Virus record (IMG/VR): IMGVR_UViG_2630968533_000004 | Source of the DNA: a virus | Taxonomy: Duplodnaviria > Heunggongvirae > Uroviricota > Caudoviricetes | Length of the DNA stretch: 47,366 nt | Reading direction: 5' to 3' (one strand) | In this document: piece after piece, positions 1 to 47,366 of the stretch | Layout: the number at the start of each line of letters is the position of its first letter | Position numbering within the stretch: position 1 is the first letter of the stretch | Made by a program: the position numbers and the translations under genes | Notes under the pieces: generated by a model | Database searches by the model: none | Told to the model about the DNA's origin: nothing | Seen by the model: only the letters and a program-made list of their open reading frames with translations

Positions 1-1
1 A

Positions 2-1297
2 TTAATTTTTCATTGCTTCGTTATGGGGCATGGTTGGGGCAAACTCGCTTAACTGTGTATTTAACAAAGCTACCTGTGCATTATTGTTTTCAGACATCCA
101 TTTTCCGTATACCTGAAATACCATTTGCGCATCTGCATGGCCCATCTGGTTTGCTATAAATGCCGGGTTAGCACCAGCTGTCAGCGACCAGCAGGCATAA
201 GTATGTCTCGACTGATATGATTTTCGATGGCGGAGTCCGGCACGTTTTATCGCTGCGTCCCACATCTGCCTTATTGAGTCAACGGTAAAATGGTCACCAT
301 AATTTTTTACTCTCGCTGACACTTCAGGTTGAAAAACAAAGGTGCATTTATGTTTTTCTGTTCTGCCATACTCTCTGAGGTGAACATCAATGATATGCTC
401 TTTGCTCAGTCTCGTTAATGTCATCTGACTCCGGAGAGCGTCGATTGCTGGCTTAATAAGATGAATGACCCGATTGGTTCCCGCCTGTGTTTTTGGTACC
501 GTGAAACGGTCTTTTGCTAAATTTCTCCTGATCATCATTGTTCCATTTTTCAGATCTATGTCCTCCCATCCAAGTGCACACAGCTCACCAGGGCGAACGC
601 CAGTATAAACAGAAACACACCATAAATTTTTGGCTTGCTGATTTCTGCACGCATCGATAAGACGGATGAATTCCTCCCGCGAAAGAGGATCCGGAATGGT
701 TCTTGATTCCTTTAATGGCGAGATCCCCTTAAACGGGTTATCTGCCAGGTAACCGTTATCAACACCAAACTGGAACACGGCGTTAAGATTTGTCATGTAA
801 TTATTTACAGTTACAGCCGATCTCCCTGGTTGTGTAACAATATAGTTACTTTTGGGGATCTGGTATCCAGTCAGTAGCTCTTTACGAACCTCCAGTAATT
901 TTTCTTTATTAATCGATGAGGCAAGATTTTTTTCACCGATTATGCTCAGGATATTTTTGATGACGGCACGGTATGTGTTGAGTGATGTTTTTGCGACTTC
1001 AGTTTCTTTCAGTGCCAGAAATTTTTCAGCCAGTTCTTTTATGGTTAAATCTTGTCGGGCCTCACCAAATTTTTCCAGATTGCGTGAGGAGGGAAACTGT
1101 TTTGCATAGTCGAAAACACCAGTTTTTATTGCGTAACAAACAGAGGCGCGTAGCTCACCTGCAACGCGCCTGTTTTTTGCTGTGTCAGGAACCCCCAGGT
1201 TTTCCCTGACTCTTACGCCTTTATAAACAAACCAGATACGTAATTTCCCTCCATGGTTTTCCACGCCTGTCGGATATTTCATTTCAACTTCTCTCAT
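2..1297 (-). CDS. int: Tyrosine-type phage integrase
   Basis: 431-aa ORF; C-terminal catalytic region RHRKSYQSRHTYACWSLTAGANPAFIANQMGH...VYGKW has the R..HxxR..Y layout of lambda-family integrases; sits at prophage edge next to an excisionase-like gene. Confidence 0.9.
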   Translation of the reverse strand: MREVEMKYPTGVENHGGKLRIWFVYKGVRVRENLGVPDTAKNRRVAGELRASVCYAIKTGVFDYAKQFPSSRNLEKFGEARQDLTIKELAEKFLALKETEVAKTSLNTYRAVIKNILSIIGEKNLASSINKEKLLEVRKELLTGYQIPKSNYIVTQPGRSAVTVNNYMTNLNAVFQFGVDNGYLADNPFKGISPLKESRTIPDPLSREEFIRLIDACRNQQAKNLWCVSVYTGVRPGELCALGWEDIDLKNGTMMIRRNLAKDRFTVPKTQAGTNRVIHLIKPAIDALRSQMTLTRLSKEHIIDVHLREYGRTEKHKCTFVFQPEVSARVKNYGDHFTVDSIRQMWDAAIKRAGLRHRKSYQSRHTYACWSLTAGANPAFIANQMGHADAQMVFQVYGKWMSENNNAQVALLNTQLSEFAPTMPHNEAMKN

Positions 1298-1316
1298 TAG
1301 TTAGTGTGGCTTTTAG

Positions 1317-1568
1317 TCAAGTAAGATGACGTCTTGGTCTTGCTGATGCCTGGCGCTCAATCCAGCGATCAATTTCTTCCAGGTTGTAAAAGCATGGACT
1401 GTTATCCCATGGCATACCGTCATGAGCGACATGCTTATATTCCCTTCCTTCCATAAACGATTTTTCCCGGGCCTTTTTTAACGTACCTTTTTTTATTCCT
1501 TTCAGCGCAATTAACTGCTCTTCGGATACCCATTTGCCGGGAGAGACAATCATGATTACTTCGCTCAT
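1317..1568 (-). CDS. Excisionase-like small protein
   Basis: 83-aa basic ORF immediately upstream of int on the same strand; size and position typical of prophage Xis. Confidence 0.6.
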   Translation of the reverse strand: MSEVIMIVSPGKWVSEEQLIALKGIKKGTLKKAREKSFMEGREYKHVAHDGMPWDNSPCFYNLEEIDRWIERQASARPRRHLT

Positions 1569-1640
1569 CGATTTCTTTATCTCTTACATCAGACGAGCGC
1601 CGGTTGCAGAATACCAGTCACAACCGGCGACAGTTGAACA

Positions 1641-4112
1641 TTAAGAATCAGCCTGACTCGGGATCAGTTTTTGCCAGATAGCTGAAACGTATTTTGCCTG
1701 GTAACGGGCGTCATCAAGTGCATTATGGCGCTCACCTTCGAATGGAATAGCCGTTCTGGCATCGAAGTCTATGGCTTTCCCCAGCTCAACGATTGTGCGT
1801 ACATCGCGATCGTTGTAGTAACGCCACGGGCAGGGGATCCCCTGCCGTTCGTATGAACGGCGCAAAATCGTGTTGTCGAAGTTGGCTCCATTTCCCCAGA
1901 CATGAACAAAAAATTCACCGGAGTTTTCGTCGATAAATTCCCGCAATTGTAACAGTGCATCATCTAACGGGATTTCATCGGTCATAATGGCAGATTGCGC
2001 TTCGCGTGATTGTTTAAGCCACCATTTAATGGTGTCCCGATCAATGACTCCGCCAGCAGTTTCCAGATCGATAGTCTTACTAAATTCCGGTCCCATATCT
2101 CCGGTTTGCGGATCGAAAAATATTGCACCTATTGAGATAATCGGGGCATCGGGATTTTTTCCCATGGTTTCAAGGTCGATCATCAGATGAATCCCCGCTC
2201 TGCTGGTGGATGTGAGATTATGATGACCGTTCACCTTAATTAAGGGATCTGACGCCTCGCCAGTTTCACTATCGCTGGCATGATGCTGATTGCTGCCAGT
2301 GTTCTCCTTGTGCTGATGCGCAGTGCCTTCCATTTCCTCCAGATCATTTTTCTGAACTTCAGGCTGATTCTCTCCATCGAATATTTCCTGGTATGTTGCG
2401 TCACCCATCACCGCACCACAATCAGGGCAGTTGCCGCCACCGCTCTGACCGCAGGCGGTGCAGATCTTTTCCGGTTCCTGTTGCACTACTGGTTCAGGTT
2501 GTTTCGTTTCTGGCTCGTTTTGTTGCGTATTTGGGCTGTTTTGTTCCGCTTTCTGGTCGTTCTGTTCCGTTTCTTGCTGGTTCTGGTTCACAGAATCGCG
2601 GGTCTGGATCCCCTTAATCCATTTCGGATCATTCGGGTCGCTAATCCCTTCAACAAATTCACCACGTGATACTGCAAGCAGTTCATCGGCGTCAGGCTGG
2701 CTGATATTGGCTGCCTGCATAATTTTGTTTACTTCGTCAGCGGTAACTTTTACTGACCCTGGTTGTGCGGTCGTGTCAGATGCACCAGTATTTTGTTGTG
2801 AACCTGAGTATGTACCGTTTTTGCGGGCGAAATATTCTTCTTTCGTGATTTCAGTAGCCCCAGCAGACAGCGCCTTATCCAGACCAGAAAGTTTATTTGC
2901 GCGACCGTATTTTTCGCCATCCTTGTCGGTGAAGAGGAAGTAGAACGGCCCCTCACGTTCTACAGATGGTTCGACTTCCACTTTGCATTCGGTTTTTTCG
3001 TTGTCTGGAATTGCCGTTTCCACTGCATCAGTTTCTGGTACTGGCGACGAGAGAGTATCAGTTGCGCTCTGATTTGTTCCTTCATCTTCAAACACGCCCT
3101 TTGTAGTCAGGTATTCAGTAATGTATTTGTTCAGTGCCACAGGGTCTTTGTGAATGTCGATCGGACGTTCACGGACAAGGCCAAAAATAGTCTGGCGGTC
3201 GTAGCGAAGGGCATCAGGCTGTTTGCGCATTGATGCCGAGATACGCTTCCAGTCTTCGCGGTCGTTGTCGATAACTTCATTTTTTGCCCAGCGATGGATG
3301 CTGCCGTCAATGTTTCCGGCATCCACATCACCAGGCCAGAGAGCGTAGGCCAGTTCGTCATCCAGTGTTTTCCATGTCTGCTTGTATTCGCGATGAATGG
3401 CAGCAATGACCGGGTTGATTTTTCCTGTTGAATTTTCAGTGTGCTGTTGATTGGCTCTGGCGCGGGCGAGATCAACAACAGACGTGTATTTTCCGGCTTC
3501 CTTGCGTTCACCTTCGCGACGTTTTTTCCAGATGCGCATCTCTGCCTGAATTTCGGGCCATTTGGCACCAGGCTTACATTTATGCTTAACCCACCCGATG
3601 GCATGCAGCTTAAGCTCCGGATACATAGCGTTAACTTCTGGCATTTTCATCAACGCTTCAACGATATGGCCGTCGAATGTTGCCATGTCTTCCTGCAACA
3701 ATTCCTGTGCGCTAATCACCATATCAACAGTGATGTTTTCACATGTGTCGAACTTAACCATGACAGCGTTCTGTACTTCAGGGGCTAGGTTGTCAAAAGT
3801 GACGTTCATCGGATCGGATTCAGTCTCGACCGGGACAAAGGAAGCAGACGCCTCATCCCAGCGGTTTTCCTGCATATATTCAGCATCCCAGGAATCGAGG
3901 GCAGGGCGGGGTATACCGGGTTTATCCTCGCAAACAAGAAATTTATAAGCGCAGTCCTGAGCAGCCGGATAATGTTCCAGGAATTGCCAGTGAAATTTTG
4001 CGCGGGCGCGACGTTCATCACCGGCTTCAATGGCAGTGGCTACAGCGACGGCACCTTCTTCCTTTATTGCCTGTTCGTCCGGAATGGCGGCGCAAATAAA
4101 GACTTTACTCAT
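1641..4112 (-). CDS. Large exonuclease with C-terminal DnaQ-like (DEDDh) 3'-5' exonuclease domain
   Basis: 823-aa ORF; C-terminus carries MIDLETMG (Exo I), WGNGANFDNTIL (Exo II) and HNALDDARYQAKY (Exo III, H-x4-D) motifs; central CTACGQSGGGNCPDCG zinc-ribbon-like motif and Q/N/E-rich low-complexity linker. Confidence 0.75.
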   Translation of the reverse strand: MSKVFICAAIPDEQAIKEEGAVAVATAIEAGDERRARAKFHWQFLEHYPAAQDCAYKFLVCEDKPGIPRPALDSWDAEYMQENRWDEASASFVPVETESDPMNVTFDNLAPEVQNAVMVKFDTCENITVDMVISAQELLQEDMATFDGHIVEALMKMPEVNAMYPELKLHAIGWVKHKCKPGAKWPEIQAEMRIWKKRREGERKEAGKYTSVVDLARARANQQHTENSTGKINPVIAAIHREYKQTWKTLDDELAYALWPGDVDAGNIDGSIHRWAKNEVIDNDREDWKRISASMRKQPDALRYDRQTIFGLVRERPIDIHKDPVALNKYITEYLTTKGVFEDEGTNQSATDTLSSPVPETDAVETAIPDNEKTECKVEVEPSVEREGPFYFLFTDKDGEKYGRANKLSGLDKALSAGATEITKEEYFARKNGTYSGSQQNTGASDTTAQPGSVKVTADEVNKIMQAANISQPDADELLAVSRGEFVEGISDPNDPKWIKGIQTRDSVNQNQQETEQNDQKAEQNSPNTQQNEPETKQPEPVVQQEPEKICTACGQSGGGNCPDCGAVMGDATYQEIFDGENQPEVQKNDLEEMEGTAHQHKENTGSNQHHASDSETGEASDPLIKVNGHHNLTSTSRAGIHLMIDLETMGKNPDAPIISIGAIFFDPQTGDMGPEFSKTIDLETAGGVIDRDTIKWWLKQSREAQSAIMTDEIPLDDALLQLREFIDENSGEFFVHVWGNGANFDNTILRRSYERQGIPCPWRYYNDRDVRTIVELGKAIDFDARTAIPFEGERHNALDDARYQAKYVSAIWQKLIPSQADS

Positions 4113-4204
4113 TTTGTTTTACCTCATTACAGATTTAAGGGTGAACAAATCCCTGCCATTGCTGGCATATAAGAATGAAATCGGATGTTTATTACGGAAC
4201 TGTT

Positions 4205-4396
4205 TTAAAGACCTGCCGGGATTTCGTTATTATCCTGGTGAATAACTTTATCGACCGGGTAACAGTTACCGGGAATTTTCTGTTCGGTTGCTGCAGTCAC
4301 ACACTCCTGCATTGTCCTGTGAACACTGACTGCAATATCAACTGGCTCTCCGGAAACAAGAAAAACTGTCAGAACAAGTGCAAATGCTGTATTCAT
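4205..4396 (-). CDS. ydfD: YdfD-like small lysis/membrane protein
   Basis: Internal Met of ORF 4205..4450 gives 63 aa MNTAFALVLTVFLVSGEPVDIAV... with hydrophobic N-terminus; start overlaps stop of the upstream dicB-like gene (ATGA); matches recalled Qin YdfD. Confidence 0.6.
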   Translation of the reverse strand: MNTAFALVLTVFLVSGEPVDIAVSVHRTMQECVTAATEQKIPGNCYPVDKVIHQDNNEIPAGL

Positions 4397-4581
4397 TGCC
4401 AGCATCCTTTTTGTATCGGACGTAAACGGGCCAACATTGAAAGAATGCATATTTTATTTAATAGCTTCCGTTCGTGTTTTCTCTTGTTAATGGCATCTTC
4501 AGTAAATACAGGGTTACTGATAGTGACACCAATTTCAAAACAACCTTCAGACGTATTAACGTTTGGTAATAACGTTTCCAT
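4393..4581 (-). CDS. dicB: Cell-division inhibitor DicB
   Basis: Internal Met of ORF 4393..4686 gives 62 aa METLLPNVNTSEGCFEIGVTISNPVFTEDAINKRKHERKLLNKICILSMLARLRPIQKGCWQ, near-identical to recalled E. coli DicB; lies directly downstream of DicF. Confidence 0.75.
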   Translation of the reverse strand: METLLPNVNTSEGCFEIGVTISNPVFTEDAINKRKHERKLLNKICILSMLARLRPIQKGCWQ

Positions 4582-4755
4582 TATCGCGTCCTCAACAATG
4601 AATTTTGTGATGCGGTGCCTGGTGCCTCCAGGTGACGTTAACCAGTTAACAATTAACGCCGGATACAGAGAATCCACCCATAACACTGTTTTTGGTTTTA
4701 ACTGTTCCGCGTGCGCTCAGCCGCATTCACCGCATCACAAAATTCACTTTAAAAA

Positions 4756-4808
4756 GGGCGGCAGAGCAGTCACGGAGTAAAACTGATACCGCCAAACGTC
4801 ACCAGAAA
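4756..4808 (-). ncRNA. dicF: DicF small RNA (53 nt) followed by U-tract
   Basis: Reverse complement of 4756..4808 reads TTTCTGGTGACGTTTGGCGGTATCAGTTTTACTCCGTGACTGCTCTGCCGCCC followed by TTTTTAA, matching the recalled DicF sequence; located between ydfA-like and dicB as in Qin. Confidence 0.8.
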
Positions 4809-5083
4809 ATTGATAACAGAGGGCGTTGCAGCGGGGTTGTCACTTAAGCGTATGGTCAACCTGACAACTCGGTGTCCTCAACGGGGAAGGAATAACCCCG
4901 CCATACTTACCGCCGCGCCATTTCGCGGGTTGCCACAACCGGAAGCGCACGGTCGAATTAAATTTAACGACACCGTACAGTGAGACGAACTTCGCCGTGC
5001 GCTTTCGTGTTGTATGCCTGCTTTTAACCACGTCAGGCGAGGTGGTATCCTTCTTATCCCGAATAACCAAGAAGGAAATCTAT

Positions 5084-5284
5084 ATGACTAAAGAAGAATT
5101 TGTCTCTTATATTTTTGATAAAACGGTTGAAATGTATGCCGCTACTTACGGGTCCTGTAATCCTCTGAATAAACCAGAGGGGAAAGATGATTTCGACAAA
5201 ATTTACCGCTTCTTGGAGGACCGCTATATCAAAAGGTTAGAGGACGCAGGGATCAAATCCCCAGTGAAGTCACCATTGTCCTGA
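5084..5284 (+). CDS. Hypothetical small protein (66 aa)
   Basis: ATG at 5084 preceded by GAAGGAAA RBS; AT-rich; opposite strand to the surrounding early-left operon. Confidence 0.4.
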   Translation: MTKEEFVSYIFDKTVEMYAATYGSCNPLNKPEGKDDFDKIYRFLEDRYIKRLEDAGIKSPVKSPLS

Positions 5285-5630
5285 GAACTTGCAGGACGTC
5301 ATGATCGTAACTTCCATCCAAACCGCGACGGCAAATTGCTTCTCGTATTACCGGAAGCAGTTCGCTGGAAATCTCGGTGCATATTTCACCTGATAATACG
5401 CCTGGCTCAAGTGAGAATATTGGTGAACTTACGGTCTTGGTCTCGACAGTTTCAGAGTCAGTGCCAACATTATAAAGCTCAACGAAAGCGGTCTTGATTT
5501 TCCGGGCCAGATCTTTTGCTGGCTCGCTTGCAATATCTTTCCCGATTTCTCGCAGCACAGAATGCAATGTATGAGCTGCTGTTTTCTGTACATCAGACGG
5601 TAAATCTTTAAATTCCATCGTCAGCCTCAT
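5253..5630 (-). CDS. Hypothetical early-left operon protein (possibly YdfB/YdfC-like)
   Basis: 125-aa ORF between ydfA-like gene and DicF on the operon strand; family assignment from position only. Confidence 0.45.
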   Translation of the reverse strand: MRLTMEFKDLPSDVQKTAAHTLHSVLREIGKDIASEPAKDLARKIKTAFVELYNVGTDSETVETKTVSSPIFSLEPGVLSGEICTEISSELLPVIREAICRRGLDGSYDHDVLQVLRTMVTSLGI

Positions 5631-5782
5631 CAGTCAGTGTTTCTGGCTAACCAGCAACGCGCGCCAGATTCGGTTTTAAACGTTTTGCTTTTGGTATATG
5701 TCATCGCGGTGAACGTACCGTCCTGGTTGGGGAACACGCCACATACCAGAGATTCGCTGTTGCCAAGATCGATAGTATCCAT
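5630..5782 (-). CDS. ydfA: YdfA-like small protein (50 aa)
   Basis: Internal Met of ORF 5630..5938 gives MDTIDLGNSESLVCGVFPNQDGTFTAMTYTKSKTFKTESGARCWLARNTD; first gene of the operon downstream of the dicA-proximal promoter region. Confidence 0.55.
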   Translation of the reverse strand: MDTIDLGNSESLVCGVFPNQDGTFTAMTYTKSKTFKTESGARCWLARNTD

Positions 5783-5897
5783 GCTGACCTCATTTCCCCT
5801 TAACGCCGGGGTAGCGGAACTGTTTGCTGAGAACACCGTGCGGTGTCTTGATGGAAGTAATTTAGTTTTCTCATTATTTTTCGTCAAGGTTTTTTGA

Positions 5898-5909
5898 TGA
5901 GAAAACTCA
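5898..5909. promoter_or_regulatory. Palindromic operator-like site TGAGAAAACTCA upstream of early-left operon
   Basis: 12-bp perfect palindrome in the sequence TTGATGAGAAAACTCAAGTATTGG, repeated almost exactly at 6433..6446. Confidence 0.5.
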
Positions 5910-5974
5910 AGTATTGGCGCAAGATAAAGCCAATACATTGAAATGTAAGGCTTTAAAATTTTGTGAAGGGATGA

Positions 5975-6382
5975 TTATTGATGCTTGTTGCGTTTGCGAG
6001 CCTCTAATAGCTCGGTGAACAGGCGATTAAAATTCTCAACGCGGGCGCGGAGTTCGCTGAGTTGTGCTTGTTGCTCTGATTTAGGAAGTGCGCGATACAA
6101 ACGCAGCATCTCTAACTCATCTTCCGATAAGTCTAAGGCACTATCGAGTGAAACAGGGGGAGCTGGTGTTTTGTCCTCGTCGCCAAACAGTATCCAGGTT
6201 GGTGAACATTGCAATACCTCGGCGAGGCGATGCAAATTTTGCCCGCGCGGGGCTGTATGGTCACTTTCCCATAATGAAATTGATGAGCCAGATACGCCAG
6301 CAGCTTTGCTTAAACCGTTTTGACTTAAGCCTACCTGCTTACGTCTTTCTCTAATGCGTTGACCTAAAGTTTTCTCGTTCAT
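5975..6382 (-). CDS. dicA: DicA-type HTH (XRE-family) repressor
   Basis: Internal Met of ORF 5975..6433 gives 135 aa MNEKTLGQRIRERRKQVGLSQNGLSKAAGVSGSSISLWESDHTAPRGQNLHRLAEVLQCSPTWILFGDEDK...; HTH motif plus C-terminal region resembling recalled DicA; divergent from a Cro-like gene. Confidence 0.85.
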   Translation of the reverse strand: MNEKTLGQRIRERRKQVGLSQNGLSKAAGVSGSSISLWESDHTAPRGQNLHRLAEVLQCSPTWILFGDEDKTPAPPVSLDSALDLSEDELEMLRLYRALPKSEQQAQLSELRARVENFNRLFTELLEARKRNKHQ

Positions 6383-6432
6383 ATTTAGATATCTTAATAA
6401 CCCTTGACTTGAGATTCCTTGAGTGATTAGCA

Positions 6433-6446
6433 TTGAGAAAACTCAA
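6433..6446. promoter_or_regulatory. Palindromic operator-like site TTGAGAAAACTCAA in dicA-dicC intergenic region
   Basis: Sits 14 bp upstream of the dicC ATG, between the divergent repressor genes; same core as 5898..5909. Confidence 0.5.
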
Positions 6447-6459
6447 TATTGGAGGTGCG

Positions 6460-6687
6460 ATGTTTAAATCAGACGTAATTAATTTTTACGGTACGAAAGC
6501 CAAAGTAGCGAAAGCTGCTGGCGTTGACCCATCTGCTGTTTCTCAATGGCAAGAGCTGGTTCCTGAAGGTCGCGCGATGCGTCTACAGGAGGCATCTGGC
6601 GGCGAGCTTCTGTATGATCCCAAGGTTTATGACGAATATCGTAAGACGAAGCGGGCGGGGCGGTTGAACAATGAAAATCACTCCTGA
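6460..6687 (+). CDS. dicC: DicC-like (Cro-like) regulator
   Basis: 75-aa protein MFKSDVINFYGTKAKVAKAAGVDPSAVSQWQ...; GGAGG RBS 5 nt upstream; divergent from dicA. Confidence 0.75.
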   Translation: MFKSDVINFYGTKAKVAKAAGVDPSAVSQWQELVPEGRAMRLQEASGGELLYDPKVYDEYRKTKRAGRLNNENHS

Positions 6688-7192
6688 ACAGGCTCGTGAG
6701 GCTCTGGATGCCTGGATATGTCGACCAGGAATGACACAGGAGCAGGCGACGATATTAATCACTGAAGCATTCTGGGCTTTGAAAGAGCGCCCGAACATCG
6801 ATGTTCAGCGTGTCACAGATGAAGGTGGCGCGGTTGATCAGCGAGCGCTTGGCGTTAATCGAGTGAAGATATTCGAACGCTGGAAGGCTATCGACACTAG
6901 GGATAAGCGTGAAAAGTTCACGGCGCTAGTGCCTGCAATTATGGAGGCTATCCGGATTAATGATTTCAGGTTGTATCGTGAAATTAGTGACGGAAAAAGC
7001 ATCACGTACATGATCGCCGGGTTAAACAAAGAATATGGCGATGTGGTGGAGTCCGGACTGCTTTTTGCTGATCCTGCCGTAGTGGATCGTGAAACTGACG
7101 AACTTATAGAAAAAGCAATTGCTTTCAAACTTGCGTATCGACAGCAATACCAACAAAAAGCTGGATGGAATTATGAGCCTTCTTTTTGCTGA
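6671..7192 (+). CDS. YdaT-like regulatory protein
   Basis: 173-aa ORF in the CII-equivalent position after the Cro-like gene; segment RVKIFERWKAIDTRDKREKFTALVPAIMEAI resembles the recalled YdaT family pattern. Confidence 0.5.
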   Translation: MKITPEQAREALDAWICRPGMTQEQATILITEAFWALKERPNIDVQRVTDEGGAVDQRALGVNRVKIFERWKAIDTRDKREKFTALVPAIMEAIRINDFRLYREISDGKSITYMIAGLNKEYGDVVESGLLFADPAVVDRETDELIEKAIAFKLAYRQQYQQKAGWNYEPSFC

Positions 7193-8138
7193 ACGCCCAC
7201 TGGTTATAAACACACAGCTTGCGATGAAGATTGGCTTAAATGAAGCCATTGTGTTGCAGCAGTTGCATTACTGGTTGAGAGATACCAATTCCGGCATGGA
7301 ATGTGATGGTGTTCGCTGGATTTACAACACAACGGAACAATGGCTGGAACAGTTCCCATTCTGGTCAGAGTCAACGTTAAAGCGCGCGTTTGCAAGTCTG
7401 AAAACGCTGGGGCTTTTGCGTTGTGAAAAGCTCAATAAATCAAAGCGCGATATGACCAATTTCTACACGATCAACTACGGGAGCGAGCTTTTAGATGGTG
7501 GCAAATTGAGCGAATCCATCGGTTTAAAATGCGCCGCTCCATCAGGTCAAAATGACACGATGGAAGAGGTCAAAATGAAACGCTCCATTGGTTCAAAACG
7601 ACCCAATGTCATCGGGTCAAAATGGCCTGATGATCTTACAGAGAATACAACAGAGATTACTACAGAGAATAAAAACACTTTTCGTCCGGAAGCTTCGCAA
7701 CCGGACCCGCAGACCGCTGAACAGGATTTTTTAACCCGGAACCCCGACGCGGTTGTGTTTAGTGCGAAAAAACGCCAGTGGGGTAGCAGGGAGGATTTGG
7801 CGTGTGCGCAGTGGATTTGGGGGCGGATCGTGAACCTTTACGAACAGGCTGCCAGCGACGATGGAGAGATCATGCGACCAAAAGAGCCTAACTGGACAGC
7901 CTGGGCCAATGACGTGCGCACAATGCGGATGCTGGATGGCAGAAGCCACAGACAAATTTGCGAAATGTTTGGTCGGGTACAGCGAGATCAATTCTGGGTA
8001 AAAAACATCATGAGCCCGTCAAAACTCCGCGAAAAATGGGACGAACTGGTCATCCGCCTGGGACGTTCACCTGTACAGCGTTGTATGAATCATATTTCTG
8101 AACCGGATACAGAAATTCCGCCTGGTTTCAGAGGATAA
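7173..8138 (+). CDS. Replication initiation / replisome organiser protein (DnaT-like C-terminus)
   Basis: N-terminus MSLLFAERPLVINTQLAMKIGLNEAIVLQQLHYWL is winged-helix-like; C-terminus WANDVRTMRMLDGRSHRQICEMFGRVQRDQFWV is DnaT-like; gene contains iterons. Confidence 0.6.
   Translation: MSLLFAERPLVINTQLAMKIGLNEAIVLQQLHYWLRDTNSGMECDGVRWIYNTTEQWLEQFPFWSESTLKRAFASLKTLGLLRCEKLNKSKRDMTNFYTINYGSELLDGGKLSESIGLKCAAPSGQNDTMEEVKMKRSIGSKRPNVIGSKWPDDLTENTTEITTENKNTFRPEASQPDPQTAEQDFLTRNPDAVVFSAKKRQWGSREDLACAQWIWGRIVNLYEQAASDDGEIMRPKEPNWTAWANDVRTMRMLDGRSHRQICEMFGRVQRDQFWVKNIMSPSKLREKWDELVIRLGRSPVQRCMNHISEPDTEIPPGFRG
7521..7625. repeat. Origin-like iterons (5 copies of about GGTCAAAATG, roughly 23-bp spacing) plus downstream AT-rich ACAGAGA repeats
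   Basis: ggtttaaaatg, ggtcaaaatga, ggtcaaaatga, ggttcaaaacga, ggtcaaaatgg read directly; followed by ttacagagaatacaacagagattactacagagaataaaaac; lies inside the replication gene like lambda ori inside O. Confidence 0.55.
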
Positions 8139-8178
8139 GTTTTGATTTCAGGTCATGAGGTAATTTTAAGGGGGACTT

Positions 8179-8580
8179 GTGGCAAAAGTTTTTACACAAG
8201 AAGAGCGGGAAAAAATTAAAGGGCAGGTGGTGGAACTCGTGCGCCAGAGCGGTCGTGAGACGTTACGGCAACTGGAAGCTAAAACAGGTGCGACTAGATA
8301 TCTGATGAGCGTTCTTGCCAGAGAGCTGGTAGCCAGTGGCGATGTATACAACTCCGGCTACGGGTTATTCCCGTCTGAACAGGCGCGTAAGGACTGGCAA
8401 AACGCCCGCAAAAAACTATCGAGGGCAAAGGTGAAGAAAACAGCTGTGGTTGATCCGGACCTTATCTGGTCGTTACCTGATGGAGAAATACGTCGCTACG
8501 ACAGTCGCCTAAACATAATCTGTCGCGAGTGCCGGATGAGTGAAGTTATGCAGCGCATACTGGCATTTTATCAGGGATAA
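8179..8580 (+). CDS. Hypothetical protein
   Basis: 133-aa ORF with GTG start preceded by AAGGGGGA RBS; basic; function unknown. Confidence 0.5.
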   Translation: MAKVFTQEEREKIKGQVVELVRQSGRETLRQLEAKTGATRYLMSVLARELVASGDVYNSGYGLFPSEQARKDWQNARKKLSRAKVKKTAVVDPDLIWSLPDGEIRRYDSRLNIICRECRMSEVMQRILAFYQG

Positions 8581-8779
8581 TGTTAGGTATTTTAGACGTT
8601 ACTAGATTAAAAAGCATTAGTTCAGGAGTGAATTGACATTCTCATTTTTCATGGCACAGGGTAGATCTGGCGTGGTTGTCCGCTTTGTGCCAGAAGCGGA
8701 CGTTACAATACAATCACTATGCTAATGCGCATTGATATGTGATATAACAATAATCAACCGTTCAAAAAGGAGCATTTAT

Positions 8780-9802
8780 ATGAGCAGGATGATAATTGAT
8801 ACAAATATTCTTTACTCACTAGTTGGTCTGTCGACAAACCAAAAAATAATTAACTCCCCTATAGATCAATTCAAATTATCCATTACGACACCATCACTCA
8901 TAGAAGTGATCTCTAAATATTGCAATGACTTAGGGGCTGTAAAAAAATGCATTAGCCCAATCATAAACGGAAATATTGAACTAATTAGCATTGGTCATAC
9001 TCCAATCTCAAATGAATTTCTTTATAGGTTGCATTTTTCAGACAAAATAGACGAAGTAAAAGATATTATTGATAATGTTAGAGCACTAAAAATATCTAGA
9101 GAGGCTGAGTTTTATAGGTTCATACTCATACTGGTTGTCTCTGGTTTGTTTGAGGTTATTAGAGAAGATGGATACAAGTTTGATAACGATGTACAAAATC
9201 AAAGTCAACTTAGTCTTGTGCAGACTCTACTTGAATCTAATATGGAATTAATTTTAGACTTCTTTAAAGATGAGTTGCGGAATGGATATATTAATGGAAA
9301 TGAGCAGCAATCAGCTTTGAAAGCTTTTGAAACCATGCTTATCGGACTCCTACATGCTTTTCATGTCAACTATCATATGATTAAAACTGACACAGTTAAC
9401 ATTTCCGGAAGCCAAGACAGACTCAAAAATCTGTATGATAGTATAAAAAATGATAATTTTGATAAAAAGTTTAAAAAATATATGGAGAATCCAATATCCC
9501 TTGCCTGCAAAAAAAAACACGAATCAGTAGTTGATAACTACCTGAAAGAAATGGAGGAGGGGATTTCTGGCGCTCGTGGGCTTACTAAGAATTCGTTGAG
9601 CTTTCTAATGAGCAAGGTTGAGGATGCATATAAAAATGGTCGTAAATTACGAAAAAATGACATATTTGACTTTCTAATAGTTATTTCTCTAAATATGCCA
9701 GACACTTTGATTTTAACACTTGATAAAGGTTTTTTAAAAGACCTTAAAGATCTTCACCCTAACAGCTATAAAAAGTGTCTGGATTTCGGTTTTGTAAATT
9801 AA
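8780..9802 (+). CDS. AT-rich cargo protein, candidate PIN-like nuclease fold (possible defence / abortive-infection gene)
   Basis: 340 aa from ATG at 8780 with AAGGAG RBS; N-terminus MSRMIIDTNILYSLVG resembles the start of PIN domains (catalytic Asp in DTN), C-terminus DTLILTLDKGF resembles a PIN C-terminal strand; K/N/I-rich composition, visibly lower GC than flanking phage genes. Confidence 0.65.
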   Translation: MSRMIIDTNILYSLVGLSTNQKIINSPIDQFKLSITTPSLIEVISKYCNDLGAVKKCISPIINGNIELISIGHTPISNEFLYRLHFSDKIDEVKDIIDNVRALKISREAEFYRFILILVVSGLFEVIREDGYKFDNDVQNQSQLSLVQTLLESNMELILDFFKDELRNGYINGNEQQSALKAFETMLIGLLHAFHVNYHMIKTDTVNISGSQDRLKNLYDSIKNDNFDKKFKKYMENPISLACKKKHESVVDNYLKEMEEGISGARGLTKNSLSFLMSKVEDAYKNGRKLRKNDIFDFLIVISLNMPDTLILTLDKGFLKDLKDLHPNSYKKCLDFGFVN

Positions 9803-10873
9803 AAATATATTGATGTAAAATAAAACGCACCCACATTTAACTTAGCTAGACTATATCCTTCAATTATTCTATCTGCTTTTTGTTAAATGTGGGGTTGCAG
9901 ATGTTACGAGTCAATTAAATTTGCAAGTCAGGTAGAATTGATAAGAATTGCAATACGAATCCGTGAACATTAATGCTAACGCTAAGTATACGAAAGATAT
10001 TGTAAATATACTTCTTTTTTTGTTTTTAAGTTCTTTTATTTGACAGTAGTTCCATCATTCAATTGCGTATTATCTTCCAATGCCAGTGACACTCCCTCAT
10101 TATGAGAGGATTGTGGTAATCAAAAGAAAAATTAATATCACGCCAAGAATATTCGAAACCAACCCTATGGTGTTAAGTCCTGGTGATGTCATTTAGTTTG
10201 CTCTAGGTTTATTATTCAGAAAGCAAAGAATATTCGTTAAATTATTATGTTAGCTTTAATTATTAAAAAACATGTTAATTATCATCAAATGAGCACTTAT
10301 CATCATTTTAGTCAAAGAGGTAGTGAGTATTCATTCTGGATCATAACTGCCTTCCTGTTTACGCTAGTGTTTTTTAAAGTCGATGTCCGCTCATCGCTCA
10401 AAGCGGACTAGAAGGTTAGCTTGTGTCGGACTTTGCGTATTAAATGACTAGTGGTTGAGCCCCATTTCCACAGAAAAAATCAGAGAAACTATACCCAATA
10501 GTTGTATTGAATCACTGACGAGACAGCCTCATATTCATCAGGACTGGTGTACGTCCAATACAGGAGGTTGTGGTGCTGGTTCTCAAATGTGCGCTGGCTA
10601 TTACGGCTGTAATGGCGATTTATTGTCTTGCTATTGTTCTTATGGATCGCCTTTCTGACTGATTTCACATTGGCGAGGTAACGGTAGTTAAGTAGAATGG
10701 CTGCGGGTGCTTGAGGCTATCTGCCTCGGGCATGAACACCAACGGCAGATAGAGAAAAGCCCCAGTTAACATTACGCGTCCTGCAAGACGCTTAACATTA
10801 ATCTGAGGCCAATTTCATGCTAGACACATGTAGGTTAGCCTCTTACGTGCCGAAAGGCAAGGAGAAGCAGGCT

Positions 10874-11029
10874 ATGAAGCAGCAAAAGGCGATGTTAATC
10901 GCCCTGATCGTCATCTGTTTAACCGTCATAGTGACGGCACTGGTAACGAGGAAAGACCTCTGCGAGGTACGAATCCGAACCGGGCAGACGGAGGTCGCTG
11001 TCTTCACAGCTTACGAACCTGAGGAGTAA
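10874..11029 (+). CDS. hokD: Hok/Gef-family type I toxin
   Basis: 51 aa MKQQKAMLIALIVICLTVIVTALVTRKDLCEVRIRTGQTEVAVFTAYEPEE matches recalled HokD/RelF; ORF extends upstream in-frame (10817). Confidence 0.85.
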   Translation: MKQQKAMLIALIVICLTVIVTALVTRKDLCEVRIRTGQTEVAVFTAYEPEE

Positions 11030-11097
11030 GAGACCCGGCGAGGGAGAAATCCCTCGCCACCTCTGATGTGGCAGGCATCCTCAACGCACCCGCACTT

Positions 11098-11122
11098 AAC
11101 CCGCTTCGGCGGGTTTTTGTTT
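11098..11122 (+). terminator. Rho-independent terminator after hok
   Basis: CCGCTTCGGCGG hairpin followed by GTTTTTGTTTTTATTTT. Confidence 0.6.
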
Positions 11123-11245
11123 TTATTTTCAACGCGTTTGAAGTTCTGGACGGTGCCGGAATAGAATCAAAAATACTTAAGTAGCGCGCAGGGATAAGAG
11201 GGATGGTCCCTTAAAGGGGAGAGCTAATTATCCGGAAGGATTCTG

Positions 11246-11497
11246 ATGATGAACATCGAAGAACTGCGTAAAATTTTTTGTGAAGATGGCCTCTATGCGG
11301 TGTGCGTTGAAAATGGAAATCTTGTTAGTCATTACCGCATTATGTGTTTGCGAAAGAATGGGGCTGCGTTAATTAATTTTGTGGATGGTCGAGTGACAGA
11401 CGGATTTATCTTGCGCGAAGGTGAGTTTGTCACTTCATTACAGGCACTGAAAGAGATCGGAATAAAAGCAGGCTTTTCAGCTTTTGCAGAAGAATAA
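11246..11497 (+). CDS. rem: Rem-like small protein
   Basis: 83-aa MMNIEELRKIFCEDGLYAVCVENGN...; size and position after hok as in Qin. Confidence 0.55.
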   Translation: MMNIEELRKIFCEDGLYAVCVENGNLVSHYRIMCLRKNGAALINFVDGRVTDGFILREGEFVTSLQALKEIGIKAGFSAFAEE

Positions 11498-11563
11498 ACT
11501 CATCTACAATCTTGCGCGGGGCTGAACTCCCGCTGAGTAACACCGTGCCACCGGAGAAAACCG

Positions 11564-11842
11564 ATGGCACGCAACGTAAAATATTACAATTCTGATAATT
11601 CGCCCGTTCTTGCCTGCACGCACGAGCGGTATTCTCACGCATTCAAGTCTGAATGGTTCCAACACCCTCCATGCACTGAAGAGCAGGCTGAATGGATAAT
11701 TCAGTGTTACCGCAGGCGCGGATACGAGGTTAAGAAAGCCCTTAGTCTCGACTACCGTCACTGGATAATCTCAGTCAGATTGCCTTACTCCGAACGCCCA
11801 CCACGTGCGTCCCGCACTTTCCAGCAACGGATCTGGAGGTAA
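11564..11842 (+). CDS. Hypothetical protein
   Basis: 92-aa ORF, Cys/His/Trp-rich; overlaps the 5' end of the next ORF. Confidence 0.4.
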   Translation: MARNVKYYNSDNSPVLACTHERYSHAFKSEWFQHPPCTEEQAEWIIQCYRRRGYEVKKALSLDYRHWIISVRLPYSERPPRASRTFQQRIWR

Positions 11843-12893
11843 CGTGCGGGTATTACTTAGACCTGTTCTGGTGCCTGAGCTTGGGCTGGTGGTCCTTAAG
11901 CCGGGCCGTGAATCCATACAGATATTTCATAATCCTCGAGTGCTGGTGGAACCGGAACCAAAAAGCATGCGTAATCTGCCATCCGGAGTCGTTCCTGCCG
12001 TTGGCCAGCCGCTGGCGGAAGACAAAACATTGCTGCCGTTTTTTAGTAACGAACGGGTGATTCGTGCTGCTGGCGGCGTTGGCGCATTGTCTGACTGGCT
12101 ATTACGTCATGTTACATCCTGCCAGTGGCCTAATGGAGATTACCATCACACTGAAACAGTCATTCACCGTTATGGTACCGGCGCAATGGTGTTGTGTTGG
12201 CACTGCGACAACCAACTGCGTGACCAGACATCGGAATCACTGGAGCTGCTTGCTCAACAAAATCTGACAGCATGGGTGATTGACGTCATCCGTCACGCAA
12301 TAAGCGGTACGCAGGAGCGGGAATTATCTTTGGCTGAATTATCCTGGTGGGCGGTCTGCAATCAGGTGGTGGATGCACTACCTGAGGCTGTATCGCGTCG
12401 TTCGCTGGGATTACCAGCGGAAAAAATCTGCTCGGTGTACCGCGAAAGCGACATCGTACCGGGAGAGCAGACCGCCACCAGCATACTGAAACAGCGCACA
12501 AAAAATCTTGCGCCGCTGCCTCACGCCCACCAGCAACAGAACCCACCACAGGAAAAGACGGTGGTCAGCATTGCCGTTGATCCTGAGTCTCCGGAATCTT
12601 TCATGAAACGACCTAAACGTCGCCGCTGGGTTAACGAGAAATACAAACGCTGGGTGAAGACACAGCCGTGTGCGTGTTGTGGTAAGCCAGCCGACGATCC
12701 CCATCACCTGATTGGTCATGGTCAGGGCGGAATGGGGACAAAATCTCACGATATTTTCACGCTACCGCTGTGTCGGGAGCATCACAACGAGCTTCATGCG
12801 GATCCTCTGGCGTTCGAAGAAAAGCATGGTTCTCAGGTTGATTTAATTTTTCGTTTTCTTGATCACGCCTTTGCAACTGGCGTGCTTGGGTAA
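11805..12893 (+). CDS. DUF968-like protein with HNH-type motif
   Basis: C-terminus CACCGKPADDPHHLIGHGQGGMGTKSHDIFTLPLCREHHNELH; GTG start at 11805, an alternative ATG at 11967 would remove the overlap with the upstream ORF. Confidence 0.65.
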   Translation: MRPALSSNGSGGNVRVLLRPVLVPELGLVVLKPGRESIQIFHNPRVLVEPEPKSMRNLPSGVVPAVGQPLAEDKTLLPFFSNERVIRAAGGVGALSDWLLRHVTSCQWPNGDYHHTETVIHRYGTGAMVLCWHCDNQLRDQTSESLELLAQQNLTAWVIDVIRHAISGTQERELSLAELSWWAVCNQVVDALPEAVSRRSLGLPAEKICSVYRESDIVPGEQTATSILKQRTKNLAPLPHAHQQQNPPQEKTVVSIAVDPESPESFMKRPKRRRWVNEKYKRWVKTQPCACCGKPADDPHHLIGHGQGGMGTKSHDIFTLPLCREHHNELHADPLAFEEKHGSQVDLIFRFLDHAFATGVLG

Positions 12894-12905
12894 AAGAGGT
12901 GACTG

Positions 12906-13262
12906 ATGCTCATAGATTTGGTTTTACCTTACCCGCCGACGGTGAACACTTACTGGCGACGCCGTGGCAGCACATATTTTATCTCGGAGGAGGGAAAGCG
13001 TTATCGCCGGGCTGTGGCGCTTATTGTTCGCCAGCAGCGGCTGAAATTAAGCCTGTCCGGAAGGCTGGCGATAAAGGTGATTGCAGAGCCACCGGATAAG
13101 CGTCGTCGCGACCTGGACAATATCCTGAAAGCACCGCTGGATGCGCTGACGCATGCGGGAGTGTTAATGGACGATGAGCAGTTTGATGAAATCAATATCG
13201 TTCGTGGTCAGCCAGTATCTGGCGGACGTCTGGGGGTGAAGATTTACCCCATAATGCATTAA
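12906..13262 (+). CDS. rusA: RusA-family Holliday junction resolvase
   Basis: 118 aa; PDKRRRDLDNILKAPLDALTHAGVLMDDEQ matches the RusA catalytic region; AAGAGG RBS. Confidence 0.85.
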   Translation: MLIDLVLPYPPTVNTYWRRRGSTYFISEEGKRYRRAVALIVRQQRLKLSLSGRLAIKVIAEPPDKRRRDLDNILKAPLDALTHAGVLMDDEQFDEINIVRGQPVSGGRLGVKIYPIMH

Positions 13263-13276
13263 GAGCAGGTCAAAAA

Positions 13277-14098
13277 ATGAAACTGGAAGATTTACCGAAA
13301 TACTACTCCCCAAAATCCCCTGGCCTGACCGATGCATCGGCCTCAACGTCAAAAGATGCGCTGAGTATCACTGATGTGATGGCCGCGCAGGGCATGACAC
13401 AGAATCGGGCTGAGATGGGTTTTTCTGCGTTCCTGGGGAAAATGGGCATCAGTATGAATGACAGGGCGCGGGCAACAGAATTACTGGCAGATTATGCACT
13501 CAGTCGGTGCGATCGTGTGGCGGCGTTGAGAAAACTTCCGGCAGAAATAAAACCGGTAGTGATGCGCATTATGGCTTCGTACGCTTTTGAGGATTATGCC
13601 CGCAGCGCAGCGAGTAAAAAGCAGTGCCCTTGTTGCTATGGGGAAAAATTTATTGAAAGCATAGTTTTTACAAACAAGGTCCAGTATCCGGATGGTAAGC
13701 CGCCGGTATGGGCAAAGTGTACGAAAGGTGTGTATCCGTCTTACTGGGAAGAATGGAAAAAAGTCAGGGAGGTGGTAAAAGTTGCCTGTCCGGAGTGTGG
13801 CGGAAAGGGTGAGGTTTCCACCGCCTGTAAGGATTGCCGTGGGCGTGGTGTCGCCATTCATCGTGAAGAGTCGGTAAAACGTGGTATGCCTGTTGTCAGA
13901 GACTGCCAGCGTTGTGGTGGTCGTGGCTATGAAAGACTACCATCAACGGAGGCATTTAATGCTATATGCGAGGTGACAAACCAGATAACACGCGCGTCAT
14001 GGGAAAAAACAGTTAAGAAATTCTATGATGCGCTGGTGACCCGGTTTGATATTGAAGAAGCATGGGCTGAGCGGCAGTTAAAAAAGGTAACTAGGTAA
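13277..14098 (+). CDS. Late-gene antiterminator Q
   Basis: 273 aa with Cys-rich zinc-binding segments (CPCCYG, CPECGGKGEVSTACKDCRGRG, CQRCGGRG); immediately upstream of pR'-like promoter, terminator and tRNAs. Confidence 0.8.
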   Translation: MKLEDLPKYYSPKSPGLTDASASTSKDALSITDVMAAQGMTQNRAEMGFSAFLGKMGISMNDRARATELLADYALSRCDRVAALRKLPAEIKPVVMRIMASYAFEDYARSAASKKQCPCCYGEKFIESIVFTNKVQYPDGKPPVWAKCTKGVYPSYWEEWKKVREVVKVACPECGGKGEVSTACKDCRGRGVAIHREESVKRGMPVVRDCQRCGGRGYERLPSTEAFNAICEVTNQITRASWEKTVKKFYDALVTRFDIEEAWAERQLKKVTR

Positions 14099-14103
14099 CA
14101 AGG

Positions 14104-14131
14104 TTGATTTTTCCGGAATCTGTGGTAAATT
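14104..14131 (+). promoter_or_regulatory. Late promoter pR'-like (TTGATT - 16 bp - TAAATT)
   Basis: -35/-10 hexamers read directly, just downstream of Q stop; resembles lambda pR' TTGACT/TAAATT. Confidence 0.55.
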
Positions 14132-14178
14132 CGTCATAATGATGGGCTTTTTATGCCTGACGTTAGAAGAGTTTCTAC

Positions 14179-14203
14179 AACCCGCCGCCGAGCGGGTTTT
14201 TTA
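14179..14203 (+). terminator. tR'-like rho-independent terminator
   Basis: AACCCGCCGCCGAGCGGGTTTTTTATT hairpin plus U-tract about 50 nt after the promoter. Confidence 0.6.
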
Positions 14204-14241
14204 TTGCGGAATTAATTACGGACCGTTATTATTCTGCTCCC

Positions 14242-14317
14242 GGCCCTTTAGCTCAGTGGTGAGAGCGAGCGACTCATAATCGCCAGGTCGCTGGTTCAAA
14301 TCCAGCAAGGGCCACCA
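14242..14317 (+). tRNA. tRNA-Ile2 (anticodon CAU, lysidine type) or Met
   Basis: 76-nt cloverleaf folded by hand: acceptor GGCCCTT/AAGGGCC, D-stem GCTC/GAGC, anticodon loop CTCATAA, T-arm GCTGG-TTCAAAT-CCAGC, CCA end; close to recalled E. coli ileX. Confidence 0.85.
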
Positions 14318-14417
14318 TCACAAACCGCCATTAGCTTATCAGGAAGAGCAGACGACACGATAACAGGGTTGTTGGTGCGGGGGCGGGTCCCCGATGGCGG
14401 TCCATTATCGGTATTCA

Positions 14418-14494
14418 GCGTTGTTAGCTCAGCCGGACAGAGCAATTGCCTTCTAAGCAATCGGTCACTGGTTCGAATCCAGTACAGCGCGCCA
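14418..14494 (+). tRNA. tRNA-Arg (anticodon UCU)
   Basis: Acceptor GCGTTGT/ACAGCGC, anticodon stem ATTGC/GCAAT with loop CTTCTAA, T-loop GGTTCGAATCC, CCA end. Confidence 0.85.
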
Positions 14495-14604
14495 TATTCA
14501 TTCTTCCAGATTCCTTCCGGCAGAGCCTTATACTGGAATATACCTGGCTCAGGATATTGTTGAAAACATAATATGTTTGTCAAAAATAAAAGTTCTGTTA
14601 AGTA

Positions 14605-14958
14605 TTGATTGAGTGTTTGTTATACGGTCTAATGGTTTTTTCAGCATTAAATATTTATCATTCATATGGTGTGGGTAGAGTGAATATTGATGAGGCGTCG
14701 GGGTGTTTCATCCTTAGGCAGCGTATTGATATAGTCAATGCAGCACGAGCAAAGGCCTTCAGCCGTTTGACAGTTTTGTTCTGTGCTCCTGATCGTCTTT
14801 CGGGAAGAGACGTTATTATTCTGAATAGTGATGCTATACAGAGGGTTTGCGATGAGTTCATGGTTGCTAATTCAGAATTATTTGCTCTTGTTCAGGAGTA
14901 CAACAGAATAGCCAGGACCTGTGGTATGGATGAACTTCGGATTACTCATCTGGGGTAG
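14605..14958 (+). CDS. Hypothetical protein in late-operon moron slot
   Basis: 117-aa ORF between tRNAs and lysis genes; start uncertain (TTG at 14605, ATG at 14632). Confidence 0.4.
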   Translation: MIECLLYGLMVFSALNIYHSYGVGRVNIDEASGCFILRQRIDIVNAARAKAFSRLTVLFCAPDRLSGRDVIILNSDAIQRVCDEFMVANSELFALVQEYNRIARTCGMDELRITHLG

Positions 14959-15491
14959 ATACATATCTGGATTATCACCTGTTACGGTAAAAAGTGATTG
15001 CTTACTGTTTTTGTGAATGGCATTGCAGCAGCCGGATAATGTCAGTGCTGGCTGACGGTGTGCTGGTGGCGGGTGTGGTGGTTGTTGCTTTCCCGTTGCT
15101 GAAAAAGAAAACGCCAGACTGTTAGCCGGGTATCAGTTAGCGGGAGAAATTTTTAAATACTTCACAATTCAGGCGGTTGACTGTTCTCTGGTTTGCGGGG
15201 AGTTTGTTAAAAGAAACTGGCATGGTGAATCCCCCTGTGCGGAGGGGCAATCAGCGAGTAGGTATATGGGATAATCGCGGATTCAGGTGCTGGTACTGAA
15301 TTCACCGGGAGGCACCCGGCACCATGCACTTCAATAGATTCTCTCCACATTATGGATATTCTTTCAGAATATCCCACGCAGACTTTGTGTAAATGTTAAC
15401 AAATGTGCGTTTTATTTGATCTGATTCGCTGTTTGAGCGTCCAAAACAACGGTATATATAATCCTTTACTATATGACATATGTGAGGAAAA

Positions 15492-15920
15492 ATGGGTTTT
15501 CGTAGCGCATCAATTCTTACGTTGATTATTAGTGGGATTATTATCGGGTGCACTGATGCTGTATCGACAAATTATCATGACCGTACATCATATTACTCCG
15601 ATAAAGCAATAGAGACACAGTATGTGAGTTCATCTGAACGTACTTCTGATGTTAGTGAGGATATCCGTCTGTATGCCCATCAAATCAAGAGCGCCATCGA
15701 AAAACAGTTCGGGGATGCGAGTAAGTATTCAGGAAAAGAGTGTACACTGAGAATGCATATGGCCCCGAATGGCCTTCTACTGGAGGTTAAAAGAGAAAGT
15801 GGAGACCTCGATTTATGTCGTGAAGCGATGAATGCGATAAAGAATGTTGATATACCTGCCCCCCCTTCGCCGGAAGTATATAAAGTATTTCAAAATGGGG
15901 TGCTGGATTTTAAACCCTGA
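15492..15920 (+). CDS. Lipoprotein with TolA C-terminal (domain III)-like domain
   Basis: Signal peptide with lipobox LIISGIIIGC; C-terminus YAHQIKSAIEKQFGDASKYSGKECTLRMHMAPNGLLLEVKRESGDLDLCREAMNAIKNVDIPAPPSPEVYKVFQNGVLDFKP aligns by eye with recalled E. coli TolA C-terminus (...GKTCTLRIKLAPDGMLLDIKPEGGDPALCQAALAAAKLAKIPKPPSQAVYEVFKNAPLDFKP). Confidence 0.8.
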   Translation: MGFRSASILTLIISGIIIGCTDAVSTNYHDRTSYYSDKAIETQYVSSSERTSDVSEDIRLYAHQIKSAIEKQFGDASKYSGKECTLRMHMAPNGLLLEVKRESGDLDLCREAMNAIKNVDIPAPPSPEVYKVFQNGVLDFKP

Positions 15921-16070
15921 TATTTATTGTTTTGTAATAAACGGTTTCGGCTTAGGTTTGTTCTGACACAACTACGGCACTGAGCTAAATTTAGCGGATA
16001 GTCAGCTCTGAGCCAGTGGCGGACGTAACAACTACTATTGCTGAGATTTTAATGGATTGAGGAGCAAGAA

Positions 16071-16466
16071 GTGGGATTAAAGAAAATCGTTATGTTGACT
16101 TTTTGGGTCGGTTTTGTTGCGGGATGCACACCTTTACACCCTTCAGATTGCCACAAAACTACTGCTACAGGTAGTTGCAGTTCAGGACGCTGGGATGATC
16201 AGGATGAATGGGGGGCGCAAGCGCGGGGAATCAGAGCTGCAATTAATGCCAAACTTGATGAGCCGCATAACTGGAAAGGGAAAAAATGCAGGTTGCATAT
16301 GGAATTCTCTCAGGATGGCACGGCGTTAAAAATATCTACCAGTAACGGTGATAAAGCCTATTGCGAAGCGATAAAGTCCGCAGCTCATAAAGCCAAATTT
16401 CCGGCCTTCAACAATCCGGAAGTCTACAGAGATTTTCAGAAATCTGGCTTTGACATGCGAGGTTAG
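16071..16466 (+). CDS. Second lipoprotein, divergent TolA-III-like paralogue
   Basis: Signal peptide with lipobox FVAGC; C-terminus GKKCRLHMEFSQDGTALKISTSNGDKAYCEAIKSAAHKAKFPAFNNPEVYRDFQ shares the Cys...Cys and PxVY pattern of the upstream gene. Confidence 0.7.
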   Translation: MGLKKIVMLTFWVGFVAGCTPLHPSDCHKTTATGSCSSGRWDDQDEWGAQARGIRAAINAKLDEPHNWKGKKCRLHMEFSQDGTALKISTSNGDKAYCEAIKSAAHKAKFPAFNNPEVYRDFQKSGFDMRG

Positions 16467-16717
16467 CTCTTCAATTACTATATCTCATTCATAGCAAACT
16501 GACAGATTTGATGATGTTCTATATACGAAACCTGTGATGTCAAGTCTGAGCTAATACAAATAAACATAATATCAGAGAAATACATTTTATTAGCTCGCTA
16601 CGGCGAGCTTTTTATATTGCATCGTCTCCAGCATATATATCAATTAAGGCTCTGATTGATGTGTCTGGAAGCCTACACATAATAACTATGCCATCCGTTC
16701 CGTGCGGAGGTGAGGCT

Positions 16718-16933
16718 ATGAAATCCATGGACAAAATTTCAACAGGCATTGCCTACGGCACCTCCGCAGGCAGTGCTGGCTACTGGTTTTTACAGCTGCT
16801 CGATAAAGTCACGCCCTCACAGTGGGCAGCAATAGGTGTGCTGGGTAGCCTGGTATTTGGCCTGCTGACGTACCTGACAAATCTTTATTTCAAGATTAAA
16901 GAAGACAGGCGTAAGGCTGCGAGAGGAGAGTAA
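16718..16933 (+). CDS. Holin, phage-21 S21-type (pinholin)
   Basis: 71 aa [31 protein letters not shown]...[15 protein letters not shown]; dual-start MKSM motif; near-identical to recalled S21/EssQ. Confidence 0.85.
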
Positions 16934-16937
16934 TCCA

Positions 16938-17245
16938 ATGACTCAATACTATGAACTGGTTGTGAAAGGAGTCCGTAATTTTGAGAATAAAGTTACGGTA
17001 ACTGTAGCCTTACAGGACAAAGAACGCTTTGACGGTGAAATTTTTGGCCTGGATGTCGCCATGGACCGTGTTGAAGGAGCTGCGCTGGAGTTTTATGAGG
17101 CAGCAGCCAGAATGAGCGTCCGGCAAGTCTTCCTGGAAGTAGCAGAAAAATTGTCAGAAAAAGTTGAGTCTTATCTGCAGCATCAGTACTCCTTTAAGAT
17201 TGAAAATCCTGCCAATAAGCACGAGCGTCCTCATCATAAATATCT

Positions 17246-17249
<4 letters not shown>
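16938..17249 (+). CDS. YdfR-like protein between holin and endolysin
   Basis: 103-aa ORF; same size and position as Qin ydfR. Confidence 0.55.
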
Positions 17250-18273
<1,024 letters not shown>

Positions 18274-18637
18274 ATTAATATTAAATCGGATTATTTTTAG
18301 CGCTGAATGTGAAATTTAAATAAAAAGGACTCTTCCATGAGTCAAAATCCTTGAAATCTTAAGGGTAAGATAAAAGGTCATTAGACAGAATGACACGTTT
18401 TATTAATAAATAAAGCTATTGTTTCATTCGTGTGTTTTTCTTTACAAAAGTAATCCTTGCTATGGTTGGTTAATCATGCGTTAATGGTGTTCTGGTTTGT
18501 TACAAAATTATCTGAAGCAGTCATTGTTATAATTTTATTATTTGTACCTCTTGAGATTTCCTTGTTGGTTTTTCTCTCTGATATTTTTTTTTCGGACCAT
18601 TCTGCCCAAGGGCTAACTTCTTCAAAAGGTAATAATG

Positions 18638-18850
18638 ATGTCTAACAAAATGACTGGTTTAGTGAAATGGTTTAACCCTGAAAAAGGTTTTGGTTTCATC
18701 ACGCCGAAAGATGGTAGCAAAGATGTGTTTGTGCATTTCTCAGCTATTCAGAGCAACGATTTCAAAACGTTAACTGAGAATCAGGAAGTCGAATTTGGTA
18801 TTGAGAACGGACCTAAAGGCCCTGCAGCTGTTCATGTAGTGGCACTTTGA
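18638..18850 (+). CDS. cspI: Cold-shock protein (CspA family, CspI-like)
   Basis: [38 protein letters not shown]... with RNP1/RNP2 motifs; long AT-rich 5' leader typical of csp genes. Confidence 0.85.
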
Positions 18851-19121
18851 GGTAGAAAATATTACAAACCATATTCACTTTAGATGCCCGTGTTGCCATG
18901 GTTCTCAGTATAGAACATCATCTTTTGATGTTTCTGACAGAAATCCTTTCGGGGCAAAATGTATCTTTTGTAAATCAATGATGATTACATTTGATAATAT
19001 TTCACAATACTTAAATGTTAGCCATCTGTCGTTAGATTTAAGAAAGTGAAAATGAAGGCTCCTTCGGGAGCTTTTTTGCTTAGTGTCTAGTCGATGGATA
19101 CTCACATATTACGGTAACATT

Positions 19122-19352
19122 ATGAAAAAAATAATAGTTTTTTTTAACTCTGAACCAGCAATGGTAGTGCCAGTGATGACCGGAGTTAACACCATCATGC
19201 GTGAATATCCAAATGGCGAAACAACACACCTCACTGTAATGGCTGCAGGGTTTCCATCTCTGACCGGAGATCATAAAGTCATTTATGTAGCAGCGGATCG
19301 ACATGTAACTTCAGAAGAAATTCTGGAAGCAGCAATGAGACTCTTGAATTGA
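19122..19352 (+). CDS. Hypothetical small protein
   Basis: ATG inside ORF 19083..19352 (MKKIIVFFNSEPAMVVPVMTG...); no family recognised. Confidence 0.4.
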   Translation: MKKIIVFFNSEPAMVVPVMTGVNTIMREYPNGETTHLTVMAAGFPSLTGDHKVIYVAADRHVTSEEILEAAMRLLN

Positions 19353-19521
19353 TTTGATTCTAATGCATTGATAATAAATGATAATCATCTTTATCTGTTT
19401 GTGTGAAATTTAGACCGTCGTATGTTGATTATTGCGATGTTTCATCTTATCTTTTATACGTTTGCTCCATATAATTGACACTACTGTGTACCAGGACAGT
19501 CATAACAGACTAAAAGAGGAA

Positions 19522-19698
19522 ATGATGAACATTGAAGAGTTAAAAACAAAAACAGAAGCAGATATTTCTGAATATATAACAAAAAAAATCATTGAGCTTA
19601 AGAAAAAGACCGGGAAAGAAGTTACCAGTATCCAGTTTACTGCACGGGAAAAAATGACTGGTCTTGAAAGCTATGATATCAAGATTGATTTAATCTAG
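19522..19698 (+). CDS. gnsB: GnsA/GnsB-family small protein
   Basis: MMNIEELKTKTEADISEYITKKIIELKKKTGKEVTSIQFTAREKMTGLESYDIKIDLI; AAGAGGA RBS; matches recalled GnsB pattern. Confidence 0.7.
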   Translation: MMNIEELKTKTEADISEYITKKIIELKKKTGKEVTSIQFTAREKMTGLESYDIKIDLI

Positions 19699-19993
19699 CA
19701 TGTTTATAGTATTAGCATCAATTTCTCATCAGATGCTATTCAACAATACAAATTACCCATAAACCTCGTTTTTACGGGGTTTTGTTATATTTAAACATTA
19801 CCGAATAGATATAAATCTCGATTGTCGATGGTATTGGTTGTGTGACAATACCTAGTCTTTCCGGTATGCCTGAAGAGAATACAAACGACAGATTATGTAA
19901 GGGAAACGCGCTGAAACTTTCACTCTTTCATGCTGAGTGATTTGACGTTATATTTTTAGCCGCAAGTGAAGAGCAAACGAATGGAGCGACAAA

Positions 19994-20200
19994 ATGCATA
20001 AAGATCAATACACTGATGCCCCCTCCCAGGAGCAGGTTCGTGTAAAAACTATGCTTAATAGCACCATTTCGATGGGTTACCCGGATGTTGTAATTGCATG
20101 TATAGAACATCAAGTATCTCTGGAAGCATTCAGGGCAATTGAGGCCGCGTTAGTAAAGCACGATAAGAATACGAAGGATTATTCCCTGGTGGTTGACTGA
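19994..20200 (+). CDS. Hypothetical small protein
   Basis: 68-aa ORF, no recognised family. Confidence 0.35.
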
Positions 20201-20554
20201 TCACCATAACTGCTAACCATTCTGACCATTTCACAAGTGACAGAGTCAATATCGTATTCTGTCACTGTAAGGCTAATACAGTACTGCAATTCAACTACAG
20301 CAATGCCTCGTATTTAGGTGAATTTACAATATCGTCCAGTTCGGATGCCGGCTGCATTTCTGAAGATAAGGCATTTCGGTTCGCGTATTTTCCCCTCATG
20401 CTCGTCAGTCCTGCGCGTAGTAAGAAACAGGACACTCACACTAATTTGTGTGGGCATGCTGTGATGTCCTTCTGAATTATACCCATGCCATTATGTAACG
20501 CTCTGTTTCAGATGCTCGTCACGGTTGTCAGGCTGTCGGGTCCTCCCAGTGGGG

Positions 20555-20640
20555 GTCCCTGCCACGGGGCGGGAGCGTCGCGGAAAAAGGCTAGTTTTTG
20601 AAATTTCATTCGTCATCACCACTACTGTAATAGATTGATA
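20555..20640. other. Putative cos (cohesive-end) region
   Basis: GC-rich segment CCACGGGGCGGGAGCGTCGCGG followed by AT-rich AAAAAGGCTAGTTTTTGAAATTTCATTCGTCAT, about 130 bp upstream of terminase small subunit; layout resembles lambda cosN-cosB. Confidence 0.35.
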
Positions 20641-20752
20641 TTACAGTATATTTATTTTTGTGGTGTCGATTTTGATTGTTTTTTGTTCATCACTAACACC
20701 GTTTGCCTAAAGTCGTTCGCAAGATGCATGTTTAAAACATTCTGGAGCGGGT

Positions 20753-21247
20753 ATGGATCGAGAGTTAAAAAATCTGACGCTGAATATCAGTCAATTGGCG
20801 GCACTGTCAGGTGTACATCGCCAGACTGCTGCGGCAAGGCTGCAAAATCTACCCGTTGCAGGGGGGCATGAAAGCAACCTCAAGCTTTATCGGGTGGTTG
20901 ATATTGTGTCGGCATTTCTGGCATTACCACCGCCGGTTGCAGAAGGCGAAATGGACGCACATGAGCGCAAAGCCTGGTATCAGTCTGAACGTGAGCGTCT
21001 TAAGTTCGAACAGGAAACGGCACAACTCATTCCGGCCAGTGATGTCAGACGGGAGTTTGCCATCTGGGCAAAAGCGGTCGTGCAGGTGCTGGAGACATTA
21101 CCGGATATTCTTGAACGTGACTGCGGTCTGCAGCCTGCCGCTGTGAGCCGTGTTCAGTCCATTATTGATGATCTGCGCGATCAGATAGCCCTGCGGGTGA
21201 CTGAACCAGGTGCGGATGATGAGGAGGAATTACAGCAGGAGGAGTAA
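20753..21247 (+). CDS. Terminase small subunit
   Basis: 164 aa with N-terminal HTH-like LNISQLAALSGVHRQTAAARL and acidic C-terminus; stop overlaps start of large subunit. Confidence 0.7.
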   Translation: MDRELKNLTLNISQLAALSGVHRQTAAARLQNLPVAGGHESNLKLYRVVDIVSAFLALPPPVAEGEMDAHERKAWYQSERERLKFEQETAQLIPASDVRREFAIWAKAVVQVLETLPDILERDCGLQPAAVSRVQSIIDDLRDQIALRVTEPGADDEEELQQEE

Positions 21248-23349
21248 TGCTGAATCAGGAAACCGCAAAGGCAGCACGAACCGATTCAGGTTATATCCTT
21301 CGCGCACCGAGACGAATGCGGGTTGCTGATGCCGTTGCTCAGTATATGCGGGTGCCCATGGGGGCAGGGAACTCAGTCCCATGGGATCCGCTGGTGGCAC
21401 CGTATGTTATTGAGCCTATGAACTGCCTGGCCTCGCGTGAATACGACGCAGTGATATTTGTTGGCCCGGCACGAACCGGCAAGACTATCGGCCTGATTGA
21501 CGGCTGGGTGATTTACAACGTGATTTGCGATCCTGCTGATATGCTGATCATTCAGATGACGGAGGAAAAAGCCCGCGAACACTCCAAAAAACGACTCGCC
21601 AGAACGTTTCGCGTCAGCCCGGAAGTGGTCAGTCGCCTGAGTCCGAACAAAAATGACAACAACGTTTATGACAGAACATTCCTTGCTGGCAACTACCTGA
21701 AAATCGGCTGGCCGTCAGTCAATATCATGTCTTCATCAGATTATAAATGCGTGGCGCTGACGGATTATGACCGTTTTCCGGAAGATATTGATGGTGAGGG
21801 GGATGCCTTCTCTCTTGCCTCAAAACGTACCACCACATTTATGTCCAGTGGTATGACGCTGGTGGAGAGTTCCCCCGGCAGGGATGTGAAGGATGTGAAA
21901 TGGCGACGGACTTCACCGCATGAGGCTCCACCAACCACGGGGATCCTGTCGCTCTATAACCGTGGCGATCGCCGTCGCTGGTACTGGCCCTGTCCACACT
22001 GTGGTGAGTATTTTCAGCCCTGCGGCGATGTGGTTGCTGGTTTCCGTGATATTGCCGATCCTGTGCTGGCAAGTGAGGCGGCTTATATTCAGTGTCCTTC
22101 CTGTTCAGGACGGATTTTGCCTGAACAAAAACGCGAGCTGAACGGACGTGGGGTCTGGTTACGGGATGGTGAATCCATCAATGCAGATGGCAGTCGTTAT
22201 GGTGATCCCCGGCGTTCACGTATTGCGTCATTCTGGATGGAGGGTCCGGCAGCTGCTTATCAGACACTCTCGCAACTCGTTTACAAACTGCTTACTGCAG
22301 AACAGGAATACGAGACAACCGGAAGTGAAGAGACACTCAAGACGGTTATCAATACCGACTGGGGATTACCTTATCTTCCCCGCGCCAGCATGGAGCAACG
22401 AAAAAGTGAATTGCTTGAGCAGCGGGCAGAGCCAGTTCCTTCCCGCAGTGTGCCGGATGGCGTTAATTTCCTTGTGGCGACAGTGGATGTGCAGGCGGGA
22501 CGTCATCGCCGTTTTGTGGTTCAGGTAACGGGCTATGGCAGCCGTGGCGAACGCTGGATTATTGATCGTTACAACATCACGCAGTCATTGCGCGGTGACA
22601 GCGACGGGGAGAGCCAGCGAATTGATCCGGCCAGCTATCCGGAAGACTGGGATGTCCTGCTGACGGATGTTTTTCATAAAAGCTGGCCGCTGGCCTCCGA
22701 CCCTTCTCAACAAATGCGACTGATGGCAATGGCGGTGGACTCCGGCGGTGAAGACGGGGTCACTGATAATGCCTATAAATTCTGGCGTCGTTGCCGTCGT
22801 GATGGCCTTGGTAAACGTATTTACCTGTTTAAGGGCGACAGCATCCGGCGAGCAAAACTGATCACCCGTACATTCCCTGATAACACCGGACGAACGGGCC
22901 GACGGGCGCAGGCCGCAGGTGATGTGCCGCTCTGGCTTCTTCAGACGGATGCCCTGAAAGACCGGGTGAATAACGCGTTATGGCGTGACTCGCCAGGTCC
23001 CGGCTATGTGCATTTCCCTGACTGGCTGGGGAGCTGGTTTTACGACGAACTGACGTATGAAGAGCGGAGCAGTGACGGGAAATGGAGTAAGCCGGGTCGC
23101 GGTGCCAACGAAGCTTTTGACCTGATGGTGTATGCCGAGGCTCTGGTCATTCTGCATGGATACGAAAAGATCCGCTGGCCGGATGCACCGGAGTGGGCGA
23201 GCCGGGAAACCTGGCTGGAGTGTGTCCCGGACAGTACCGAACCGTCACCCTCACCGGAACCGGTACCCACGCCTGTTAAAAAACAAAAACGGAAGAAAAC
23301 AGTAACTGACGATGTTAACCCCTGGCTGACTTCCGGAGGATGGTTATGA
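21247..23349 (+). CDS. Terminase large subunit (GpA family)
   Basis: 700 aa; Walker A-like VGPARTGKT; CPHCGEYF zinc-ribbon-like motif as in lambda gpA. Confidence 0.9.
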   Translation: MLNQETAKAARTDSGYILRAPRRMRVADAVAQYMRVPMGAGNSVPWDPLVAPYVIEPMNCLASREYDAVIFVGPARTGKTIGLIDGWVIYNVICDPADMLIIQMTEEKAREHSKKRLARTFRVSPEVVSRLSPNKNDNNVYDRTFLAGNYLKIGWPSVNIMSSSDYKCVALTDYDRFPEDIDGEGDAFSLASKRTTTFMSSGMTLVESSPGRDVKDVKWRRTSPHEAPPTTGILSLYNRGDRRRWYWPCPHCGEYFQPCGDVVAGFRDIADPVLASEAAYIQCPSCSGRILPEQKRELNGRGVWLRDGESINADGSRYGDPRRSRIASFWMEGPAAAYQTLSQLVYKLLTAEQEYETTGSEETLKTVINTDWGLPYLPRASMEQRKSELLEQRAEPVPSRSVPDGVNFLVATVDVQAGRHRRFVVQVTGYGSRGERWIIDRYNITQSLRGDSDGESQRIDPASYPEDWDVLLTDVFHKSWPLASDPSQQMRLMAMAVDSGGEDGVTDNAYKFWRRCRRDGLGKRIYLFKGDSIRRAKLITRTFPDNTGRTGRRAQAAGDVPLWLLQTDALKDRVNNALWRDSPGPGYVHFPDWLGSWFYDELTYEERSSDGKWSKPGRGANEAFDLMVYAEALVILHGYEKIRWPDAPEWASRETWLECVPDSTEPSPSPEPVPTPVKKQKRKKTVTDDVNPWLTSGGWL

Positions 23350-23558
23350 ATCAGAATGATATTGAAGCCATGATTCAGCGTTATACGGAAGCTGAAATGG
23401 CGGTGCTGGACGGAAAATCCGTCACTTTTAATGGTCAGCAGATGACCATGGAAAACTTATCTGAGATCCGGCAGGGGCGGCAGGAGTGGGAGCGCCGCCT
23501 TGCGGCTCTGATTACACGACGACGGGGGCATCCCGGGTACCGGCTGGCGAGGTTCTGA
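23340..23558 (+). CDS. Head-tail joining protein (gpW-like)
   Basis: 72-aa ORF between terminase and portal, ending ITRRRGHPGYRLARF like lambda W (...RRRGPAGFYV). Confidence 0.7.
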   Translation: MVMNQNDIEAMIQRYTEAEMAVLDGKSVTFNGQQMTMENLSEIRQGRQEWERRLAALITRRRGHPGYRLARF

Positions 23559-25066
23559 TGGCAATTCTTGATGATGTGATTGGCGTTTTTTCACCAGGAT
23601 GGAAAGCGGCAAGGCTGCGTTCCCGTGCGGTGATCCAGGCTTATGAGGCCGTAAAAACGACGCGGACACACAAAGCCCGACGGGAGAACCGAACTGCCGA
23701 CCAGTTAAGCCAGTACGGGGCCGTGTCGTTACGTGAGCAGGCTCGTTACCTTGATAACAACCACGATCTGGTCATTGGTGTATTTGACAAGCTGGAAGAA
23801 CGGGTGGTGGGGAAAAACGGGATTATTGTCGAGCCACATCCGGTATTACGCAATGGGGCCATTGCCCGTGATCTGGCAGCGGAGATACGTACCCGATGGA
23901 GTGAATGGTCTGTCAGTCCGGAGGTCACCGGGCAGTTTACCCGTCCGATGCTGGAACGTCTGATGCTGCGTACCTGGCTGCGCGATGGTGAGGTGTTTGC
24001 CCAGATGGTTTCCGGGCGCATAAACAGCCTGACGCCTTCTGCCGGTGTTCATTTCTGGCTGGAGGCGCTCGAGCCGGACTTTATTCCCATGACCAGTGAT
24101 GAGAGCAACAGGCTGAATCAGGGCGTGTTTGTTGATGACTGGGGGCGTCCCGAAAAATATCTGGTGTATAAAAGCCGTCCCGTATCCGGGCGGCAGATGG
24201 AAACCAAAGAAGTGGATGCAGAGCGAATGCTGCATCTTAAATTTGTTCGCCGTCTGCACCAGATGCGCGGGACGTCTTTGTTGTCCGGTGTGCTGATCCG
24301 CCTCAGTGCTCTGAAAGAGTATGAAGATTCTGAGCTGACTGCAGCAAGGATCGCCGCTGCTCTGGGGATGTACATCCGGAAAGGCGACGGACAGAGCTAT
24401 GAAACGGATGGTAATGACAGCAAGGAGAATGAACGCGAGCTTACCATTCAGCCAGGCATTATTTACGACGATCTGAAACCCGGCGAAGAAATCGGAATGG
24501 TGAAGTCGGATCGCCCCAATCCTAACCTTGAAACTTTTCGTAATGGTCAGTTGCGTGCCGTGGCTGCGGGCAGTCGTCTGAGTTTTTCCAGTACAGCGCG
24601 CAACTATAACGGCACTTACAGCGCCCAGCGTCAGGAGCTGGTTGAATCTACTGATGGCTACCTGATCCTGCAGGACTGGTTTATTGGTGCCGTCACCCGC
24701 CCGATGTACCGTGCCTGGCTGAAACAGGCTGTGGTATCCGGTGTTATCAGGCTACCCCGCGATCTGGACCGATCTTCACTGTATACCGCGGTGTATTCCG
24801 GACCGGTGATGCCGTGGATTGACCCTGTTAAGGAGGCTGAGGCCTGGAAAATTCAGATTCGTGGTGGAGCGGCGACAGAATCAGACTGGGTACGTGCAGG
24901 TGGTCGTAATCCAGATGATGTCAAACGTCGGCGCAAGGCCGAAATTGATGAAAACCGCAAGCTGGATCTGGTATTTGATACCGATCCGGCCAGTGATAAA
25001 GGAGGCAGCAGTGCCGCAACGAAACGACAGGAGCCGCAGCACACCGACGACCAGTCCGAAGAATAA
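23558..25066 (+). CDS. Portal protein
   Basis: 503 aa from MAILDDVIG; start overlaps W stop (TGATG); position and size of lambda gpB. Confidence 0.85.
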   Translation: MAILDDVIGVFSPGWKAARLRSRAVIQAYEAVKTTRTHKARRENRTADQLSQYGAVSLREQARYLDNNHDLVIGVFDKLEERVVGKNGIIVEPHPVLRNGAIARDLAAEIRTRWSEWSVSPEVTGQFTRPMLERLMLRTWLRDGEVFAQMVSGRINSLTPSAGVHFWLEALEPDFIPMTSDESNRLNQGVFVDDWGRPEKYLVYKSRPVSGRQMETKEVDAERMLHLKFVRRLHQMRGTSLLSGVLIRLSALKEYEDSELTAARIAAALGMYIRKGDGQSYETDGNDSKENERELTIQPGIIYDDLKPGEEIGMVKSDRPNPNLETFRNGQLRAVAAGSRLSFSSTARNYNGTYSAQRQELVESTDGYLILQDWFIGAVTRPMYRAWLKQAVVSGVIRLPRDLDRSSLYTAVYSGPVMPWIDPVKEAEAWKIQIRGGAATESDWVRAGGRNPDDVKRRRKAEIDENRKLDLVFDTDPASDKGGSSAATKRQEPQHTDDQSEE

Positions 25067-25079
25067 TTCTTGGTTCAGG

Positions 25080-27038
25080 ATGCAGGCAGGTCACCAGAGT
25101 GACGCGGATATTTATATTTATGACGAGATTGGTTTCTGGGGTGTTACGGCGAAGCAGTTTATCAGTGATCTGAATGCACTGGGCGATATCACCCACATTA
25201 ATCTCCATATTAATTCACCGGGTGGCGATGTCTTTGAAGGCATCGCCATTTTTAATGCACTGAAAACACATGGTGCGTCCATTACCGTTTATGTCGACGG
25301 TGTGGCGGCGTCAATGGCGTCGGTCATTGCGATGGTGGGAAACCCGGTCATTATGCCGGAAAACTCCTTCATGATGATTCATAAACCATTTGGCTTTACG
25401 GGCGGTGATGCGGAGGACATGCGCACCTATGCCGACCTGCTCGATAAAGTTGAGGCGGTTCTGTTACCCGCTTATGCACAGAAAACCGGGAAAACCACCG
25501 ATGAAATTGCTGCCATGCTGGCGGATGAGACCTGGATGTCCGGTGCCGAATGTCTGGCACAGGGATTTGCTGATCAGGTGACACCAGCCGTTAAGGCAAT
25601 GGCATGTATTCAGTCAAAACGTACAGAGGAATTTAAAAAGATGCCGGAATCCATTCGAAATATGATTACTCCGCCACGCAACAGTGCTCCACGCGTACAG
25701 GATGATGGACCTGCAGCCTCCCGGACGCCAGTGCAGGCAGCAGCACCCGTGGTGGATGAAAACAGCATCCGTGCGCAGGTCCTGGCAGAGCAAAAAGCGC
25801 GTGTAAACGGTATTAATGATCTGTTTGCCATGTTTGGCGGGCGTTATCAGTCGTTGCAGGCTCAGTGTCTTGCCGATCCTGAATGTTCGCTGGAGCAGGC
25901 CCGCGAAAAGCTGTTGAACGAGATGGGGCGCGAGTCCACGCCATCCAATAAAAATACCCCGGCTCATATTTATGCCGGTAACGGTAATTTTGTGGGGGAC
26001 GGGATCCGCCAGGCGCTGATGGCGCGCGCCGGGTTTGAAAAAACTGAACGTGATAATGTCTACAACGGGATGACCCTGCGTGAATATGCCCGTATGTCAC
26101 TGACTGAACGTGGTATTGGTGTTTCCAGTTATAACCCGATGCAGATGGTCGGTGCGGCGTTCACACACAGTACGTCTGACTTCGGTAATATTCTGCTGGA
26201 TGTTGCGAACAAAGCCATTCTGCAGGGCTGGGAAGATGCTCCTGAAACCTATGAACAGTGGACGCGGAAAGGTCAGTTGTCTGATTTTAAAATTGCCCAT
26301 CGTGTGGGTATGGGGGGCTTCAGTGCTCTGCGTCAGGTGCGTGAAGGGGCGGAATATAAATACGTCACCACCGGAGATAAACAGGCCACTATTGCACTGG
26401 CGACCTATGGCGAGCTGTTCAGTATCACCCGTCAGGCCATTATCAATGATGATCTGAATATGCTGACCGATGTCCCGATGAAACTGGGCCGTGCGGCGAA
26501 ATCCACTATTGCCGATCTGGTTTATGCCATTCTGACGTCTAACCCGAAAATCTCCACAGATAATGTAAGTCTGTTCGATAAAGCGAAACATGCAAACGTA
26601 CTGGAGAGCGCTGCAATGGACGTGGCATCGCTGGATAAAGCCCGCCAGTTGATGCGCGTTCAGAAAGAGGGGGAGCGTCATCTGAATATTCGTCCTGCGT
26701 TCGTACTGGTACCGACGGCGATGGAGTCTGTTGCTAACCAGGTCATTCGCTCCTCAAGTGTCAAGGGGGCTGACATTAACGCCGGTATTATTAACCCGGT
26801 GAAAGATTTTGCGACCGTTATTGCAGAGCCTCGTCTTGATGATAACAGCCAGACCACCTTCTACCTGGCTGCGTCAAAAGGCTCCGATACGATTGAAGTG
26901 GCTTATCTCAACGGTGTGGATACGCCATATATTGATCAGATGGAGGGCTTCAGTGTGGATGGCGTGACAACGAAAGTGCGTATTGACGCCGGTGTCGCGC
27001 CAGTTGATCACCGCGGTCTGGTGAAATGTACGGCGTAA
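25080..27038 (+). CDS. Prohead protease (ClpP-like) - scaffold - major capsid protein (HK97-fold) fusion
   Basis: N-terminal ClpP-like region (INLHINSPGGDVFEGIAIFNALK...SMASVIAMVGNPVIMPENSFMMIHKP); C-terminal major-capsid-like region ending VDHRGLVKCTA; single 652-aa reading frame. Confidence 0.8.
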   Translation: MQAGHQSDADIYIYDEIGFWGVTAKQFISDLNALGDITHINLHINSPGGDVFEGIAIFNALKTHGASITVYVDGVAASMASVIAMVGNPVIMPENSFMMIHKPFGFTGGDAEDMRTYADLLDKVEAVLLPAYAQKTGKTTDEIAAMLADETWMSGAECLAQGFADQVTPAVKAMACIQSKRTEEFKKMPESIRNMITPPRNSAPRVQDDGPAASRTPVQAAAPVVDENSIRAQVLAEQKARVNGINDLFAMFGGRYQSLQAQCLADPECSLEQAREKLLNEMGRESTPSNKNTPAHIYAGNGNFVGDGIRQALMARAGFEKTERDNVYNGMTLREYARMSLTERGIGVSSYNPMQMVGAAFTHSTSDFGNILLDVANKAILQGWEDAPETYEQWTRKGQLSDFKIAHRVGMGGFSALRQVREGAEYKYVTTGDKQATIALATYGELFSITRQAIINDDLNMLTDVPMKLGRAAKSTIADLVYAILTSNPKISTDNVSLFDKAKHANVLESAAMDVASLDKARQLMRVQKEGERHLNIRPAFVLVPTAMESVANQVIRSSSVKGADINAGIINPVKDFATVIAEPRLDDNSQTTFYLAASKGSDTIEVAYLNGVDTPYIDQMEGFSVDGVTTKVRIDAGVAPVDHRGLVKCTA

Positions 27039-27061
27039 ACGTCGCAGACAACAACTCTGAT

Positions 27062-27080
27062 GCCCGTAAGGGCTTTTTTT
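27062..27080 (+). terminator. Hairpin + T-tract after capsid gene
   Basis: GCCCGTAAGGGC followed by TTTTTTT. Confidence 0.55.
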
Positions 27081-27123
27081 GTACCTGAAATCAGCCCCTG
27101 AACGGGGCAGTGCGGAGACAGTT

Positions 27124-27447
27124 ATGGCAAAGAATTTTGTAGAAGAAGGAAAAACGGTGGCGATTGTTGCCAGTGCAGCCATCAGCAGCGGAGATCTGGT
27201 GCAGGTGGGTGATGTTTTTGCGGTGGCGCTGACCGATATTCCACAGGGTGAAACAGGCGACGGCATGACCGAAGGTGTGTTTATGCTGCCTAAGCTGAAA
27301 ACGGATGATATGAAAACGGGTAAGAAGGTTTATCTGAAGTCCGGAAAAGTTCAGCTGACTAACAGTGGCTCTGATCCGCTGGTCGGGGTTGTCTGGGCAG
27401 ATGCCGGAACCAGTGCAGAAGAAGTGCCGGTAAAACTCAATGTCTGA
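27124..27447 (+). CDS. Small head-associated protein (DUF2190-like; possible decoration protein)
   Basis: 107 aa from MAKNFVEEGK; GGAG RBS; follows capsid gene. Confidence 0.55.
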   Translation: MAKNFVEEGKTVAIVASAAISSGDLVQVGDVFAVALTDIPQGETGDGMTEGVFMLPKLKTDDMKTGKKVYLKSGKVQLTNSGSDPLVGVVWADAGTSAEEVPVKLNV

Positions 27448-27715
27448 TCCCTTTTCCCGGCTGGCAGCGCGTATGGATGCGATCACGGTCAGAAAGATGG
27501 GAAAGACAGCCTCGGTTAATGATGTCGATATGACTGTGATCCCGGGAGAAACACTGGCAGAGCTGAATGCTCTGTCCGGACCTGCGGTCTCTCTGGTGGT
27601 GTTTTCTTCGGGATACCGCCCACGGCGCGGGGATCGCGTTGTTTATGACGGACAACAATGGACGGTCACACGGCATGAACGCTTTAACGGTAAGCCAATG
27701 ATCTTTATTGAGTAA
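27440..27715 (+). CDS. Head-tail connector/adaptor protein
   Basis: 91-aa ORF in head-completion position. Confidence 0.55.
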   Translation: MSDPFSRLAARMDAITVRKMGKTASVNDVDMTVIPGETLAELNALSGPAVSLVVFSSGYRPRRGDRVVYDGQQWTVTRHERFNGKPMIFIE

Positions 27716-27726
27716 AGAGGTGTGGG

Positions 27727-28317
27727 ATGAAGGGGCTTGAGAATGCCATCCGCAATCTGAACAGCCTTGATACCCGTATGGTGCCACAGGCCAGCGCATG
27801 GGCGATAAACCGTGTGGCACAGAAAGCGGTCTCGGTTGCCACCCGGCAGGTTGCCGGGAATACCGTTGCGGGAGATAACCAGGTGAAAGGGATCCCCCTG
27901 AAACTGGTACGTCAGCGTGTCCGGGTGTTTAAAGCCAGTCCGTCAGGAAAAATGACGGCCAGGATCCGCGTTAACCGGGGCAATCTGCCCGCCATCAAAC
28001 TGAACACAACACGGCGGCGTGCTGGTGAAGGACTGAGAGTGGGAAAATACTTTTTCCGGGGGGCATTTGTTCAGCAACTGGCGAATGGCCGCTGGCATGT
28101 TCTTAGGCGTCTTCCTGAAGCGCGTTTTGCAACAGGGCATGACCATCAGGGCAGGCCAAGAAAAAATCGTCTTCCTGTGGAGGTAGTGAAAATCCCGCTG
28201 TCCGGACCGCTGACACAGGCATTTGAAGATGCCCGCGACCGCATCATTGCTGCGGAAATGCCGAAACAGCTGGGGTATGCACTGAAACAACAACTGAGAT
28301 TATGGCTGACCCGATGA
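27727..28317 (+). CDS. Tail completion protein (lambda gpZ-like)
   Basis: MKGLENAIRNLNS...AFVQQLANGRWHVLRR...VVKIPLSGPLTQAF...LGYALKQQLRLWLTR parallels recalled lambda Z. Confidence 0.8.
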   Translation: MKGLENAIRNLNSLDTRMVPQASAWAINRVAQKAVSVATRQVAGNTVAGDNQVKGIPLKLVRQRVRVFKASPSGKMTARIRVNRGNLPAIKLNTTRRRAGEGLRVGKYFFRGAFVQQLANGRWHVLRRLPEARFATGHDHQGRPRKNRLPVEVVKIPLSGPLTQAFEDARDRIIAAEMPKQLGYALKQQLRLWLTR

Positions 28318-28715
28318 ACCGACATACACAAATCCGCCAGGTCGTACTGGCACGCCTTCGGGAACAGTGTGGAGACAGCGCCACGTTTTTTGACGGGCTT
28401 CCGGCATTTATTGATGCGCAGGAACTGCCTGCCGTGGCGGTGTGGCTGAGTGATGCTCAGTACACCGGAAAAATGACGGATGAAGATGACTGGCAGGCTG
28501 TTCTGCATATTGCCGTCTTCATCCGGGCACAGGCACCGGATTCAGAGCTGGATATGTGGATGGAGAGCACCATTTTTCCTGCCCTGAATGATATACCGGC
28601 ACTTTCCGGACTCATCGACACCCTGATCCCACTCGGTTTTAACTATCAACGTGATAATGAGATGGCCACCTGGGCGATGGCGGAAATCACGTACCAGATC
28701 ACGTACACGAATTAA
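28302..28715 (+). CDS. Tail terminator (lambda gpU-like)
   Basis: ATFFDGLPAFIDAQELPAVAVWLSDAQYTG...DSELDMWMESTIFPALNDIPALS parallels recalled lambda U. Confidence 0.8.
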   Translation: MADPMNRHTQIRQVVLARLREQCGDSATFFDGLPAFIDAQELPAVAVWLSDAQYTGKMTDEDDWQAVLHIAVFIRAQAPDSELDMWMESTIFPALNDIPALSGLIDTLIPLGFNYQRDNEMATWAMAEITYQITYTN

Positions 28716-28725
28716 GGAGGTGGTA

Positions 28726-29469
28726 ATGACCACACCAAATCCACTGGCAAAGACGAAAGGTGCGGGGACGACGTTCTGGATGTATACCGGCAACGGCGAT
28801 GCGTTTGCGAATCCTTTGTCGGACACTGACTGGCTGCGTCTTGCGATGGTGAAGGATCTGCAACCTGGCGAAATGACCGCTGATGCAGAAGATGACACTT
28901 ATCTCGATGATGAAGATGCAGACTGGAAAACGACAACCCAGGGGCAGAAATCCGTTGGTGATACTTCGGCGACGCTGGCCTGGCGTCCGGGTGACAGCGG
29001 GCAGAAAAAACTGGTTCAGTTGTTCGACTCCGGTGAAGTCTGCGCGTTTCGTATCAAATATCCCAACGGTACTGTTGATGTTTTCCGTGGCTGGCTGAGT
29101 TCACTGGGTAAAACCATTGCCTCAAAAGACGTGATGACCCGCACAGTGAAAATCAGCGGTGTGGGGCGTCCGTATCTGGCAGAGGAAGGCACTGAAACAG
29201 TGAGCGTTACCGGGCTGACGGTGGCACCGGCATCTGCCAGTGTAAAAGTGGGAGCAACCACCACGCTGACCTTTACAGTAAAACCTGACGGAGCCAGTGA
29301 CAAAGCGATCAGTGTGCATTCGACAGATCCACAGACTGCCACGGTGACCCTGAACGGGCTTGTGGCCACGGTGAAAGGCGTGAAGCAGGGCAGTGTCAGC
29401 ATTGTGGGCATGACCGCTGACGGGAATTTTGTGGCTGTGGCTGCGGTGACTGTCAGCGCAGCAGGTTAA
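28726..29469 (+). CDS. Major tail protein (gpV-like) with C-terminal Ig-like domain
   Basis: AAGGAGG RBS then ATG 28726; C-terminal VTGLTVAPASASVKVGATTTLTFTVKPDGASDKAISVHSTDPQTATV is Big_2-like. Confidence 0.85.
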   Translation: MTTPNPLAKTKGAGTTFWMYTGNGDAFANPLSDTDWLRLAMVKDLQPGEMTADAEDDTYLDDEDADWKTTTQGQKSVGDTSATLAWRPGDSGQKKLVQLFDSGEVCAFRIKYPNGTVDVFRGWLSSLGKTIASKDVMTRTVKISGVGRPYLAEEGTETVSVTGLTVAPASASVKVGATTTLTFTVKPDGASDKAISVHSTDPQTATVTLNGLVATVKGVKQGSVSIVGMTADGNFVAVAAVTVSAAG

Positions 29470-29489
29470 CAGGACGATACTCATCATTT

Positions 29490-29513
29490 GCCCCGGTTAT
29501 TCGGGGCTTTTTT
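29490..29513 (+). terminator. Hairpin + T-tract after major tail gene
   Basis: GCCCCGGTTATTCGGGGC followed by TTTTTT. Confidence 0.55.
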
Positions 29514-29526
29514 ACAGGTGGAGAAC

Positions 29527-29916
29527 ATGATGTTTCTGAAACAGGACACGTTTAATTATGAAAAACAGTCCGTGGTGCTCAGTGAGCTGTCCGGGCTGCA
29601 GAGAATTGAATATCTGACGTTTGTTCAGCAGCGAACGGCAAAGTTTGATGCCGGGGAGGGAGAACTGCCGGAGGCTGAACGACAGATTGCTTTTCTGCGG
29701 ATGGGGATGGATATCAATGCCTGGCTGGTTTCCCGCTCACTGTGGAATGCGGAACAGTCTCAGGATGTTGAGACGCTTTACGCATCCGTTATTACAACAT
29801 GGTCGTATGATGCCCTGGGTGCGGGGGCGGAGATGGTTCTGTCGCTGAGCGGTATGGGGGCCATTGATAATGCCGGGGATTTGGAGCATGAGGTGCTGAC
29901 GCCGGAAAAGTCCTGA
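29527..29916 (+). CDS. Tail assembly chaperone (gpG-like)
   Basis: MMFLKQDTFNYEKQSVVLSELSGLQRIEYL parallels lambda G; GGTGGAG RBS. Confidence 0.8.
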   Translation: MMFLKQDTFNYEKQSVVLSELSGLQRIEYLTFVQQRTAKFDAGEGELPEAERQIAFLRMGMDINAWLVSRSLWNAEQSQDVETLYASVITTWSYDALGAGAEMVLSLSGMGAIDNAGDLEHEVLTPEKS

Positions 29917-30242
29917 CGCGGGAAATGCAGTTTGTCATGCGGCTTGCCCGGGAGTTCCGGCGGGCAGACTGGCGGCGGATGCTGTCGGAAATGTCGGCCA
30001 CTGAGCTTGGTGAGTGGGGCGATTATTTCCGGATGCAGAGCTTCAGTGATGTGTGGATGGATGCGCAGTTTGCCTCGCTGAAGGCATTGATCGTGAGAAT
30101 GGTGTCCGGCAGCAGTGATGCTGCGGTGGCTGATTTCAGCCTTTTACCGGAAGAGAACGGGATACCGGAGCGAACGGACGAAGAACTGATGCATCTTGGG
30201 GAAGGTATTTCCGGAGGTGTGCGTTATGGACCAGATAGCTAA
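29527..30242 (+). CDS. Tail assembly chaperone G-T fusion via -1 programmed frameshift
   Basis: -1 frame (ORF 29925..30242) is open from 29892 and overlaps the last 8 codons of G; shift window CCGGAAAAG at 29901..29909. Confidence 0.55.
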
Positions 30243-33200
30243 CCTGGTCATTGATTTGGGGATTGATGCGGCAGAGTTTAAAAATGAAATTCCCCGTATC
30301 AAAAACCTTCTGAATGGTGCAGCCAGCGATGCAGAACGGTCTTCTGCCCGTATGCAGCGTTTTATGGAGCGTCAGACTCAGGCCGCCCGGCAGACAACGC
30401 AGGCGGCGTCTTCGGCTGCAACAGCCGCATCCGTCCATGCGCAGACGGTGGAGAAGAACGCACAGGCTCATGAACGCATGGCCCGCGAGGTGGAGAAAAC
30501 CCGCCAGCGTATGGAGGCACTGAGCCAGAAAATACGCGAGGAACAGGCGCAGGCCATGGCTCTGGCGGAGGCTCAGGATAAAGCGGCTGCCGCGTTTTAT
30601 CGTCAGATTGACAGTGTGAAACAGGCCAGTGCGGGGCTGCAGGAATTACAGCGTATTCAGCAGCAGATCCGACAGGCCAGAAACAGTGGCGGGATTGGTC
30701 AGCAGGATTATCTGGCGCTGATTTCTGAGGTTACGGCGAAAACCCGTGTTCTTACACAGGCTGAGGAAGAGGCTACCCGACAGAAAGTGGCGTTTATCCG
30801 TCAGCTTAAAGAGCAGGCAACCCGCCAGAATCTTTCTTCTTCTGAGTTGCTTCGTGCCAGGGCTGCCCAGCTGGGGGTAAGCAGTGCTGCAGAAGTGTAT
30901 ATCCGCAAAATGGAGCAGGCAGGAAAAGCCACGCATTCGCTGGGTCTGAAAAGTGCAGCGGCCCGTCAGGAGATAGGCGTTCTGATAGGTGAACTGGCCC
31001 GCGGAAATTTAGGTGCGCTGAGGGGATCCGGAATAACGCTGGCTAACCGTGCCGGGTGGATAGACACACTGATGTCACCGAAAGGCATGATGCTTGGCGG
31101 GGTTATTGGTGGTATTGCCGCGGCTGTCTATGGTCTGGGTAAAGCCTGGTATGACGGTCAGAAGGAGGGGGAAGAATTTAACCGCCAGCTGTCGCTGACG
31201 GGGCATTATGCCGGAGTCACTGCCGGGCAGCTGTGGACGCTCAGTCGTGCTATTTCCGGGAATGGTATCACGCAACATGCTGCAGTCGGTGCGCTGGCTC
31301 AGGTGGTGGGGAGTGGTGCATTTCGTGGAAACGATATCAGTATGGTGGCGAGAGCTGCCGCACAGATGGAGCGATCGGTTGGCCAGTCGGTCAGCGATAC
31401 CATAAGTCAGTTTAAGCGGCTGAAGGATGATCCTGTAAATGCCGCGAAGGCTCTGGACAATGAGCTGCATTTTCTTACTGCCACTCAGCTTGAGCAGATA
31501 CGCGTCCTTGGGGAACAGGGGCGGTCCAGTGATGCGGCACGGATAGCCATGTCTGCACTGGCAGAGGAAACCGGTCGACGTACTGCGGATATTGATAATA
31601 ACCTCAATGCGCTGGGCAGTACGCTGAAGTATCTGTCTGATTTATGGAGTCGTTTCTGGGATGCGGCCATGAATATTGGTCGTGAAGATTCGCTGGATGC
31701 GCAGATTGCCACTTTGCAGGAGAAAGTGTCGCGGGCGAAAAGACTCCCCTGGACGGCATCATCTTCTCAGGTTGAATACGATCAGCAGCGTCTTAACGAT
31801 CTTCAGGAGAAAAAACGCCAGAAGGATTTGCAGGATGCAAAAGAGCAGGCAGAGCGGAATTATCAGGAGCAACAGAAACGCCGTAATGCTGAAAATGCTG
31901 CACTGAATCGGATGAATGAAACGGAAGCTGCACGACATCAGCGTGAAATTGCGCGTATTAATGCCATGCAGTACGCCGATCAGGCTGTCAGGGATGCGGC
32001 GATACAACGTGAAAATGAACGTTACGAGAAAGCCCTGGCATCCGGTAAGAAAAAAACACGCGAAACCCGTAATGATGAGGCCACCCGGTTATTGCTGCAG
32101 TACAGCCAGCAACAGGCACAGGTGGAAGGACAGATTGCTGCTGCAAGACAGTCAGCAGGCATTGCCACTGACAGGATGACAGAAGCGCATAAACAGCTTC
32201 TGGCTCTGCAGCAGCGCATCAGCGATCTGGACGGGAAAAAACTGACGGCAGATGAAAAGAGTGTGCTGGCCCGTAAAGATGAACTGATTCAGGCACTGAC
32301 GCTGCTGGATGTAAAACAGCAGGAGCTTCAGAAACAGACGGCACTCAACGATCTGAAGAAAAAAACAATTCAGCTGACCAGTCAACTGGCTGAAGAAGAG
32401 CGCGCTCAGCGTCAGCAACATGACCAGGATATCGCCACGGTGGGTATGGGTGATCAGCAGCGGCAGCGATATCAGGTACAACTGAGTCTTCGCCAGAAAT
32501 ACCAGCAACAGCTGGAGCAGTTGAGGCGGGATAGTGAGCAGAAAGGGACATATAACACGGATGACTACAGAAAGGCCGAGCAGGCGCTGACGGAGAGCCT
32601 GAACCGACAACTGAATGAGAATCGCCGTTACTGGCAACAGCTTGAAATTGCTCAGGGTAACTGGAAAAACGGAGTCCTGCGTGCATTTCAGGATTTTACC
32701 GTGGATGCAGATAATACGGCAGGAACAGCAGAACAGGTGTTCTCGTCAGCCTTCAGCAACATGGGAAATGGCCTGGCAACTTTTGTCACTACCGGCAAAC
32801 TCAATTTCAAATCCTTCACCTCTTCTGTGCTGTCAGATATGGCGAAAATCCTGGCGCAGGCAACCATGATGAAATCGATAAAAGGGATTGGCAGTGTACT
32901 GGGATTTGATCTCAGCAGCCTTTCCCTGAATGCCAATGGGGGGATTTATCAGTCTGCTGATTTGAGTCGTTACAGTGGCACGGTGGTTAACCGTCCGACG
33001 TTTTTTGCTTTTGCAAAAGGCGCGGGTGTGATGGGGGAAGCTGGACCTGAAGCCATTCTGCCACTGCGTCGTGGTGCTGACGGTAAGCTGGGGGTTGTGG
33101 CGGATATTGGTGGTTCAGGTATGGCGATGTTTGCCCCGCAGTACAACATCGAGATCAATAACGATGGCACGAACGGGCAGATAGGTCCGGCTGCCCTGAA

Positions 33201-33291
33201 GGTGGTTTATGACCTTGGGAAAAAAGCGGCAGCGGACTTTATGCAACAGCAGGCCCGTGATGGTGGTCGGTTAAGTGGAGCATATCGGTAA
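30226..33291 (+). CDS. Tape measure protein (gpH-like)
   Basis: 1021 aa, Ala/Gln-rich coiled-coil repeats, Gly-rich hydrophobic segment; GGAGGTG RBS. Confidence 0.9.
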   Translation: MDQIANLVIDLGIDAAEFKNEIPRIKNLLNGAASDAERSSARMQRFMERQTQAARQTTQAASSAATAASVHAQTVEKNAQAHERMAREVEKTRQRMEALSQKIREEQAQAMALAEAQDKAAAAFYRQIDSVKQASAGLQELQRIQQQIRQARNSGGIGQQDYLALISEVTAKTRVLTQAEEEATRQKVAFIRQLKEQATRQNLSSSELLRARAAQLGVSSAAEVYIRKMEQAGKATHSLGLKSAAARQEIGVLIGELARGNLGALRGSGITLANRAGWIDTLMSPKGMMLGGVIGGIAAAVYGLGKAWYDGQKEGEEFNRQLSLTGHYAGVTAGQLWTLSRAISGNGITQHAAVGALAQVVGSGAFRGNDISMVARAAAQMERSVGQSVSDTISQFKRLKDDPVNAAKALDNELHFLTATQLEQIRVLGEQGRSSDAARIAMSALAEETGRRTADIDNNLNALGSTLKYLSDLWSRFWDAAMNIGREDSLDAQIATLQEKVSRAKRLPWTASSSQVEYDQQRLNDLQEKKRQKDLQDAKEQAERNYQEQQKRRNAENAALNRMNETEAARHQREIARINAMQYADQAVRDAAIQRENERYEKALASGKKKTRETRNDEATRLLLQYSQQQAQVEGQIAAARQSAGIATDRMTEAHKQLLALQQRISDLDGKKLTADEKSVLARKDELIQALTLLDVKQQELQKQTALNDLKKKTIQLTSQLAEEERAQRQQHDQDIATVGMGDQQRQRYQVQLSLRQKYQQQLEQLRRDSEQKGTYNTDDYRKAEQALTESLNRQLNENRRYWQQLEIAQGNWKNGVLRAFQDFTVDADNTAGTAEQVFSSAFSNMGNGLATFVTTGKLNFKSFTSSVLSDMAKILAQATMMKSIKGIGSVLGFDLSSLSLNANGGIYQSADLSRYSGTVVNRPTFFAFAKGAGVMGEAGPEAILPLRRGADGKLGVVADIGGSGMAMFAPQYNIEINNDGTNGQIGPAALKVVYDLGKKAAADFMQQQARDGGRLSGAYR

Positions 33292-33620
33292 TGGAGACGT
33301 TTCACTGGAAAGTGCGCCCGGATATGAATGTGGTATCAGAGCCGAAAGTGGTGACAGTGAAGCTGGGCGATGGTTATGAACAGCGTCGTGCGGCGGGACT
33401 GAATAACCAGTTGTCGACTTACAGCGTGACGATACGTGTTCGTAAATGTGAACACCCATCTTTGAAAGCCTTTCTGGAACGGCACGGTGGCGTCCGCGCA
33501 TTTCAGTGGACGCCACCTTATGACTGGAAGCCGATCAGGGTGGTTTGTCGTAAATGGTCGGCAAGCGTGGGGGCGCTGTGGGTAACCATAACGGCAGATT
33601 TTGAACAGGTCGTGGCATAG
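33291..33620 (+). CDS. Minor tail protein (gpM-like)
   Basis: 109 aa; start overlaps tape-measure stop (TAATG). Confidence 0.85.
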   Translation: METFHWKVRPDMNVVSEPKVVTVKLGDGYEQRRAAGLNNQLSTYSVTIRVRKCEHPSLKAFLERHGGVRAFQWTPPYDWKPIRVVCRKWSASVGALWVTITADFEQVVA

Positions 33621-33629
33621 GAGGCCCTG

Positions 33630-34328
33630 ATGCAGGATATTCCACAGGAAACACATCATGAGACGACACGCCTCACTCAGTCAGCCCAGGTGGTGCTCTG
33701 GGAAATCGATCTGACAGAGGTCGGTGGTGAACGTTATTTTTTCTGTAATGAGCAGAACGAAAAAGGTGAGCCGGTCACCTGGCAGGGGCGGCAGTATCAG
33801 GCATACCCCATTCAGGGGACGGGATTTGAACTGAACGGTAAGGGCAGTGCTGCCCGTCCGACACTGACGGTCTCTAACCTGCACGGCATGGTCACCGGGA
33901 TGGCGGAAGACCTGCAGAGTCTGGTCGGCGGAACGGTGGTCAGGCGTAAGGTTTACGCCCGTTTTCTGGATGCGGTGAACTTCGTCAACGGAAACAGCGA
34001 CGCCGATCCGGAGCAGGAGGTGATCAGCCGCTGGCGCATCGAGCAGTGCAGCGAACTGAGTGCGGTGAGTGCCTCCTTTGTACTGTCCACACCGACGGAA
34101 ACGGATGGTGCCGTTTTTCCGGGGCGCATCATGCTGGCTAATACCTGCACCTGGACCTATCGCGGTGATGAGTGCGGTTATCACGGTCCGGCTGTCGCGG
34201 ATGAATATGATCAGCCGACGTCCGATATCACGAAGGATAAATGCAGCAAATGCCTGAATGGCTGTAAGTTTCGCAATAACGTCGGCAACTTTGGCGGCTT
34301 CCTTTCCATTAACAAACTTTCGCAGTAA
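33630..34328 (+). CDS. Minor tail protein (gpL-like)
   Basis: 232 aa with C-terminal Cys cluster CTWTYRGDECGYHG...CSKCLNGCKF as in lambda L. Confidence 0.85.
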   Translation: MQDIPQETHHETTRLTQSAQVVLWEIDLTEVGGERYFFCNEQNEKGEPVTWQGRQYQAYPIQGTGFELNGKGSAARPTLTVSNLHGMVTGMAEDLQSLVGGTVVRRKVYARFLDAVNFVNGNSDADPEQEVISRWRIEQCSELSAVSASFVLSTPTETDGAVFPGRIMLANTCTWTYRGDECGYHGPAVADEYDQPTSDITKDKCSKCLNGCKFRNNVGNFGGFLSINKLSQ

Positions 34329-34333
34329 ATCCC

Positions 34334-35077
34334 ATGACAGAGACAGAATCAGCGATTCTGGCGCACGCCCGGCGATGTGCGCCAGCGGAGTCGTGCGGCT
34401 TCGTGGTGAGAACGCCGGAAGGGGAAAGATATTTTCCCTGCGTGAATATCTCCGGTGAGCCGGAGGCGTATTTCCGGATGTCGCCGGAGGACTGGCTGCA
34501 GGCAGAGATGCAGGGTGAGATTGTGGCACTGGTCCACAGTCATCCCGGTGGTCTGCCCTGGCTGAGTGAGGCTGACCGGCGGCTGCAGGTGCAGAGTGAT
34601 TTGCCGTGGTGGCTGGTCTGCCGGGGGGCGATTCACAAGTTCCGCTGTGTGCCGTATCTCACCGGGCGGCGCTTTGAGCACGGGGTGACGGACTGTTACA
34701 CGCTGTTCCGGGATGCTTACCATCTGGCGGGGATTGAGATGCCGGATTTTCATCGCGAGGATGACTGGTGGCGTCACGGTCAGAATCTCTATCTGGATAA
34801 TCTGGAGGCCACAGGGCTGTATCAGGTGCCGTTGTCAGCGGCGCAGCCGGGCGATGTGCTGCTGTGCTGTTTTGGTTCATCGGTGCCGAATCATGCCGCC
34901 ATTTACTGTGGTGACGGCGAGCTGCTGCACCATATTCCTGAACAACTGAGCAAACGAGAGAGGTATACCGACAAATGGCAGCGACGCACACACTCCCTCT
35001 GGCGTCACCGGGCATGGCACGCATCTGCCTTTACGGGGATTTACAACGATTTGGCCGCCGCATCGACCTTCGTGTGA
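34334..35077 (+). CDS. Tail tip assembly protein (gpK-like; JAB/MPN + NlpC/P60 domains)
   Basis: JAMM motif E...VHSHPGG...SEAD and NlpC/P60-like Cys-His region (DCYTLF...HAAIY). Confidence 0.85.
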   Translation: MTETESAILAHARRCAPAESCGFVVRTPEGERYFPCVNISGEPEAYFRMSPEDWLQAEMQGEIVALVHSHPGGLPWLSEADRRLQVQSDLPWWLVCRGAIHKFRCVPYLTGRRFEHGVTDCYTLFRDAYHLAGIEMPDFHREDDWWRHGQNLYLDNLEATGLYQVPLSAAQPGDVLLCCFGSSVPNHAAIYCGDGELLHHIPEQLSKRERYTDKWQRRTHSLWRHRAWHASAFTGIYNDLAAASTFV

Positions 35078-35622
35078 AAACGGGGGCTGAAGCCATCCGG
35101 GCGCTGGCCACACAGCTTCCGTCGTTTCGCCAGAAACTGAATGAGGGCTGGTATCAGGTGCGCATTTCCGGGCGTGATGCAGGCGAAAATGAATTATCTG
35201 CCCGTCTTAATGAACCGCTGGCAAATGGTGCCGTGATCCACGTCGTTCCGCGTCTGGCGGGTGCCAAAAGTGGCGGTGTGTTTCAGGCGGTGCTGGGTGC
35301 GGCGCTGATTGCGGTGGCATGGTGGAACCCTGTTGGCTGGCTGGGGGCCGCGGCTGTATCGGGTCTGTATGCAGCAGGGGCCAGTATGATCCTGGGTGGT
35401 GTGGCGCAGATGCTGGCACCGAAAGCCAGGACGCCCACGGCAGCCAGTACAGATAACGGCAAACAGAACACCTATTTCTCGTCACTGGATAACATGGTTG
35501 CCCAGGGCAATGTTCTGCCGGTTCTGTACGGTGAAATGCGCGTGGGGTCACGCGTGGTTTCTCAGGAGATCAGCACGGCAGACGAAGGGGATGGTGGTCA
35601 GGTTGTGGTGATTGGTCGCTGA
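34975..35622 (+). CDS. Tail tip assembly protein (gpI-like)
   Basis: MAATHTLPLASPGMARICLYGDLQRFGRR... essentially the recalled lambda I N-terminus; overlaps 3' end of K ORF. Confidence 0.8.
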   Translation: MAATHTLPLASPGMARICLYGDLQRFGRRIDLRVKTGAEAIRALATQLPSFRQKLNEGWYQVRISGRDAGENELSARLNEPLANGAVIHVVPRLAGAKSGGVFQAVLGAALIAVAWWNPVGWLGAAAVSGLYAAGASMILGGVAQMLAPKARTPTAASTDNGKQNTYFSSLDNMVAQGNVLPVLYGEMRVGSRVVSQEISTADEGDGGQVVVIGR

Positions 35623-35682
35623 TGCAAAATGTTTTATGTGAAACCGCCTCCGGGCGGTTTTATCGTTTATGGAGCATGACGA

Positions 35683-38600
35683 ATGGGTAAAGGCAGCAGT
35701 AAGGGGCATACCCCGCGCGAAGCGAAGGACAACCTGAAGTCCACGCAGCTGCTGAGTGTGATCGATGCCATCAGCGAAGGGCCGGTTGAAGGTCCGGTGG
35801 ATAGATTAAAAAGCGTGCTGCTGAACAGTACGCCGGTGCTGGACAGTGAGGGGAATACCAATATATCCGGCGTCACGGTGGTGTTCCGTGCCGGTGAGCA
35901 GGAGCAGACACCGCCGGAGGGGTTTGAATCCTCCGGCTCCGAGACGGTGCTCGGTACAGAAGTGAAATATGACACTCCGATCACCCGGACCATCACGTCG
36001 GCAAACATTGACCGTCTGCGTTTTACTTTCGGCGTGCAGGCACTGGTGGAAACCACCTCAAAGGGGGACAGGAATCCATCGGAAGTCCGCCTGCTGGTTC
36101 AGATACAACGTAACGGTGGCTGGGTGACGGAAAAAGACATCACCATTAAGGGTAAAACCACTTCACAGTATCTGGCCTCGGTGGTGGTGGATAACCTGCC
36201 GCCGCGCCCGTTTAATATCCGGATGCGCAGGATGACGCCGGACAGCACCACAGACCAGCTGCAGAACAAAACGCTCTGGTCGTCATACACCGAAATTATC
36301 GATGTGAAACAGTGCTACCCGAACACGGCACTGGTCGGCGTGCAGGTGGATTCGGAGCAGTTCGGCAGCCAGCAGGTGAGCCGTAATTATCATCTTCGCG
36401 GGCGCATTCTGCAGGTGCCGTCGAACTATAACCCGCAGACGCGGCAATACAGCGGTATCTGGGACGGAACGTTTAAACCGGCATACAGCAACAACATGGC
36501 CTGGTGTCTGTGGGATATGCTGACCCATCCGCGCTACGGCATGGGGAAACGTCTTGGTGCGGCGGATGTGGATAAATGGGCGCTGTATGTCATCGGCCAG
36601 AATTGCGACCAGTCGGTGCCGGATGGCTTTGGTGGCACGGAGCCGCGCATCACCTGTAATGCCTGGCTGACCACACAGCGTAAGGCGTGGGATGTTCTCA
36701 GTGATTTCTGCTCGGCGATGCGCTGTATGCCGGTATGGAACGGGCAGACGCTGACGTTCGTGCAGGACCGACCGTCGGATAAGGTGTGGACCTATAACCG
36801 CAGTAATGTGGTGATGCCGGATGATGGCGCGCCGTTCCGCTACAGCTTCAGCGCCCTGAAAGACCGCCATAATGCCGTTGAGGTGAACTGGATTGACCCG
36901 GATAACGGCTGGGAGACGGCAACAGAGCTTGTGGAGGACACGCAGGCCATTGCCCGTTACGGTCGTAACGTCACGAAGATGGATGCTTTTGGCTGTACCA
37001 GCCGGGGGCAGGCACACCGCGCCGGGCTGTGGCTGATTAAAACAGAACTGCTGGAAACGCAGACCGTGGACTTCAGCGTGGGTGCCGAAGGGCTTCGCCA
37101 TGTGCCGGGTGATGTTATTGAAATCTGCGATGATGACTATGCGGGGATCAGCATCGGCGGGCGCGTGCTGGCTGTGAACAGCCAGACCCGGACGCTGACG
37201 CTCGACCGTGAAATCACGCTGCCATCCTCCGGTACCACGCTGATAAGCCTTGTTGACGGTCAGGGTAATCCGGTCAGCGTGGAGGTCCAGTCCGTCACCG
37301 ACGGCGTGAAGGTGAAAGTGAGCCGTGTTCCTGACGGCGTTGCTGAATACAGCGTGTGGGGGCTGAAGCTGCCGACGCTGCGCCAGCGCCTGTTCCGCTG
37401 CGTGAGTATCCGTGAGAACGACGACGGCACGTATGCCATCACCGCCGTGCAGCATGTACCGGAAAAAGAGGCCATCGTGGATAACGGGGCGCACTTTGAC
37501 GGCGACCAGAGCGGCACGGTGAATGGTGTCACGCCGCCAGCGGTGCAGCACCTGACCGCCGAAGTCACCGCAGACAGCGGGGAATATCAGGTGCTGGCGC
37601 GCTGGGACACGCCGAAGGTGGTGAAGGGCGTGAGTTTCCTGCTTCGCCTGACCGTGGCAGCGGATGACGGCAGTGAGCTGCTGGTCAGCACGGCCCGGAC
37701 GGCGGAAACCACATACCGCTTCAGGCAACTGGCGCTGGGGAACTACAGGCTGACAGTCCGGGCGGTAAATGCGTGGGGGCAGCAGGGCGATCCGGCGTCG
37801 GTATCGTTCCGGATTGCCGCACCGGCAGCACCGTCGAGGATTAAGCTGACGCCGGGCTATTTTCAGATAACCGCCACGCCGCATCTTGCGGTTTATGATC
37901 CGACGGTACAGTTTGAGTTCTGGTTCTCGGAAAAGCGGATTGCGGATATCAGGCAGGTTGAAACCACAGCCCGCTATCTTGGCACGGCGCTGTACTGGAT
38001 AGCTGCCAGTATCAATATCAAGCCGGGCCATGATTATTATTTTTACATCCGCAGTGTGAACACCGTTGGCAAATCGGCATTCGTGGAGGCTGTTGGCCAG
38101 CCGAGTGATGATGCATCCGGCTATCTGGATTTTTTCAAAGGAGAGATAGGGAAAACCCATCTGGCTCAGGAGTTGTGGACGCAGATTGATAACGGTCAGC
38201 TTGCGCCTGACCTGGCGGAAATCAGAACGTCCATCACGGATGTCAGTAATGAAATCACGCAGACCGTCAATAAGAAACTGGAAGACCAGAGTGCAGCGAT
38301 CCAGCAGATACAGAAGGTTCAGGTTGATACAAATAATAACCTGAACAGCATGTGGGCTGTGAAGCTGCAGCAGATGCAGGACGGACGCCTTTATATCGCG
38401 GGTATTGGTGCCGGTATTGAAAACACCCCTGACGGCATGCAGAGTCAGGTGCTGCTGGCGGCAGACAGGATTGCGATGATTAATCCTGCGAATGGCAACA
38501 CAAAGCCGATGTTTGTTGGTCAGGGCGATCAGATATTTATGAATGAAGTGTTCCTGAAATATCTGACGGCTCCCACCATTACCAGCGGCGGTAATCCTCC

Positions 38601-39162
38601 GGCATTTTCCCTGACACCGGACGGGCGGCTGACGGCGAAAAATGCCGATATCAGCGGTAACGTGAATGCGAACTCCGGGACGCTCAACAACGTCACGATT
38701 AACGAGAACTGCCGGGTTCTGGGAAAACTGTCCGCGAACCAGATTGAAGGCGATCTCGTTAAAACAGTGGGCAAAGCTTTCCCCCGGGACTCCCGTGCAC
38801 CGGAACGGTGGCCATCAGGGACCATTACCGTCAGGATTTATGACGATCAGCCGTTTGACCGGCAGATTGTTATTCCGGCGGTGGCATTCAGCGGCGCTAA
38901 ACATGAGAGAGAGCATACTGATATTTACTCCTCATGCCGTCTGATAGTGCGGAAAAACGGTGCTGAAATTTATAACCGTACCGCGCTGGATAATACGCTG
39001 ATTTACAGTGGCGTTATTGATATGCCTGCCGGTCACGGTCACATGACGCTGGAGTTTTCGGTGTCAGCATGGCTGGTAAATGACTGGTATCCCACAGCAA
39101 GTATCAGCGATTTGCTGGTTGTGGTGATGAAGAAAGCCACCGCAGGCATCAGTATCAGCTGA
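35683..39162 (+). CDS. Host specificity / central tail fibre protein (gpJ-like)
   Basis: 1159 aa, collinear with lambda J by size and position. Confidence 0.9.
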
Positions 39163-39181
39163 ATTTTATAACCCCAATACG

Positions 39182-39205
39182 GGCGTCAGAAATGACGCCT
39201 TTTTT
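39182..39205 (+). terminator. Rho-independent terminator after J
   Basis: GGCGTCAGAAATGACGCC hairpin then TTTTTT. Confidence 0.6.
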
Positions 39206-39229
39206 ATTGCAGAAAAGCGAGAGGTAATT

Positions 39230-39829
39230 ATGCGTAAATTATGTGCTGTTATTCTGTCCGCAGTAGTCTGGCTGGTTGCCGCTGGTACGCCAGCGAGCGC
39301 AGCAGAGCATCAGTCCACACTAAGCGCCGGGTATCTTCAGACCCATACTGATATGCCAGGCAGTGATGACCTGAAGGGCATTAACGTGAAATACCGTTAT
39401 GAATTTACGGACACGCTGGGGCTGGTGACGTCATTCAGTTATGCCAATGCCAAAGATGAGCAAAAAACGCATTACAGCGATACCCGCTGGCATGAAGATT
39501 CCGTGCGTAACCGCTGGTTCAGCATGATGGCGGGGCCATCTGTACGCGTGAATGAATGGTTCAGTGCTTATGCGATGGCGGGTATGGCTTACAGCCGTGT
39601 GTCGACCTTCTCCGGGGATTATCTCCGCGTAACTGACAACAAGGGGAAAACGCATGATGTGCTGACCGGAAGTGATGACGGTCGCCACAGCAACACGTCT
39701 CTGGCGTGGGGGGCTGGCGTGCAGTTTAACCCGACCGAATCCGTGGCCATTGACCTTGCTTATGAAGGTTCCGGCAGTGGTGACTGGCGCACTGACGGTT
39801 TCATCGTGGGTGTCGGTTATAAATTCTGA
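39230..39829 (+). CDS. lom: Lom-like outer membrane protein (Ail/Lom family)
   Basis: Signal peptide; beta-barrel pattern; C-terminus IDLAYEGSGSGDWRTDGFIVGVGYKF matches recalled lambda Lom. Confidence 0.85.
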   Translation: MRKLCAVILSAVVWLVAAGTPASAAEHQSTLSAGYLQTHTDMPGSDDLKGINVKYRYEFTDTLGLVTSFSYANAKDEQKTHYSDTRWHEDSVRNRWFSMMAGPSVRVNEWFSAYAMAGMAYSRVSTFSGDYLRVTDNKGKTHDVLTGSDDGRHSNTSLAWGAGVQFNPTESVAIDLAYEGSGSGDWRTDGFIVGVGYKF

Positions 39830-39855
39830 TTAGCCAGGTAACACAGTGTTATGAC

Positions 39856-39882
39856 AGCCCGCCGGTTCAGGCGGGCTTTTTT
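39856..39882 (+). terminator. Rho-independent terminator after lom
   Basis: AGCCCGCCGGTTCAGGCGGGCT hairpin then TTTTTT. Confidence 0.6.
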
Positions 39883-39887
39883 GTGGA

Positions 39888-42266
39888 GTGGATATGGCAG
39901 CAGTAAAAATCTCAGGTGTGCTGAAAGATGGTGCGGGAAAACCAATACAGAACTGCACTATTCAACTGAGGGCAAAGCGTAACAGCACCACGGTACTGGT
40001 GAACACGGTGGCTTCTGAAAATCCGGATGAAGCCGGACGTTACAGCATGGATGTTGAGTATGGCCAGTACAGCGTCACCCTGCTGGTTGAAGGTTTTCCG
40101 CCTTCACATGCCGGGACCATTACCGTCTATGAAGGCTCCAGACCAGGTACGCTGAATGATTTTCTCGGTGCCATGACGGAAGATGATGTCATGCCGGAGG
40201 CATTGCGTCGTTTTGAGGCAATGGTGGAAGAAGTGGCACGCAACGCCGAAGCCGCCTCTCAGAGCGCAGCGGCGGCAAAGAAATCCGAAACTGCAGCGGC
40301 ATCATCAAAGAACGCGGCGAAAACCTCAGAAACGAATGCAGCTAATAGTGCACAGGCGGCAGCGGCCTCACAGACTGCATCGGCAAACTCCGCGACAGCA
40401 GCCAAAAAATCAGAAACCAACGCGAAAAATAGCGAGACAGCCGCAAAGACGAGCGAAACCAACGCAAAGTCCAGCCAGACGGCAGCGAAAACCAGCGAAA
40501 CGAATGCCAAAGCCAGTGAAACTGCGGCAAAAAACAGCCAGGTTGCAGCAGCCCAAAGCGAGAGCGCGGCAGCCGGTTCTGCGACTTCAGCAGCCGGATC
40601 AGCAACTGCTGCGGCTAACAGCCAGAAAGCTGCGAAGACGAGTGAAACTAACGCAAAGTCCAGCCAGACGGCAGCGAAGACCAGCGAAACGAATGCCAAA
40701 GCCAGCGAAACTGCGGCGAAAAACAGCCAGGATGCAGCAGCCGAAAGCGAGAGTGTTGCAGCTGGTTCTGCAAGCGCGGCGGCTGCTTCTGCCACTGCAT
40801 CAGCTAACAGTCAAAAAGCAGCAAAAACCAGTGAAACCAACGCAAAGACAAGCGAGACTGCGGCAGCTAACTCGGCGAAAGCATCCGCTGCAAGCCAGAC
40901 AGCGGCTAAAGCAAGTGAAGATGCAGCCAGGGAGTACGCAAGCCAGGCAGCTGAGCCGTATAAACAAGTTTTGCAGCCACTGCCTGATGTGTGGATACCG
41001 TTTAATGACTCGATGGATATGATTGCAGGATTTGGCCCGGGATATAAAAAAATAACAGTGCGCGATGATGTGGTCACTATACCATCCGACAAAATTGTCC
41101 CGTTTTCCCGCGCGAGTTCCGCGACCTATATCAATAAGTCCGGCGCTCTTACCATTGCAGAAATTAATGAGCCACGTTTTGAAAAAGAAGGGCTGTTAAT
41201 TGAAGGGCAGAGAACTAACTATCTAAAAAATTCTAATACACCGGAATTGTGGTACTACCACAGTTTACTGGCGAAAGAGTATGGGGTTGATAATTACGGT
41301 TTTAATTATGCAACCGTCACCGTGACAGACAGTCTTGTAGGCACAACCAGTAGTTATCAGATTCATAGTGTAACTGGAGAGAACAGGTTTTCTCTGTCCA
41401 TCGGTGAAACCTGCACTTTTTCTGCCCGCTTTCGTGGAGTTAATTCACGTTGTCGCGTCCATATATCTCTTGTTATTGGCGAAAATGTTAAAACATCCGT
41501 TGATGTATGTCTGGAGCCAGATACAGGTGAGGTTAAGGCGTACGGTAATAAGGCGCTGGTGACATTCAGAACGGAAAAACAGGGGGACTGGTGTTACTTT
41601 GAAACAACATATACCGCCGCAGAGAATATTGACGAAGTGGTATGCGGTTTTTTTATAACCAATCCTGAAGATGGTGGTTTTTCTTCTGATTCGTCATTAA
41701 CAATGACTACGCCGCAAATTGAAAAAGGGCCATGCGCTTCATCGTTTATTATTTCCGGAAACACACCAACCACGCGCGCCAGTGATATGGTTATTTTTTC
41801 AACCAGAAATAACATAAGTTCTGTCCCTTTAAGCTGTCTTGTTGAAATACATAAAAATTGGGACTCTACGCCAAATCAGGCCCCACGAATTTTAACCACT
41901 ATTGGCGTGGCGACTAATGATGAACAACTGGTATTGGCTTTCAGGACGCCTACAAGTCCGGATGTAGAACCTTTACCTTATGTTCAGTTTGGAGTGAGAT
42001 CTGCATATCTTAGTCCATCTGTGAAGGCCGGGCGCAAAATGATTGCTGGTTTTGTCTGTAATAGCTCGACTGAATTTCGTTGCTGTTGTAATGGTTACCT
42101 GTCACCTGTTCAGACTTCGTCATGGAAGAATACCGGAGCTGCACATGAAATACGTATTGGGGGAACTTCTGCTGGAGGAGAACGTCACTTGTTTGGTCAC
42201 GTTCGTAACCTGAGAATATGGCATAAAGAATTAACTGATGCGCAAATGGGGGAGTCAGTAGAATGA
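39888..42266 (+). CDS. stf: Side tail fibre protein (Stf-like) with Ala/Ser/Thr-rich repeats and distinct C-terminal domain
   Basis: N-terminus AVKISGVLKDGAGKPIQNCTIQLRAKRNSTTV... is lambda-Stf-like; central SETNAK/AAKTSE repeats; C-terminal third is AT-richer with no lambda-like sequence. Confidence 0.85.
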   Translation: MDMAAVKISGVLKDGAGKPIQNCTIQLRAKRNSTTVLVNTVASENPDEAGRYSMDVEYGQYSVTLLVEGFPPSHAGTITVYEGSRPGTLNDFLGAMTEDDVMPEALRRFEAMVEEVARNAEAASQSAAAAKKSETAAASSKNAAKTSETNAANSAQAAAASQTASANSATAAKKSETNAKNSETAAKTSETNAKSSQTAAKTSETNAKASETAAKNSQVAAAQSESAAAGSATSAAGSATAAANSQKAAKTSETNAKSSQTAAKTSETNAKASETAAKNSQDAAAESESVAAGSASAAAASATASANSQKAAKTSETNAKTSETAAANSAKASAASQTAAKASEDAAREYASQAAEPYKQVLQPLPDVWIPFNDSMDMIAGFGPGYKKITVRDDVVTIPSDKIVPFSRASSATYINKSGALTIAEINEPRFEKEGLLIEGQRTNYLKNSNTPELWYYHSLLAKEYGVDNYGFNYATVTVTDSLVGTTSSYQIHSVTGENRFSLSIGETCTFSARFRGVNSRCRVHISLVIGENVKTSVDVCLEPDTGEVKAYGNKALVTFRTEKQGDWCYFETTYTAAENIDEVVCGFFITNPEDGGFSSDSSLTMTTPQIEKGPCASSFIISGNTPTTRASDMVIFSTRNNISSVPLSCLVEIHKNWDSTPNQAPRILTTIGVATNDEQLVLAFRTPTSPDVEPLPYVQFGVRSAYLSPSVKAGRKMIAGFVCNSSTEFRCCCNGYLSPVQTSSWKNTGAAHEIRIGGTSAGGERHLFGHVRNLRIWHKELTDAQMGESVE
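40440..40820. repeat. Tandem direct repeat (about 2 x 189 bp) inside stf
   Basis: Block starting near 40443 (gcaaagacgagcgaaaccaacgcaaagtccagccagacggcagcgaa...) recurs near 40632 with a few substitutions. Confidence 0.6.
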
Positions 42267-42541
42267 AAGATTTTACGCTGAAGTTTCGAGATCGGGAAGG
42301 CTATAAAGCATTCTTGAATGAAATTAATTGGGAAGATAATGAAGTATTGCAAGATCAACTCCTGATTGATGAAATTGGATTCGCTTTCGATGAAGTCGGC
42401 AGAAATGCCGACGACGAACCAATTTATCAACGACGCGACGGTTATTTTGTAAATATTAGAATCTTAGATGAAAAGCTGGACGCATCACCATTTACCGGAA
42501 ATGTAGTGATTCTTGATGCTCCTCTTCGTGAATGGGCTTGA
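42263..42541 (+). CDS. Hypothetical small acidic protein in tail-fibre locus
   Basis: 92-aa ORF; start overlaps stf stop; AT-rich. Confidence 0.45.
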   Translation: MKDFTLKFRDREGYKAFLNEINWEDNEVLQDQLLIDEIGFAFDEVGRNADDEPIYQRRDGYFVNIRILDEKLDASPFTGNVVILDAPLREWA

Positions 42542-42551
42542 GGGGTAATAT

Positions 42552-43592
42552 ATGGCGAACTTAACAGTAATTCCTGATGACATCAAAACGCTAAAATCCG
42601 ACGTTAGCAAATTAAAAAAAGATCAAGGAAGCTACGCAACAAAATCATATGTAGACAATAAAACAACATGGAATGGTTATTGCAATGTAATCTATGATCA
42701 AAAGACATTGCCGACCACTGGAACTATATTTAGCGGTAAGATTCACTTGTCAAATAAGACAGGAGAAACCGAAAACGCTTATGGTGAGATGTACACCAGA
42801 AAAAATATTGACGGTACAAAAGATACAATGACAAGGATTGTCACACACAATGGAACAAAAGGTATCTTTTGGGATTTTAGCGATCTTTACGGTGGAACAT
42901 TAATTTTTCCAGGCAGTGATGGTTACCTTAAGATGGGGAACTGTCTCATGTCGTATGGTGTGCGGGGAAGTAACGCGCTTATTAAGTTTGACTGCACAGA
43001 CACATTACAAATCAAATATGCTAATCATGGGTCAACCATGACAATAAACACACAAGGAACCGCTCACGCTGGCGTTACTGCTAGCTTGTGGGGCAACTCT
43101 AGCCGTCCGGTTGTATATGAAGTTGGTGCTGATGGTGGCGCGTATATGTTCTATGCGCAGAAACATACCGATAACACCTATATGTTAAGCGTTAATGGTG
43201 CATGTCATGCCACCGCATTTAACCAGCATTCCGACCGGGATCTGAAAGACAACATTCAGGTGATCGATAATGCAACCGACCGCATCCGTAAAATGAACGG
43301 CTATACATACACTCTTAAAGAAAATGGCATACCTTACGCTGGTGTTATCGCGCAAGAAGCACTAGAAGCAATCCCAGAAGTTGTAGGCTCTGCAATGAAA
43401 TATCAGGATGGTGGAAGCGGGTCGAAAGGTGAAGAAGGTGAACGTTATTACACAGTAGATTATTCTGGTGTTACTGGCTTGCTTGTTCAGGTAGCCAGAG
43501 AGTCAGACGACAGAATAACAGCACTGGAAGAAGAAAACGCAGAATTAAGACAAAGATTATCTGCAATTGAGGTGGCGCTTGCGTCTAAATAA
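42552..43592 (+). CDS. Tail fibre / tailspike-like protein with C-terminal intramolecular chaperone (peptidase S74) domain
   Basis: C-terminus SDRDLKDNIQVIDNATDRIRKMNGYTYTLKENGIPYAGVIAQEALEAIPEVV...YYTVDYSGVTGLLVQVARESDDRITALEEENAELRQRL fits the endosialidase-chaperone pattern. Confidence 0.7.
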   Translation: MANLTVIPDDIKTLKSDVSKLKKDQGSYATKSYVDNKTTWNGYCNVIYDQKTLPTTGTIFSGKIHLSNKTGETENAYGEMYTRKNIDGTKDTMTRIVTHNGTKGIFWDFSDLYGGTLIFPGSDGYLKMGNCLMSYGVRGSNALIKFDCTDTLQIKYANHGSTMTINTQGTAHAGVTASLWGNSSRPVVYEVGADGGAYMFYAQKHTDNTYMLSVNGACHATAFNQHSDRDLKDNIQVIDNATDRIRKMNGYTYTLKENGIPYAGVIAQEALEAIPEVVGSAMKYQDGGSGSKGEEGERYYTVDYSGVTGLLVQVARESDDRITALEEENAELRQRLSAIEVALASK

Positions 43593-43598
43593 TATTAA

Positions 43599-43619
43599 GG
43601 GGCCGAGCGCCCCGTTTTA
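43599..43619 (+). terminator. Hairpin + T-tract after fibre gene
   Basis: GGGGCCGAGCGCCCC then GTTTTATT. Confidence 0.5.
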
Positions 43620-43628
43620 TTGGGTGGG

Positions 43629-43928
43629 ATGAAAATGGATATAACACCTTTCCTTCATGCACTTTGTGCTGTGGCTGCGCAGGTACTGGTTGGCCTTTTT
43701 ACCGGAAACTGGGTTTACGGTGCGATAGCCGGTTGTACGTTCTTCATTGCGCGTGAACACACCCAGGCAGAATATCGCTGGATTGAAATGTTCGGGCATG
43801 GCAAGCGAATGAATATGCCGTGGTGGGGCGGTTTTGATCTACGCGCGTGGGATGTAGCAAGCCTGATGGATTTTGCTGTGCCGGTGGTGGCGTGTCTGCT
43901 GGTCTGGCTGTTGGTTAATCGTGTGTGA
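43629..43928 (+). CDS. Small membrane protein (two predicted TM helices)
   Basis: Hydrophobic segments ALCAVAAQVLVGLF and FAVPVVACLLVWLLV; start ambiguous (TTG 43620, ATG 43629 or 43635). Confidence 0.5.
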   Translation: MKMDITPFLHALCAVAAQVLVGLFTGNWVYGAIAGCTFFIAREHTQAEYRWIEMFGHGKRMNMPWWGGFDLRAWDVASLMDFAVPVVACLLVWLLVNRV

Positions 43929-44155
43929 AAAAAGGTGAGCTGTATATGCAACGGAGGAAGAAACCCCGTTGCTGGAAGCATGGAAAAAGTATCGGGTATT
44001 GCTGAACCGTGTTGATACGTCAACTGCACAGGATATTGAATGGCCAGCACTGCCGTAGGGTAAAACATATAAATTCTATAATTAGATGTATCTTTCCATT
44101 TACGGCAAGGAAGGGGGCTTGGAAGACGTAAAGCATCTCACACCGAGATTATTTT

Positions 44156-44746
44156 TTATATGTCAGGTGTCTGAAGTTTTGCTTTGGCTCTTAAAATGGT
44201 TTGCCGCGAGGTTTTGAATTCCCGGGCAATGGCACTTATACTTACACCTGACTTAATTCGTTCGAATACCACCTGTTTCTGTTCTTCATTTAACACAGGT
44301 GGTCGACCAAAACGTTTCCCTGCGCCGCGGGCTCTTACTATCCCGGAATGAGTGCGTTCAAGTAAAAGGTCTCGTTCAAATTCAGCGACTGCTGAAATTA
44401 CTTGCATCATCATTTTTCCTGTTGGACTGGTCAGGTCAATGCCACCCAATGCTAAGCAATGCACTCTGATACCTGTTTCGGTCAGTTGTTCCACTGTTTT
44501 CCTGATATCCATTGCATTACAACCAAGGCGATCCAGTTTTGTCACAATCAATTGATCACCACATTTCAGGCGAGCAAGCAACCGGTTAAAACCAGGACGC
44601 TCACTGGTTGCTGCTGAGCCGCTAATGTGTTCTTCGATTATTTGCTGAGGTTTGATTTTAAAACCTGCACTTTCGATTTCCCGGCGTTGATTTTCGGTGG
44701 TCTGATCCAGCGTTGATATCCGACAGTAAGCAAAAATTCGAGACAT
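44156..44746 (-). CDS. pin: Serine recombinase, DNA invertase (Pin/Gin/Hin family)
   Basis: 196 aa; N-terminal catalytic region [16 protein letters not shown] (Ser nucleophile) and C-terminal HTH; matches Pin-family invertases. Confidence 0.9.
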
Positions 44747-45062
44747 AGTGAGACTCTATACGAAATTGGTGTTCATATCATAATGCATCTCAGAAAATAA
44801 TTATGATTATTTTTGTGCATATTTGTATGTACACGTTCGAAAATAAACGAATGCGTATGCAACCCCGTAATTTTGGTGAGACCCAAAATCGATTTTGTGA
44901 AAAAAGGCTTTAACTCGGTTTGTTTTTCGAGTTCCGGGCGGACTCAAGGAAGAAGAATAGTGTTGCGTGTTATTTTAACCAGATTTCAAGTTGTTTGGTC
45001 GTGGAAAAGTGGAGCAAAATGTTGTTAAAGTGGAAAAATGATAAAAAAGTAAGTTTATTATA

Positions 45063-45296
45063 TTACATTTTACCATTTAAATTTTGGTTGTCTTTAAGAA
45101 CTGATATCGCTGTTTGTAATAATTCTTTGTTATCCAGCCATGATTTTTTCTTTATGTTTCCTTCAATGTAATCAAGCAATGTTCTGGTATTGATAGGTCT
45201 TCCCTGTTTTGCTACTTCCACTACAGCATCCCCTAGGATAATTCTTACTTCAGGAAGCTGCGCAGGGAACCACTTTAGGGTGTCTTTTGATTTCAT
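45063..45296 (-). CDS. YdfK/YnaE-like small prophage protein
   Basis: Internal Met gives 77 aa MKSKDTLKWFPAQLPEVRIILGDAVV...; position next to pin as in Qin. Confidence 0.5.
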   Translation of the reverse strand: MKSKDTLKWFPAQLPEVRIILGDAVVEVAKQGRPINTRTLLDYIEGNIKKKSWLDNKELLQTAISVLKDNQNLNGKM

Positions 45297-46082
45297 GAAG
45301 ATATTCCTTAAAATATTATTGATTTTCATTGCGATATTGTATGTCTGATTCAGGATATGTTGACTTATACATCGGTTTTGTCTGGGTTATTGGATATGCC
45401 AATCCCTAATTTTATTAGGGCATGACTAAAAATGCTGAATATGATAAGGAGAGATGTGATTATCAGTATGCTGTTCATATAGCCTCGAATTAGTAATGTG
45501 TTATATATGATATAGTTGACAATTTTTATCTTGGGTGTTCTTAAAGTTCGTAGATAAACATTGTCGTTTCAGGTATACAGGAATGCTAACAGGTGGCAGC
45601 AAAAATCAGGCGGTTTATGGCGCAAGCTGAAGCGGCAACTGTAAACTATCTTATGCAGAGACTCTACACGGATTGGGTTTAAAAGTATACATAGATAACA
45701 GTTTTTATCTGAAAAAGAAAAATATCAAGGTGATATAGCCTATATGCCTTTGATGCGGAGGAATGAATGTGATGGGAGTGATGTATCTGAATAGTTGAAA
45801 AACCGCAGACACGCCTTATGCAAGAACGTGCTGCGGTTGGCTGGTAAATTTTTCGATAGTGTGAGTATTGAATGATTTCCAGCCGTTCTTGATTTTACGC
45901 ATAAATCCATGAAAAAACTACTTATCTGTTGGGGAGTTTTTTTTGGGGCATATATGGGACAGAAATAGGCCCCAGATAGACACTGAGATCGAACTTAGGA
46001 TGCTTTTTAAAAAATGCAACTATCTGAAAAAACCTAGAAAACGCCAAGGAAACCACAGGATGGGAAAAAACACCTGTGAATT

Positions 46083-47366
46083 ATGGATTTCCAGTTATAT
46101 TCGCTCGGCGCAGCGTTAGTGTTTCATGAAATATTTTTTCCTGAATCATCAACGGCAATGGCGTTAATTCTGGCAATGGGAACCTACGGTGCAGGTTATG
46201 TGGCGCGTATTGTCGGAGCATTTATTTTCGGCAAAATGGGCGACAGAATAGGGCGTAAAAAAGTACTCTTTATTACCATCACCATGATGGGGATCTGTAC
46301 CACCTTAATTGGTGTGTTACCGACCTATGCACAGATTGGTGTTTTTGCACCCATCTTGCTGGTGACGCTGCGTATTATTCAGGGATTGGGTGCAGGTGCG
46401 GAAATTTCCGGTGCCGGTACGATGCTGGCGGAATATGCGCCAAAAGGTAAGCGCGGAATTATCTCCTCATTTGTTGCTATGGGGACTAACTGCGGAACCT
46501 TGAGCGCAACGGCAATCTGGGCCTTTATGTTCTTCATTCTCAGTAAAGAGGAACTGTTGGCGTGGGGATGGCGTATACCGTTCCTGGCGAGCGTTGTCGT
46601 GATGGTCTTTGCTATCTGGTTGCGTATGAATCTGAAAGAAAGCCCGGTCTTTGAGAAGGTTAACGACAGCAATCAACCGACAGCAAAACCTGCACCTGCT
46701 GGTAGCATGTTCCAGAGCAAATCCTTCTGGCTGGCAACAGGGCTGCGTTTTGGTCAGGCTGGTAACTCAGGTTTAATTCAGACTTTCCTTGCAGGCTATT
46801 TAGTGCAGACGTTATTGTTTAACAAAGCAATTCCAACAGATGCATTGATGATCAGTTCGATTCTCGGCTTTATGACCATTCCGTTCCTTGGTTGGTTATC
46901 CGATAAAATAGGTCGCCGGATCCCGTATATTATTATGAATACCTCTGCGATTGTGCTGGCGTGGCCAATGCTTTCTATCATCGTAGATAAAAGCTATGCC
47001 CCGAGCACCATTATGGTTGCACTGATTGTGATTCATAACTGTGCGGTGCTGGGATTATTTGCTCTGGAAAACATTACCATGGCAGAAATGTTCGGCTGTA
47101 AAAACCGCTTTACCCGGATGGCTATTTCTAAAGAAATTGGTGGTCTTATCGCTTCCGGTTTTGGTCCTATCCTGGCGGGTATTTTCTGCACCATGACGGA
47201 ATCCTGGTATCCGATCGCCATTATGATCATGGCATATTCAGTGATTGGTTTAATCTCTGCGCTGAAAATGCCAGAAGTGAAAGACCGTGATTTAAGTGCA
47301 CTGGAAGATGCCGCGGAAGATCAACCGCGTGTTGTAACAGCAGCGCAACCTTCAAGAAGTCTGTAA
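46083..47366 (+). CDS. ydfJ: MFS transporter (metabolite:H+ symporter family), host gene at prophage boundary
   Basis: 427 aa, multiple TM helices, MFS motif GKMGDRIGRKK; N-terminus begins inside the conserved first-helix region, so the gene appears 5'-truncated; an upstream out-of-frame MGKNTCELWISSYIRSAQR* reading suggests disruption. Confidence 0.8.
   Translation: MDFQLYSLGAALVFHEIFFPESSTAMALILAMGTYGAGYVARIVGAFIFGKMGDRIGRKKVLFITITMMGICTTLIGVLPTYAQIGVFAPILLVTLRIIQGLGAGAEISGAGTMLAEYAPKGKRGIISSFVAMGTNCGTLSATAIWAFMFFILSKEELLAWGWRIPFLASVVVMVFAIWLRMNLKESPVFEKVNDSNQPTAKPAPAGSMFQSKSFWLATGLRFGQAGNSGLIQTFLAGYLVQTLLFNKAIPTDALMISSILGFMTIPFLGWLSDKIGRRIPYIIMNTSAIVLAWPMLSIIVDKSYAPSTIMVALIVIHNCAVLGLFALENITMAEMFGCKNRFTRMAISKEIGGLIASGFGPILAGIFCTMTESWYPIAIMIMAYSVIGLISALKMPEVKDRDLSALEDAAEDQPRVVTAAQPSRSL

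Follow-up and report, generated by a model that had tools for sequence, protein, structure and literature searches.

Paired TolA domain III lipoprotein genes in the late region of a Qin-like lambdoid prophage as candidate decoys for TolA ligands

Two small genes, here called ORF A and ORF B, were identified in the window (the whole 47,366-nt stretch of the viral record IMGVR_UViG_2630968533_000004), both at the positions given in an earlier note made from the sequence alone. Each encodes a short protein in which a lipoprotein signal peptide is joined by a linker to domain III of TolA, and both genes lie between the Q and tRNA genes and the holin gene of a Qin-like lambdoid prophage (Table 1). 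They would be two accessory genes of this prophage that are unrelated by descent. The best explanation for their products, in which we place about even confidence, is that they act as un-energised outer-membrane decoys for TolA ligands and thereby give tolerance to bacteriocins and filamentous phages.

Table 1 Features of the Q-to-lysis region, with positions counted along the window.
Feature	Position	Strand	Remarks
Q antiterminator gene	13277..14098	+	PF03589
Terminator-like hairpin	14179-14198		3' of Q gene; pattern match
tRNA gene	14242-14317		CAT anticodon
tRNA gene	14418-14494		Arg-TCT
STnc100-family prophage sRNA element	15191..15381	+	directly 5' of ORF A; Rfam RF02076
Sigma70-like promoter	15433..15462	+	TTGAGC-18 nt-TATAAT; consensus match only; ~30 nt 5' of ORF A start
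ORF A ribosome-binding site	15484-15488	+	GAGGA; sequence read
ORF A	15492..15920	+	142 aa; lipoprotein signal peptide, linker, TolA domain III
ORF A lipobox Cys codon	15549-15551		C20
ORF A TolA domain III	15654-15917		aa 55-142
ORF B ribosome-binding site	16060-16064	+	AGGAG
ORF B	16071..16466	+	131 aa; GTG start; lipoprotein signal peptide, linker, TolA domain III
ORF B lipobox Cys codon	16125-16127		C19
ORF B linker	16128-16202		CxPLHPSxCHKTTAxGSCSSGRWDDQDEWG
ORF B TolA domain III	16203-16463		aa 45-131
Intrinsic-terminator-like hairpin and T-run	16592..16619	+	AGCTCGC-TACG-GCGAGCT (16592-16609); between ORF B and holin gene; pattern match only
Lysis cassette	16661..18273	+	P21-type holin, DUF1327 protein, lysozyme, Rz-like DUF2514 protein
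P21-type holin gene	16661/16718-16933	+	PGAP start = 16718

Predicted domain III lipoproteins in a candidate late-region moron

The earlier note had aligned the C-terminal part of both products by eye with E. coli TolA domain III, including the Cys pair and, in the first copy, the terminal DFKP, and profile searches confirmed this likeness. The Pfam TolA C-terminal domain (PF06519, cut-off 25) was detected in ORF A at 80.9 bits (E=8e-23) and in ORF B at 54.6 bits (E=1e-14), and matches to solved E. coli TolAIII chains in the PDB reached E=1.9e-27 and E=5.2e-9, respectively. Identity to E. coli TolA is 59% for ORF A (over TolA residues 334-421) and 34% for ORF B. The Cys363/Cys388 pair is conserved in both, and the C-terminal end reads LDFKP in ORF A, exactly as in TolA, and FDMRG in ORF B. 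The fold, for which the earlier note had suggested AlphaFold with a structure search, was recovered for both proteins: AlphaFold2 models had pLDDTs of ~88-97 over the TolA domain, and their best PDB matches were the TolAIII structures 2X9A_B, 3QDP and 1TOL (target TM-score 0.86-0.92, rmsd 0.8-1.5 A; 0.8-1.3 A on 2X9A and 3QDP). The 25-35 residues between the lipobox Cys and domain III were predicted as disordered or with low confidence (a low-confidence linker of ~35 residues in ORF A), and domain III is the sole folded part of both products. Both proteins also matched phrog_5772 (E=1.8e-61 for ORF A and 6.7e-65 for ORF B), a family annotated as 'unknown function'.

Lipoboxes, which had likewise been read from the sequence earlier, are present in both proteins as IIG-C20 followed by T-D in ORF A and VAG-C19 followed by T-P in ORF B. 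At the level of a regular expression, both fit the pattern of an outer-membrane lipoprotein ([LVI][ASTVI][GAS]C with no Asp at +2); the lipobox is kept in 151 of 166 homologues and in 67 of 99 short representatives, and the +2 residue is never Asp in homologues of ORF A or ORF B. These motifs place both proteins, by prediction, at the outer membrane. The ORF B linker is Cys-rich and invariant within its family, with two extra cysteines.

Against the full-length TolA profile (NF007065, cut-off 213), ORF A and ORF B scored 105 and 54 bits and covered profile positions 293-386 only. TolA domain I, which is transmembrane and couples to TolQ-TolR, is absent from both and the N-termini carry lipoprotein signal peptides instead, with predicted cleavage at Cys20 and Cys19; the long helical domain II is absent as well, the proteins having 142 and 131 aa compared with 421 aa for TolA. 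The genes also sit between phage Q and holin genes rather than in a tolQRA-tolB-pal operon. Lacking domains I and II, the proteins would be unable to transmit force, and with a lipoprotein signal in place of the inner-membrane anchor they would be un-energised and probably anchored to the opposite membrane. PGAP nevertheless labels ORF A as tolA ('cell envelope integrity protein TolA') because its domain III by itself exceeds the TIGR02794 cut-off (73.9 vs 59.45 bits); this name is wrong.

The site between Q and the tRNAs on one side and the holin gene on the other, as described in the earlier note, was substantiated by locating Q through PF03589, two tRNA genes and a P21-type holin gene. The region is also AT-richer than the flanking structural genes, as had been remarked, with a GC fraction of 0.40-0.46 over 15200-16800 compared with 0.48-0.55 upstream and 0.53-0.56 in the structural genes; values of 0.42 and 0.46 for the gene pair, against 0.53-0.56, correspond to the composition of a prophage moron, and the gene unit is variably present or absent among related prophages. 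The STnc100 element scored 114 bits with RF02076 (gathering score 47). Together with ORF A it forms a segment (15159-15921) that is 88% identical to positions 4672-5430 of L016 in the same arrangement, and it is part of an 'A cassette' common to other prophages. The promoter-like site 5' of ORF A agrees with the consensus at 10 of 12 positions and was the best match in the scanned 3.3 kb; comparison of genomic contexts indicated that ORF B has no conserved promoter of its own. The homology of ORF B with all other genomic contexts ends at 16469 and starts at ~16034, the latter supporting the GTG start over the ATG at 16092 chosen by PGAP. Downstream, the putative terminator would shield the lysis genes from moron transcription in a lysogen. 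Low GC, variable presence, the candidate promoter and the terminator-like hairpin are in line with the late-region moron slot proposed earlier, and this anatomy would make expression in the lysogen possible.

Two families, their selection and their relatives

The earlier suggestion that the second gene is a diversified duplicate of the first was not upheld. Identity between ORF A and ORF B is 27-30%, their families are distinct and differ in host range, and each occupies a cassette with its own boundaries (15159-15921 for A, ~16034-16469 for B), which rules out tandem duplication followed by divergence. Strong purifying selection acts on the B family (dN/dS 0.08-0.15 at dS 0.5-1.0). In the A family dN/dS is 0.28-0.39. 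The range of 0.08-0.39 together with the conserved lipobox ruled out decaying fragments or pseudogenes, and the low ratios in both families suggest a real function, a point in favour of the decoy explanation. Recent capture of the 3' end of host tolA was also rejected, since a sensitive blastn search with ORF A over 5426 E. coli genomes matched prophage copies only and never tolA, with no nucleotide similarity to the chromosomal gene. ORF A is about equidistant from genuine TolAs (59% to that of E. coli) and from other mini-lipoproteins (50-55%).

A-family genes were found in 898 of the 5426 complete E. coli genomes, in prophages only, and part of the locus was matched in 1340 of these genomes. 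Among isolated phages a single record out of 50,697 has these genes, mEp460_ev081, which is essentially this prophage, and a scan of IMG/VR with the family alignment returned near-identical ORF A copies only and no new diversity. TolAIII-only genes are carried by ~1300 of 72,556 plasmids, among them pO157, resistance plasmids of the IncI complex and the bacteriocin plasmids of 10-12 kb that are common in Klebsiella. The B family occurs on IncI-complex plasmids and pO157 and also on chromosomes of Enterobacter and Serratia. Its identity across Citrobacter, Enterobacter, Serratia, Klebsiella and Raoultella is 78-89%, and in Enterobacter kobei it occupies a fixed, non-mobile chromosomal site at which it is vertically stable.

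Conservation of this kind raises the possibility that the B family is primarily a conserved outer-membrane lipoprotein of Enterobacterales with a housekeeping or regulatory role, a TolA paralogue with a ligand of its own (perhaps TolB, Pal, CpoB or a cell-wall enzyme), whose prophage and plasmid copies hitch-hike or confer some general gain in envelope fitness that has nothing to do with the entry of phages or bacteriocins. The low dN/dS at dS of up to 1.0, the high identity across five genera and the fixed E. kobei locus all favour such a role, as does the invariant linker with its two extra cysteines and GRWDDQDEWG, which points to a specific, conserved interaction and not to a flexible tether. 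Purifying selection on ORF B and its stability in E. kobei also weigh against a decoy, since an endogenous, conserved partner would explain them no less well than an arms race. We nevertheless regard such a housekeeping or regulatory role as quite improbable, since unrelated mobile elements (prophage, IncI-complex plasmids, pO157) have repeatedly taken up the B-family gene as a compact RBS-plus-ORF unit, since the family is absent from the E. coli K-12-type core genome, and since the prophage-only A family would be left unexplained.

On hundreds of plasmids the B-type gene lies directly 3' of a nikB-type relaxase gene, as on IncI-complex conjugative plasmids, or inside MPF_I transfer regions, sometimes beside DsbC or thioredoxin-fold genes. 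Both placements could reflect an accessory role in mating, for example in entry or surface exclusion or as a stabiliser of the transfer apparatus, with the prophage copy as a stray. However, the gene is found equally on non-conjugative pO157, small mobilisable bacteriocin plasmids, chromosomes and prophages, and profile searches detected no homology to known exclusion proteins, so that we give a conjugation role very little credence.

Other relatives adjoin genes of defence or bacteriocin production. In Serratia the B-type gene is next to GmrSD and HEPN genes, and on Klebsiella ColRNAI plasmids (n=379) a TolAIII lipoprotein is encoded in an operon with a signal-peptide-bearing TonB C-terminal domain, the pair adjoining, and diverging from, a cluster of colicin-like bacteriocin, immunity and lysis genes. 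The presence of relatives on pilus-encoding conjugative plasmids and on bacteriocin plasmids is circumstantial support for an exclusion or tolerance function, and their placement (IncI relaxase, pO157, GmrSD/HEPN, Klebsiella bacteriocin cluster) fits a defence at the Tol/Ton entry step. Phage If1 uses IncI pili as its receptor. The g3p of the same phage is the ligand bound to TolAIII in PDB 2X9A.

Ligand capture and its alternatives

As decoys, ORF A and ORF B would sit just beneath the outer membrane as dead ends for TolA ligands. Domain III is the periplasmic docking site of the Tol-Pal motor, and colicins and filamentous phages need it to enter E. coli. Ligands that dock on it by beta-strand addition would bind the decoy rather than energised TolA. 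Candidates are g3p of filamentous phages through its N1 domain, group A colicins, cloacins and klebicins through the segments by which they bind TolA, and perhaps TolB through its N-terminal strand. Import would then stall, because the ligand would be held by the decoy and not by energised TolA, and the lysogen, or the plasmid host in the case of the relatives, would turn tolerant to Tol-dependent bacteriocins and filamentous phages at the cost of some modulation of Tol-Pal.

The binding surfaces are in part those of TolA. The beta3 edge strand, the site of g3p, colicin N and TolB, is retained, being identical in ORF A and reading FDMR, a proline-free beta-former, in ORF B; in TolA, D418P and K420P abolish g3p and ColN binding, and structure outweighs sequence at this site (PMC4339652). 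In a set of 61 diverse TolAIII-only lipoproteins, conservation at core and beta3 positions (Y340, I344, I348, L417, D418 and F419) resembles that of genuine TolA. The colicin A site (PMC3365938) is mostly kept in ORF A, with LLEVK for LLDIK and with K379 and K396 retained. In ORF B, Y340 is replaced, the colicin A site is not kept and the surface has strongly diverged (34% identity to E. coli TolAIII), which speaks against a decoy, as does the result that neither protein matched a PADLOC defence model.

Effects of isolated TolA domains and of their ligands in the periplasm offer experimental precedent for a decoy. Levengood-Freyermuth et al. reportedly found in 1993 that periplasmic TolAIII makes cells tolerant to group A colicins. 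In the reciprocal situation, periplasmic g3p-N1 sequesters TolA, so that cells resist colicin A and take up phage less well by 4 logs (PMC10424213). Periplasmic export of TolAIII alone is used to make E. coli leaky, according to a passage in PMC6195910 that cites Wan & Baneyx 1998 and Levengood-Freyermuth et al. 1993.

In biotechnology, export of TolAIII is a standard means of making cells leak periplasmic proteins, and this favours the main rival reading, in which TolAIII lipoproteins antagonise Tol-Pal. They would bind the N-terminal strand of TolB at the outer membrane, inhibit Pal mobilisation in a dominant-negative way and loosen the outer membrane on purpose, be it to help the phage lyse the cell and its virions escape, to let hosts of Col-type plasmids release bacteriocin or to produce outer-membrane vesicles in pathogens. 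Both genes are directly 5' of the holin-endolysin-Rz cassette in the Q-dependent late operon, and a related gene of prophage CP-933O was reported to be 32-fold up on ciprofloxacin induction (PMC11125564), so expression may be mainly lytic, which also counts against the decoy explanation. The Klebsiella relatives adjoin a bacteriocin and lysis-protein cluster, and the TolB-binding beta3 strand is the best-conserved surface feature of the mini-proteins (D418 kept in 69%). Binding of the TolB N-terminus by a decoy would itself give a tol-like envelope defect, a further point against the decoy explanation. Conversely, the prophage already has a full holin, endolysin and Rz set, and its putative flanking promoter and terminator suggest lysogen expression insulated from the lysis genes. 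B-type genes are stably maintained on conjugative plasmids and at chromosomal loci unconnected with lysis, settings in which lasting damage to the envelope would carry a cost, the Klebsiella pair is transcribed divergently from the bacteriocin operon, and the affinity of TolAIII for TolB is weak (40-200 uM). On balance we judge deliberate Tol-Pal antagonism to be unlikely; were it true, the proteins would be naturally occurring inhibitors of Tol-Pal with a bearing on how pathogens vesiculate and lyse and on the permeability of their envelopes.

Returning to the decoy explanation, its extension beyond this prophage is proposed tentatively and somewhat short of an even chance: mobile elements of Enterobacterales may carry widespread, unrecognised 'energy-transducer decoys', lipid-anchored or periplasmic proteins that copy nothing but the C-terminal docking domain of TolA or, in the case of Klebsiella bacteriocin plasmids, that of TonB as well. 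Beneath the outer membrane they would catch bacteriocins that depend on Tol or Ton and filamentous phages that depend on pili. If so, tolerance would be broad and receptor-independent, and conjugative plasmids would cover a phage vulnerability created by their own pili. On this reading the invariant GRWDDQDEWG linker of ORF B might in addition mimic the TolB-box of colicins or Pal, so that the protein would clamp TolB at two sites. If they are decoys, TolAIII-only genes could account for some of the natural insensitivity to colicins and klebicins, a matter of interest for therapy with bacteriocins or filamentous phages and for the ecology of phages that depend on plasmids. A search of the full-text literature for functional studies of these proteins returned incidental mentions only, and PMC10269471 records the presence of such genes on Klebsiella plasmids.

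Comparison with known systems

ORF A and ORF B have the Pfam domain, fold and disulfide pair in common with domain III of E. coli TolA (residues ~334-421; 1S62, 3QDP, 1TOL, 2X9A), and differ from it in having a lipoprotein signal peptide instead of an inner-membrane anchor. The closest artificial counterparts are the laboratory TolAIII-export constructs (Levengood-Freyermuth, Click & Webster 1993; Wan & Baneyx 1998), in which an isolated periplasmic domain III is likewise uncoupled from TolQR. Those constructs are soluble, over-expressed and artificial, whereas ORF A and ORF B are natural, predicted to be lipid-anchored, diverged in sequence and borne on a mobile element. Another TolAIII-only lipoprotein of mobile elements is the Klebsiella mini-TolA (e.g. 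NZ_CP031718.1; 123 aa, lipobox LLTAC, end ...NAPLDFRP). In contrast to ORF B, to which it is ~27% identical over the aligned TolAIII domain, it has a mini-TonB partner and is linked to a colicin-like tRNase bacteriocin cluster.

Small mobile-element lipoproteins thought to act at cell entry are also known from T5 (Llp; described in 10.64898/2026.03.26.714494), from phi80, N15 and HK022 (Cor) and from plasmids (TraT), although ORF A and ORF B have no sequence relationship with any of them. Llp, Cor and TraT mask a surface receptor, which for Llp and Cor is the outer-membrane protein FhuA; what ORF A and ORF B would imitate is a co-receptor in the periplasm, which, if they are decoys, would amount to a new logic of entry-level defence on mobile elements. 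The exclusion mediated by g3p (pIII) of filamentous phages shares the g3p-N1/TolAIII interface and results in colicin tolerance and a block of filamentous-phage uptake. There, a phage ligand saturates the real TolA, whereas here a fake TolA would soak up the ligand.

Two TolA domain III lipoproteins in a prophage late region

ORF A (142 aa) and ORF B (131 aa) are real, adjacent open reading frames, and their assignment as lipobox-bearing proteins of the TolA domain III (TolAIII) type was confirmed far beyond chance. The profile PF06519 'TolA C-terminal' scored 80.9 bits for ORF A and 54.6 bits for ORF B (cut-off 25), and solved E. coli TolAIII chains were matched at E=1.9e-27 and E=5.2e-9, respectively. 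AlphaFold2 models of both were confident across the domain and found TolAIII structures as their best PDB matches, including the If1-g3p and M13-g3p complexes (target TM-score 0.86-0.92, rmsd 0.8-1.5 Å). At both N-termini, a short basic n-region leads into a hydrophobic stretch and then a lipobox (ORF A, IIG-C20; ORF B, VAG-C19) that is kept across homologues. Asp never occurs at position +2, either there or in the two proteins themselves, and the standard Lol-sorting rule therefore predicts from sequence that both are outer-membrane lipoproteins. The structural reading of the earlier note, which had claimed two neighboring genes with lipoboxes and a TolAIII C-terminal domain, was thus correct. 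Both proteins fall in PHROG 5772, annotated 'unknown function'.

Although the TolA C-terminal domain is present, neither protein is TolA, as three of the four defining TolA features are lacking. Domains I (the inner-membrane anchor) and II (long helical) are absent from both, which makes energisation by TolQR impossible. RefSeq/PGAP labels ORF A (also at 6143-6571 of comparison locus L001) 'tolA, cell envelope integrity protein TolA' because domain III alone exceeds the TIGR02794 cut-off (73.9 vs 59.45 bits). For ORF B, PGAP starts at an internal ATG (16092), leaving the signal peptide without its basic n-region; the boundaries of the B cassette, which in every context examined comprises the ribosome-binding site and ORF alone (~16034-16469), favor the GTG start at 16071.

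The window represents an E. coli prophage of the lambdoid, Qin-like type and contains DicF, sok/hokD, rem, ydfU, rusA, Q, two tRNAs, essD, ydfR, rrrQ, rzpQ, cspI and terminase genes, with DicF and sok/hokD fitting a Qin-type backbone. The CAT-anticodon tRNA is probably a lysidine-modified AUA reader; the frequency of ATA, AGA and AGG codons is 3.4-4.8 per 100 in Q, both TolAIII ORFs and the lysis genes vs 0.7-2.1 in structural genes. Pfam and PADLOC searches with the 117-aa ORF gave no match. Downstream of the lysis cassette, at 18479-18896 (+) and 18635-18850, a cspI-like cold-shock gene follows a 5' leader of the cspA thermoregulator type (Rfam RF01766, 109 bits) in a very AT-rich stretch (GC 0.30-0.37).

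The AT-richness noted earlier was also borne out, with GC of 0.40-0.46 over 15200-16800 vs 0.53-0.56 in structural genes. Together, the candidate promoter and terminator-like hairpin around the pair would form a classical moron layout. Comparison with other prophages defined an A cassette of STnc100 element, candidate promoter and ORF A (window 15159-15921 vs 4672-5430 of related prophage locus L016, 88% identity). Several prophages have STnc100-family elements (RF02076, 80-114 bits), related to the PasD sRNA (2026 preprint), flanking their A-type TolAIII genes; such elements may regulate the gene downstream, or may indicate where cassettes end or recombine. In L016, two STnc100 copies take the place that ORF B holds in the window.

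Features of the window and of comparison loci
Feature	Position	Strand	Remark
DicF antisense RNA	4756-4807	-	
sok antitoxin RNA	10705-10879	+	with hokD
tRNA, CAT anticodon	14242-14317		Met per ARAGORN, Ile per PGAP
tRNA-Arg(TCT)	14418-14494		follows CAT-anticodon tRNA
117-aa ORF, TTG start	14605-14958	+	between tRNAs and TolAIII cassette
43-aa DUF3927 gene	14994-15125	+	between tRNAs and TolAIII cassette
STnc100-family sRNA element	15191-15381	+	Rfam RF02076, 114 bits
sigma70-like site TTGAGC-18-TATAAT	15433-15462		~30 nt before ORF A; region's best; consensus match only
ORF A	15492-15920	+	
ORF B	16071-16466	+	
Terminator-like hairpin	16592-16609		between ORF B and holin; consensus match only
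Further STnc100-family elements	L016/L017 4704-4877, 5599-5803, 5854-6061; L016 only 2589-2802		
TolAIII and periplasmic TonB-C-terminal operon	L099 (NZ_CP031718.1) 1512-2245; L101 8482-9215	-	

Separate A and B families

Many complete E. coli genomes contain the 1.1-kb region spanning both ORFs at 100% identity, and the whole pair occurs at ≥99% identity in 774 of 5426. The region is also present in the record 'Escherichia phage mEp460_ev081', the only one of 50,697 deposited phage genomes found to carry A or B. The sole plasmid-collection match with the full pair, NZ_CP141089.1 (PLSDB, 4.94 Mb; matches H17 and H34), is, by its size, evidently an E. coli chromosome filed among plasmids.

The proposal that the second copy is a diversified duplicate is rejected, as A and B share 27-30% identity and belong to separate families and cassettes. 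The A family is small and confined to E. coli (898/5426 complete genomes, in which it showed no nucleotide similarity to chromosomal tolA), with dN/dS of 0.28-0.39. At six related prophage loci (L013-L018) it occupies the Q-to-holin slot behind differing Q types, with B absent. The B family forms 368 sequence clusters (78-89% identity) across Citrobacter, Enterobacter, Serratia, Klebsiella and Raoultella. It resides at fixed chromosomal sites outside phage regions in E. kobei and S. marcescens, the Serratia gene adjoining GmrSD and HEPN genes, and on about 600 plasmid records, including IncI-complex (IncB/O/K/Z) conjugative plasmids, where it follows the relaxase gene, and pO157, where it lies upstream of toxB. 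Across genera, there is hardly any variation in its linker, CxPLHPSxCHKTTAxGSCSSGRWDDQDEWG (ORF B aa 20-44; 16128-16202), which contains the motif GRWDDQDEWG and two additional cysteines. This invariance and strong purifying selection (dN/dS 0.08-0.15 at dS 0.5-1.0) suggest that B chiefly serves as an endogenous, conserved lipoprotein of the envelope that has a partner of its own; we consider this second rival explanation quite unlikely.

A broader TolAIII-only class

When 1.84 billion representative proteins were searched with a profile, 594 matched at E ≤0.001; among the best 150, 99 were ≤170 aa, 67 of these with a lipobox. TolAIII-only lipoproteins share core and beta3 (edge-strand) residues with genuine TolA (Y340, I344, I348, C363, C388, L417, D418, F419) and are a real, widespread, functionally uncharacterised class. 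A 144-aa type is carried by about 300 large conjugative Klebsiella plasmids. A 123-aa type, identical in 379 plasmid records, is encoded in an overlapping operon together with a TonB C-terminal domain (PF03544, E=9e-11) that bears a signal peptide. On small ColRNAI Klebsiella plasmids, this operon adjoins a bacteriocin cluster (colicin-like tRNase, immunity and lysis genes); one report mentions TolAIII/TonB genes on a cloacin-like plasmid, where they are left uninterpreted (PMC10269471). Genes for TolAIII lipoproteins on conjugative plasmids that have MPF_I-type transfer genes are found beside or near thioredoxin-fold or DsbC-family genes (NZ_CP050361.1 locus L100, 6217-7246; L004, 8505-9629), which may be relevant to TolAIII disulfide formation.

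Binding surfaces and relation to known systems

TolAIII is a hub whose partners dock by beta-strand addition, with g3p-N1, colicin N and the TolB N-terminus using beta3 (PMC4339652; PMC7391070). Binding there is lost with D418P or K420P, structural propensity outweighing sequence (PMC4339652), and colicin A uses beta2 (residues 375-380, aided by K368, K379 and K396; PMC3365938). Periplasmic g3p-N1 sequesters TolA, blocking colicin A and phage uptake (PMC10424213). ORF A keeps LDFKP, K379 and K396, with LLEVK in place of LLDIK; ORF B keeps the proline-free FDMR strand on an otherwise different surface. Levengood-Freyermuth et al. reportedly found in 1993 that exported TolAIII alone confers colicin tolerance. 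Such export makes cells leaky (PMC6195910).

The most economical reading, to which we give about an even chance, is that ORF A and ORF B, tethered at the outer membrane and un-energised, would capture TolA ligands as decoys. Pilus-encoding plasmids, bacteriocin plasmids with a parallel TonB fragment, a defence-gene neighborhood and the prophage moron slot all fit this reading. The main rival, deliberate Tol-Pal antagonism, invokes the same binding as a means of loosening the outer membrane, in aid of lysis, vesiculation or the release of bacteriocin; the position beside lysis genes and a reported 32-fold rise of a CP-933O 'TolA' gene on ciprofloxacin (PMC11125564) point that way, and we judge it unlikely. 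The function proposed in the earlier note is a plausible hypothesis.

Neither ORF matches PADLOC defence models, and our literature search found no functional study of these proteins. As decoys, they would plausibly be entry-level exclusion or tolerance lipoproteins, with co-receptor mimicry as a variant. In this proposed function they would be comparable to Llp, Cor and TraT, which are exclusion lipoproteins; however, whereas those mask the receptor, ORF A and ORF B would instead mimic the co-receptor.

Follow-up and report, generated by a model that had tools for sequence, protein, structure and literature searches.

The question raised by this locus is where the parts of a side tail fibre that begins like that of phage lambda and ends differently come from, and how far the exchanged DNA extends. 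We addressed it by establishing the anatomy, homologies and folds, the structure of the alleles and the boundaries in composition of an open reading frame at 39888-42266 (+ strand) of the window, by which we mean the whole 47,366-nucleotide stretch of caudoviricete DNA (IMG/VR record IMGVR_UViG_2630968533_000004). The program-made frame opens at GTG 39888, but the true start of stf is most likely ATG 39894, giving a protein of 790 aa that ends at 42266, because a GGAG ribosome-binding site (39886-39889) lies 4 nt upstream, RefSeq calls the same start for WP_001546831.1, which occupies this position in a prophage of 100% identity, and the resulting MAAVKISG resembles the MAVKISG of lambda. The phrog_1419 profile matches the protein end to end (1252.7 bits; residues 4-791 on profile positions 1-793 of 793), and dozens of finished E. 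coli genomes contain an annotated prophage gene with 100% identity to it. The gene lies downstream of J (35683-39162) and lom (39230-39829), the order of a lambdoid tail operon, and the 100% identical prophages in RefSeq adjoin ydfK/ydfJ. We consider it highly probable that stf is the side tail fibre gene of a lambda-like prophage at the Qin site of E. coli and that it is a three-part mosaic. The gene is already catalogued and ordinary, an instance of textbook tail-fibre mosaicism that alters no concept of the field. Minus-strand and +2-frame open reading frames over the shaft (178 aa, 279 aa) were rejected as genes, being stop-free by-products of the GCN/ACN-rich repeat, as with lambda orf206b. 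The parts of the gene are as follows.

39894..42266, + strand: stf, side tail fibre gene, 790 aa (open reading frame; RefSeq WP_001546831.1; phrog_1419; ribosome-binding site)
39900..40289, + strand: N-terminal collar/attachment domain and linker, lambda Stf-like (Pfam PF08400; identity to lambda orf-401)
40197..40958, + strand: proximal coiled-coil shaft rich in Ala/Ser/Thr/Lys, repeating at 21 nt (one heptad) and 42 nt (TRF; direct repeats; lambda alignment)
40431..40619, + strand: 189-bp (63-aa, 9-heptad) tandem unit, copy 1 (TRF; offset scan)
40620..40808, + strand: 189-bp tandem unit, copy 2 (TRF; direct repeats; offset scan)
40809..40858, + strand: partial third copy of the 189-bp unit, after copy 2
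40959..41249, + strand: conserved neck that joins the shaft to the tip, aa 356-452 (homologue conservation; homology breakpoints; GC3 change point)
41196..41780, + strand: GTA head-spike-fibre-type beta-sandwich domain, aa 435-629, with a variable body (NCBIfam NF048003; AF2)
41781..42263, + strand: LamG/ConA-like jelly-roll domain at the C-terminus, aa 630-790; its last strands are conserved (beta-sandwich fold)

The N-terminus is lambda-like, as a sequence-only reading of this stretch had claimed. The phage_tail_N family (PF08400) is matched at E 2.4e-66 (222 bits against a cutoff of 26.6), and BLASTP aligns Stf to lambda orf-401 with 61% identity over 285 aa and ~85% across residues 3-120 (residues 2-120 of lambda Stf). 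In Ur-lambda, Stf residues 1-91 form a dodecameric collar on the tail, and region 102-393 of lambda Stf has been assigned as proximal coiled coil (PMC12617516). The shaft of the window's protein aligns to that segment and has the same composition and heptad repeat, visible as periods of 21 and 42 (TRF) and as two direct-repeat families (D1 and D3), so that the Ala-rich heptad shaft expected of a lambda-type Stf is present, in the same place after J and lom and behind a collar ~85% identical. By homology to Ur-lambda, the collar domain would anchor a trimeric fibre to the tail where tube and tip meet, and the heptads would build an Ala/Ser/Thr/Lys-rich trimeric coiled-coil shaft.

Within the shaft lies a tandem duplication that had been described as near-perfect. 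The 189-bp duplication exists, TRF reporting it at 40431-40858 (period 189, 2.3 copies, 83% matches, score 597) and the offset scan giving 90% identity over the best 150 nt at offset 189 against 67% or less at all other offsets, but it is not near-perfect: the copies match at 83% overall and at ~92% in the core (116/126 between 40447-40572 and 40636-40761), and the edges of the unit are only 60-65% identical, near the background set by the 21/42-nt heptad repeat. The duplication, a doubling of one 63-residue (9-heptad) block, is old: its copies have diverged by 17%, and it is found also in other phages (e.g. 2G7b, Tritos and HannyBb).

Given the repeats inside the shaft DNA, homologous recombination between unequal positions would be expected to remove or add whole heptads, and the repeat does prove to be a site of length variation. 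Length alleles of 727, 720 and 734 aa with identical termini were found, the deletions below lying in prophages that are identical in other respects. The 727-aa allele is an exact in-frame 189-nt deletion with identical flanks (664/664 and 1666/1666), which is reproduced exactly by removing one unit with the crossover anywhere in 40491-40517 (27 equivalent positions), and the 734-aa allele is an exact in-frame 168-nt deletion. The 727-aa and 734-aa alleles came from draft assemblies, where tandem repeats are likely to collapse, and the three variants could thus be short-read artefacts instead of true alleles. We think this very unlikely, since the copies differ by 17% and share no more than ~26 nt of unbroken identity at the crossover, less than usual assembly k-mers, since the 727-aa allele occurs on 11 contigs, since finished E. 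coli genomes differ in the same region by +0, +105, +168 and +189 nt, in each case a multiple of 21, and since one unit, exactly 189 nt, is missing from the complete genome of phage IdasGreatGrand; an origin by assembly collapse was rejected on these grounds. The recent shaft events are deletions of whole heptad multiples, each of which would shift the length of the fibre by ~1 nm per heptad, or ~9 nm per 63-aa unit, and keep the coiled-coil register.

Beyond the shaft the resemblance to lambda ends. The tip shows no similarity to lambda orf-314, in line with the earlier remark that it lacks lambda-Stf similarity, and the lambda hinge, gp37-like needle, OmpC-binding tip and Tfa chaperone are all absent here. 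In their place stands a pair of ConA-like jelly-roll domains, one of the GTA head-spike-fibre type and one LamG-like, with a different small partner gene. A lectin or jelly-roll fold had been suggested as something to look for in this part, and the search was positive. NF048003 matches aa 435-629 with 67.2 bits (curated cutoff 36; profile 1-181 of 182) and AF2 models this domain with pLDDT 75-92; the C-terminal domain folds as a beta-sandwich jelly roll similar to those of LamG, pentraxin or CBM domains. PF13385 (LamG/ConA-like) stays below the Pfam gathering threshold for aa 623-790 (22.4 bits against 27.6), and the 51%-identical relative P0026 scores 29.9. A PDB sequence search with the tip returned a single marginal match, the RcGTA spike fibre (phmmer, E 0.05). 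Through NF048003, the sequence of aa 435-629 is homologous at the domain level to the RcGTA head spike fibre (Rcc01080, PDB 6TB9). Column identity is 37-60% in the head-spike-fibre domain, and strong conservation of the junction segments and last strands (aa 753-790) contrasts with variable domain bodies; P0017 and P0024 diverge mostly in the head-spike-fibre domain, P0017 also in the LamG-like one. The tip most likely binds a surface glycan: the variable bodies would most likely attach reversibly to a polysaccharide on the host surface, which would make adsorption faster ahead of the binding of J to its receptor. A literature search on LamG/head-spike Stf tips found no functional characterisation and no characterised homologue, and one on the relatives IdasGreatGrand and HannyBb found no functional characterisation.

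The tip is not an orphan but belongs to the type of Stf tip carried by phage 21 (CPT_21_22, OL657228; phrog_1419), to which it is ~50% identical and with which the distal module aligns over its full length. Phage 21 Stf likewise has a lambda-type N-terminus, an Ala-rich coil, a conserved neck and two jelly-roll tip domains, and both proteins end in HLFGH(V/I)RN(L/F)RIWHKEL. The two differ in that the window's shaft is ~100 aa longer, the 63-aa duplication included, and in that the tips are only ~50% identical. This tip type and its 92-aa partner occur in about 180-218 phage genomes of many lineages, the tip and the 92-aa gene being found in lambda-like, Dhillonvirus, Queuovirinae, T5-like and rV5-like phages. 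A contig scan that required two exact peptide patterns gave four confirmed loci and is little guide to spread beyond Escherichia. One match, in a 'Collinsella' MAG, is a 2.8-kb contig that is probably misbinned.

The junction between the lambda-like and phage-21-type parts lies in the neck, which is 70-87% conserved among 21 homologues. Megablast similarity to other lambdoid phages, at 92-98% DNA identity, stops at query 1166-1187 or 1335-1365, that is, at 41053-41074 or 41222-41252 of the window, with none beyond, and the GC3 change point also falls here (near codon 417, ~41145); the neck is a place of recurrent homology breakpoints. Recombination inside it (aa 356-452) would have brought in the phage-21-type distal module; between lambda and Qin/Rac, stf-tfa recombination has been measured experimentally (PMC3945230). 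The lower GC that had been noted in the C-terminal part is present (55-58% at 40100-40900 against 40-46% at 41000-42266). With a GC2 of 0.68 in the Ala-rich coil against 0.46 in the tip, amino-acid composition accounts for part of the drop and drives much of the raw difference. One might then ask whether the GC contrast and the apparent mosaic are nothing but an effect of composition, an Ala-rich shaft next to a globular domain in a gene inherited vertically without exchange. This we regard as scarcely credible, and it was rejected. GC3 falls too, from 0.49 to 0.36 within stf (Fisher p = 2e-4), the distal half of lambda's own Stf is unrelated to the window's tip, and the same tip is joined to unrelated N-termini in phages of the T5-like, Dhillonvirus and rV5-like groups, so that the discordant spread of the two halves already refutes a pure composition artefact.

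The reading of the gene as a mosaic, with a recombined host-range module, therefore stands, but its extent was underestimated when it was put at the last ~400 codons. GC3 remains low in the two genes downstream (0.30 in a 92-aa gene and 0.37 in a 346-aa gene) and then recovers to 0.52 (low-GC3 block against flanks, p = 5e-37). The foreign block is therefore a module of three genes, the stf tip, the 92-aa gene and the 346-aa gene, and reaches to ~43600. The features downstream of stf are these.

42263..42541, + strand: 92-aa partner gene, presumed assembly factor or adaptor (open reading frame; ATGA overlap; phrog_1361)
42552..43592, + strand: 346-aa second fibre protein with a conserved N-terminal peptide, variable middle and C-terminal Peptidase_S74 (PF13884; phrog_4563)
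43635..43928, + strand: small membrane protein of 97 aa, conserved also in the phage 21 module; GC3 0.52 (WP_001546828.1; phrog_1443)
43948..44058, + strand: tfa 3' remnant, marking on the right the older distal module that was replaced (annotated in RefSeq as the pseudogene 'tail fiber assembly protein, missing N-terminus'; sequence)
44156..44746, - strand: pinQ-type serine DNA invertase, apparently orphaned (Pfam Resolvase and HTH_7; RefSeq pinQ)

The 92-aa gene (orf92) is translationally coupled to stf, whose stop its start codon overlaps (ATGA, 42263-42266), an arrangement that is also found in phage 21, ev203, EC104, IdasGreatGrand, L012 and L014. The gene adjoins the tip type in 180 phage records. 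AF2 gave an unusable model of its product (pLDDT 52.8, from a 17-sequence alignment at 79-98% identity). The 346-aa protein carries the Peptidase_S74 intramolecular chaperone (PF13884) from aa 227 to its end (E 7.6e-14), and a Pfam search of Stf itself gave no S74 match; it has no phage_tail_N domain, only S74 and a short conserved N-peptide whose motif is shared with the counterparts in IdasGreatGrand and EC104. The distal module would accordingly have come in with its coupled 92-aa gene and with a fibre gene bearing its own S74 chaperone. In phage 21 the overlapping 92-aa gene is also followed by the small membrane protein of 97 aa, whose phage 21 homologue is annotated with a signal sequence and two TMDs, but the 346-aa S74 fibre gene between them is an addition in the window.

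This third gene bears on what the jelly-roll domains do. They might serve mainly as a docking platform, the 92-aa protein and/or the conserved tip holding the 346-aa S74 protein by its N-peptide in a branched fibre, an arrangement that is conceivable but that we do not favour. We are equally reserved about its corollary, that the exchangeable product of the third gene gives at least part of the host specificity, as for LtfA/LtfB of the T5-like phage DT57C. Overall identity among the products of the third gene in the window, IdasGreatGrand and EC104 is no more than 24-29%, and yet they have in common an MxTxTVIPxDIxxLK N-terminus and an S74 C-terminus; the peptide lies directly downstream of orf92 in 11 of the 11 phages found by both searches, the third slot varies (empty, 234, 346 or 576 aa), and aa 753-790 of Stf and its junction segments are conserved around variable bodies. 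Branched fibres with N-terminal docking are documented (PMC4728585, PMC10713586), DT57C has, like the window, two tandem fibre genes, of which the second encodes a short, conserved N-terminus and carries S74, an autocleaving chaperone, and in T5-like EC104 a tip of the same type (52% identity) comes with the 92-aa gene and a fibre gene downstream. However, a third gene is missing behind the tip and orf92 in phage 21, Lambda_ev203 and an E. ruysiae prophage, and the tip must therefore work without a branch; both tip-domain bodies are themselves highly variable, as for an adhesin. In DT57C, moreover, S74 is on both proteins and LtfB is thought to dock mid-shaft on LtfA (PMC4728585), unlike the window, where Stf lacks S74 and the 92-aa gene intervenes. 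We keep to glycan binding by the tip itself as the most likely function. An extension of the docking idea, which we offer only as speculation and think unlikely, is that the tip, the 92-aa protein and the N-peptide S74 protein make up a plug-and-play branched side-fibre cassette of lambdoid, T1-like, Queuovirinae, T5-like and rV5-like coliphages, in which MxTxTVIPxDIxxLK would dock any downstream receptor-binding protein onto the Stf tip framework or the 92-aa adaptor, and heptad-quantised deletions and duplications would tune reach to O-antigen or capsule thickness.

The stf gene offers a clean, fully traceable example of how a host-range gene of a temperate phage evolves, in which two modes are visible: domain bodies flanked by conserved junction segments are exchanged, and unequal crossing-over alters the length of the coiled coil by whole heptads. 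For phage engineering (e.g. lambda-based delivery particles with chimeric Stf), the gene suggests natural fusion points at aa ~389-396, 445-455 and 603-632, and the widespread, uncharacterised tip class identified here has its own 92-aa partner, which would have to be transferred along with it.

The right-hand end of the locus retains traces of an earlier arrangement. Neither the gp37-like distal part that binds the receptor in a lambda-type Stf nor the Tfa chaperone encoded behind it is present, the tip having no orf-314 similarity and only a 37-codon tfa remnant being left; where phage 21 has sitABCD downstream, the window's prophage has this stub and pinQ. As in the Pin/Gin/Cin segments of e14, Mu and P1, a pin-family invertase adjoins fibre genes with a tfa fragment next to it, but the inverted crossover sites and alternative fibre exons of those systems were not found. 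Within 39800-44900 no inverted crossover sites or repeats better than 22 nt at 73% were found, and a AAACCNNGGTTT-like crossover core (Hin/Gin/Pin) occurs once in the whole window, at 19761, within chance expectation. As crossover cores and inverted repeats near the fibre genes are not above chance, the tip was rejected as part of a live invertible segment, and the invertible fibre switch appears to be dead. From the stub and the invertase we infer the direction of replacement: the phage-21-type module would have displaced an older Pin-invertible arrangement of gp37-like Stf tip and Tfa, with the 3' end of tfa and pinQ left over.

The lambda-like prophage that fills the window carries J, lom and the flagged ORF consecutively on the + strand, and stf is a textbook mosaic tail fibre gene. 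Our data supports the sequence-only reading of a mosaic Stf with a recombined distal module, once the module's extent and the quality of the shaft repeat are corrected. The features concerned are:

35683-39162, + strand: J, 1159 aa
39230-39829, + strand: lom, between J and stf
39894-42266, + strand: stf, third in the row J, lom, stf
43635-43928: gene of a 97-aa protein (phrog_1443), conserved at the end of the phage-21-type module; GC3 0.52
43948-44058: 3' fragment of tfa (tail fibre assembly), 37 codons, after the 97-aa gene
44156-44746, - strand: pinQ-type serine invertase, next to the tfa remnant

Identical sequences are already in RefSeq and PHROGs. All 2379 bases of the flagged ORF (39888-42266) match at 100% the gene for WP_001546831.1 (annotated 'prophage tail fiber N-terminal domain-containing protein') in at least 25 finished E. 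coli genomes, and the entire protein is matched end to end by a single PHROG family (phrog_1419). DNA searches returned 86 records at ≥99% identity, and 93 genomes cover at least 80% of the query; in IMT16316 the prophage adjoins ydfK/ynfT/ydfJ, the Qin site. Mildly new are only the alleles that step by exact whole heptads and the conserved cassette of three syntenic genes, both described below. Stf (790 aa) is predicted to start at ATG 39894, not GTG 39888, because the hairpin that terminates lom ends at 39885, GGAG precedes this ATG by 4 nt and MAAVKISG resembles lambda MAVKISG. This strong terminator-like hairpin (39859-39885; GCCCGCCGG...CAGGCGGGC, then TTTTTT) stands between lom and the stf RBS, so stf expression presumably needs antiterminated late transcription; in phage 21 a terminator is annotated at the equivalent place, after J. 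J itself has 1159 aa versus ~1132 aa in lambda (3399-nt CDS).

The N-terminus is lambda-like, as first read (Pfam phage_tail_N, E 2.4e-66), with ~85% identity to lambda orf-401 at residues 3-120 and 61% across 285 residues, and the C-terminal region, as had also been proposed, has nothing in common with lambda orf-314 (distal half). The collar of Ur-lambda Stf, at the gpV/gpM junction, has 12 members and is made of residues 1-91; a linker comes next, then a trimeric proximal coiled coil at 102-393 (PMC12617516); the alignment of the window Stf spans exactly these parts. Stop-free ORFs in other frames lie over the Ala-rich shaft (279 aa, 40183-41022, +2 frame; 178 aa, 40259-40795, - strand); the annotated lambda counterpart is orf206b, and they are most likely compositional by-products rather than genes.

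The C-terminal region is indeed AT-richer, GC falling from 55-58% to 40-46%, a drop owed in part to amino-acid composition because the Ala-rich shaft has a GC2 of 0.68. GC3 decreases within stf as well (0.49 to 0.36, Fisher p = 2e-4), the change point lying near codon 417 (~41145); it is still low in both following genes (0.30, then 0.37) and is back to 0.52 only at 43635 (block versus flanks, p = 5e-37). The recombined module had been placed in the last ~400 stf codons; a compositionally foreign block is present there, but it extends beyond stf, and therefore comprises three genes (~41100-43600): the distal part of stf, a 92-aa gene (42263..42541) and a 346-aa fibre gene (42552..43592).

Residues 356-790 align end to end with phage 21 Stf, and 218 phage records from lambda-like, Dhillonvirus, Queuovirinae and T5-like phages have tips with 46-52% identity to this one. 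The search for lectin or jelly-roll folds was positive: the AlphaFold2 tip model (22 sequences, mean pLDDT 65.7) has a disordered neck and then two confident beta-sandwiches, NCBIfam identifies a GTA head-spike-fibre domain at residues 435-629 (67 bits, cutoff 36), and the last 168 residues give a Laminin_G_3 match below threshold (22.4 versus 27.6 bits), which a relative at 51% identity passes. Conservation over homologues is 67-87% in three segments (neck, 363-452; between the domains, 603-632; last strands, 753-790), versus 24-60% in the two domain bodies. Among homologous tip proteins, P0024 differs only at ~residues 445-630, up to its truncated C-terminus, while P0017 diverges from ~residue 513 to ~757 and re-converges only in the conserved last strands; Megablast likeness to other lambdoid phages ends at 41053-41074 or 41222-41252. 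The conserved segments thus behave as joints for recombination, with variable cassettes between them. A 2.8-kb contig binned as a Collinsella MAG also encodes a tip, with 66% identity to that of the window (L011, JAGZNZ010000051.1), almost certainly a misbinned Escherichia phage fragment.

The tandem duplication of ~189 bp in the shaft is present, but 'near-perfect' overstated it: TRF gives period 189, 2.3 copies, 83% matches and score 597 at 40431-40858, and only the core (40447-40572 versus 40636-40761) is 92% identical. At offset 189 identity is 90% over the best 150 nt and at all other offsets ≤67%; the unit edges (60-65%) barely exceed the background of the 21/42-nt heptad repeat that occupies 40300-40950. 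The duplication is old, because phages 2G7b, ev207, Tritos, HannyBb and PhiR46_1 share it in colinear alignment through the repeat. The suggestion that the repeat is a site of length variation was borne out by a protein search with the tip, which returned proteins of 720, 727 and 734 aa with 100% identical C-termini, which differ from the window Stf solely by shaft gaps of 63+7, 63 and 56 residues. The 727-aa allele (L007) equals the window DNA minus 189 nt from any of 27 start positions (40491-40517), which fall in a stretch identical between both repeat copies, the signature of unequal homologous recombination; its flanks are identical at 664/664 and 1666/1666 positions. The 734-aa allele (L010) has lost exactly 168 nt (40326-40493) between two heptad-level repeats. 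Assembly collapse is ruled out as the source of the short alleles, because spans of this region in finished genomes differ by 0, 105, 168 or 189 nt, each a multiple of 21, and the complete genome of phage IdasGreatGrand is shorter here by exactly 189 nt. Coiled coils rise ~0.15 nm per residue, from which we infer that one 63-aa unit adds ~9 nm to a ~38-nm shaft.

The analysis demonstrates how the sequence is laid out, its folds, the structures of the alleles and the boundaries in composition; we infer the oligomeric state, the class of ligand and the order in which events took place. In the most likely mechanism, N-terminal collar domains would anchor Stf trimers (four, by homology to Ur-lambda), the shaft would project outward with its length set by heptad number, and the paired jelly-roll domains would bind surface polysaccharide reversibly, so that adsorption is faster before J binds its outer-membrane receptor. 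This is the general view of how siphovirus lateral fibres act on O-antigen (PMC8594841).

That stf genes are exchanged horizontally has been known for a long time, and experiments have measured how lambda recombines with Qin and Rac stf/tfa (PMC3945230). The pinQ gene and tfa remnant (43948-44746) look like an orphaned host-range switch: no inverted crossover sites were found near the fibre genes (inverted repeats, 39800-44900; crossover cores across the window), and no alternative fibre exons are left. On the simplest reading, an older lambda/Qin-type arrangement of distal Stf, Tfa and Pin-invertible segment was overwritten by a phage-21-type module, its left joint falling within the stf neck and its right joint immediately upstream of the tfa stub.

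Stop codon of stf and start codon of the 92-aa gene (phrog_1361) overlap (ATGA), and this gene is found with the same tip type in 180 phage records, phage 21 included. Directly after it, the 346-aa protein ends in a Peptidase_S74 intramolecular chaperone, and HS/DRDLKDN at the start of that domain looks like the usual autocleavage site (compare PMC4728585). This third slot encodes 234 aa in IdasGreatGrand and Escherichia sp. E1V33 and 576 aa in the T5-like EC104, and is empty in phage 21, ev203 and E. ruysiae. In 11/11 phages present in both searches, the gene directly downstream of the 92-aa gene encodes a product that starts with the motif MxTxTVIPxDIxxLK and ends in an S74 chaperone; the cassette was compared over the window (42263-43592) and six retrieved loci (L002-L005, L012, L014). 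The main rival reading, and a potential addition to the mechanism above, is a fibre branched like DT57C LtfA/LtfB, for which the motif may be the docking peptide. This position, and the sharing of the motif by three third-gene proteins with 24-29% overall identity, suggest a branch without demonstrating it; phage 21, however, has no third gene, so the tip can work alone, and we regard branching as possible but rather doubtful. The 97-aa gene has normal GC3 (0.52), unlike the genes before it. For its phage 21 homologue the annotation gives a membrane protein bearing a signal sequence plus two TMDs; the 97-aa protein may be a moron or exclusion factor.

Follow-up and report, generated by a model that had tools for sequence, protein, structure and literature searches.

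In the T5-like phage IrisVonRoten (Bas32), an AlphaFold-Multimer model puts Gp24 on the proximal fibre Gp22, from which a galectin-like C-terminal domain protrudes (Humolli et al., BASEL collection part 2, doi 10.1101/2024.09.12.612763; the numbering is apparently inconsistent in one sentence of the text consulted here, which has 'Gp23' as proximal fibre). Gp24 is a T-shaped protein of 574 aa with two receptor-binding domains and an S74 chaperone at its end. That a second fibre can attach via the first has a genetic precedent in LtfA and LtfB of phage DT57C, the plug of LtfB being similar to phiEco32 gp15 (PMC4728585). In DT57C and DT571/2 the second fibre is anchorless and sits on the first, resulting in two specificities (Golomidova et al. 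2016; Ayala et al. 2023). LtfA and LtfB both carry S74 chaperones, and LtfA ends in an S74 tip of its own. The lambda side fibre is a further point of reference: in lambda, as in the Qin and Rac prophages, stf lies after J and lom, and the small gene tfa directly follows it.

Here we analysed a window of 47,366 nucleotides, apparently a complete lambdoid prophage at the Qin site of E. coli, whose integrase, replication, lysis, head and tail genes form a full set. Three intact genes, stf, orf92 and orf346, occupy the slot after J and lom, and Stf has the same N-terminal anchor as its lambda, Qin and Rac counterparts, likewise with a small gene directly downstream. The tip of Stf is, however, of another type, orf92 is not Tfa-like, and an extra fibre gene is present. 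The module took over from a lambda-type stf-tfa cassette, which left behind a lambda/Qin-type 3' remnant of tfa as a scar (43948-44058, + strand; RefSeq pseudogene annotation and sequence). This remnant, further downstream, is all that remains of a lambda-type Tfa gene after stf, in line with the original prediction. An intrinsic terminator-like hairpin, GGGGCCGAGCGCCCC followed by a T run (43599-43623, + strand), closes stf-orf92-orf346. A Pin-invertible fibre segment was rejected, as no inverted repeats fit for crossover sites were found in the interval 39800-45400. The pinQ gene seems orphaned, as it is in Qin.

The module is an ordinary further example of an arrangement known in several other coliphage groups, which carry homologous gene sets; in IrisVonRoten, the genes for Gp22, gp23 and Gp24 are homologous to stf, orf92 and orf346 and stand in the same order. 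Of 5426 complete E. coli genomes, 84 contain the DNA of the present module at ≥99% identity, and the isolated phages Tritos, HannyBb, PhiR63_1 and 2G7b carry related versions. A literature search for Tritos gave no result, and neither the Eligo preprint on lambda Stf engineering nor the phage 9g paper has content on the module.

The proximal side tail fibre gene stf (39894-42266, + strand) encodes 790 aa from the RefSeq ATG start; the longest open reading frame opens at a GTG at 39888 and yields 792 aa, and Stf residues are counted from 39888 throughout. Stf is matched over its full length by phrog_1419. It consists of an N-terminal virion anchor (aa 5-134; PF08400, E 2.4e-66; lambda Stf N-terminus, PDB 9e7m, E 1.7e-48), a shaft of 7-residue repeats (approximately aa 135-355) that appear in the DNA as 21-nt periodic repeats, and a C-terminal module, here termed StfC (aa 356-792; 40953-42263, + strand). 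StfC, which varies strongly among relatives and has conserved motifs, comprises a GTA_spike_fiber domain (aa 437-631; 41196-41780, + strand) and a second, ConA/LamG-like beta-sandwich. This lectin-like (GTA-spike-fibre/ConA-like) module is probably a receptor-binding site itself. A monomer model of the Stf C-terminus was poor at model residues 1-89 (approximately Stf 355-443), likely the trimeric junction and docking region. Like Stf, to which it is 42.5% identical across 767 aa, IrisVonRoten gp22 is an anchored proximal fibre with a C-terminal galectin/ConA-like module, but its anchor is of the T5 type and needs LtfC, whereas that of Stf is of the lambda type. For DT57C LtfA, unlike Stf, a lectin-like C-terminal module is not reported.

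The small acidic ORF that had been noted at the tfa position from the sequence alone is orf92 (42263-42541, + strand; 92 aa, pI 4.28, 21 D+E versus 11 K+R). It is translationally coupled to stf, its ATG overlapping the stf stop (ATGA), with a GGGGGAG ribosome-binding site upstream. Orf92 matches phrog_1361 (E 5.1e-34) and is 47% identical to IrisVonRoten gp23, a 92-aa phrog_1361 protein likewise encoded directly downstream of the proximal fibre. The paper on DT57C describes ltfA and ltfB only, and our comparison of that locus with orf92 rests on the paper rather than on the genome (PMC4728585). The AF2 model of orf92 alone, which the original prediction had proposed as a check, is a compact and confident alpha/beta fold (pLDDT 93) with no close match among solved structures. 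Orf92 has neither a Tfa domain by sequence nor a Tfa-like fold, and it thus falls outside the lambda/Mu-type Tfa proteins. HMMER matches in several stretches to giant PKD-repeat proteins had raised a PKD/Ig-like domain as a candidate; given the confident alpha/beta model, they reflect motif-level similarity. A word-indexed protein search gave only relatives of ≥79% identity and understated the family, the wider extent of which was obtained by tblastn against phages and by exhaustive search. At least 188 sequenced phage records have the 92-aa protein together with this type of fibre; we found no description of its function.

Orf92 is under purifying selection (pN 0.37 versus a saturated pS of 0.77), and D36, G60, V63, N64, R66 and W91 are invariant or nearly so across phage groups (alignments of 21-22 sequences). 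It lies immediately behind a StfC-type fibre end in 78 of 79 IMG/VR loci, whether or not a second fibre is present, and also behind a 1479-aa myovirus fibre whose end is StfC-like, so that the linkage extends to an rV5-like myovirus. Without a second fibre, orf92 is retained in 42 loci, in phage 21 and in nimi, and in phage-21-type loci it has a pN/pS of 0.24-0.42. Orf92 therefore belongs to the Stf tip and not to orf346, and its retention and constraint where the second fibre is absent make it likelier a partner of the Stf tip than a docking adaptor only. It is an obligate neighbour of the StfC-type fibre end and may serve as an assembly factor or as a connector.

The third gene, orf346 (42552-43592, + strand; GAGGGG ribosome-binding site), encodes 346 aa. 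The Pfam search suggested by the original prediction detected the expected S74 domain (PF13884, Peptidase_S74) on residues 227-278 with E 7.6e-14 and 52.2 bits against a cut-off of 22. The catalytic dyad, Ser227/Lys232, lies within S227-D-R-D-L-K232, five residues apart and at the predicted cleavage site; S227, D228 and K232 do not vary among nine aligned distal fibres, and the SDRDLK stretch aligns with SDRRIK of S16 gp37. Since SDRDLK begins at residue 227, the intramolecular chaperone with its C-terminal coiled coil comprises residues 227-346 (43230-43592, + strand), 120 aa as anticipated. Judged from the sequence, autocleavage is predicted to yield a released fragment of 13.2 kDa and a mature fibre of 24.8 kDa. 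T5 pb1 and the K1F endosialidase share PF13884, the S-x4-K dyad and its C-terminal position with orf346, but they are far longer and have virion- or adaptor-binding N-terminal domains of their own.

Residues 38-226 (42663-43229, + strand) form the receptor-binding body, of which aa 38-110 come in two allelic types. Body and chaperone together give a profile match to the C-terminal half of DT57C LtfA (529-1073; PDB 8hqz, E 3.3e-29). The closest solved match by sequence is the tip and chaperone domain of gp37 from Salmonella phage S16 (PDB 6f45; E 8.6e-4 with the single sequence, 9.6e-14 with a profile); in S16 the separate adhesin gp38 caps the processed tip, whereas the orf346 locus has no gp38-like gene. 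The body also matches the C-termini of the long fibre families phrog_6578 and phrog_5668. The former, a family of single 1210-aa fibres, aligns with Stf 36-225 as well as with orf346 148-340; its members thus seem to have an orf346-type tip on a Stf-type shaft within one polypeptide. IrisVonRoten Gp24 is the longer protein, and its alignment with orf346 is confined to the second, T5-like domain and the chaperone (24% identity, Gp24 residues 264-571). The dN/dS of orf346 is 0.12-0.27, indicating purifying selection.

The short N-terminus of orf346 corresponds to a conserved stretch of approximately 37 residues (42552-42662, + strand), which begins with MANLTVIPDDIKTLKSDVSKLK and is proposed to be a docking peptide, or plug, with the heptad pattern I7/I11/L14/V18/L21. 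It is conserved in five lambdoid modules, and its motif is common to the distal proteins of IrisVonRoten, VogelGryff and swan01; Gp24 of IrisVonRoten, like orf346 a distal fibre with no anchor domain, opens with TxIPxDIxxLK within the same MxTKTVIPxDIxKLK N-terminus. In a tblastn search of 50,697 phage records with this N-terminus, 28 records matched, none of them DT57C or phiEco32. The plug is hence of a different type from that of these phages (the N-terminal 45 residues of LtfB-type proteins), which we had considered as a candidate.

Among the 79 IMG/VR loci, orf92 is followed directly by orf102 in 42 and by a distal ORF in 33. All of these 33 ORFs (64-586 aa, some truncated) start with M-x-T-x-T-x-IP-x-DI-x-x-LK, and the motif was never met away from StfC and orf92 in these loci, the genes being adjacent in all phage records that list both positions. 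Motif-headed distal proteins with very different bodies occur in lambdoid, T1-like, Seuratvirus and T5-like phages, and six of the eight distal types scanned contain S74. Proximal fibres of T5-like and T1-like phages have no match to the Stf anchor described here, but StfC, orf92 and the motif are kept; the shared partner of the plug must therefore be StfC or orf92.

That orf346 is an independent short fibre, bound straight to the tail tip and not via Stf or orf92, we consider unlikely. Its N-terminus is a generic-looking coiled coil whose contact with Stf we infer, and the weak densities near the DT57C tail tip, tentatively a folded-back LtfB, would suit such a fibre (Ayala et al. 2023); however, 37 residues are very short for a virion anchor, the same motif heads distal proteins in all four phage groups, including T5-like and T1-like phages whose proximal fibres lack this Stf anchor, and it stays with StfC and orf92 throughout. 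It is very unlikely that orf346 is a trans-acting chaperone for Stf instead of a structural fibre, as S74 domains work in cis on their own polypeptide, for example in the K1F endosialidase and T5 pb1. Database names such as 'putative lateral tail fiber chaperone' and 'endosialidase chaperone' on homologues in VogelGryff, ESCO3 and JK16 point in that direction, as do 234-aa variants with only approximately 115 residues ahead of S74, but orf346 itself has a receptor-binding-type body of approximately 190 aa homologous to fibre tips, and Stf-type fibres with orf92 do without any such protein in phage 21, nimi and the 42 loci mentioned above.

A reading that departs from our preferred one solely in the role of orf92 makes this protein the physical connector, or socket, that joins the distal fibre to Stf, and not a chaperone. 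We regard it as possible, though doubtful: the gene sits between both fibre genes, its product has (near-)invariant residues across phage groups and a compact fold as befits a structural protein, and the C-terminus of orf92 beyond residue 70 is different in nimi, a phage without a distal fibre. On the other side, orf92 is kept under purifying selection in phage-21-type lineages that lack the distal fibre, and the text and legends of the IrisVonRoten study, as far as consulted, deal with Gp22 and Gp24 and give no role for a 92-aa protein. Finally, the Qin site, with the adjoining tfa scar and orphan pinQ, might suggest an inactive relic of a decaying prophage; as the prophage gene set is full, none of the three genes is disrupted, all of them are under purifying selection, and the same module is found in plaque-forming phages, this is highly improbable.

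We therefore return to the reading that the stf-orf92-orf346 module specifies a two-part side fibre, with orf346 as an exchangeable distal fibre docked on Stf/orf92, which we hold to be likely. It is the best-supported one because the same plug, on different bodies, always follows StfC and orf92 despite non-matching anchors; together with the IrisVonRoten model, this linkage favours the exchangeable or branched tip on Stf or the 92-aa protein that had been proposed initially. In such a fibre, Stf would be the proximal part, anchored to the tail tip by its lambda-type N-terminal domain and extended by its 7-residue-repeat shaft, with a variable carbohydrate-binding-like module at the end. Orf346 would be the distal part, trimerising with the aid of its own C-terminal S74 chaperone, which is predicted to release itself by cleavage at Ser227, with Lys232 as catalytic partner, and to leave a mature fibre of 226 residues. 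The body of this mature fibre is a homologue of the receptor-binding half of LtfA, a DT57C protein specific for O-antigen. The first 20-37 residues of orf346, i.e. TVIPxDIxxLK and approximately two heptads of coiled coil, would plug into StfC and/or orf92, and the distal fibre would constitute an optional, exchangeable second specificity. Orf92 would most likely act as an assembly factor in the place of Tfa and may remain bound as part of the socket. The domains, the dyad, purifying selection, the strict linkage of the genes and the common motif are direct observations, from which we infer docking, autocleavage, glycan binding and the part played by orf92.

More tentatively, orf92 and the conserved lectin-type fibre end might together form a universal socket, with TxIPxDIxxLK as the universal plug. 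Unrelated coliphages of the lambdoid, T1-like, Seuratvirus and T5-like groups could then conceivably swap distal fibres of any size, and orf92 might, on the same speculative footing, represent a novel class of fibre connector or of assembly factor. Which O-antigen types a siphophage gets through depends on its side or lateral fibres. If the short N-terminal peptide is a plug that can be transferred, host range could be reprogrammed by a gene swap of approximately 1 kb that leaves the virion anchor untouched. Such engineering needs the role of orf92 as chaperone or connector to be known first; if the plug swap holds true, it would be usable in lambda-based delivery vectors and equally in phages of the T1, T5 and Seuratvirus types.

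The original prediction placed a small acidic gene and a second fibre gene downstream of stf, the proximal side tail fibre gene (39894-42266, +), and both are present: orf92 (42263-42541, +; 92 aa, pI 4.28) and the distal fibre gene orf346 (42552-43592, +; 346 aa). The stf stop is overlapped by the orf92 start codon (ATGA), good ribosome-binding sites precede both downstream genes, and an intrinsic terminator-like hairpin (43599-43613) lies 3' of the orf346 stop. Purifying selection acts on all three genes. What is left of the 3' end of a tfa gene (43948-44058, +) indicates that an older stf-tfa cassette was replaced by this three-gene unit. The adjoining pinQ invertase gene (44156-44746, -) appears orphaned, since no candidate Pin crossover inverted repeats were found in 39800-45400. 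Just past the terminator closing the fibre genes sits orf102 (43620/43635-43928, +; 97 aa when read from the 43635 ATG), encoding a small membrane protein (phrog_1443) with approximately three predicted transmembrane segments. It is ~95% identical in phage 21 and most of the ~60 lambdoid IMG/VR loci having it, independently of the presence of a distal fibre, and may be a moron or lysogenic-conversion gene.

Sharing 99.996% identity with part of E. coli FDAARGOS_497, the window is apparently a complete lambdoid prophage at the ydfJ (Qin) site. Integrase, replication, lysis, HK97-type head and lambda-type tail genes are followed by J (35683-39162), lom (39230-39829) and stf, with pinQ, ydfK, ynfT and a truncated ydfJ 3' of the fibre genes. 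Of 5426 complete E. coli genomes, 84 contain the stf-orf92-orf346 DNA at no less than 99% identity, and related versions are found in the isolated phages Tritos, HannyBb, PhiR63_1, 2G7b and PhiR11_1 and in the linear-plasmid prophage PhiR46_1.

As predicted, orf346 carries a Peptidase_S74 (S74) intramolecular chaperone (residues 227-278; E 7.6e-14; 52 bits, cut-off 22). The Ser and Lys of S227-DRDL-K232, five residues apart as is typical of self-cleaving chaperones, are invariant across nine distal fibres, and orf346 would presumably be cleaved. Residues 1-37 (the plug, a proposed docking peptide) and 111-346 are conserved, and residues 38-110 occur as two allelic types. A distal-fibre profile matched the C-terminal half of DT57C LtfA (PDB 8hqz, residues 529-1073; E 3.3e-29), the S16 gp37 tip (E 9.6e-14) and the self-cleaving domain of MYRF. 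The LtfA C-terminal region sets the O-antigen specificity of DT57C (PMC4728585), which by analogy makes a glycan receptor a reasonable expectation for orf346. The phrog_6578 family (1210-aa fibres) gave matches to the N-terminal part of Stf and to the body and chaperone of orf346, suggesting that members of this family carry an orf346-type tip covalently on a Stf-type shaft.

Stf (792 aa, numbered from 39888) comprises a lambda-type anchor (residues 5-134; PF08400; PDB 9e7m, E 1.7e-48), a shaft of 7-residue repeats (135-355) encoded by 21-nt periodic repeats, and a C-terminal module (356-792). The module had no match in Pfam; residues 437-631 matched GTA_spike_fiber (NCBIfam, E 2.6e-18), and a monomer AF2 model showed two beta-sandwich domains (mean pLDDT 67.5). 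Among five lambdoid relatives, residues 1-355 are near-identical and the module is strongly diverged save for a few conserved motifs. Given this anatomy, Stf is probably itself a receptor-binding protein. The 21-nt repeats lie at 40309-40864 and include a tandem duplication of 189 nt (40389-40766), and the variation in Stf length among relatives (585 to 801 aa) suggests that the shaft changes through repeat gain and loss. The Stf segment DDVVTIPSDKIVPF (aa 393-406, window 41064-41105), which falls in a part of the module left unfolded by the monomer model, looks similar to the plug of the distal fibre, LTVIPDDIKTLK; this likeness may be due to chance or may be a strand-mimicry element of the junction.

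We fetched 80 IMG/VR loci encoding orf92 relatives and classified their neighbours. In 78 of 79 loci, orf92 began precisely where an ORF carrying the Stf C-terminal module ended; the remaining locus lacked upstream sequence. orf92 was followed directly by orf102 in 42 loci (the phage 21 arrangement), by a contig edge in 4, and in 33 by an intervening ORF, 64-586 aa long and in some cases truncated. Every one of these intervening ORFs (33/33) had the N-terminus M-(A/V/T)-T-x-T-x-IP-x-DI-x-x-LK, and the distal proteins of IrisVonRoten, VogelGryff and swan01 begin with the same plug. Proximal fibres of T5-like and T1-like loci did not match the window's Stf anchor, and these loci retain the module and orf92, leaving the plug with no other constant partners. 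This argues that the distal fibre would dock on the Stf C-terminal module/orf92 and not on the tail itself. The observation holds up, and the original prediction, in which such docking was put forward as a possibility, is essentially right.

S74 was detected in six of eight distal types scanned, 224-234-aa forms included; of the other two, one carried a Gp34_trimer domain in its place and the other matched nothing. In the 224-234-aa ORFs (L073:6292-6996, ~12 similar IMG/VR loci, and swan01, L008:3194-3868) the chaperone begins at residue 99-116, and the predicted mature product is a stub of ~100-115 residues that seems to be largely coiled coil and shows no evident receptor-binding domain.

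orf92 (family phrog_1361) had no match in Pfam, NCBIfam or PDB sequences. Structure prediction of the protein alone gave a confident alpha/beta fold (AF2, 22 sequences, pLDDT 93), and this predicted fold matched nothing characterised. A word-indexed protein search returned close E. coli relatives only, and tblastn found orf92 in 188 phage records, mainly of lambdoid (including phage 21), Drexlerviridae, Seuratvirus, Dhillonvirus, T5-like and rV5-like phages. Exhaustive HMMER searches gave multi-stretch matches to PKD-repeat regions of the giant proteins P0023, P0033, P0040, P0042 and P0051 (E down to 1.8e-18) despite the alpha/beta model, probably reflecting motif-level similarity (INWxD..., GYFVNIRILD). 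In phage-21-type loci orf92 is constrained without a distal fibre (pN/pS 0.24-0.42). In the rV5-like myovirus nimi (L090:562-5333), a 1479-aa tail fibre has the same lectin-type module at its C-terminus (30% identical to Stf 351-792). Next to it comes an orf92 relative of 110 aa, divergent past residue 70, after which no ORF with the plug motif was found. Since orf92 is thus kept without a distal fibre, and after the nimi module, its main association is with the Stf tip.

Small-siphovirus lateral fibres can comprise two or more proteins (Maffei et al.). In DT57C, genetics show that LtfB is attached via LtfA (Golomidova et al., PMC4728585), and no LtfB density was found on the virion core (Ayala et al.). 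The DT57C plug differs in sequence type from that of orf346. Gp22, gp23 and gp24 of the T5-like phage IrisVonRoten are homologous to Stf, orf92 and orf346, respectively. In the portion of Humolli et al. (doi 10.1101/2024.09.12.612763) covered here, AlphaFold-Multimer modelling joins a T-shaped distal Gp24, with intramolecular chaperone, to proximal Gp22, whose C-terminus bears a protruding galectin-like domain proposed as an extra receptor-binding site; that portion gives the 92-aa protein no role. The window's unit is best read as a lambdoid case of the modular two-part lateral fibre already recognised in a T5-like phage. Added here are the findings that orf92 invariably accompanies the lectin-type fibre end, distal fibre or none, that the distal fibre is optional, and that the plug motif is common to at least four phage groups whose distal proteins are very different in size.

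Follow-up and report, generated by a model that had tools for sequence, protein, structure and literature searches.

The pinQ/pinR locus and its prophage context

Here we analysed a window of 47,366 nucleotides (the whole stretch of DNA under study) in which the gene for a small serine recombinase lies on the minus strand, beside a group of tail fibre genes on the plus strand. The features of this region are the following:

39888-43928, plus strand: fibre cassette comprising an stf-like gene, a 92-aa ORF, a fibre gene with an S74 chaperone domain and an ORF of about 100 aa (ORFs, Pfam, PGAP)
39888-42266, plus strand: stf-like protein with a prophage tail fibre N-terminal domain (ORF, Pfam)
42263-42541, plus strand: ORF of 92 aa
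42552-43592, plus strand: fibre protein of 346 aa with a Peptidase_S74 chaperone domain (ORF, Pfam)
43620-43928, plus strand: ORF of about 100 aa
43948-44058, plus strand: 3' remnant of tfa, 111 bp (PGAP: "tail fiber assembly protein, missing N-terminus")
about 44110-44147, no strand assigned: decayed 38-bp terminal inverted repeat of a transposon, just past the recombinase stop codon (alignment to both transposon terminal repeats)
44156-44746, minus strand: small serine recombinase gene of the pinQ/pinR type, 196 aa (Pfam, identity, transposon homology)
44519-44521, minus strand: codon 76 of the recombinase, TGT (Cys), at the position of a catalytic Arg, R71 of Tn3 and gamma-delta resolvase (alignment)
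44747 to about 44864, no strand assigned: decayed res site with remnants of three resolvase-binding subsites and of the tnpR promoter region (homology to a 160-bp tnpR-tnpA intergenic region)
45063-45296, minus strand: cold-shock gene of the ydfK/ynaE type (PGAP annotation, phage loci)

The recombinase reading frame is intact and encodes the Pfam domains Resolvase (E 2.5e-36) and HTH_7 (E 3.8e-11). RefSeq/PGAP calls the same coordinates pinQ in E. coli strain 1428, a chromosomal region of which matches the whole 47.4-kb window at 99.985% identity. This counterpart is a complete-looking lambdoid prophage inserted in ydfJ (the Qin site in K-12), with the gene order integrase and excisionase (left end), head, tail, J, lom, fibre genes, pinQ, ydfK and ynfT. 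The protein is 100% identical to PinR of K-12, 99% to PinQ and 39% to PinE of the e14 element, and it belongs with PinQ/PinR in being a near-identical protein within a tfa-pin-ydfK/ynaE-ynfT/ynaM module at a prophage end, the ydfK/ynaE-type gene always accompanying the recombinase in Rac, Qin and related phages. None of the NCBIfam family models scored above its cutoff, the best being Mpi invertase with 85 bits against a cutoff of 272.

Comparison with PinR (Rac) and PinQ (Qin) of K-12 showed the same tfa 3' end, the same 97-bp spacer, a recombinase gene convergent with tfa, and the same ydfK/ynaE and ynfT/ynaM neighbours, in the order stf, tfa, spacer, recombinase, ynaE/ydfK; with Qin the window prophage shares also the chromosomal site, ydfJ. 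It differs in that it looks complete, whereas Rac and Qin are cryptic, and in that most of tfa and the distal part of stf have given way to another cassette, leaving the 111-bp tfa remnant. The gene is present at 80% or more query coverage in 2749 of 5426 complete E. coli genomes, and 2586 of the 2994 matching records are at least 99% identical. The pinE type reaches the same coverage in 1263 E. coli genomes (2961 with any match), although these marginal counts (2749 and 1263) alone set no bound on co-occurrence. The gene is hence the already known PinQ/PinR, an orphan recombinase in its usual context, and the finding is real but ordinary; its carriage by about half of the complete E. coli genomes nevertheless makes its real function of some general interest.

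Absence of an invertible fibre segment

The sequence-only reading of this DNA had taken the gene for a Pin-family invertase, reasoned that enzymes of the Pin/Gin/Cin type normally flank an invertible segment holding alternative fibre ends, and remarked that no such segment could be recognised here. This observation is confirmed, while its interpretation was supported only in part. The fibre-related ORFs do all lie on the plus strand, as had been stated, with ORFs, Pfam and PGAP in agreement and without oppositely oriented alternative fibre ends. No inverted crossover repeats had been found by eye, and a computational inverted-repeat search of positions 39000-46200 likewise returned none that we judged to be above chance: arms of 20-30 nt with 70-82% complementarity and one exact 16-mer, a chance level by judgement, with a tool that has no shuffle control. 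The search for gix/hix/pix-like sites that had been proposed as a check yielded no paired sites. The invertase core AAACCNNGGTTT gave 24 matches at up to two mismatches, against 23.9 expected, with none usefully placed, and the 26-bp Din consensus TTCNNNNAAACCNNGGTTTNNNNGAA gave no match at up to three mismatches across the whole 47-kb window. The same consensus search recovered both e14 pix sites in K-12 (3779-3804 and 5606-5631 of the K-12 sequence L002) and the repeat finder returned the e14 pix pair (21 nt, 95% complementary, 1797 nt apart), so that the negative results for the window are meaningful. The comparison with e14 and Qin that had also been suggested fitted this picture, since Qin and Rac of K-12 have the same layout and no crossover-type inverted repeats.

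Two further repeats or relatives were considered and set aside. An inverted repeat of 20 nt, 80% complementary, with one arm in the recombinase gene (44309-44328) and the other in ydfK (45257-45276), was treated as chance; its recurrence in Rac and Qin reflects only the conservation of the entire module. The Erwinia phage LS-2018a, with a 61%-identical homologue, was without convincing inverted repeats or a fibre inversion module and was uninformative.

Examination of complete genomes pointed in the same direction. The interval 39800-46100 occupies one collinear place in 84 complete E. coli genomes, with single 100% pieces in the 30 matches listed, and no inverted isomer of it was seen among the 84; the fibre cassette itself is found at 99% identity or more in exactly 84 records. 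Alignment to Rac, Qin, mEp460 and Kati showed homology to begin at about 43947, within the conserved 3' end of tfa, and to continue at 100% identity through the recombinase stop codon; the module of tfa 3' end, recombinase and ydfK has therefore stayed constant, the distal fibre cassette upstream of it having been exchanged for a different one, and the tfa remnant marks the point at which this cassette took the place of distal stf and tfa. Phages Tritos and HannyBb also have the unusual cassette of the window beside this recombinase, and an identical recombinase gene adjoins differing fibre cassettes across phages and prophages. An identical or 99%-identical protein lies between the fibre genes and int/att in mEp460_ev081, 2H10, Tritos, Kati, PhiR68_2 and HannyBb, and a second, inverted fibre set is absent from these six phages and from Rac and Qin. 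The expectation that such a gene should flank alternative fibre ends thus finds no support in isolated lambdoid phages, which share the stf-tfa-pin layout without a second fibre set.

The closest relatives are resolvases of Tn3-family transposons

Din invertases share about 60-70% mutual identity. The window protein, with 39% to PinE, falls well outside this range: it is only about 36-39% identical to the Din group (PinE of e14, Gin of Mu, Cin of P1 and Hin) and 35-39% to the invertases of P1, D6, HK225 and P88-type phages. The phmmer E-values to Gin (2.7e-29) and to gamma-delta resolvase (2.4e-22) show that it is distant from both. It has in common with the Din invertases the small serine recombinase fold, the C-terminal helix-turn-helix, tail fibre neighbours and related half-sites, and PinQ has been reported to flip the PinE substrate (PMC12529663). 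In contrast to them, it has no adjacent invertible segment, no 26-bp crossover sites and no alternative fibre ends; its 3' end faces the fibre genes, not its 5' end as for pinE in e14; and its recognition helix reads RQTILR where PinE and Gin have STLYK.

The closest relatives, at 77-85% amino acid identity, are tnpR resolvases of a Tn3-family transposon. A search with the gene in E. coli genomes found copies of about 83% identity on plasmids. In plasmid NZ_CP182384 the homologue (196 aa, 83% identical) is divergent from a Tn3-family transposase across a 160-bp intergenic region, and the IncFIA plasmid pSJ7-2 carries an intact element of 3815 bp with a TATAC target duplication (5 bp) on both sides, 52-nt terminal inverted repeats, a 196-aa tnpR and a 994-aa transposase (DUF4158 and DDE_Tnp_Tn3 domains); the figure of 83% between its tnpR and the window protein was measured on two transposon copies (L012 and L013). 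The layout of the element is terminal repeat, tnpR, 160-bp res, tnpA and terminal repeat, and at least 169 plasmids carry it at 80% or more query coverage. Homologues at 78-80% with the same tnpR/160-bp/tnpA layout occur in Shewanella baltica, where they occupy three different sites in one genome, in Klebsiella and in a Hafnia-type cluster, with a full or truncated tnpA adjacent in 11 of the 12 places in these groups. This shared layout identifies the nearest relatives as Tn3-family resolvases, and PinQ/PinR are hence closest to the resolvases of an active Tn3-family transposon group and not to fibre invertases. For this reason the label of Pin-family invertase is misleading. No published name for the transposon was found in the literature searched, and its terminal repeat, ISSba14, Tn5403 and ISEc63 gave no usable match.

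TnpR binds dyad subsites in res, thereby resolving cointegrates and repressing tnpA and tnpR, and the classical res of Tn3 and gamma-delta has three subsites. The intergenic region of the transposon contains five TGTCCGAAA half-sites with at most one mismatch, arranged as a 26-bp dyad, a 32-bp dyad and a tnpR-proximal site (an example of a subsite is TGACCGAAAACGACCGGTTTCGGACA), and this half-site and dyad pattern is conserved across four transposon lineages. The arrangement matches the classical three-subsite res. Besides 77-85% identity and the length of 196 aa, the window protein shares with TnpR the Resolvase catalytic and HTH_7 domains and a nearly identical recognition helix (TSRQTILR against TTRQTILR), its closest homologues are divergent from a Tn3-family tnpA, and the homology of the gene runs on into the terminal repeat and res. 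It differs from TnpR of the family in that the window has no tnpA, only one, decayed, terminal repeat, a decayed res upstream that lacks the dyad subsites of a functional one, and a Cys in place of the R71-equivalent Arg.

Relics of a transposon flank the gene

Comparison of the transposon with the window by blastn produced a single match of 688 nt (44117-44802, 83.3% identity), which begins within the tnpR-side terminal repeat and ends in res, 56 nt upstream of the start codon. The tnpA-side terminal repeat matches the same stretch in reverse, and neither blastn nor tblastn found a trace of tnpA in the window. In the relic terminal repeat 25 of the 38 positions match, 23 of them in the inner 31 (hand count on the alignment), and its outermost bases are poorly conserved; its local alignment score of 33 compares with a shuffle mean of 13.5 and was reached by none of 2000 shuffles. 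The relic res scored 67 against a shuffle mean of 16.4, again with none of 2000 shuffles reaching it. Here every half-site has two mismatches to the 9-bp TGTCCGAAA core and no dyad is left, whereas the half-sites of the transposon have at most one mismatch. The same core at up to one mismatch has 11 matches in the whole 47-kb window, counting both strands, and no res-like dyad was found anywhere in it. As res has decayed and no such dyad lies elsewhere in the window, the recombinase has no cognate site to act on in cis, and the suggestion that it may be an orphan is borne out. The remains of a transposon end and of res beside the gene, like its low identity to PinE and its close relatives among tnpR resolvases, also leave the premise of flanking fibre ends without support.

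The other transposon end is gone, and with it the means of checking for a target duplication. In a search for an empty site, the left flank of the relic repeat was fused to the right flank of the relic res and this query was compared with the phage collection. A direct junction of tfa with ydfK was seen in no phage; each of the 11 phages that have both flanks was occupied, with flank-to-flank spans of 1383-1446 nt, and in other lambdoid phages homology ends at the tfa stop codon. With no empty site among the phages, the insertion event is not proven.

Replacement of a catalytic arginine and selective constraints

The motif KLDRLGC of the window protein reads KLDRLGR in Gin, in gamma-delta and Tn3 resolvase, in PinE, in the transposon TnpR and in the Erwinia homologue, the codon being CGT in the transposon copies and TGT in the window. 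An Arg is present at this position in 112 of the 120 best homologue clusters, and Cys occurs only in prophage lineages, namely in the PinQ/PinR cluster and in an 85%-identical allele that is also found at the Qin site. The catalytic set of Tn3 resolvase comprises Y6, R8, S10, D36, R68 and R71 (residue roles as given in PMC2794168). In the window protein the other key residues are present (Y7, R9, S11 and R73), Glu stands at the D36 position in the window protein and the transposon copies alike, and the R71 position is Cys76, so that the set is incomplete. Replacements R71A and R71K abolish recombination by Tn3 resolvase and cut cleavage at least 1000-fold, yet the mutants are described as "not inert" (PMC2794168). 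Cys76 argues against efficient catalysis, and by analogy with those mutants some recombinase activity is possible.

The dN/dS ratio was 0.16 against the transposon tnpR and 0.35 between two prophage alleles, both of which, at dS 0.22, keep the frame and all the other catalytic residues. Because of these low ratios (0.16-0.35), and because the ORF is intact in about half of the complete E. coli genomes and in isolated phages, we infer that it is under purifying selection and has been kept by it.

Origin and present role of the gene

Taking these results together, the window gene, the known PinQ/PinR allele of Rac/Qin-type lambdoid phages and prophages, is quite probably descended from the tnpR of a small Tn3-family transposon, which would explain why no fibre switch accompanies it. 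In such a history, the transposon would have entered an ancestral phage immediately downstream of tfa. Its tnpA and distant terminal repeat would then have been lost from the phage lineage, its near repeat and its res would have decayed, and the active-site Arg would have changed to Cys. The loss of tnpA and the far end and the decay of res leave the recombinase without a substrate in cis. The neighbouring fibre genes show no inversion, the evidence gives no hint of an earlier one, and there need never have been an invertible segment. The gene itself and the missing adjacent segment were already known, the latter having been discussed in a paper of 2025, and the transposon origin is a modest new point. 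No prior statement of the descent of PinR/PinQ from Tn3 was found in the part of the literature searched, in which the papers with both terms are, by their titles and abstracts, studies of antimicrobial resistance and plasmid genomics; the 2025 paper on PinQ (PMC12529663) makes no mention of Tn3. The prophage-restricted Cys76 was likewise not found in the literature searched. A fossil Tn3-family gene with a relic terminal repeat and a relic res explains the absent fibre switch, and this origin speaks against the name "DNA invertase from lambdoid prophage Rac" that automatic annotation widely assigns.

Other explanations of the locus have to be weighed against this one. That the gene is a fibre invertase acting in cis, with crossover sites too diverged to be seen that flank some part of 39.8-44.2 kb, is suggested only by its position beside fibre genes and by the historical name Pin, and this reading is already close to refuted. 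The inverted-repeat, core and full-consensus searches gave no support to the idea of diverged sites, with no consensus site at up to three mismatches and no inverted repeat judged above chance from tools that recover pix; there is also no res-like dyad and there are no oppositely oriented fibre ends. All 84 genomes are collinear, as against 33% of deposited e14 P segments being inverted, and inversions have been reported only in e14 and in neither Rac nor Qin (PMC12529663); moreover, differing fibre cassettes adjoin the identical gene. It is also rather unlikely that the gene is a functionless relic, a remnant that has not yet decayed and is carried along with the tfa-ydfK region. The loss or decay of res and tnpA, the loss of a key catalytic residue and a dN/dS of 0.35 between the prophage alleles, above the 0.16 against the transposon copy, all speak for such a remnant. 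However, the ORF is full-length and varies hardly at all among thousands of genomes and isolated phages, alleles at dS 0.22 keep the frame and the other catalytic residues with a dN/dS still well below 1, and knockout and overexpression phenotypes have been published (PMC12529663).

The possibility that the recombinase acts in trans, which had been raised alongside that of an orphan gene, has published support for identical K-12 proteins. Kirigo et al. 2025 (NAR, PMC12529663) reported that PinQ, equivalently PinR, inverts the 1797-bp P segment of e14 in trans, and that this inversion yields a chimeric fibre protein, StfE2, which blocks T2 adsorption. A true invertase of this kind would flip Din-type segments elsewhere, for example the e14 P segment between stfP and stfE, and the chimeric fibre proteins would block phage adsorption as published for PinQ/PinR of K-12. 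Overproduced PinQ raised inversion of the P segment from about 30% to 88% and deletion of pinQ lowered it, and T2 resistance needed stfP, stfE and e14 (PMC12529663); the window protein is identical to PinR (100%). These inversion data imply real invertase activity despite Cys76 and count against our main explanation. In addition, the transposon res half-site TGTCCGAAACC and the pix half-site TCTCCCAAACC differ at 2 of 11 positions, read by eye (the outer half of pixL is TCTCGAAAACC), and this similarity makes binding to Din sites plausible. Against this stand the replacement of the catalytic Arg by Cys and the spacing of the sites, for in the cognate site nearest tnpA the conserved half-site cores are 2 bp further apart than in the 26-bp Din site (hand count). 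A pinE mutant is locked in one orientation, and no control with a catalytically dead PinQ was found in the main text of that paper (PMC12529663), so that PinE may be the catalyst and PinQ a modulator. The gene is, moreover, equally conserved in free phages. The e14 target was also looked for indirectly, by comparing the number of megablast places per record with and without e14 pixR and pinE in the query: 54 of 60 chromosomes bearing the cassette, including that of strain 1428, gained no place, and six of the 60 carrying the exact fibre cassette did. Within megablast sensitivity (Din-type loci below about 80% nucleotide identity are missed) and with plasmids, which are separate records, excluded, the e14 target is absent from most hosts of the prophage cassette. 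Inversion of e14 thus holds for the identical K-12 proteins as published but cannot be a general role when most cassette chromosomes are without e14-type pinE/pixR, and we consider it doubtful that a trans-acting invertase is what the gene encodes.

Over both a loss of function and a true trans-invertase we favour, for the current role, a selected DNA-binding activity in trans that is weakly catalytic or not catalytic at all. The product of the gene today most likely binds DNA site-specifically, with strand exchange of its own being weak or absent. Its recombinase action, if any, would be exerted in trans, at related res sites of incoming transposons or at Din-type sites, the latter being possible targets because their half-sites resemble the recombinase's own. 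More tentatively, we propose that it may be a domesticated and catalytically attenuated resolvase, kept by lambdoid phages as a sequence-specific DNA-binding factor and not as an autonomous invertase. IncF plasmids of E. coli commonly carry related Tn3-family transposons, and one route for such a factor would be to bind the res of these elements as they come in and to repress or resolve them. In the other it would occupy, or co-assemble at, Din-type crossover sites and bias switches catalysed by PinE-type enzymes. The finding of a Cys at an essential Arg in prophage lineages only bears directly on the attribution of P-segment inversion in e14 to PinQ as the enzyme, and if the second route were true the published defence mechanism in which PinQ inverts e14 would have to be re-interpreted.

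Replacement of the distal fibre module

Comparison of the sequences places the abrupt onset of homology to the K-12 prophages Rac and Qin and to phages mEp460 and Kati at ~43947, within the conserved 3' end of tfa, a gene of which the final 111 bp alone are left in the window. Judging from this boundary, which falls in the 43930-44060 region, the distal fibre module is a replaced one with its junction at ~43947. The replacing cassette, which is common to phages Tritos and HannyBb, comprises the C-terminal part of stf, a 92-aa ORF, a 346-aa fibre with an S74 chaperone and an ORF of ~100 aa. The features concerned are the following:

39888-42266, stf-like gene
40250-40930, near-duplicate blocks inside the stf-like gene
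43620-43928, plus strand, ORF of ~100 aa flanked by the S74 fibre gene and the remnant of tfa

The last of these ORFs found no match in Pfam or NCBIfam. Its hydrophobic stretches hint at a small membrane protein, and in Tritos and HannyBb, too, it accompanies the fibre cassette.

The near-duplicate blocks of the stf-like protein suggest a repeat expansion in the fibre shaft. These blocks are long and lie in the Ala/Ser/Thr-rich central part of the protein, where ...AAKTSETNAKSSQTAAKTSETNAKASETAAKNSQ...AAGSA... is present twice.

Recombinase chimeras and related transposons

Some proteins in public databases (P0004-P0008) are 196-aa chimeras, in which the N-terminal ~80-170 residues are of the plasmid transposon TnpR type, with Arg76, and the C-terminus is of the PinQ/PinR type. 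These proteins are either true recombinants between the plasmid transposon and the prophage or assembly chimeras on short contigs.

In Shewanella baltica the same tnpA-tnpR element, with a resolvase 79% identical, is present at three sites of a single genome, two on the chromosome and one on a plasmid (L016, L017 and L018), which indicates a transposon that is mobile at present. In Klebsiella and related bacteria (L022, L023 and L027) passenger genes come after the resolvase, namely an NmrA-like gene, a LysR regulator and two aldo-keto reductases, so that this transposon family has cargo-carrying forms as well.

As regards inversion in trans, a passage in the results of the 2025 study of PinQ acting on the e14 P segment (PMC12529663) fits a need for PinE, or for enhancer DNA inside pinE, even with PinQ present.

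A 20-nt inverted repeat, 80% complementary, has one arm in the recombinase gene (44309-44328) and the other in ydfK (45257-45276). It was rejected as a meaningful signal and judged to be due to chance, its recurrence in Rac and Qin of K-12 being explained by conservation of the module.

Apparent completeness of the Qin-site prophage

The annotation of strain 1428 includes:

~14243-14495, two prophage-borne tRNA genes (Ile and Arg), just 3' of the antiterminator gene

Because homologues of hokD, dicB, cspI, gnsB and rem are also annotated there, the Qin-site prophage looks complete, whereas Qin of K-12 is cryptic.

Follow-up and report, generated by a model that had tools for sequence, protein, structure and literature searches.

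The interval at the right-hand end of the window (the whole 47,366-nucleotide stretch of DNA that was analysed) very probably comprises, as judged from its sequence, the attR of a 46.1-kb lambdoid prophage that belongs to the Qin/PPydfJ family, together with the right end of this prophage. A four-way alignment of attachment sites placed the attR crossover core at 46081-46091, an 11-bp sequence, TTATGGATTTC, that corresponds to codons 28-31 of ydfJ, a transporter gene of the host. It holds the ATG at 46083, which is codon 29 of ydfJ and the start of the truncated ydfJ open reading frame (ORF). The features that define this end are as follows.

1..46091: prophage body, part of an element of 46,127 bp in all that begins 35 bp left of the window
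45944..46080, + strand: conserved P arm of attP/attR, specific to the ydfJ-type integrase, from comparison with EHEC prophages
46081..46091: attR common core TTATGGATTTC, an identical 11-mer in attL, attP, and attB
46083..47366, + strand: ydfJ', host MHS-family MFS transporter, 427 amino acids, without codons 1-28

Definition of the right junction

The four sequences aligned were attR from the window, attL from strain 1428 (L003, 99.985% identical to the window), attP from the free phage mEp460_ev081, and attB from empty-site genomes. Copies of the core were found at L003 1958-1968 (attL), L005 24761-24771 (attP), and L004 1858-1868 (attB), and the partner of sequence identity changed exactly at both core ends. 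To the left of the core, attR and attP were identical over 800/800 bp, as were attL and attB over 300/300 bp; to the right, attL matched attP at 336/336 positions and attR matched attB at 1275/1275. All of the DNA left of 46081, including 45300-46080, is phage, with an 800/800 match to mEp460_ev081. The 11-bp repeat on its own is not beyond chance (local E-value, 0.08), and a spurious 11-mer of equal length turned up in the same comparison. The boundary was instead established from the exact four-way breakpoints and from a comparison of the rebuilt empty site with real genomes: this site (777 nucleotides) was 100% identical, in one piece, to the uninterrupted rspB-ydfJ region of at least 18 genomes.

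These results confirm the proposal of the first-pass annotation that a right phage/host junction lies at a 5'-disrupted MFS transporter gene, here an MHS-family ORF without its first 28 codons. That annotation had located attR within 45300-46085; the junction is real, but the core straddles the right limit of this range, and 45300-46080 is entirely phage. Its expectation that attL lies past the left edge was also correct, since the attL core is found 36-46 bp before position 1, and the comparison it had suggested with the region left of the integrase yielded the 11-bp core as the direct repeat common to attL and attR. PMC8112680 describes ydfJ as a common phage site and defines the PPydfJ att as 18-19 bp, compared with 11 bp of perfect identity in the window element, a difference probably due to imperfect flanks, GAAT(T) and NAG. 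Among 5,426 complete Escherichia coli genomes, about 1,986 carried the same junction as the window and about 2,010 an empty, uninterrupted site. In the annotation of K-12, Qin starts at the base equivalent to window position 46091, and ynfP is the orphan 5' piece beside rspB.

The element carries all phage gene modules

The gene modules for integration, regulation, replication, lysis, packaging, head, and tail are all present, in an order colinear with that of mEp460_ev081, a temperate phage that has been isolated; identity is 97-99.9% over most of the length. The order in the element is int-xis-exo-dicB/dicF-immunity-replication-hok/sok-Q-tRNAs-lysis, followed by cspI/gnsB-cos-head-tail-stf-pin-ydfK-ynfT-P arm. 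When 50 coding sequences (CDS) of ev081 were tested, 47 were full length and stop-free in the window, the three exceptions being Stf, which is replaced, Tfa, of which a remnant of only 36 codons is left, and the tail-assembly protein T, which lacks its last 4 amino acids. Intact genes include int, xis, cro, and Q as well as those for the repressor, replication, lysis, terminase, portal, and capsid, and the sole pseudogene flag within the prophage in the RefSeq annotation of strain 1428 is the tfa fragment. The DicF RNA was recognized by Rfam (76.7 bits), and ev081 has the same DicB-, DicA-, and DicC-type proteins at 100% identity; the RefSeq annotation of strain 1428 lists dicB and ydfD, and both the dicA/dicC immunity region and the dicF-dicB operon were found, along with homology to K-12 Qin in segments. 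A 449-aa ORF in the swapped accessory slot of ev081 has no counterpart in the window, and the 340-aa accessory ORF and a 102-aa ORF gave no Pfam or PADLOC match.

The loss of the T C terminus is due to a lineage-specific nonsense change (TAA at 30240). In megablast searches, none of the 17 deposited phages sharing the 141-nucleotide stretch at the end of T matched it at 100%, the best all being 140/141. A 50-nucleotide megablast query across the T stop codon gave no match, likely explained by a mismatch that leaves no exact 28-base word on either side.

The prophage probably remains functional, given its colinearity with a temperate coliphage that has been isolated and an identity to it of mostly more than 97-99.9%. 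This comparison, gene by gene and in overall order, supports the earlier suggestion of a full-length prophage rather than a Qin remnant of about 20 kb, and no inactivating mutation in an essential phage gene was encountered among the ev081 CDS compared. It is unlikely, on balance, that the element has all gene modules and is nevertheless a grounded, defective prophage that yields no infectious particles, whether through the 4-residue truncation of T/the G-T fusion, rearrangement of the tail-fibre region, or lesions invisible in sequence. Such a state would fit the TAA at 30240, absent from all 17 phages with that stretch, the replaced Stf and shortened tfa, and the presence of the identical prophage, fixed, in many genomes of an apparent single clonal group, the pattern that vertical inheritance would give. 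However, the trimming of T is a mild change, the other CDS all keep their full length, mostly with 98-100% identity to those of a plating phage, and the modules from int to capsid listed above are intact. Moreover, the isolated phages ev243, PhiR49_2, and IdasGreatGrand carry a fibre module about 90% identical to the replacement one, and side tail fibres (Stf/Tfa) are dispensable in laboratory lambda.

Attachment arms, recombination proteins, and right-end cargo

In the lysogen, attR runs from the P arm (about 45944-46080) through the core (46081-46091) into the remainder of ydfJ, and attL consists of the first 28 ydfJ codons, the core, and a P' arm that extends into the 3' end of int. The components of the putative recombination apparatus are listed below.

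2..1282, - strand: tyrosine integrase, 426 amino acids, IntQ type (Pfam Arm-DNA-bind_2 and Phage_integrase)
1317..1568, - strand: putative excisionase (DUF1233; PF06806, E = 1.6e-31), 100% identical to that of ev081
24..43, + strand: two tandem candidate arm-type sites, TGGGGCATG and TGGGGCAAA, in the P' arm inside the int 3' end
45841..45943: linker between Rac-shared cargo and the conserved P arm; Rac homology ends at 45840
45872-45885: core-like sequence TGAATGATTTCCAG in the linker, which aligns with the true core in L009
45944..45952, + strand: candidate arm-type Int site TGGGGCATA, suggested by motif clustering
45966..45974, - strand: candidate arm-type site TGGGGCCTA, inverted, weaker, and less conserved in the EHEC arms

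The integrase is 99.8% identical to that of ev081. Its N-terminal domain matched PF12167 (Arm-DNA-bind_2; 84.4 bits, residues 4-67) and its catalytic domain PF00589 (E = 3.8e-18); in an alignment with Tn1549 Int, the R, K, R, H, and Y motifs were TGVRPGE, PKTQAG, SRHT, MGH, and QVYGKW, and the window protein has Tyr in place of the first His of the box. The limits of the P arm are apparent from Rac, with which homology stops before the arm, and from the diverged EHEC ydfJ prophages L007 and L008, which carry other cargo beside the arm than the window element does: alignment with them starts exactly at TGGGGCATATATGGGACA (45944) and runs to the core. The motif TGGGGCA, picked after the fact, lies at 45944, 45966, 24, and 35; of its 9 near-matches in the 47 kb of the window, these 4 are confined to about 300 bp, each being no more than 150 bp from the core on the circular map. 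The copy at 45944 coincides with the exact start of P-arm conservation in the diverged phages, and the tandem P'-arm sites are conserved in L009. Exact TGGGGCAT was no commoner in the window than expected by chance (2 versus 2.05), so that only its position is suggestive. Int may bridge these candidate sites in both arms and the core, and the DUF1233 protein would direct excision in a lambda-like manner.

Between pin and the linker, the right end contains the following features.

44156..44746, - strand: pinQ serine invertase (Pfam Resolvase and HTH_7), 100% identical to Pin of ev081
45063..45296, - strand: ydfK (annotated in RefSeq as cold shock protein YdfK), phage cargo, 100% identical to the ev081 CDS
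45365..45478, - strand: ynfT, a 37-aa small protein of the YnaM/YnfT family (NF041477), phage cargo
45801..45838, - strand: hairpin resembling an intrinsic terminator, from folding, followed by UUUUUC

The region 45300-45840 would lie outside att as accessory cargo (ydfK, ynfT, and their upstream region) that is common to Rac at 99% identity, and the true att module (45944-46091) is now set apart from this Rac-shared cargo (to 45840). The ynfT product scored 63.9 bits against NCBIfam NF041477 (cutoff, 35) and is annotated in L001 and L003. Around pin, only weak inverted pairs of 14-22 nucleotides (73-88%) were seen, and no invertible segment is proposed. The hairpin, found by eye and by folding and missed by the terminator consensus scan, has a predicted dG of -20.7 kcal/mol (z = -4.19; 0/200 shuffles equally stable), and the block that contains it is kept beside the att regions of many lambdoid phages. 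In the circular form of the phage, the hairpin comes after int on the far side of attP, where lambda has tI/sib, and would end int transcripts there. A consensus scan of 44700-46400 for sigma-70 promoters and terminators gave 7 versus 6.1 and 1 versus 1.2 in shuffles, not above expectation. Rfam returned no family for 44700-46300 at the gathering threshold; at E<=1 it gave only a sub-threshold CssrB-like match (25 bits; gathering score, 76) and a miRNA match that is spurious, and no family is claimed.

It is quite unlikely that the junction dates from before any recent integration of this phage and that the two ends, instead of a working att pair, are scars of an old Qin-type resident, one that kept its att ends while incoming lambdoid phages replaced its interior through homologous recombination. 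The ends are indeed 99% identical to K-12 Qin, with internal matches mosaic at 92-98%, Rac matches the right arm (43947-45840) at 99.2%, indicating that modules are freely exchanged, and prophages at ydfJ are reported to recombine with and replace each other (PMC9997748). Both arms are, however, base-for-base equal to free-phage attP over 800 and 336 bp, and Int and Xis are intact, which together make the att pair indistinguishable from a fresh, excisable integration. The history of the att pair and its present function are separate questions.

Integration truncates ydfJ

Comparison with the uninterrupted allele revealed that the ORF in the window is short of 28 codons, and the intact N terminus that would have contradicted a disrupted gene was not found. 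Uninterrupted YdfJ has 455 amino acids, and the allele is annotated as intact, at 1,368 nucleotides, in empty-site genomes. The ydfJ' product misses the N terminus and the start of TM1: its match to TIGR00883 begins at profile position 7, whereas the full-length allele spans 1-400, and it scored 453.5 bits compared with 462.9 for the rebuilt full-length protein (curated cutoff, 443.45). PGAP flags it in a near-identical genome as "incomplete; missing N-terminus." An in-frame TGA lies two codons upstream of the ydfJ' start, no Shine-Dalgarno-like sequence is visible at a normal distance from it, and no promoter-like site was found on the + strand of 45400-46083. The ydfJ ORF of the window is a phage-truncated pseudogene and not a short allele.

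Integration divides the co-oriented rspA-rspB-ydfJ-ydfI cluster and separates ydfJ' from its upstream operon, leaving a 28-codon orphan beside rspB and truncated ydfJ beside ydfI, the arrangement of the Qin/PPydfJ family. Insertion of Qin at the 5' end of ydfJ has been described as causing promoter loss and a 28-codon truncation (PMC6379469). Integration here takes 28 N-terminal codons off and parts ydfJ-ydfI from the upstream rspAB, and exact excision would restore precisely the allele of prophage-free genomes; the excision product is a natural allele, given that the rebuilt attB matches real genomes. It is conceivable, but very improbable, that the prophage acts as a reversible switch ("active lysogeny") on a sugar-acid operon, or that a Met29-initiated YdfJ' is functional via read-through. 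Were the switch to operate, integration would silence or truncate the transporter and Int/Xis excision would bring back the wild-type allele.

The first-pass annotation had placed an out-of-frame ydfJ fragment upstream of the ORF. We find it scarcely credible that attR lies inside 45300-46085 with such a frameshifted 5' remnant, even though a 58-aa ORF (45943-46119) overlaps the ydfJ' start in another frame, because searches of the whole window with the missing 5' end (28 residues, tblastn; 82 nucleotides, blastn-short) gave only chance matches, none significant, the DNA of this ORF left of the core is 100% phage P arm, and the true 28-codon piece sits at attL beside rspB. The 58-aa ORF itself was rejected as a ydfJ remnant; it is a chance ORF spanning the junction.

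The junction is real but ordinary, and both the 28-codon truncation of YdfJ by Qin and the functional Qin-like phage ev081 have already been published. Its meaning beyond correct annotation, with the prophage end fixed to base 46091, is small. The element is probably a live relative of the K-12 Qin remnant, useful for studying dicBF/DicA-Rem regulation in a functional-phage context, the value of which has already been pointed out (PMC10448788).

Comparison with known systems

The resemblance of both ends to K-12 Qin noted in the first-pass annotation holds at 99% (window 1-1161 and 43947-47366). Qin, annotated at 1632277-1652745 between ydfJ and ynfP/rspB, shares with the window element the integration site, the core position, and the int type (99% over 1161 nucleotides). 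It also shares the right arm (tfaQ tail, pinQ, ydfK, ynfT, and P arm) at 99%, as well as dicB/dicF, hokD, rem, ydfU, the lysis cassette, cspI, and gnsB. In contrast to the 46.1-kb element with all modules, Qin is a 20.5-kb remnant that lacks xis and the genes for replication, head, and tail, and relBE, cspB/cspF, and flxA are inserted in it. IS2 interrupts intQ in Qin, a pseudogene that window 1-1161 matches at 99.05% identity, whereas int is full length here (426 amino acids) and adjoins attL.

The closest free phage is mEp460_ev081 (LR597641.1), a temperate coliphage from infant faeces that has been isolated, is functional, and carries dicB/dicF/dicA/rem (PMC10448788, PMC10910852). It is colinear with the window element over the whole genome, with identical attP arms; the early, lysis, and head regions are 99.7-99.9% identical and the tail genes about 97%. 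The two differ in a swapped accessory slot at 8705-10384, the replaced Stf/Tfa module, diverged J C-terminus and Lom (82-85% amino acid identity), and a T protein 4 residues shorter in the window.

The EHEC PPydfJ prophages (O26:H11 11368, O157:H7, and others; Nakamura et al. 2021, PMC8112680) use the same attB and core and conserve the P arm of about 140 bp at 80-87% identity with the window. Beside it they carry type III secretion effector loci (nleC, nleG) and dinI, not pin-ydfK-ynfT, and they often form tandem clusters with IS-inactivated integrases. Rac, whose attR is in ttcA, shares the cargo (tfa tail, pinR, ynaE, ynaM, and 360 bp more) at 99.2% with window 43947-45840, but has another integrase, P arm, and host target, and homology stops 240 bp before the core of the window element. 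Lambda has the same order of J-side cargo, P arm, core, P' arm, int, and xis, an Int with a separate arm-binding domain, and a hairpin, here a putative terminator, past attP downstream of int. Unlike in lambda, the N-terminal domain of the window Int is Arm-DNA-bind_2 and its Xis is of the DUF1233 type, and, unlike the intergenic target of lambda, the target of the window element lies within a coding sequence, so that integration truncates the gene.

The right prophage boundary is an 11-bp crossover core in ydfJ

The full window corresponds to positions 2388504-2435868 of strain 1428 (NZ_CP023366.1; 99.985% identity, with 6 substitutions and 1 indel), and from 45000 onward it is 100% identical to dozens of complete genomes. 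Its right end carries the following features.

Features at the right end of the window
44156-44746, minus: pinQ
45063-45296, minus: ydfK
45365-45478, minus: ynfT, 37 aa
Between ynfT and the 427-aa ORF: gap of ~600 bp with no annotated gene
46083-47366: truncated ydfJ (ydfJ') ORF, 427 aa, MHS-family MFS transporter, ending at the window's last base

The 427-aa ORF matches TIGR00883 (MHS family) at 453.5 bits from profile position 7, not 1, and RefSeq labels it "ydfJ, incomplete; missing N-terminus" in a near-identical genome. Strain 1428 DNA left of the integrase was searched for repeats shared with window 45201-46300. The att direct repeat that the first-pass annotation had expected from this alignment was found: 11 bp, TTATGGATTTC, at 46081-46091 and at 1958-1968 of the strain 1428 attL region, where it lies within the ydfJ 5' stub, 36 bp before the int stop codon. 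This repeat is not significant alone (E-value, 0.08; a spurious 11-mer of equal length occurs in the same comparison), and two independent tests were therefore used, a rebuilt empty site and the free phage.

First, the sequence left of attL, the core and the sequence right of attR were joined into a 777-nt empty site, which matches at least 18 complete genomes in one piece at 100% identity. The empty site is uninterrupted in ~2010 of 5426 complete E. coli genomes, in which ydfJ is intact (1368 nt, 455 aa) and lies 57 bp 3' of rspB. The host sides of the two junctions are identical to it at 300/300 and 1275/1275 positions. Second, in the isolated coliphage mEp460_ev081 (LR597641.1; here ev081) the attP arms are joined at a core at position 24761; identity to this phage is 800/800 bp to the left of the window core and 336/336 bp to the right of the attL core. 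The switch of identity from one partner to the other falls exactly on the two ends of the 11-mer, which places the crossover core at 46081-46091. The attL, attR, attP and attB breakpoints coincide, confirming a right prophage boundary at the 5'-truncated MFS gene ydfJ, and ~1986 genomes have the identical junction. Of the earlier placement of attR within 45300-46085, the boundary stands, but the core falls at the interval's edge.

The ATG at 46083, inside the core, encodes Met29 of YdfJ, and an in-frame TGA lies two codons 5' of it. Compared with the uninterrupted 455-aa allele, 28 codons (MTIEKHERSTKDLVKAAVSGWLGTALEF) were lost through prophage insertion, as the proposed 5' disruption implied. 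No trace of these codons was found in the window, and the out-of-frame upstream ydfJ fragment reported in the first-pass annotation is therefore absent. A 58-aa ORF at 45943-46119, considered as such a fragment, is a chance ORF spanning the junction. Collectively, the original observation is partly confirmed and its interpretation supported.

Arms and recombination proteins

The right arm of K-12 Rac (tfaR tail, pinR, ynaE, ynaM) is 99.2% identical to the window over 43947-45840, where the homology ends, indicating that 45300-45840 is mobile accessory cargo and not att. The diverged ydfJ prophages of EHEC, which carry dinI/nleC in place of pin/ydfK, align with the window starting exactly at TGGGGCATATATGGGACA (45944) and continuing through the core into ydfJ, which sets the length of the conserved P arm at ~140 bp. 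The motif TGGGGCA lies at 45944 (plus) and 45966 (minus), with two tandem copies at 24-43, the P' arm, inside the int 3' end. These four, among nine near-matches in the 47-kb window, are candidate arm-type Int sites.

On the minus strand, 45838-45801 forms a hairpin with a 13-bp stem followed by UUUUUC (dG, -20.7 kcal/mol; z = -4.2). In the circular phage its place is downstream of int, on the far side of attP, and in the prophage it is upstream of ynfT/ydfK. Many lambdoid phages, among them HK97, phi80 and Stx phages, have this block conserved next to their att regions. By position it is a candidate equivalent of lambda tI/sib. A sub-threshold Rfam CssrB-like match (25 bits; 45698-45835, plus) overlaps it. 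The sequence TGAATGATTTCCAG at 45872-45885, 200 bp to the left of the true core, is core-like and resembles attB (TGAATTTATGGATTTCCAG). An Stx2a phage record (LC727846.1, 1450-1825) carries a homologue of 45817-45868 that passes directly into the true core and P' arm and then into 278 bp from the 3' end of int; integration or recombination at a secondary site, within another prophage, may have left this footprint.

Recombination genes at the left end
2-1282, minus: integrase, 426 aa, Arm-DNA-bind_2 N-domain and Phage_integrase catalytic domain
1317-1568: excisionase (DUF1233), next after the integrase

Alignment to Tn1549 Int revealed the Arg, Lys, Arg, His and Tyr motifs in the integrase. The substrates and products are defined at base resolution, and the mechanism is likely lambda-like Int/Xis site-specific recombination, for which protein binding and directionality would follow the lambda pattern.

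Gene content of the prophage

The element spans 46,127 bp and is colinear with ev081.

Window segments and identity to ev081
1-8704: 99.94%
10385-20686: 99.92%
20728-27995: 99.7%
28162-38148: 97%
43947-46091: 99.86%

The 50 annotated ev081 CDS compared are full length in the window and free of internal stops, except Stf, Tfa and T. Gene T spans 29925-30242, and H starts within it at 30226. At 30240, C is replaced by T, which creates a TAA four codons early and removes QPGH from T and from the G-T fusion; the change is silent in H. Of the 17 deposited phages that share the 141-nt stretch around this stop, none is 100% identical to it, the best nine each matching 140/141; we infer that their single mismatch is site 30240, the base being confirmed in ev081 alone. 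This change is the sole candidate lesion in an essential gene. In the strain 1428 prophage, the only RefSeq flags are on small items: a tfa fragment, one ORF called "too short" and a hypothetical ORF that is short and partial. The description of the prophage as intact, as opposed to the Qin remnant, is thus well supported for gene content, and the element is probably functional; that it is nevertheless defective is unlikely.

Two modules differ from ev081. At 40247-44055, Stf is swapped for a different fibre module. This encodes a 792-aa Stf, with internal repeats spaced at ~189 bp (40428-40858), together with ORFs of 92 and 102 aa and a 346-aa fibre that carries a Peptidase_S74 chaperone domain; isolated phages have the replacement module at ~90% identity. 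Of tfa, just the final 36 codons are left (43948-44055). No convincing invertible segment was found near pinQ, which therefore appears to be an orphan invertase; in a 2025 preprint, PinR, 99% identical, is reported to act on the P segment of e14 in trans. Between the replication genes and hok/sok, the accessory slot (8705-10384) holds a 340-aa ORF (8780-9802) with no match in Pfam or PADLOC, whereas that of ev081 holds an unrelated 449-aa ORF on the opposite strand, without a counterpart in the window. In a comparison of window 20589-20727, positions 20589-20686 align to two consecutive stretches of LR597641.1, where ~98 bp is repeated near the record's right end (45629-45865); the repeat probably reflects an artefact of assembly or terminal redundancy in that record and does not belong to the window.

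RNA features above the Rfam gathering threshold
4756-4807: DicF sRNA
10705-10879: sok antitoxin RNA, adjoining hokD
14242-14491: two tRNAs 3' of Q (Ile and Arg in the strain 1428 annotation)
15191-15381: STnc100 sRNA
18479-18896: cspA-type thermoregulator 5' UTR before cspI

Relation to Qin and other ydfJ-site prophages

In the empty-site genome (1-3777 of the extracted region), rspA, rspB, ydfJ and ydfI all point the same way, and ydfJ is separated from its neighbours by 57 and 89 bp. The arrangement suggests a single operon for sugar-acid utilisation, split by the prophage. For ydfJ', the P arm showed no promoter-like or SD-like signal. The only non-trivial further reading, an unlikely one, is that the rspAB-ydfJ-ydfI cluster could be switched as the prophage excises and integrates, and its sole support is the precision of the junctions.

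K-12 Qin, annotated at 1632277-1652745, is 99% identical to the window at its ends (1-1161, intQ; 43947-47366, tfaQ tail to ydfJ) but matches the interior in segments only. Its first base corresponds to window 46091, and its orphan 5' piece is ynfP by rspB. Qin is known to integrate site-specifically at the ydfJ 5' end, with promoter loss and a 28-codon N-terminal truncation, and ydfJ-site prophages of 11-97 kb occur in 48% of 638 strains (PMC6379469). A further study, in which ydfJ is a common phage site, defines its att as 18-19 bp (PMC8112680), and the 11-bp perfect core fits that att once the imperfect flanks, GAAT(T) and NAG, are counted. The phage mEp460_ev081, among coliphages from infant faeces (PMC10910852), is a functional temperate phage with dicB, dicF, dicA/C and rem (PMC10448788). 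Given these papers, both the boundary in ydfJ and a functional Qin-like phage are already known. At least 80% of the late region is present in 442 genomes, and the window is one more sequenced copy of this known element.
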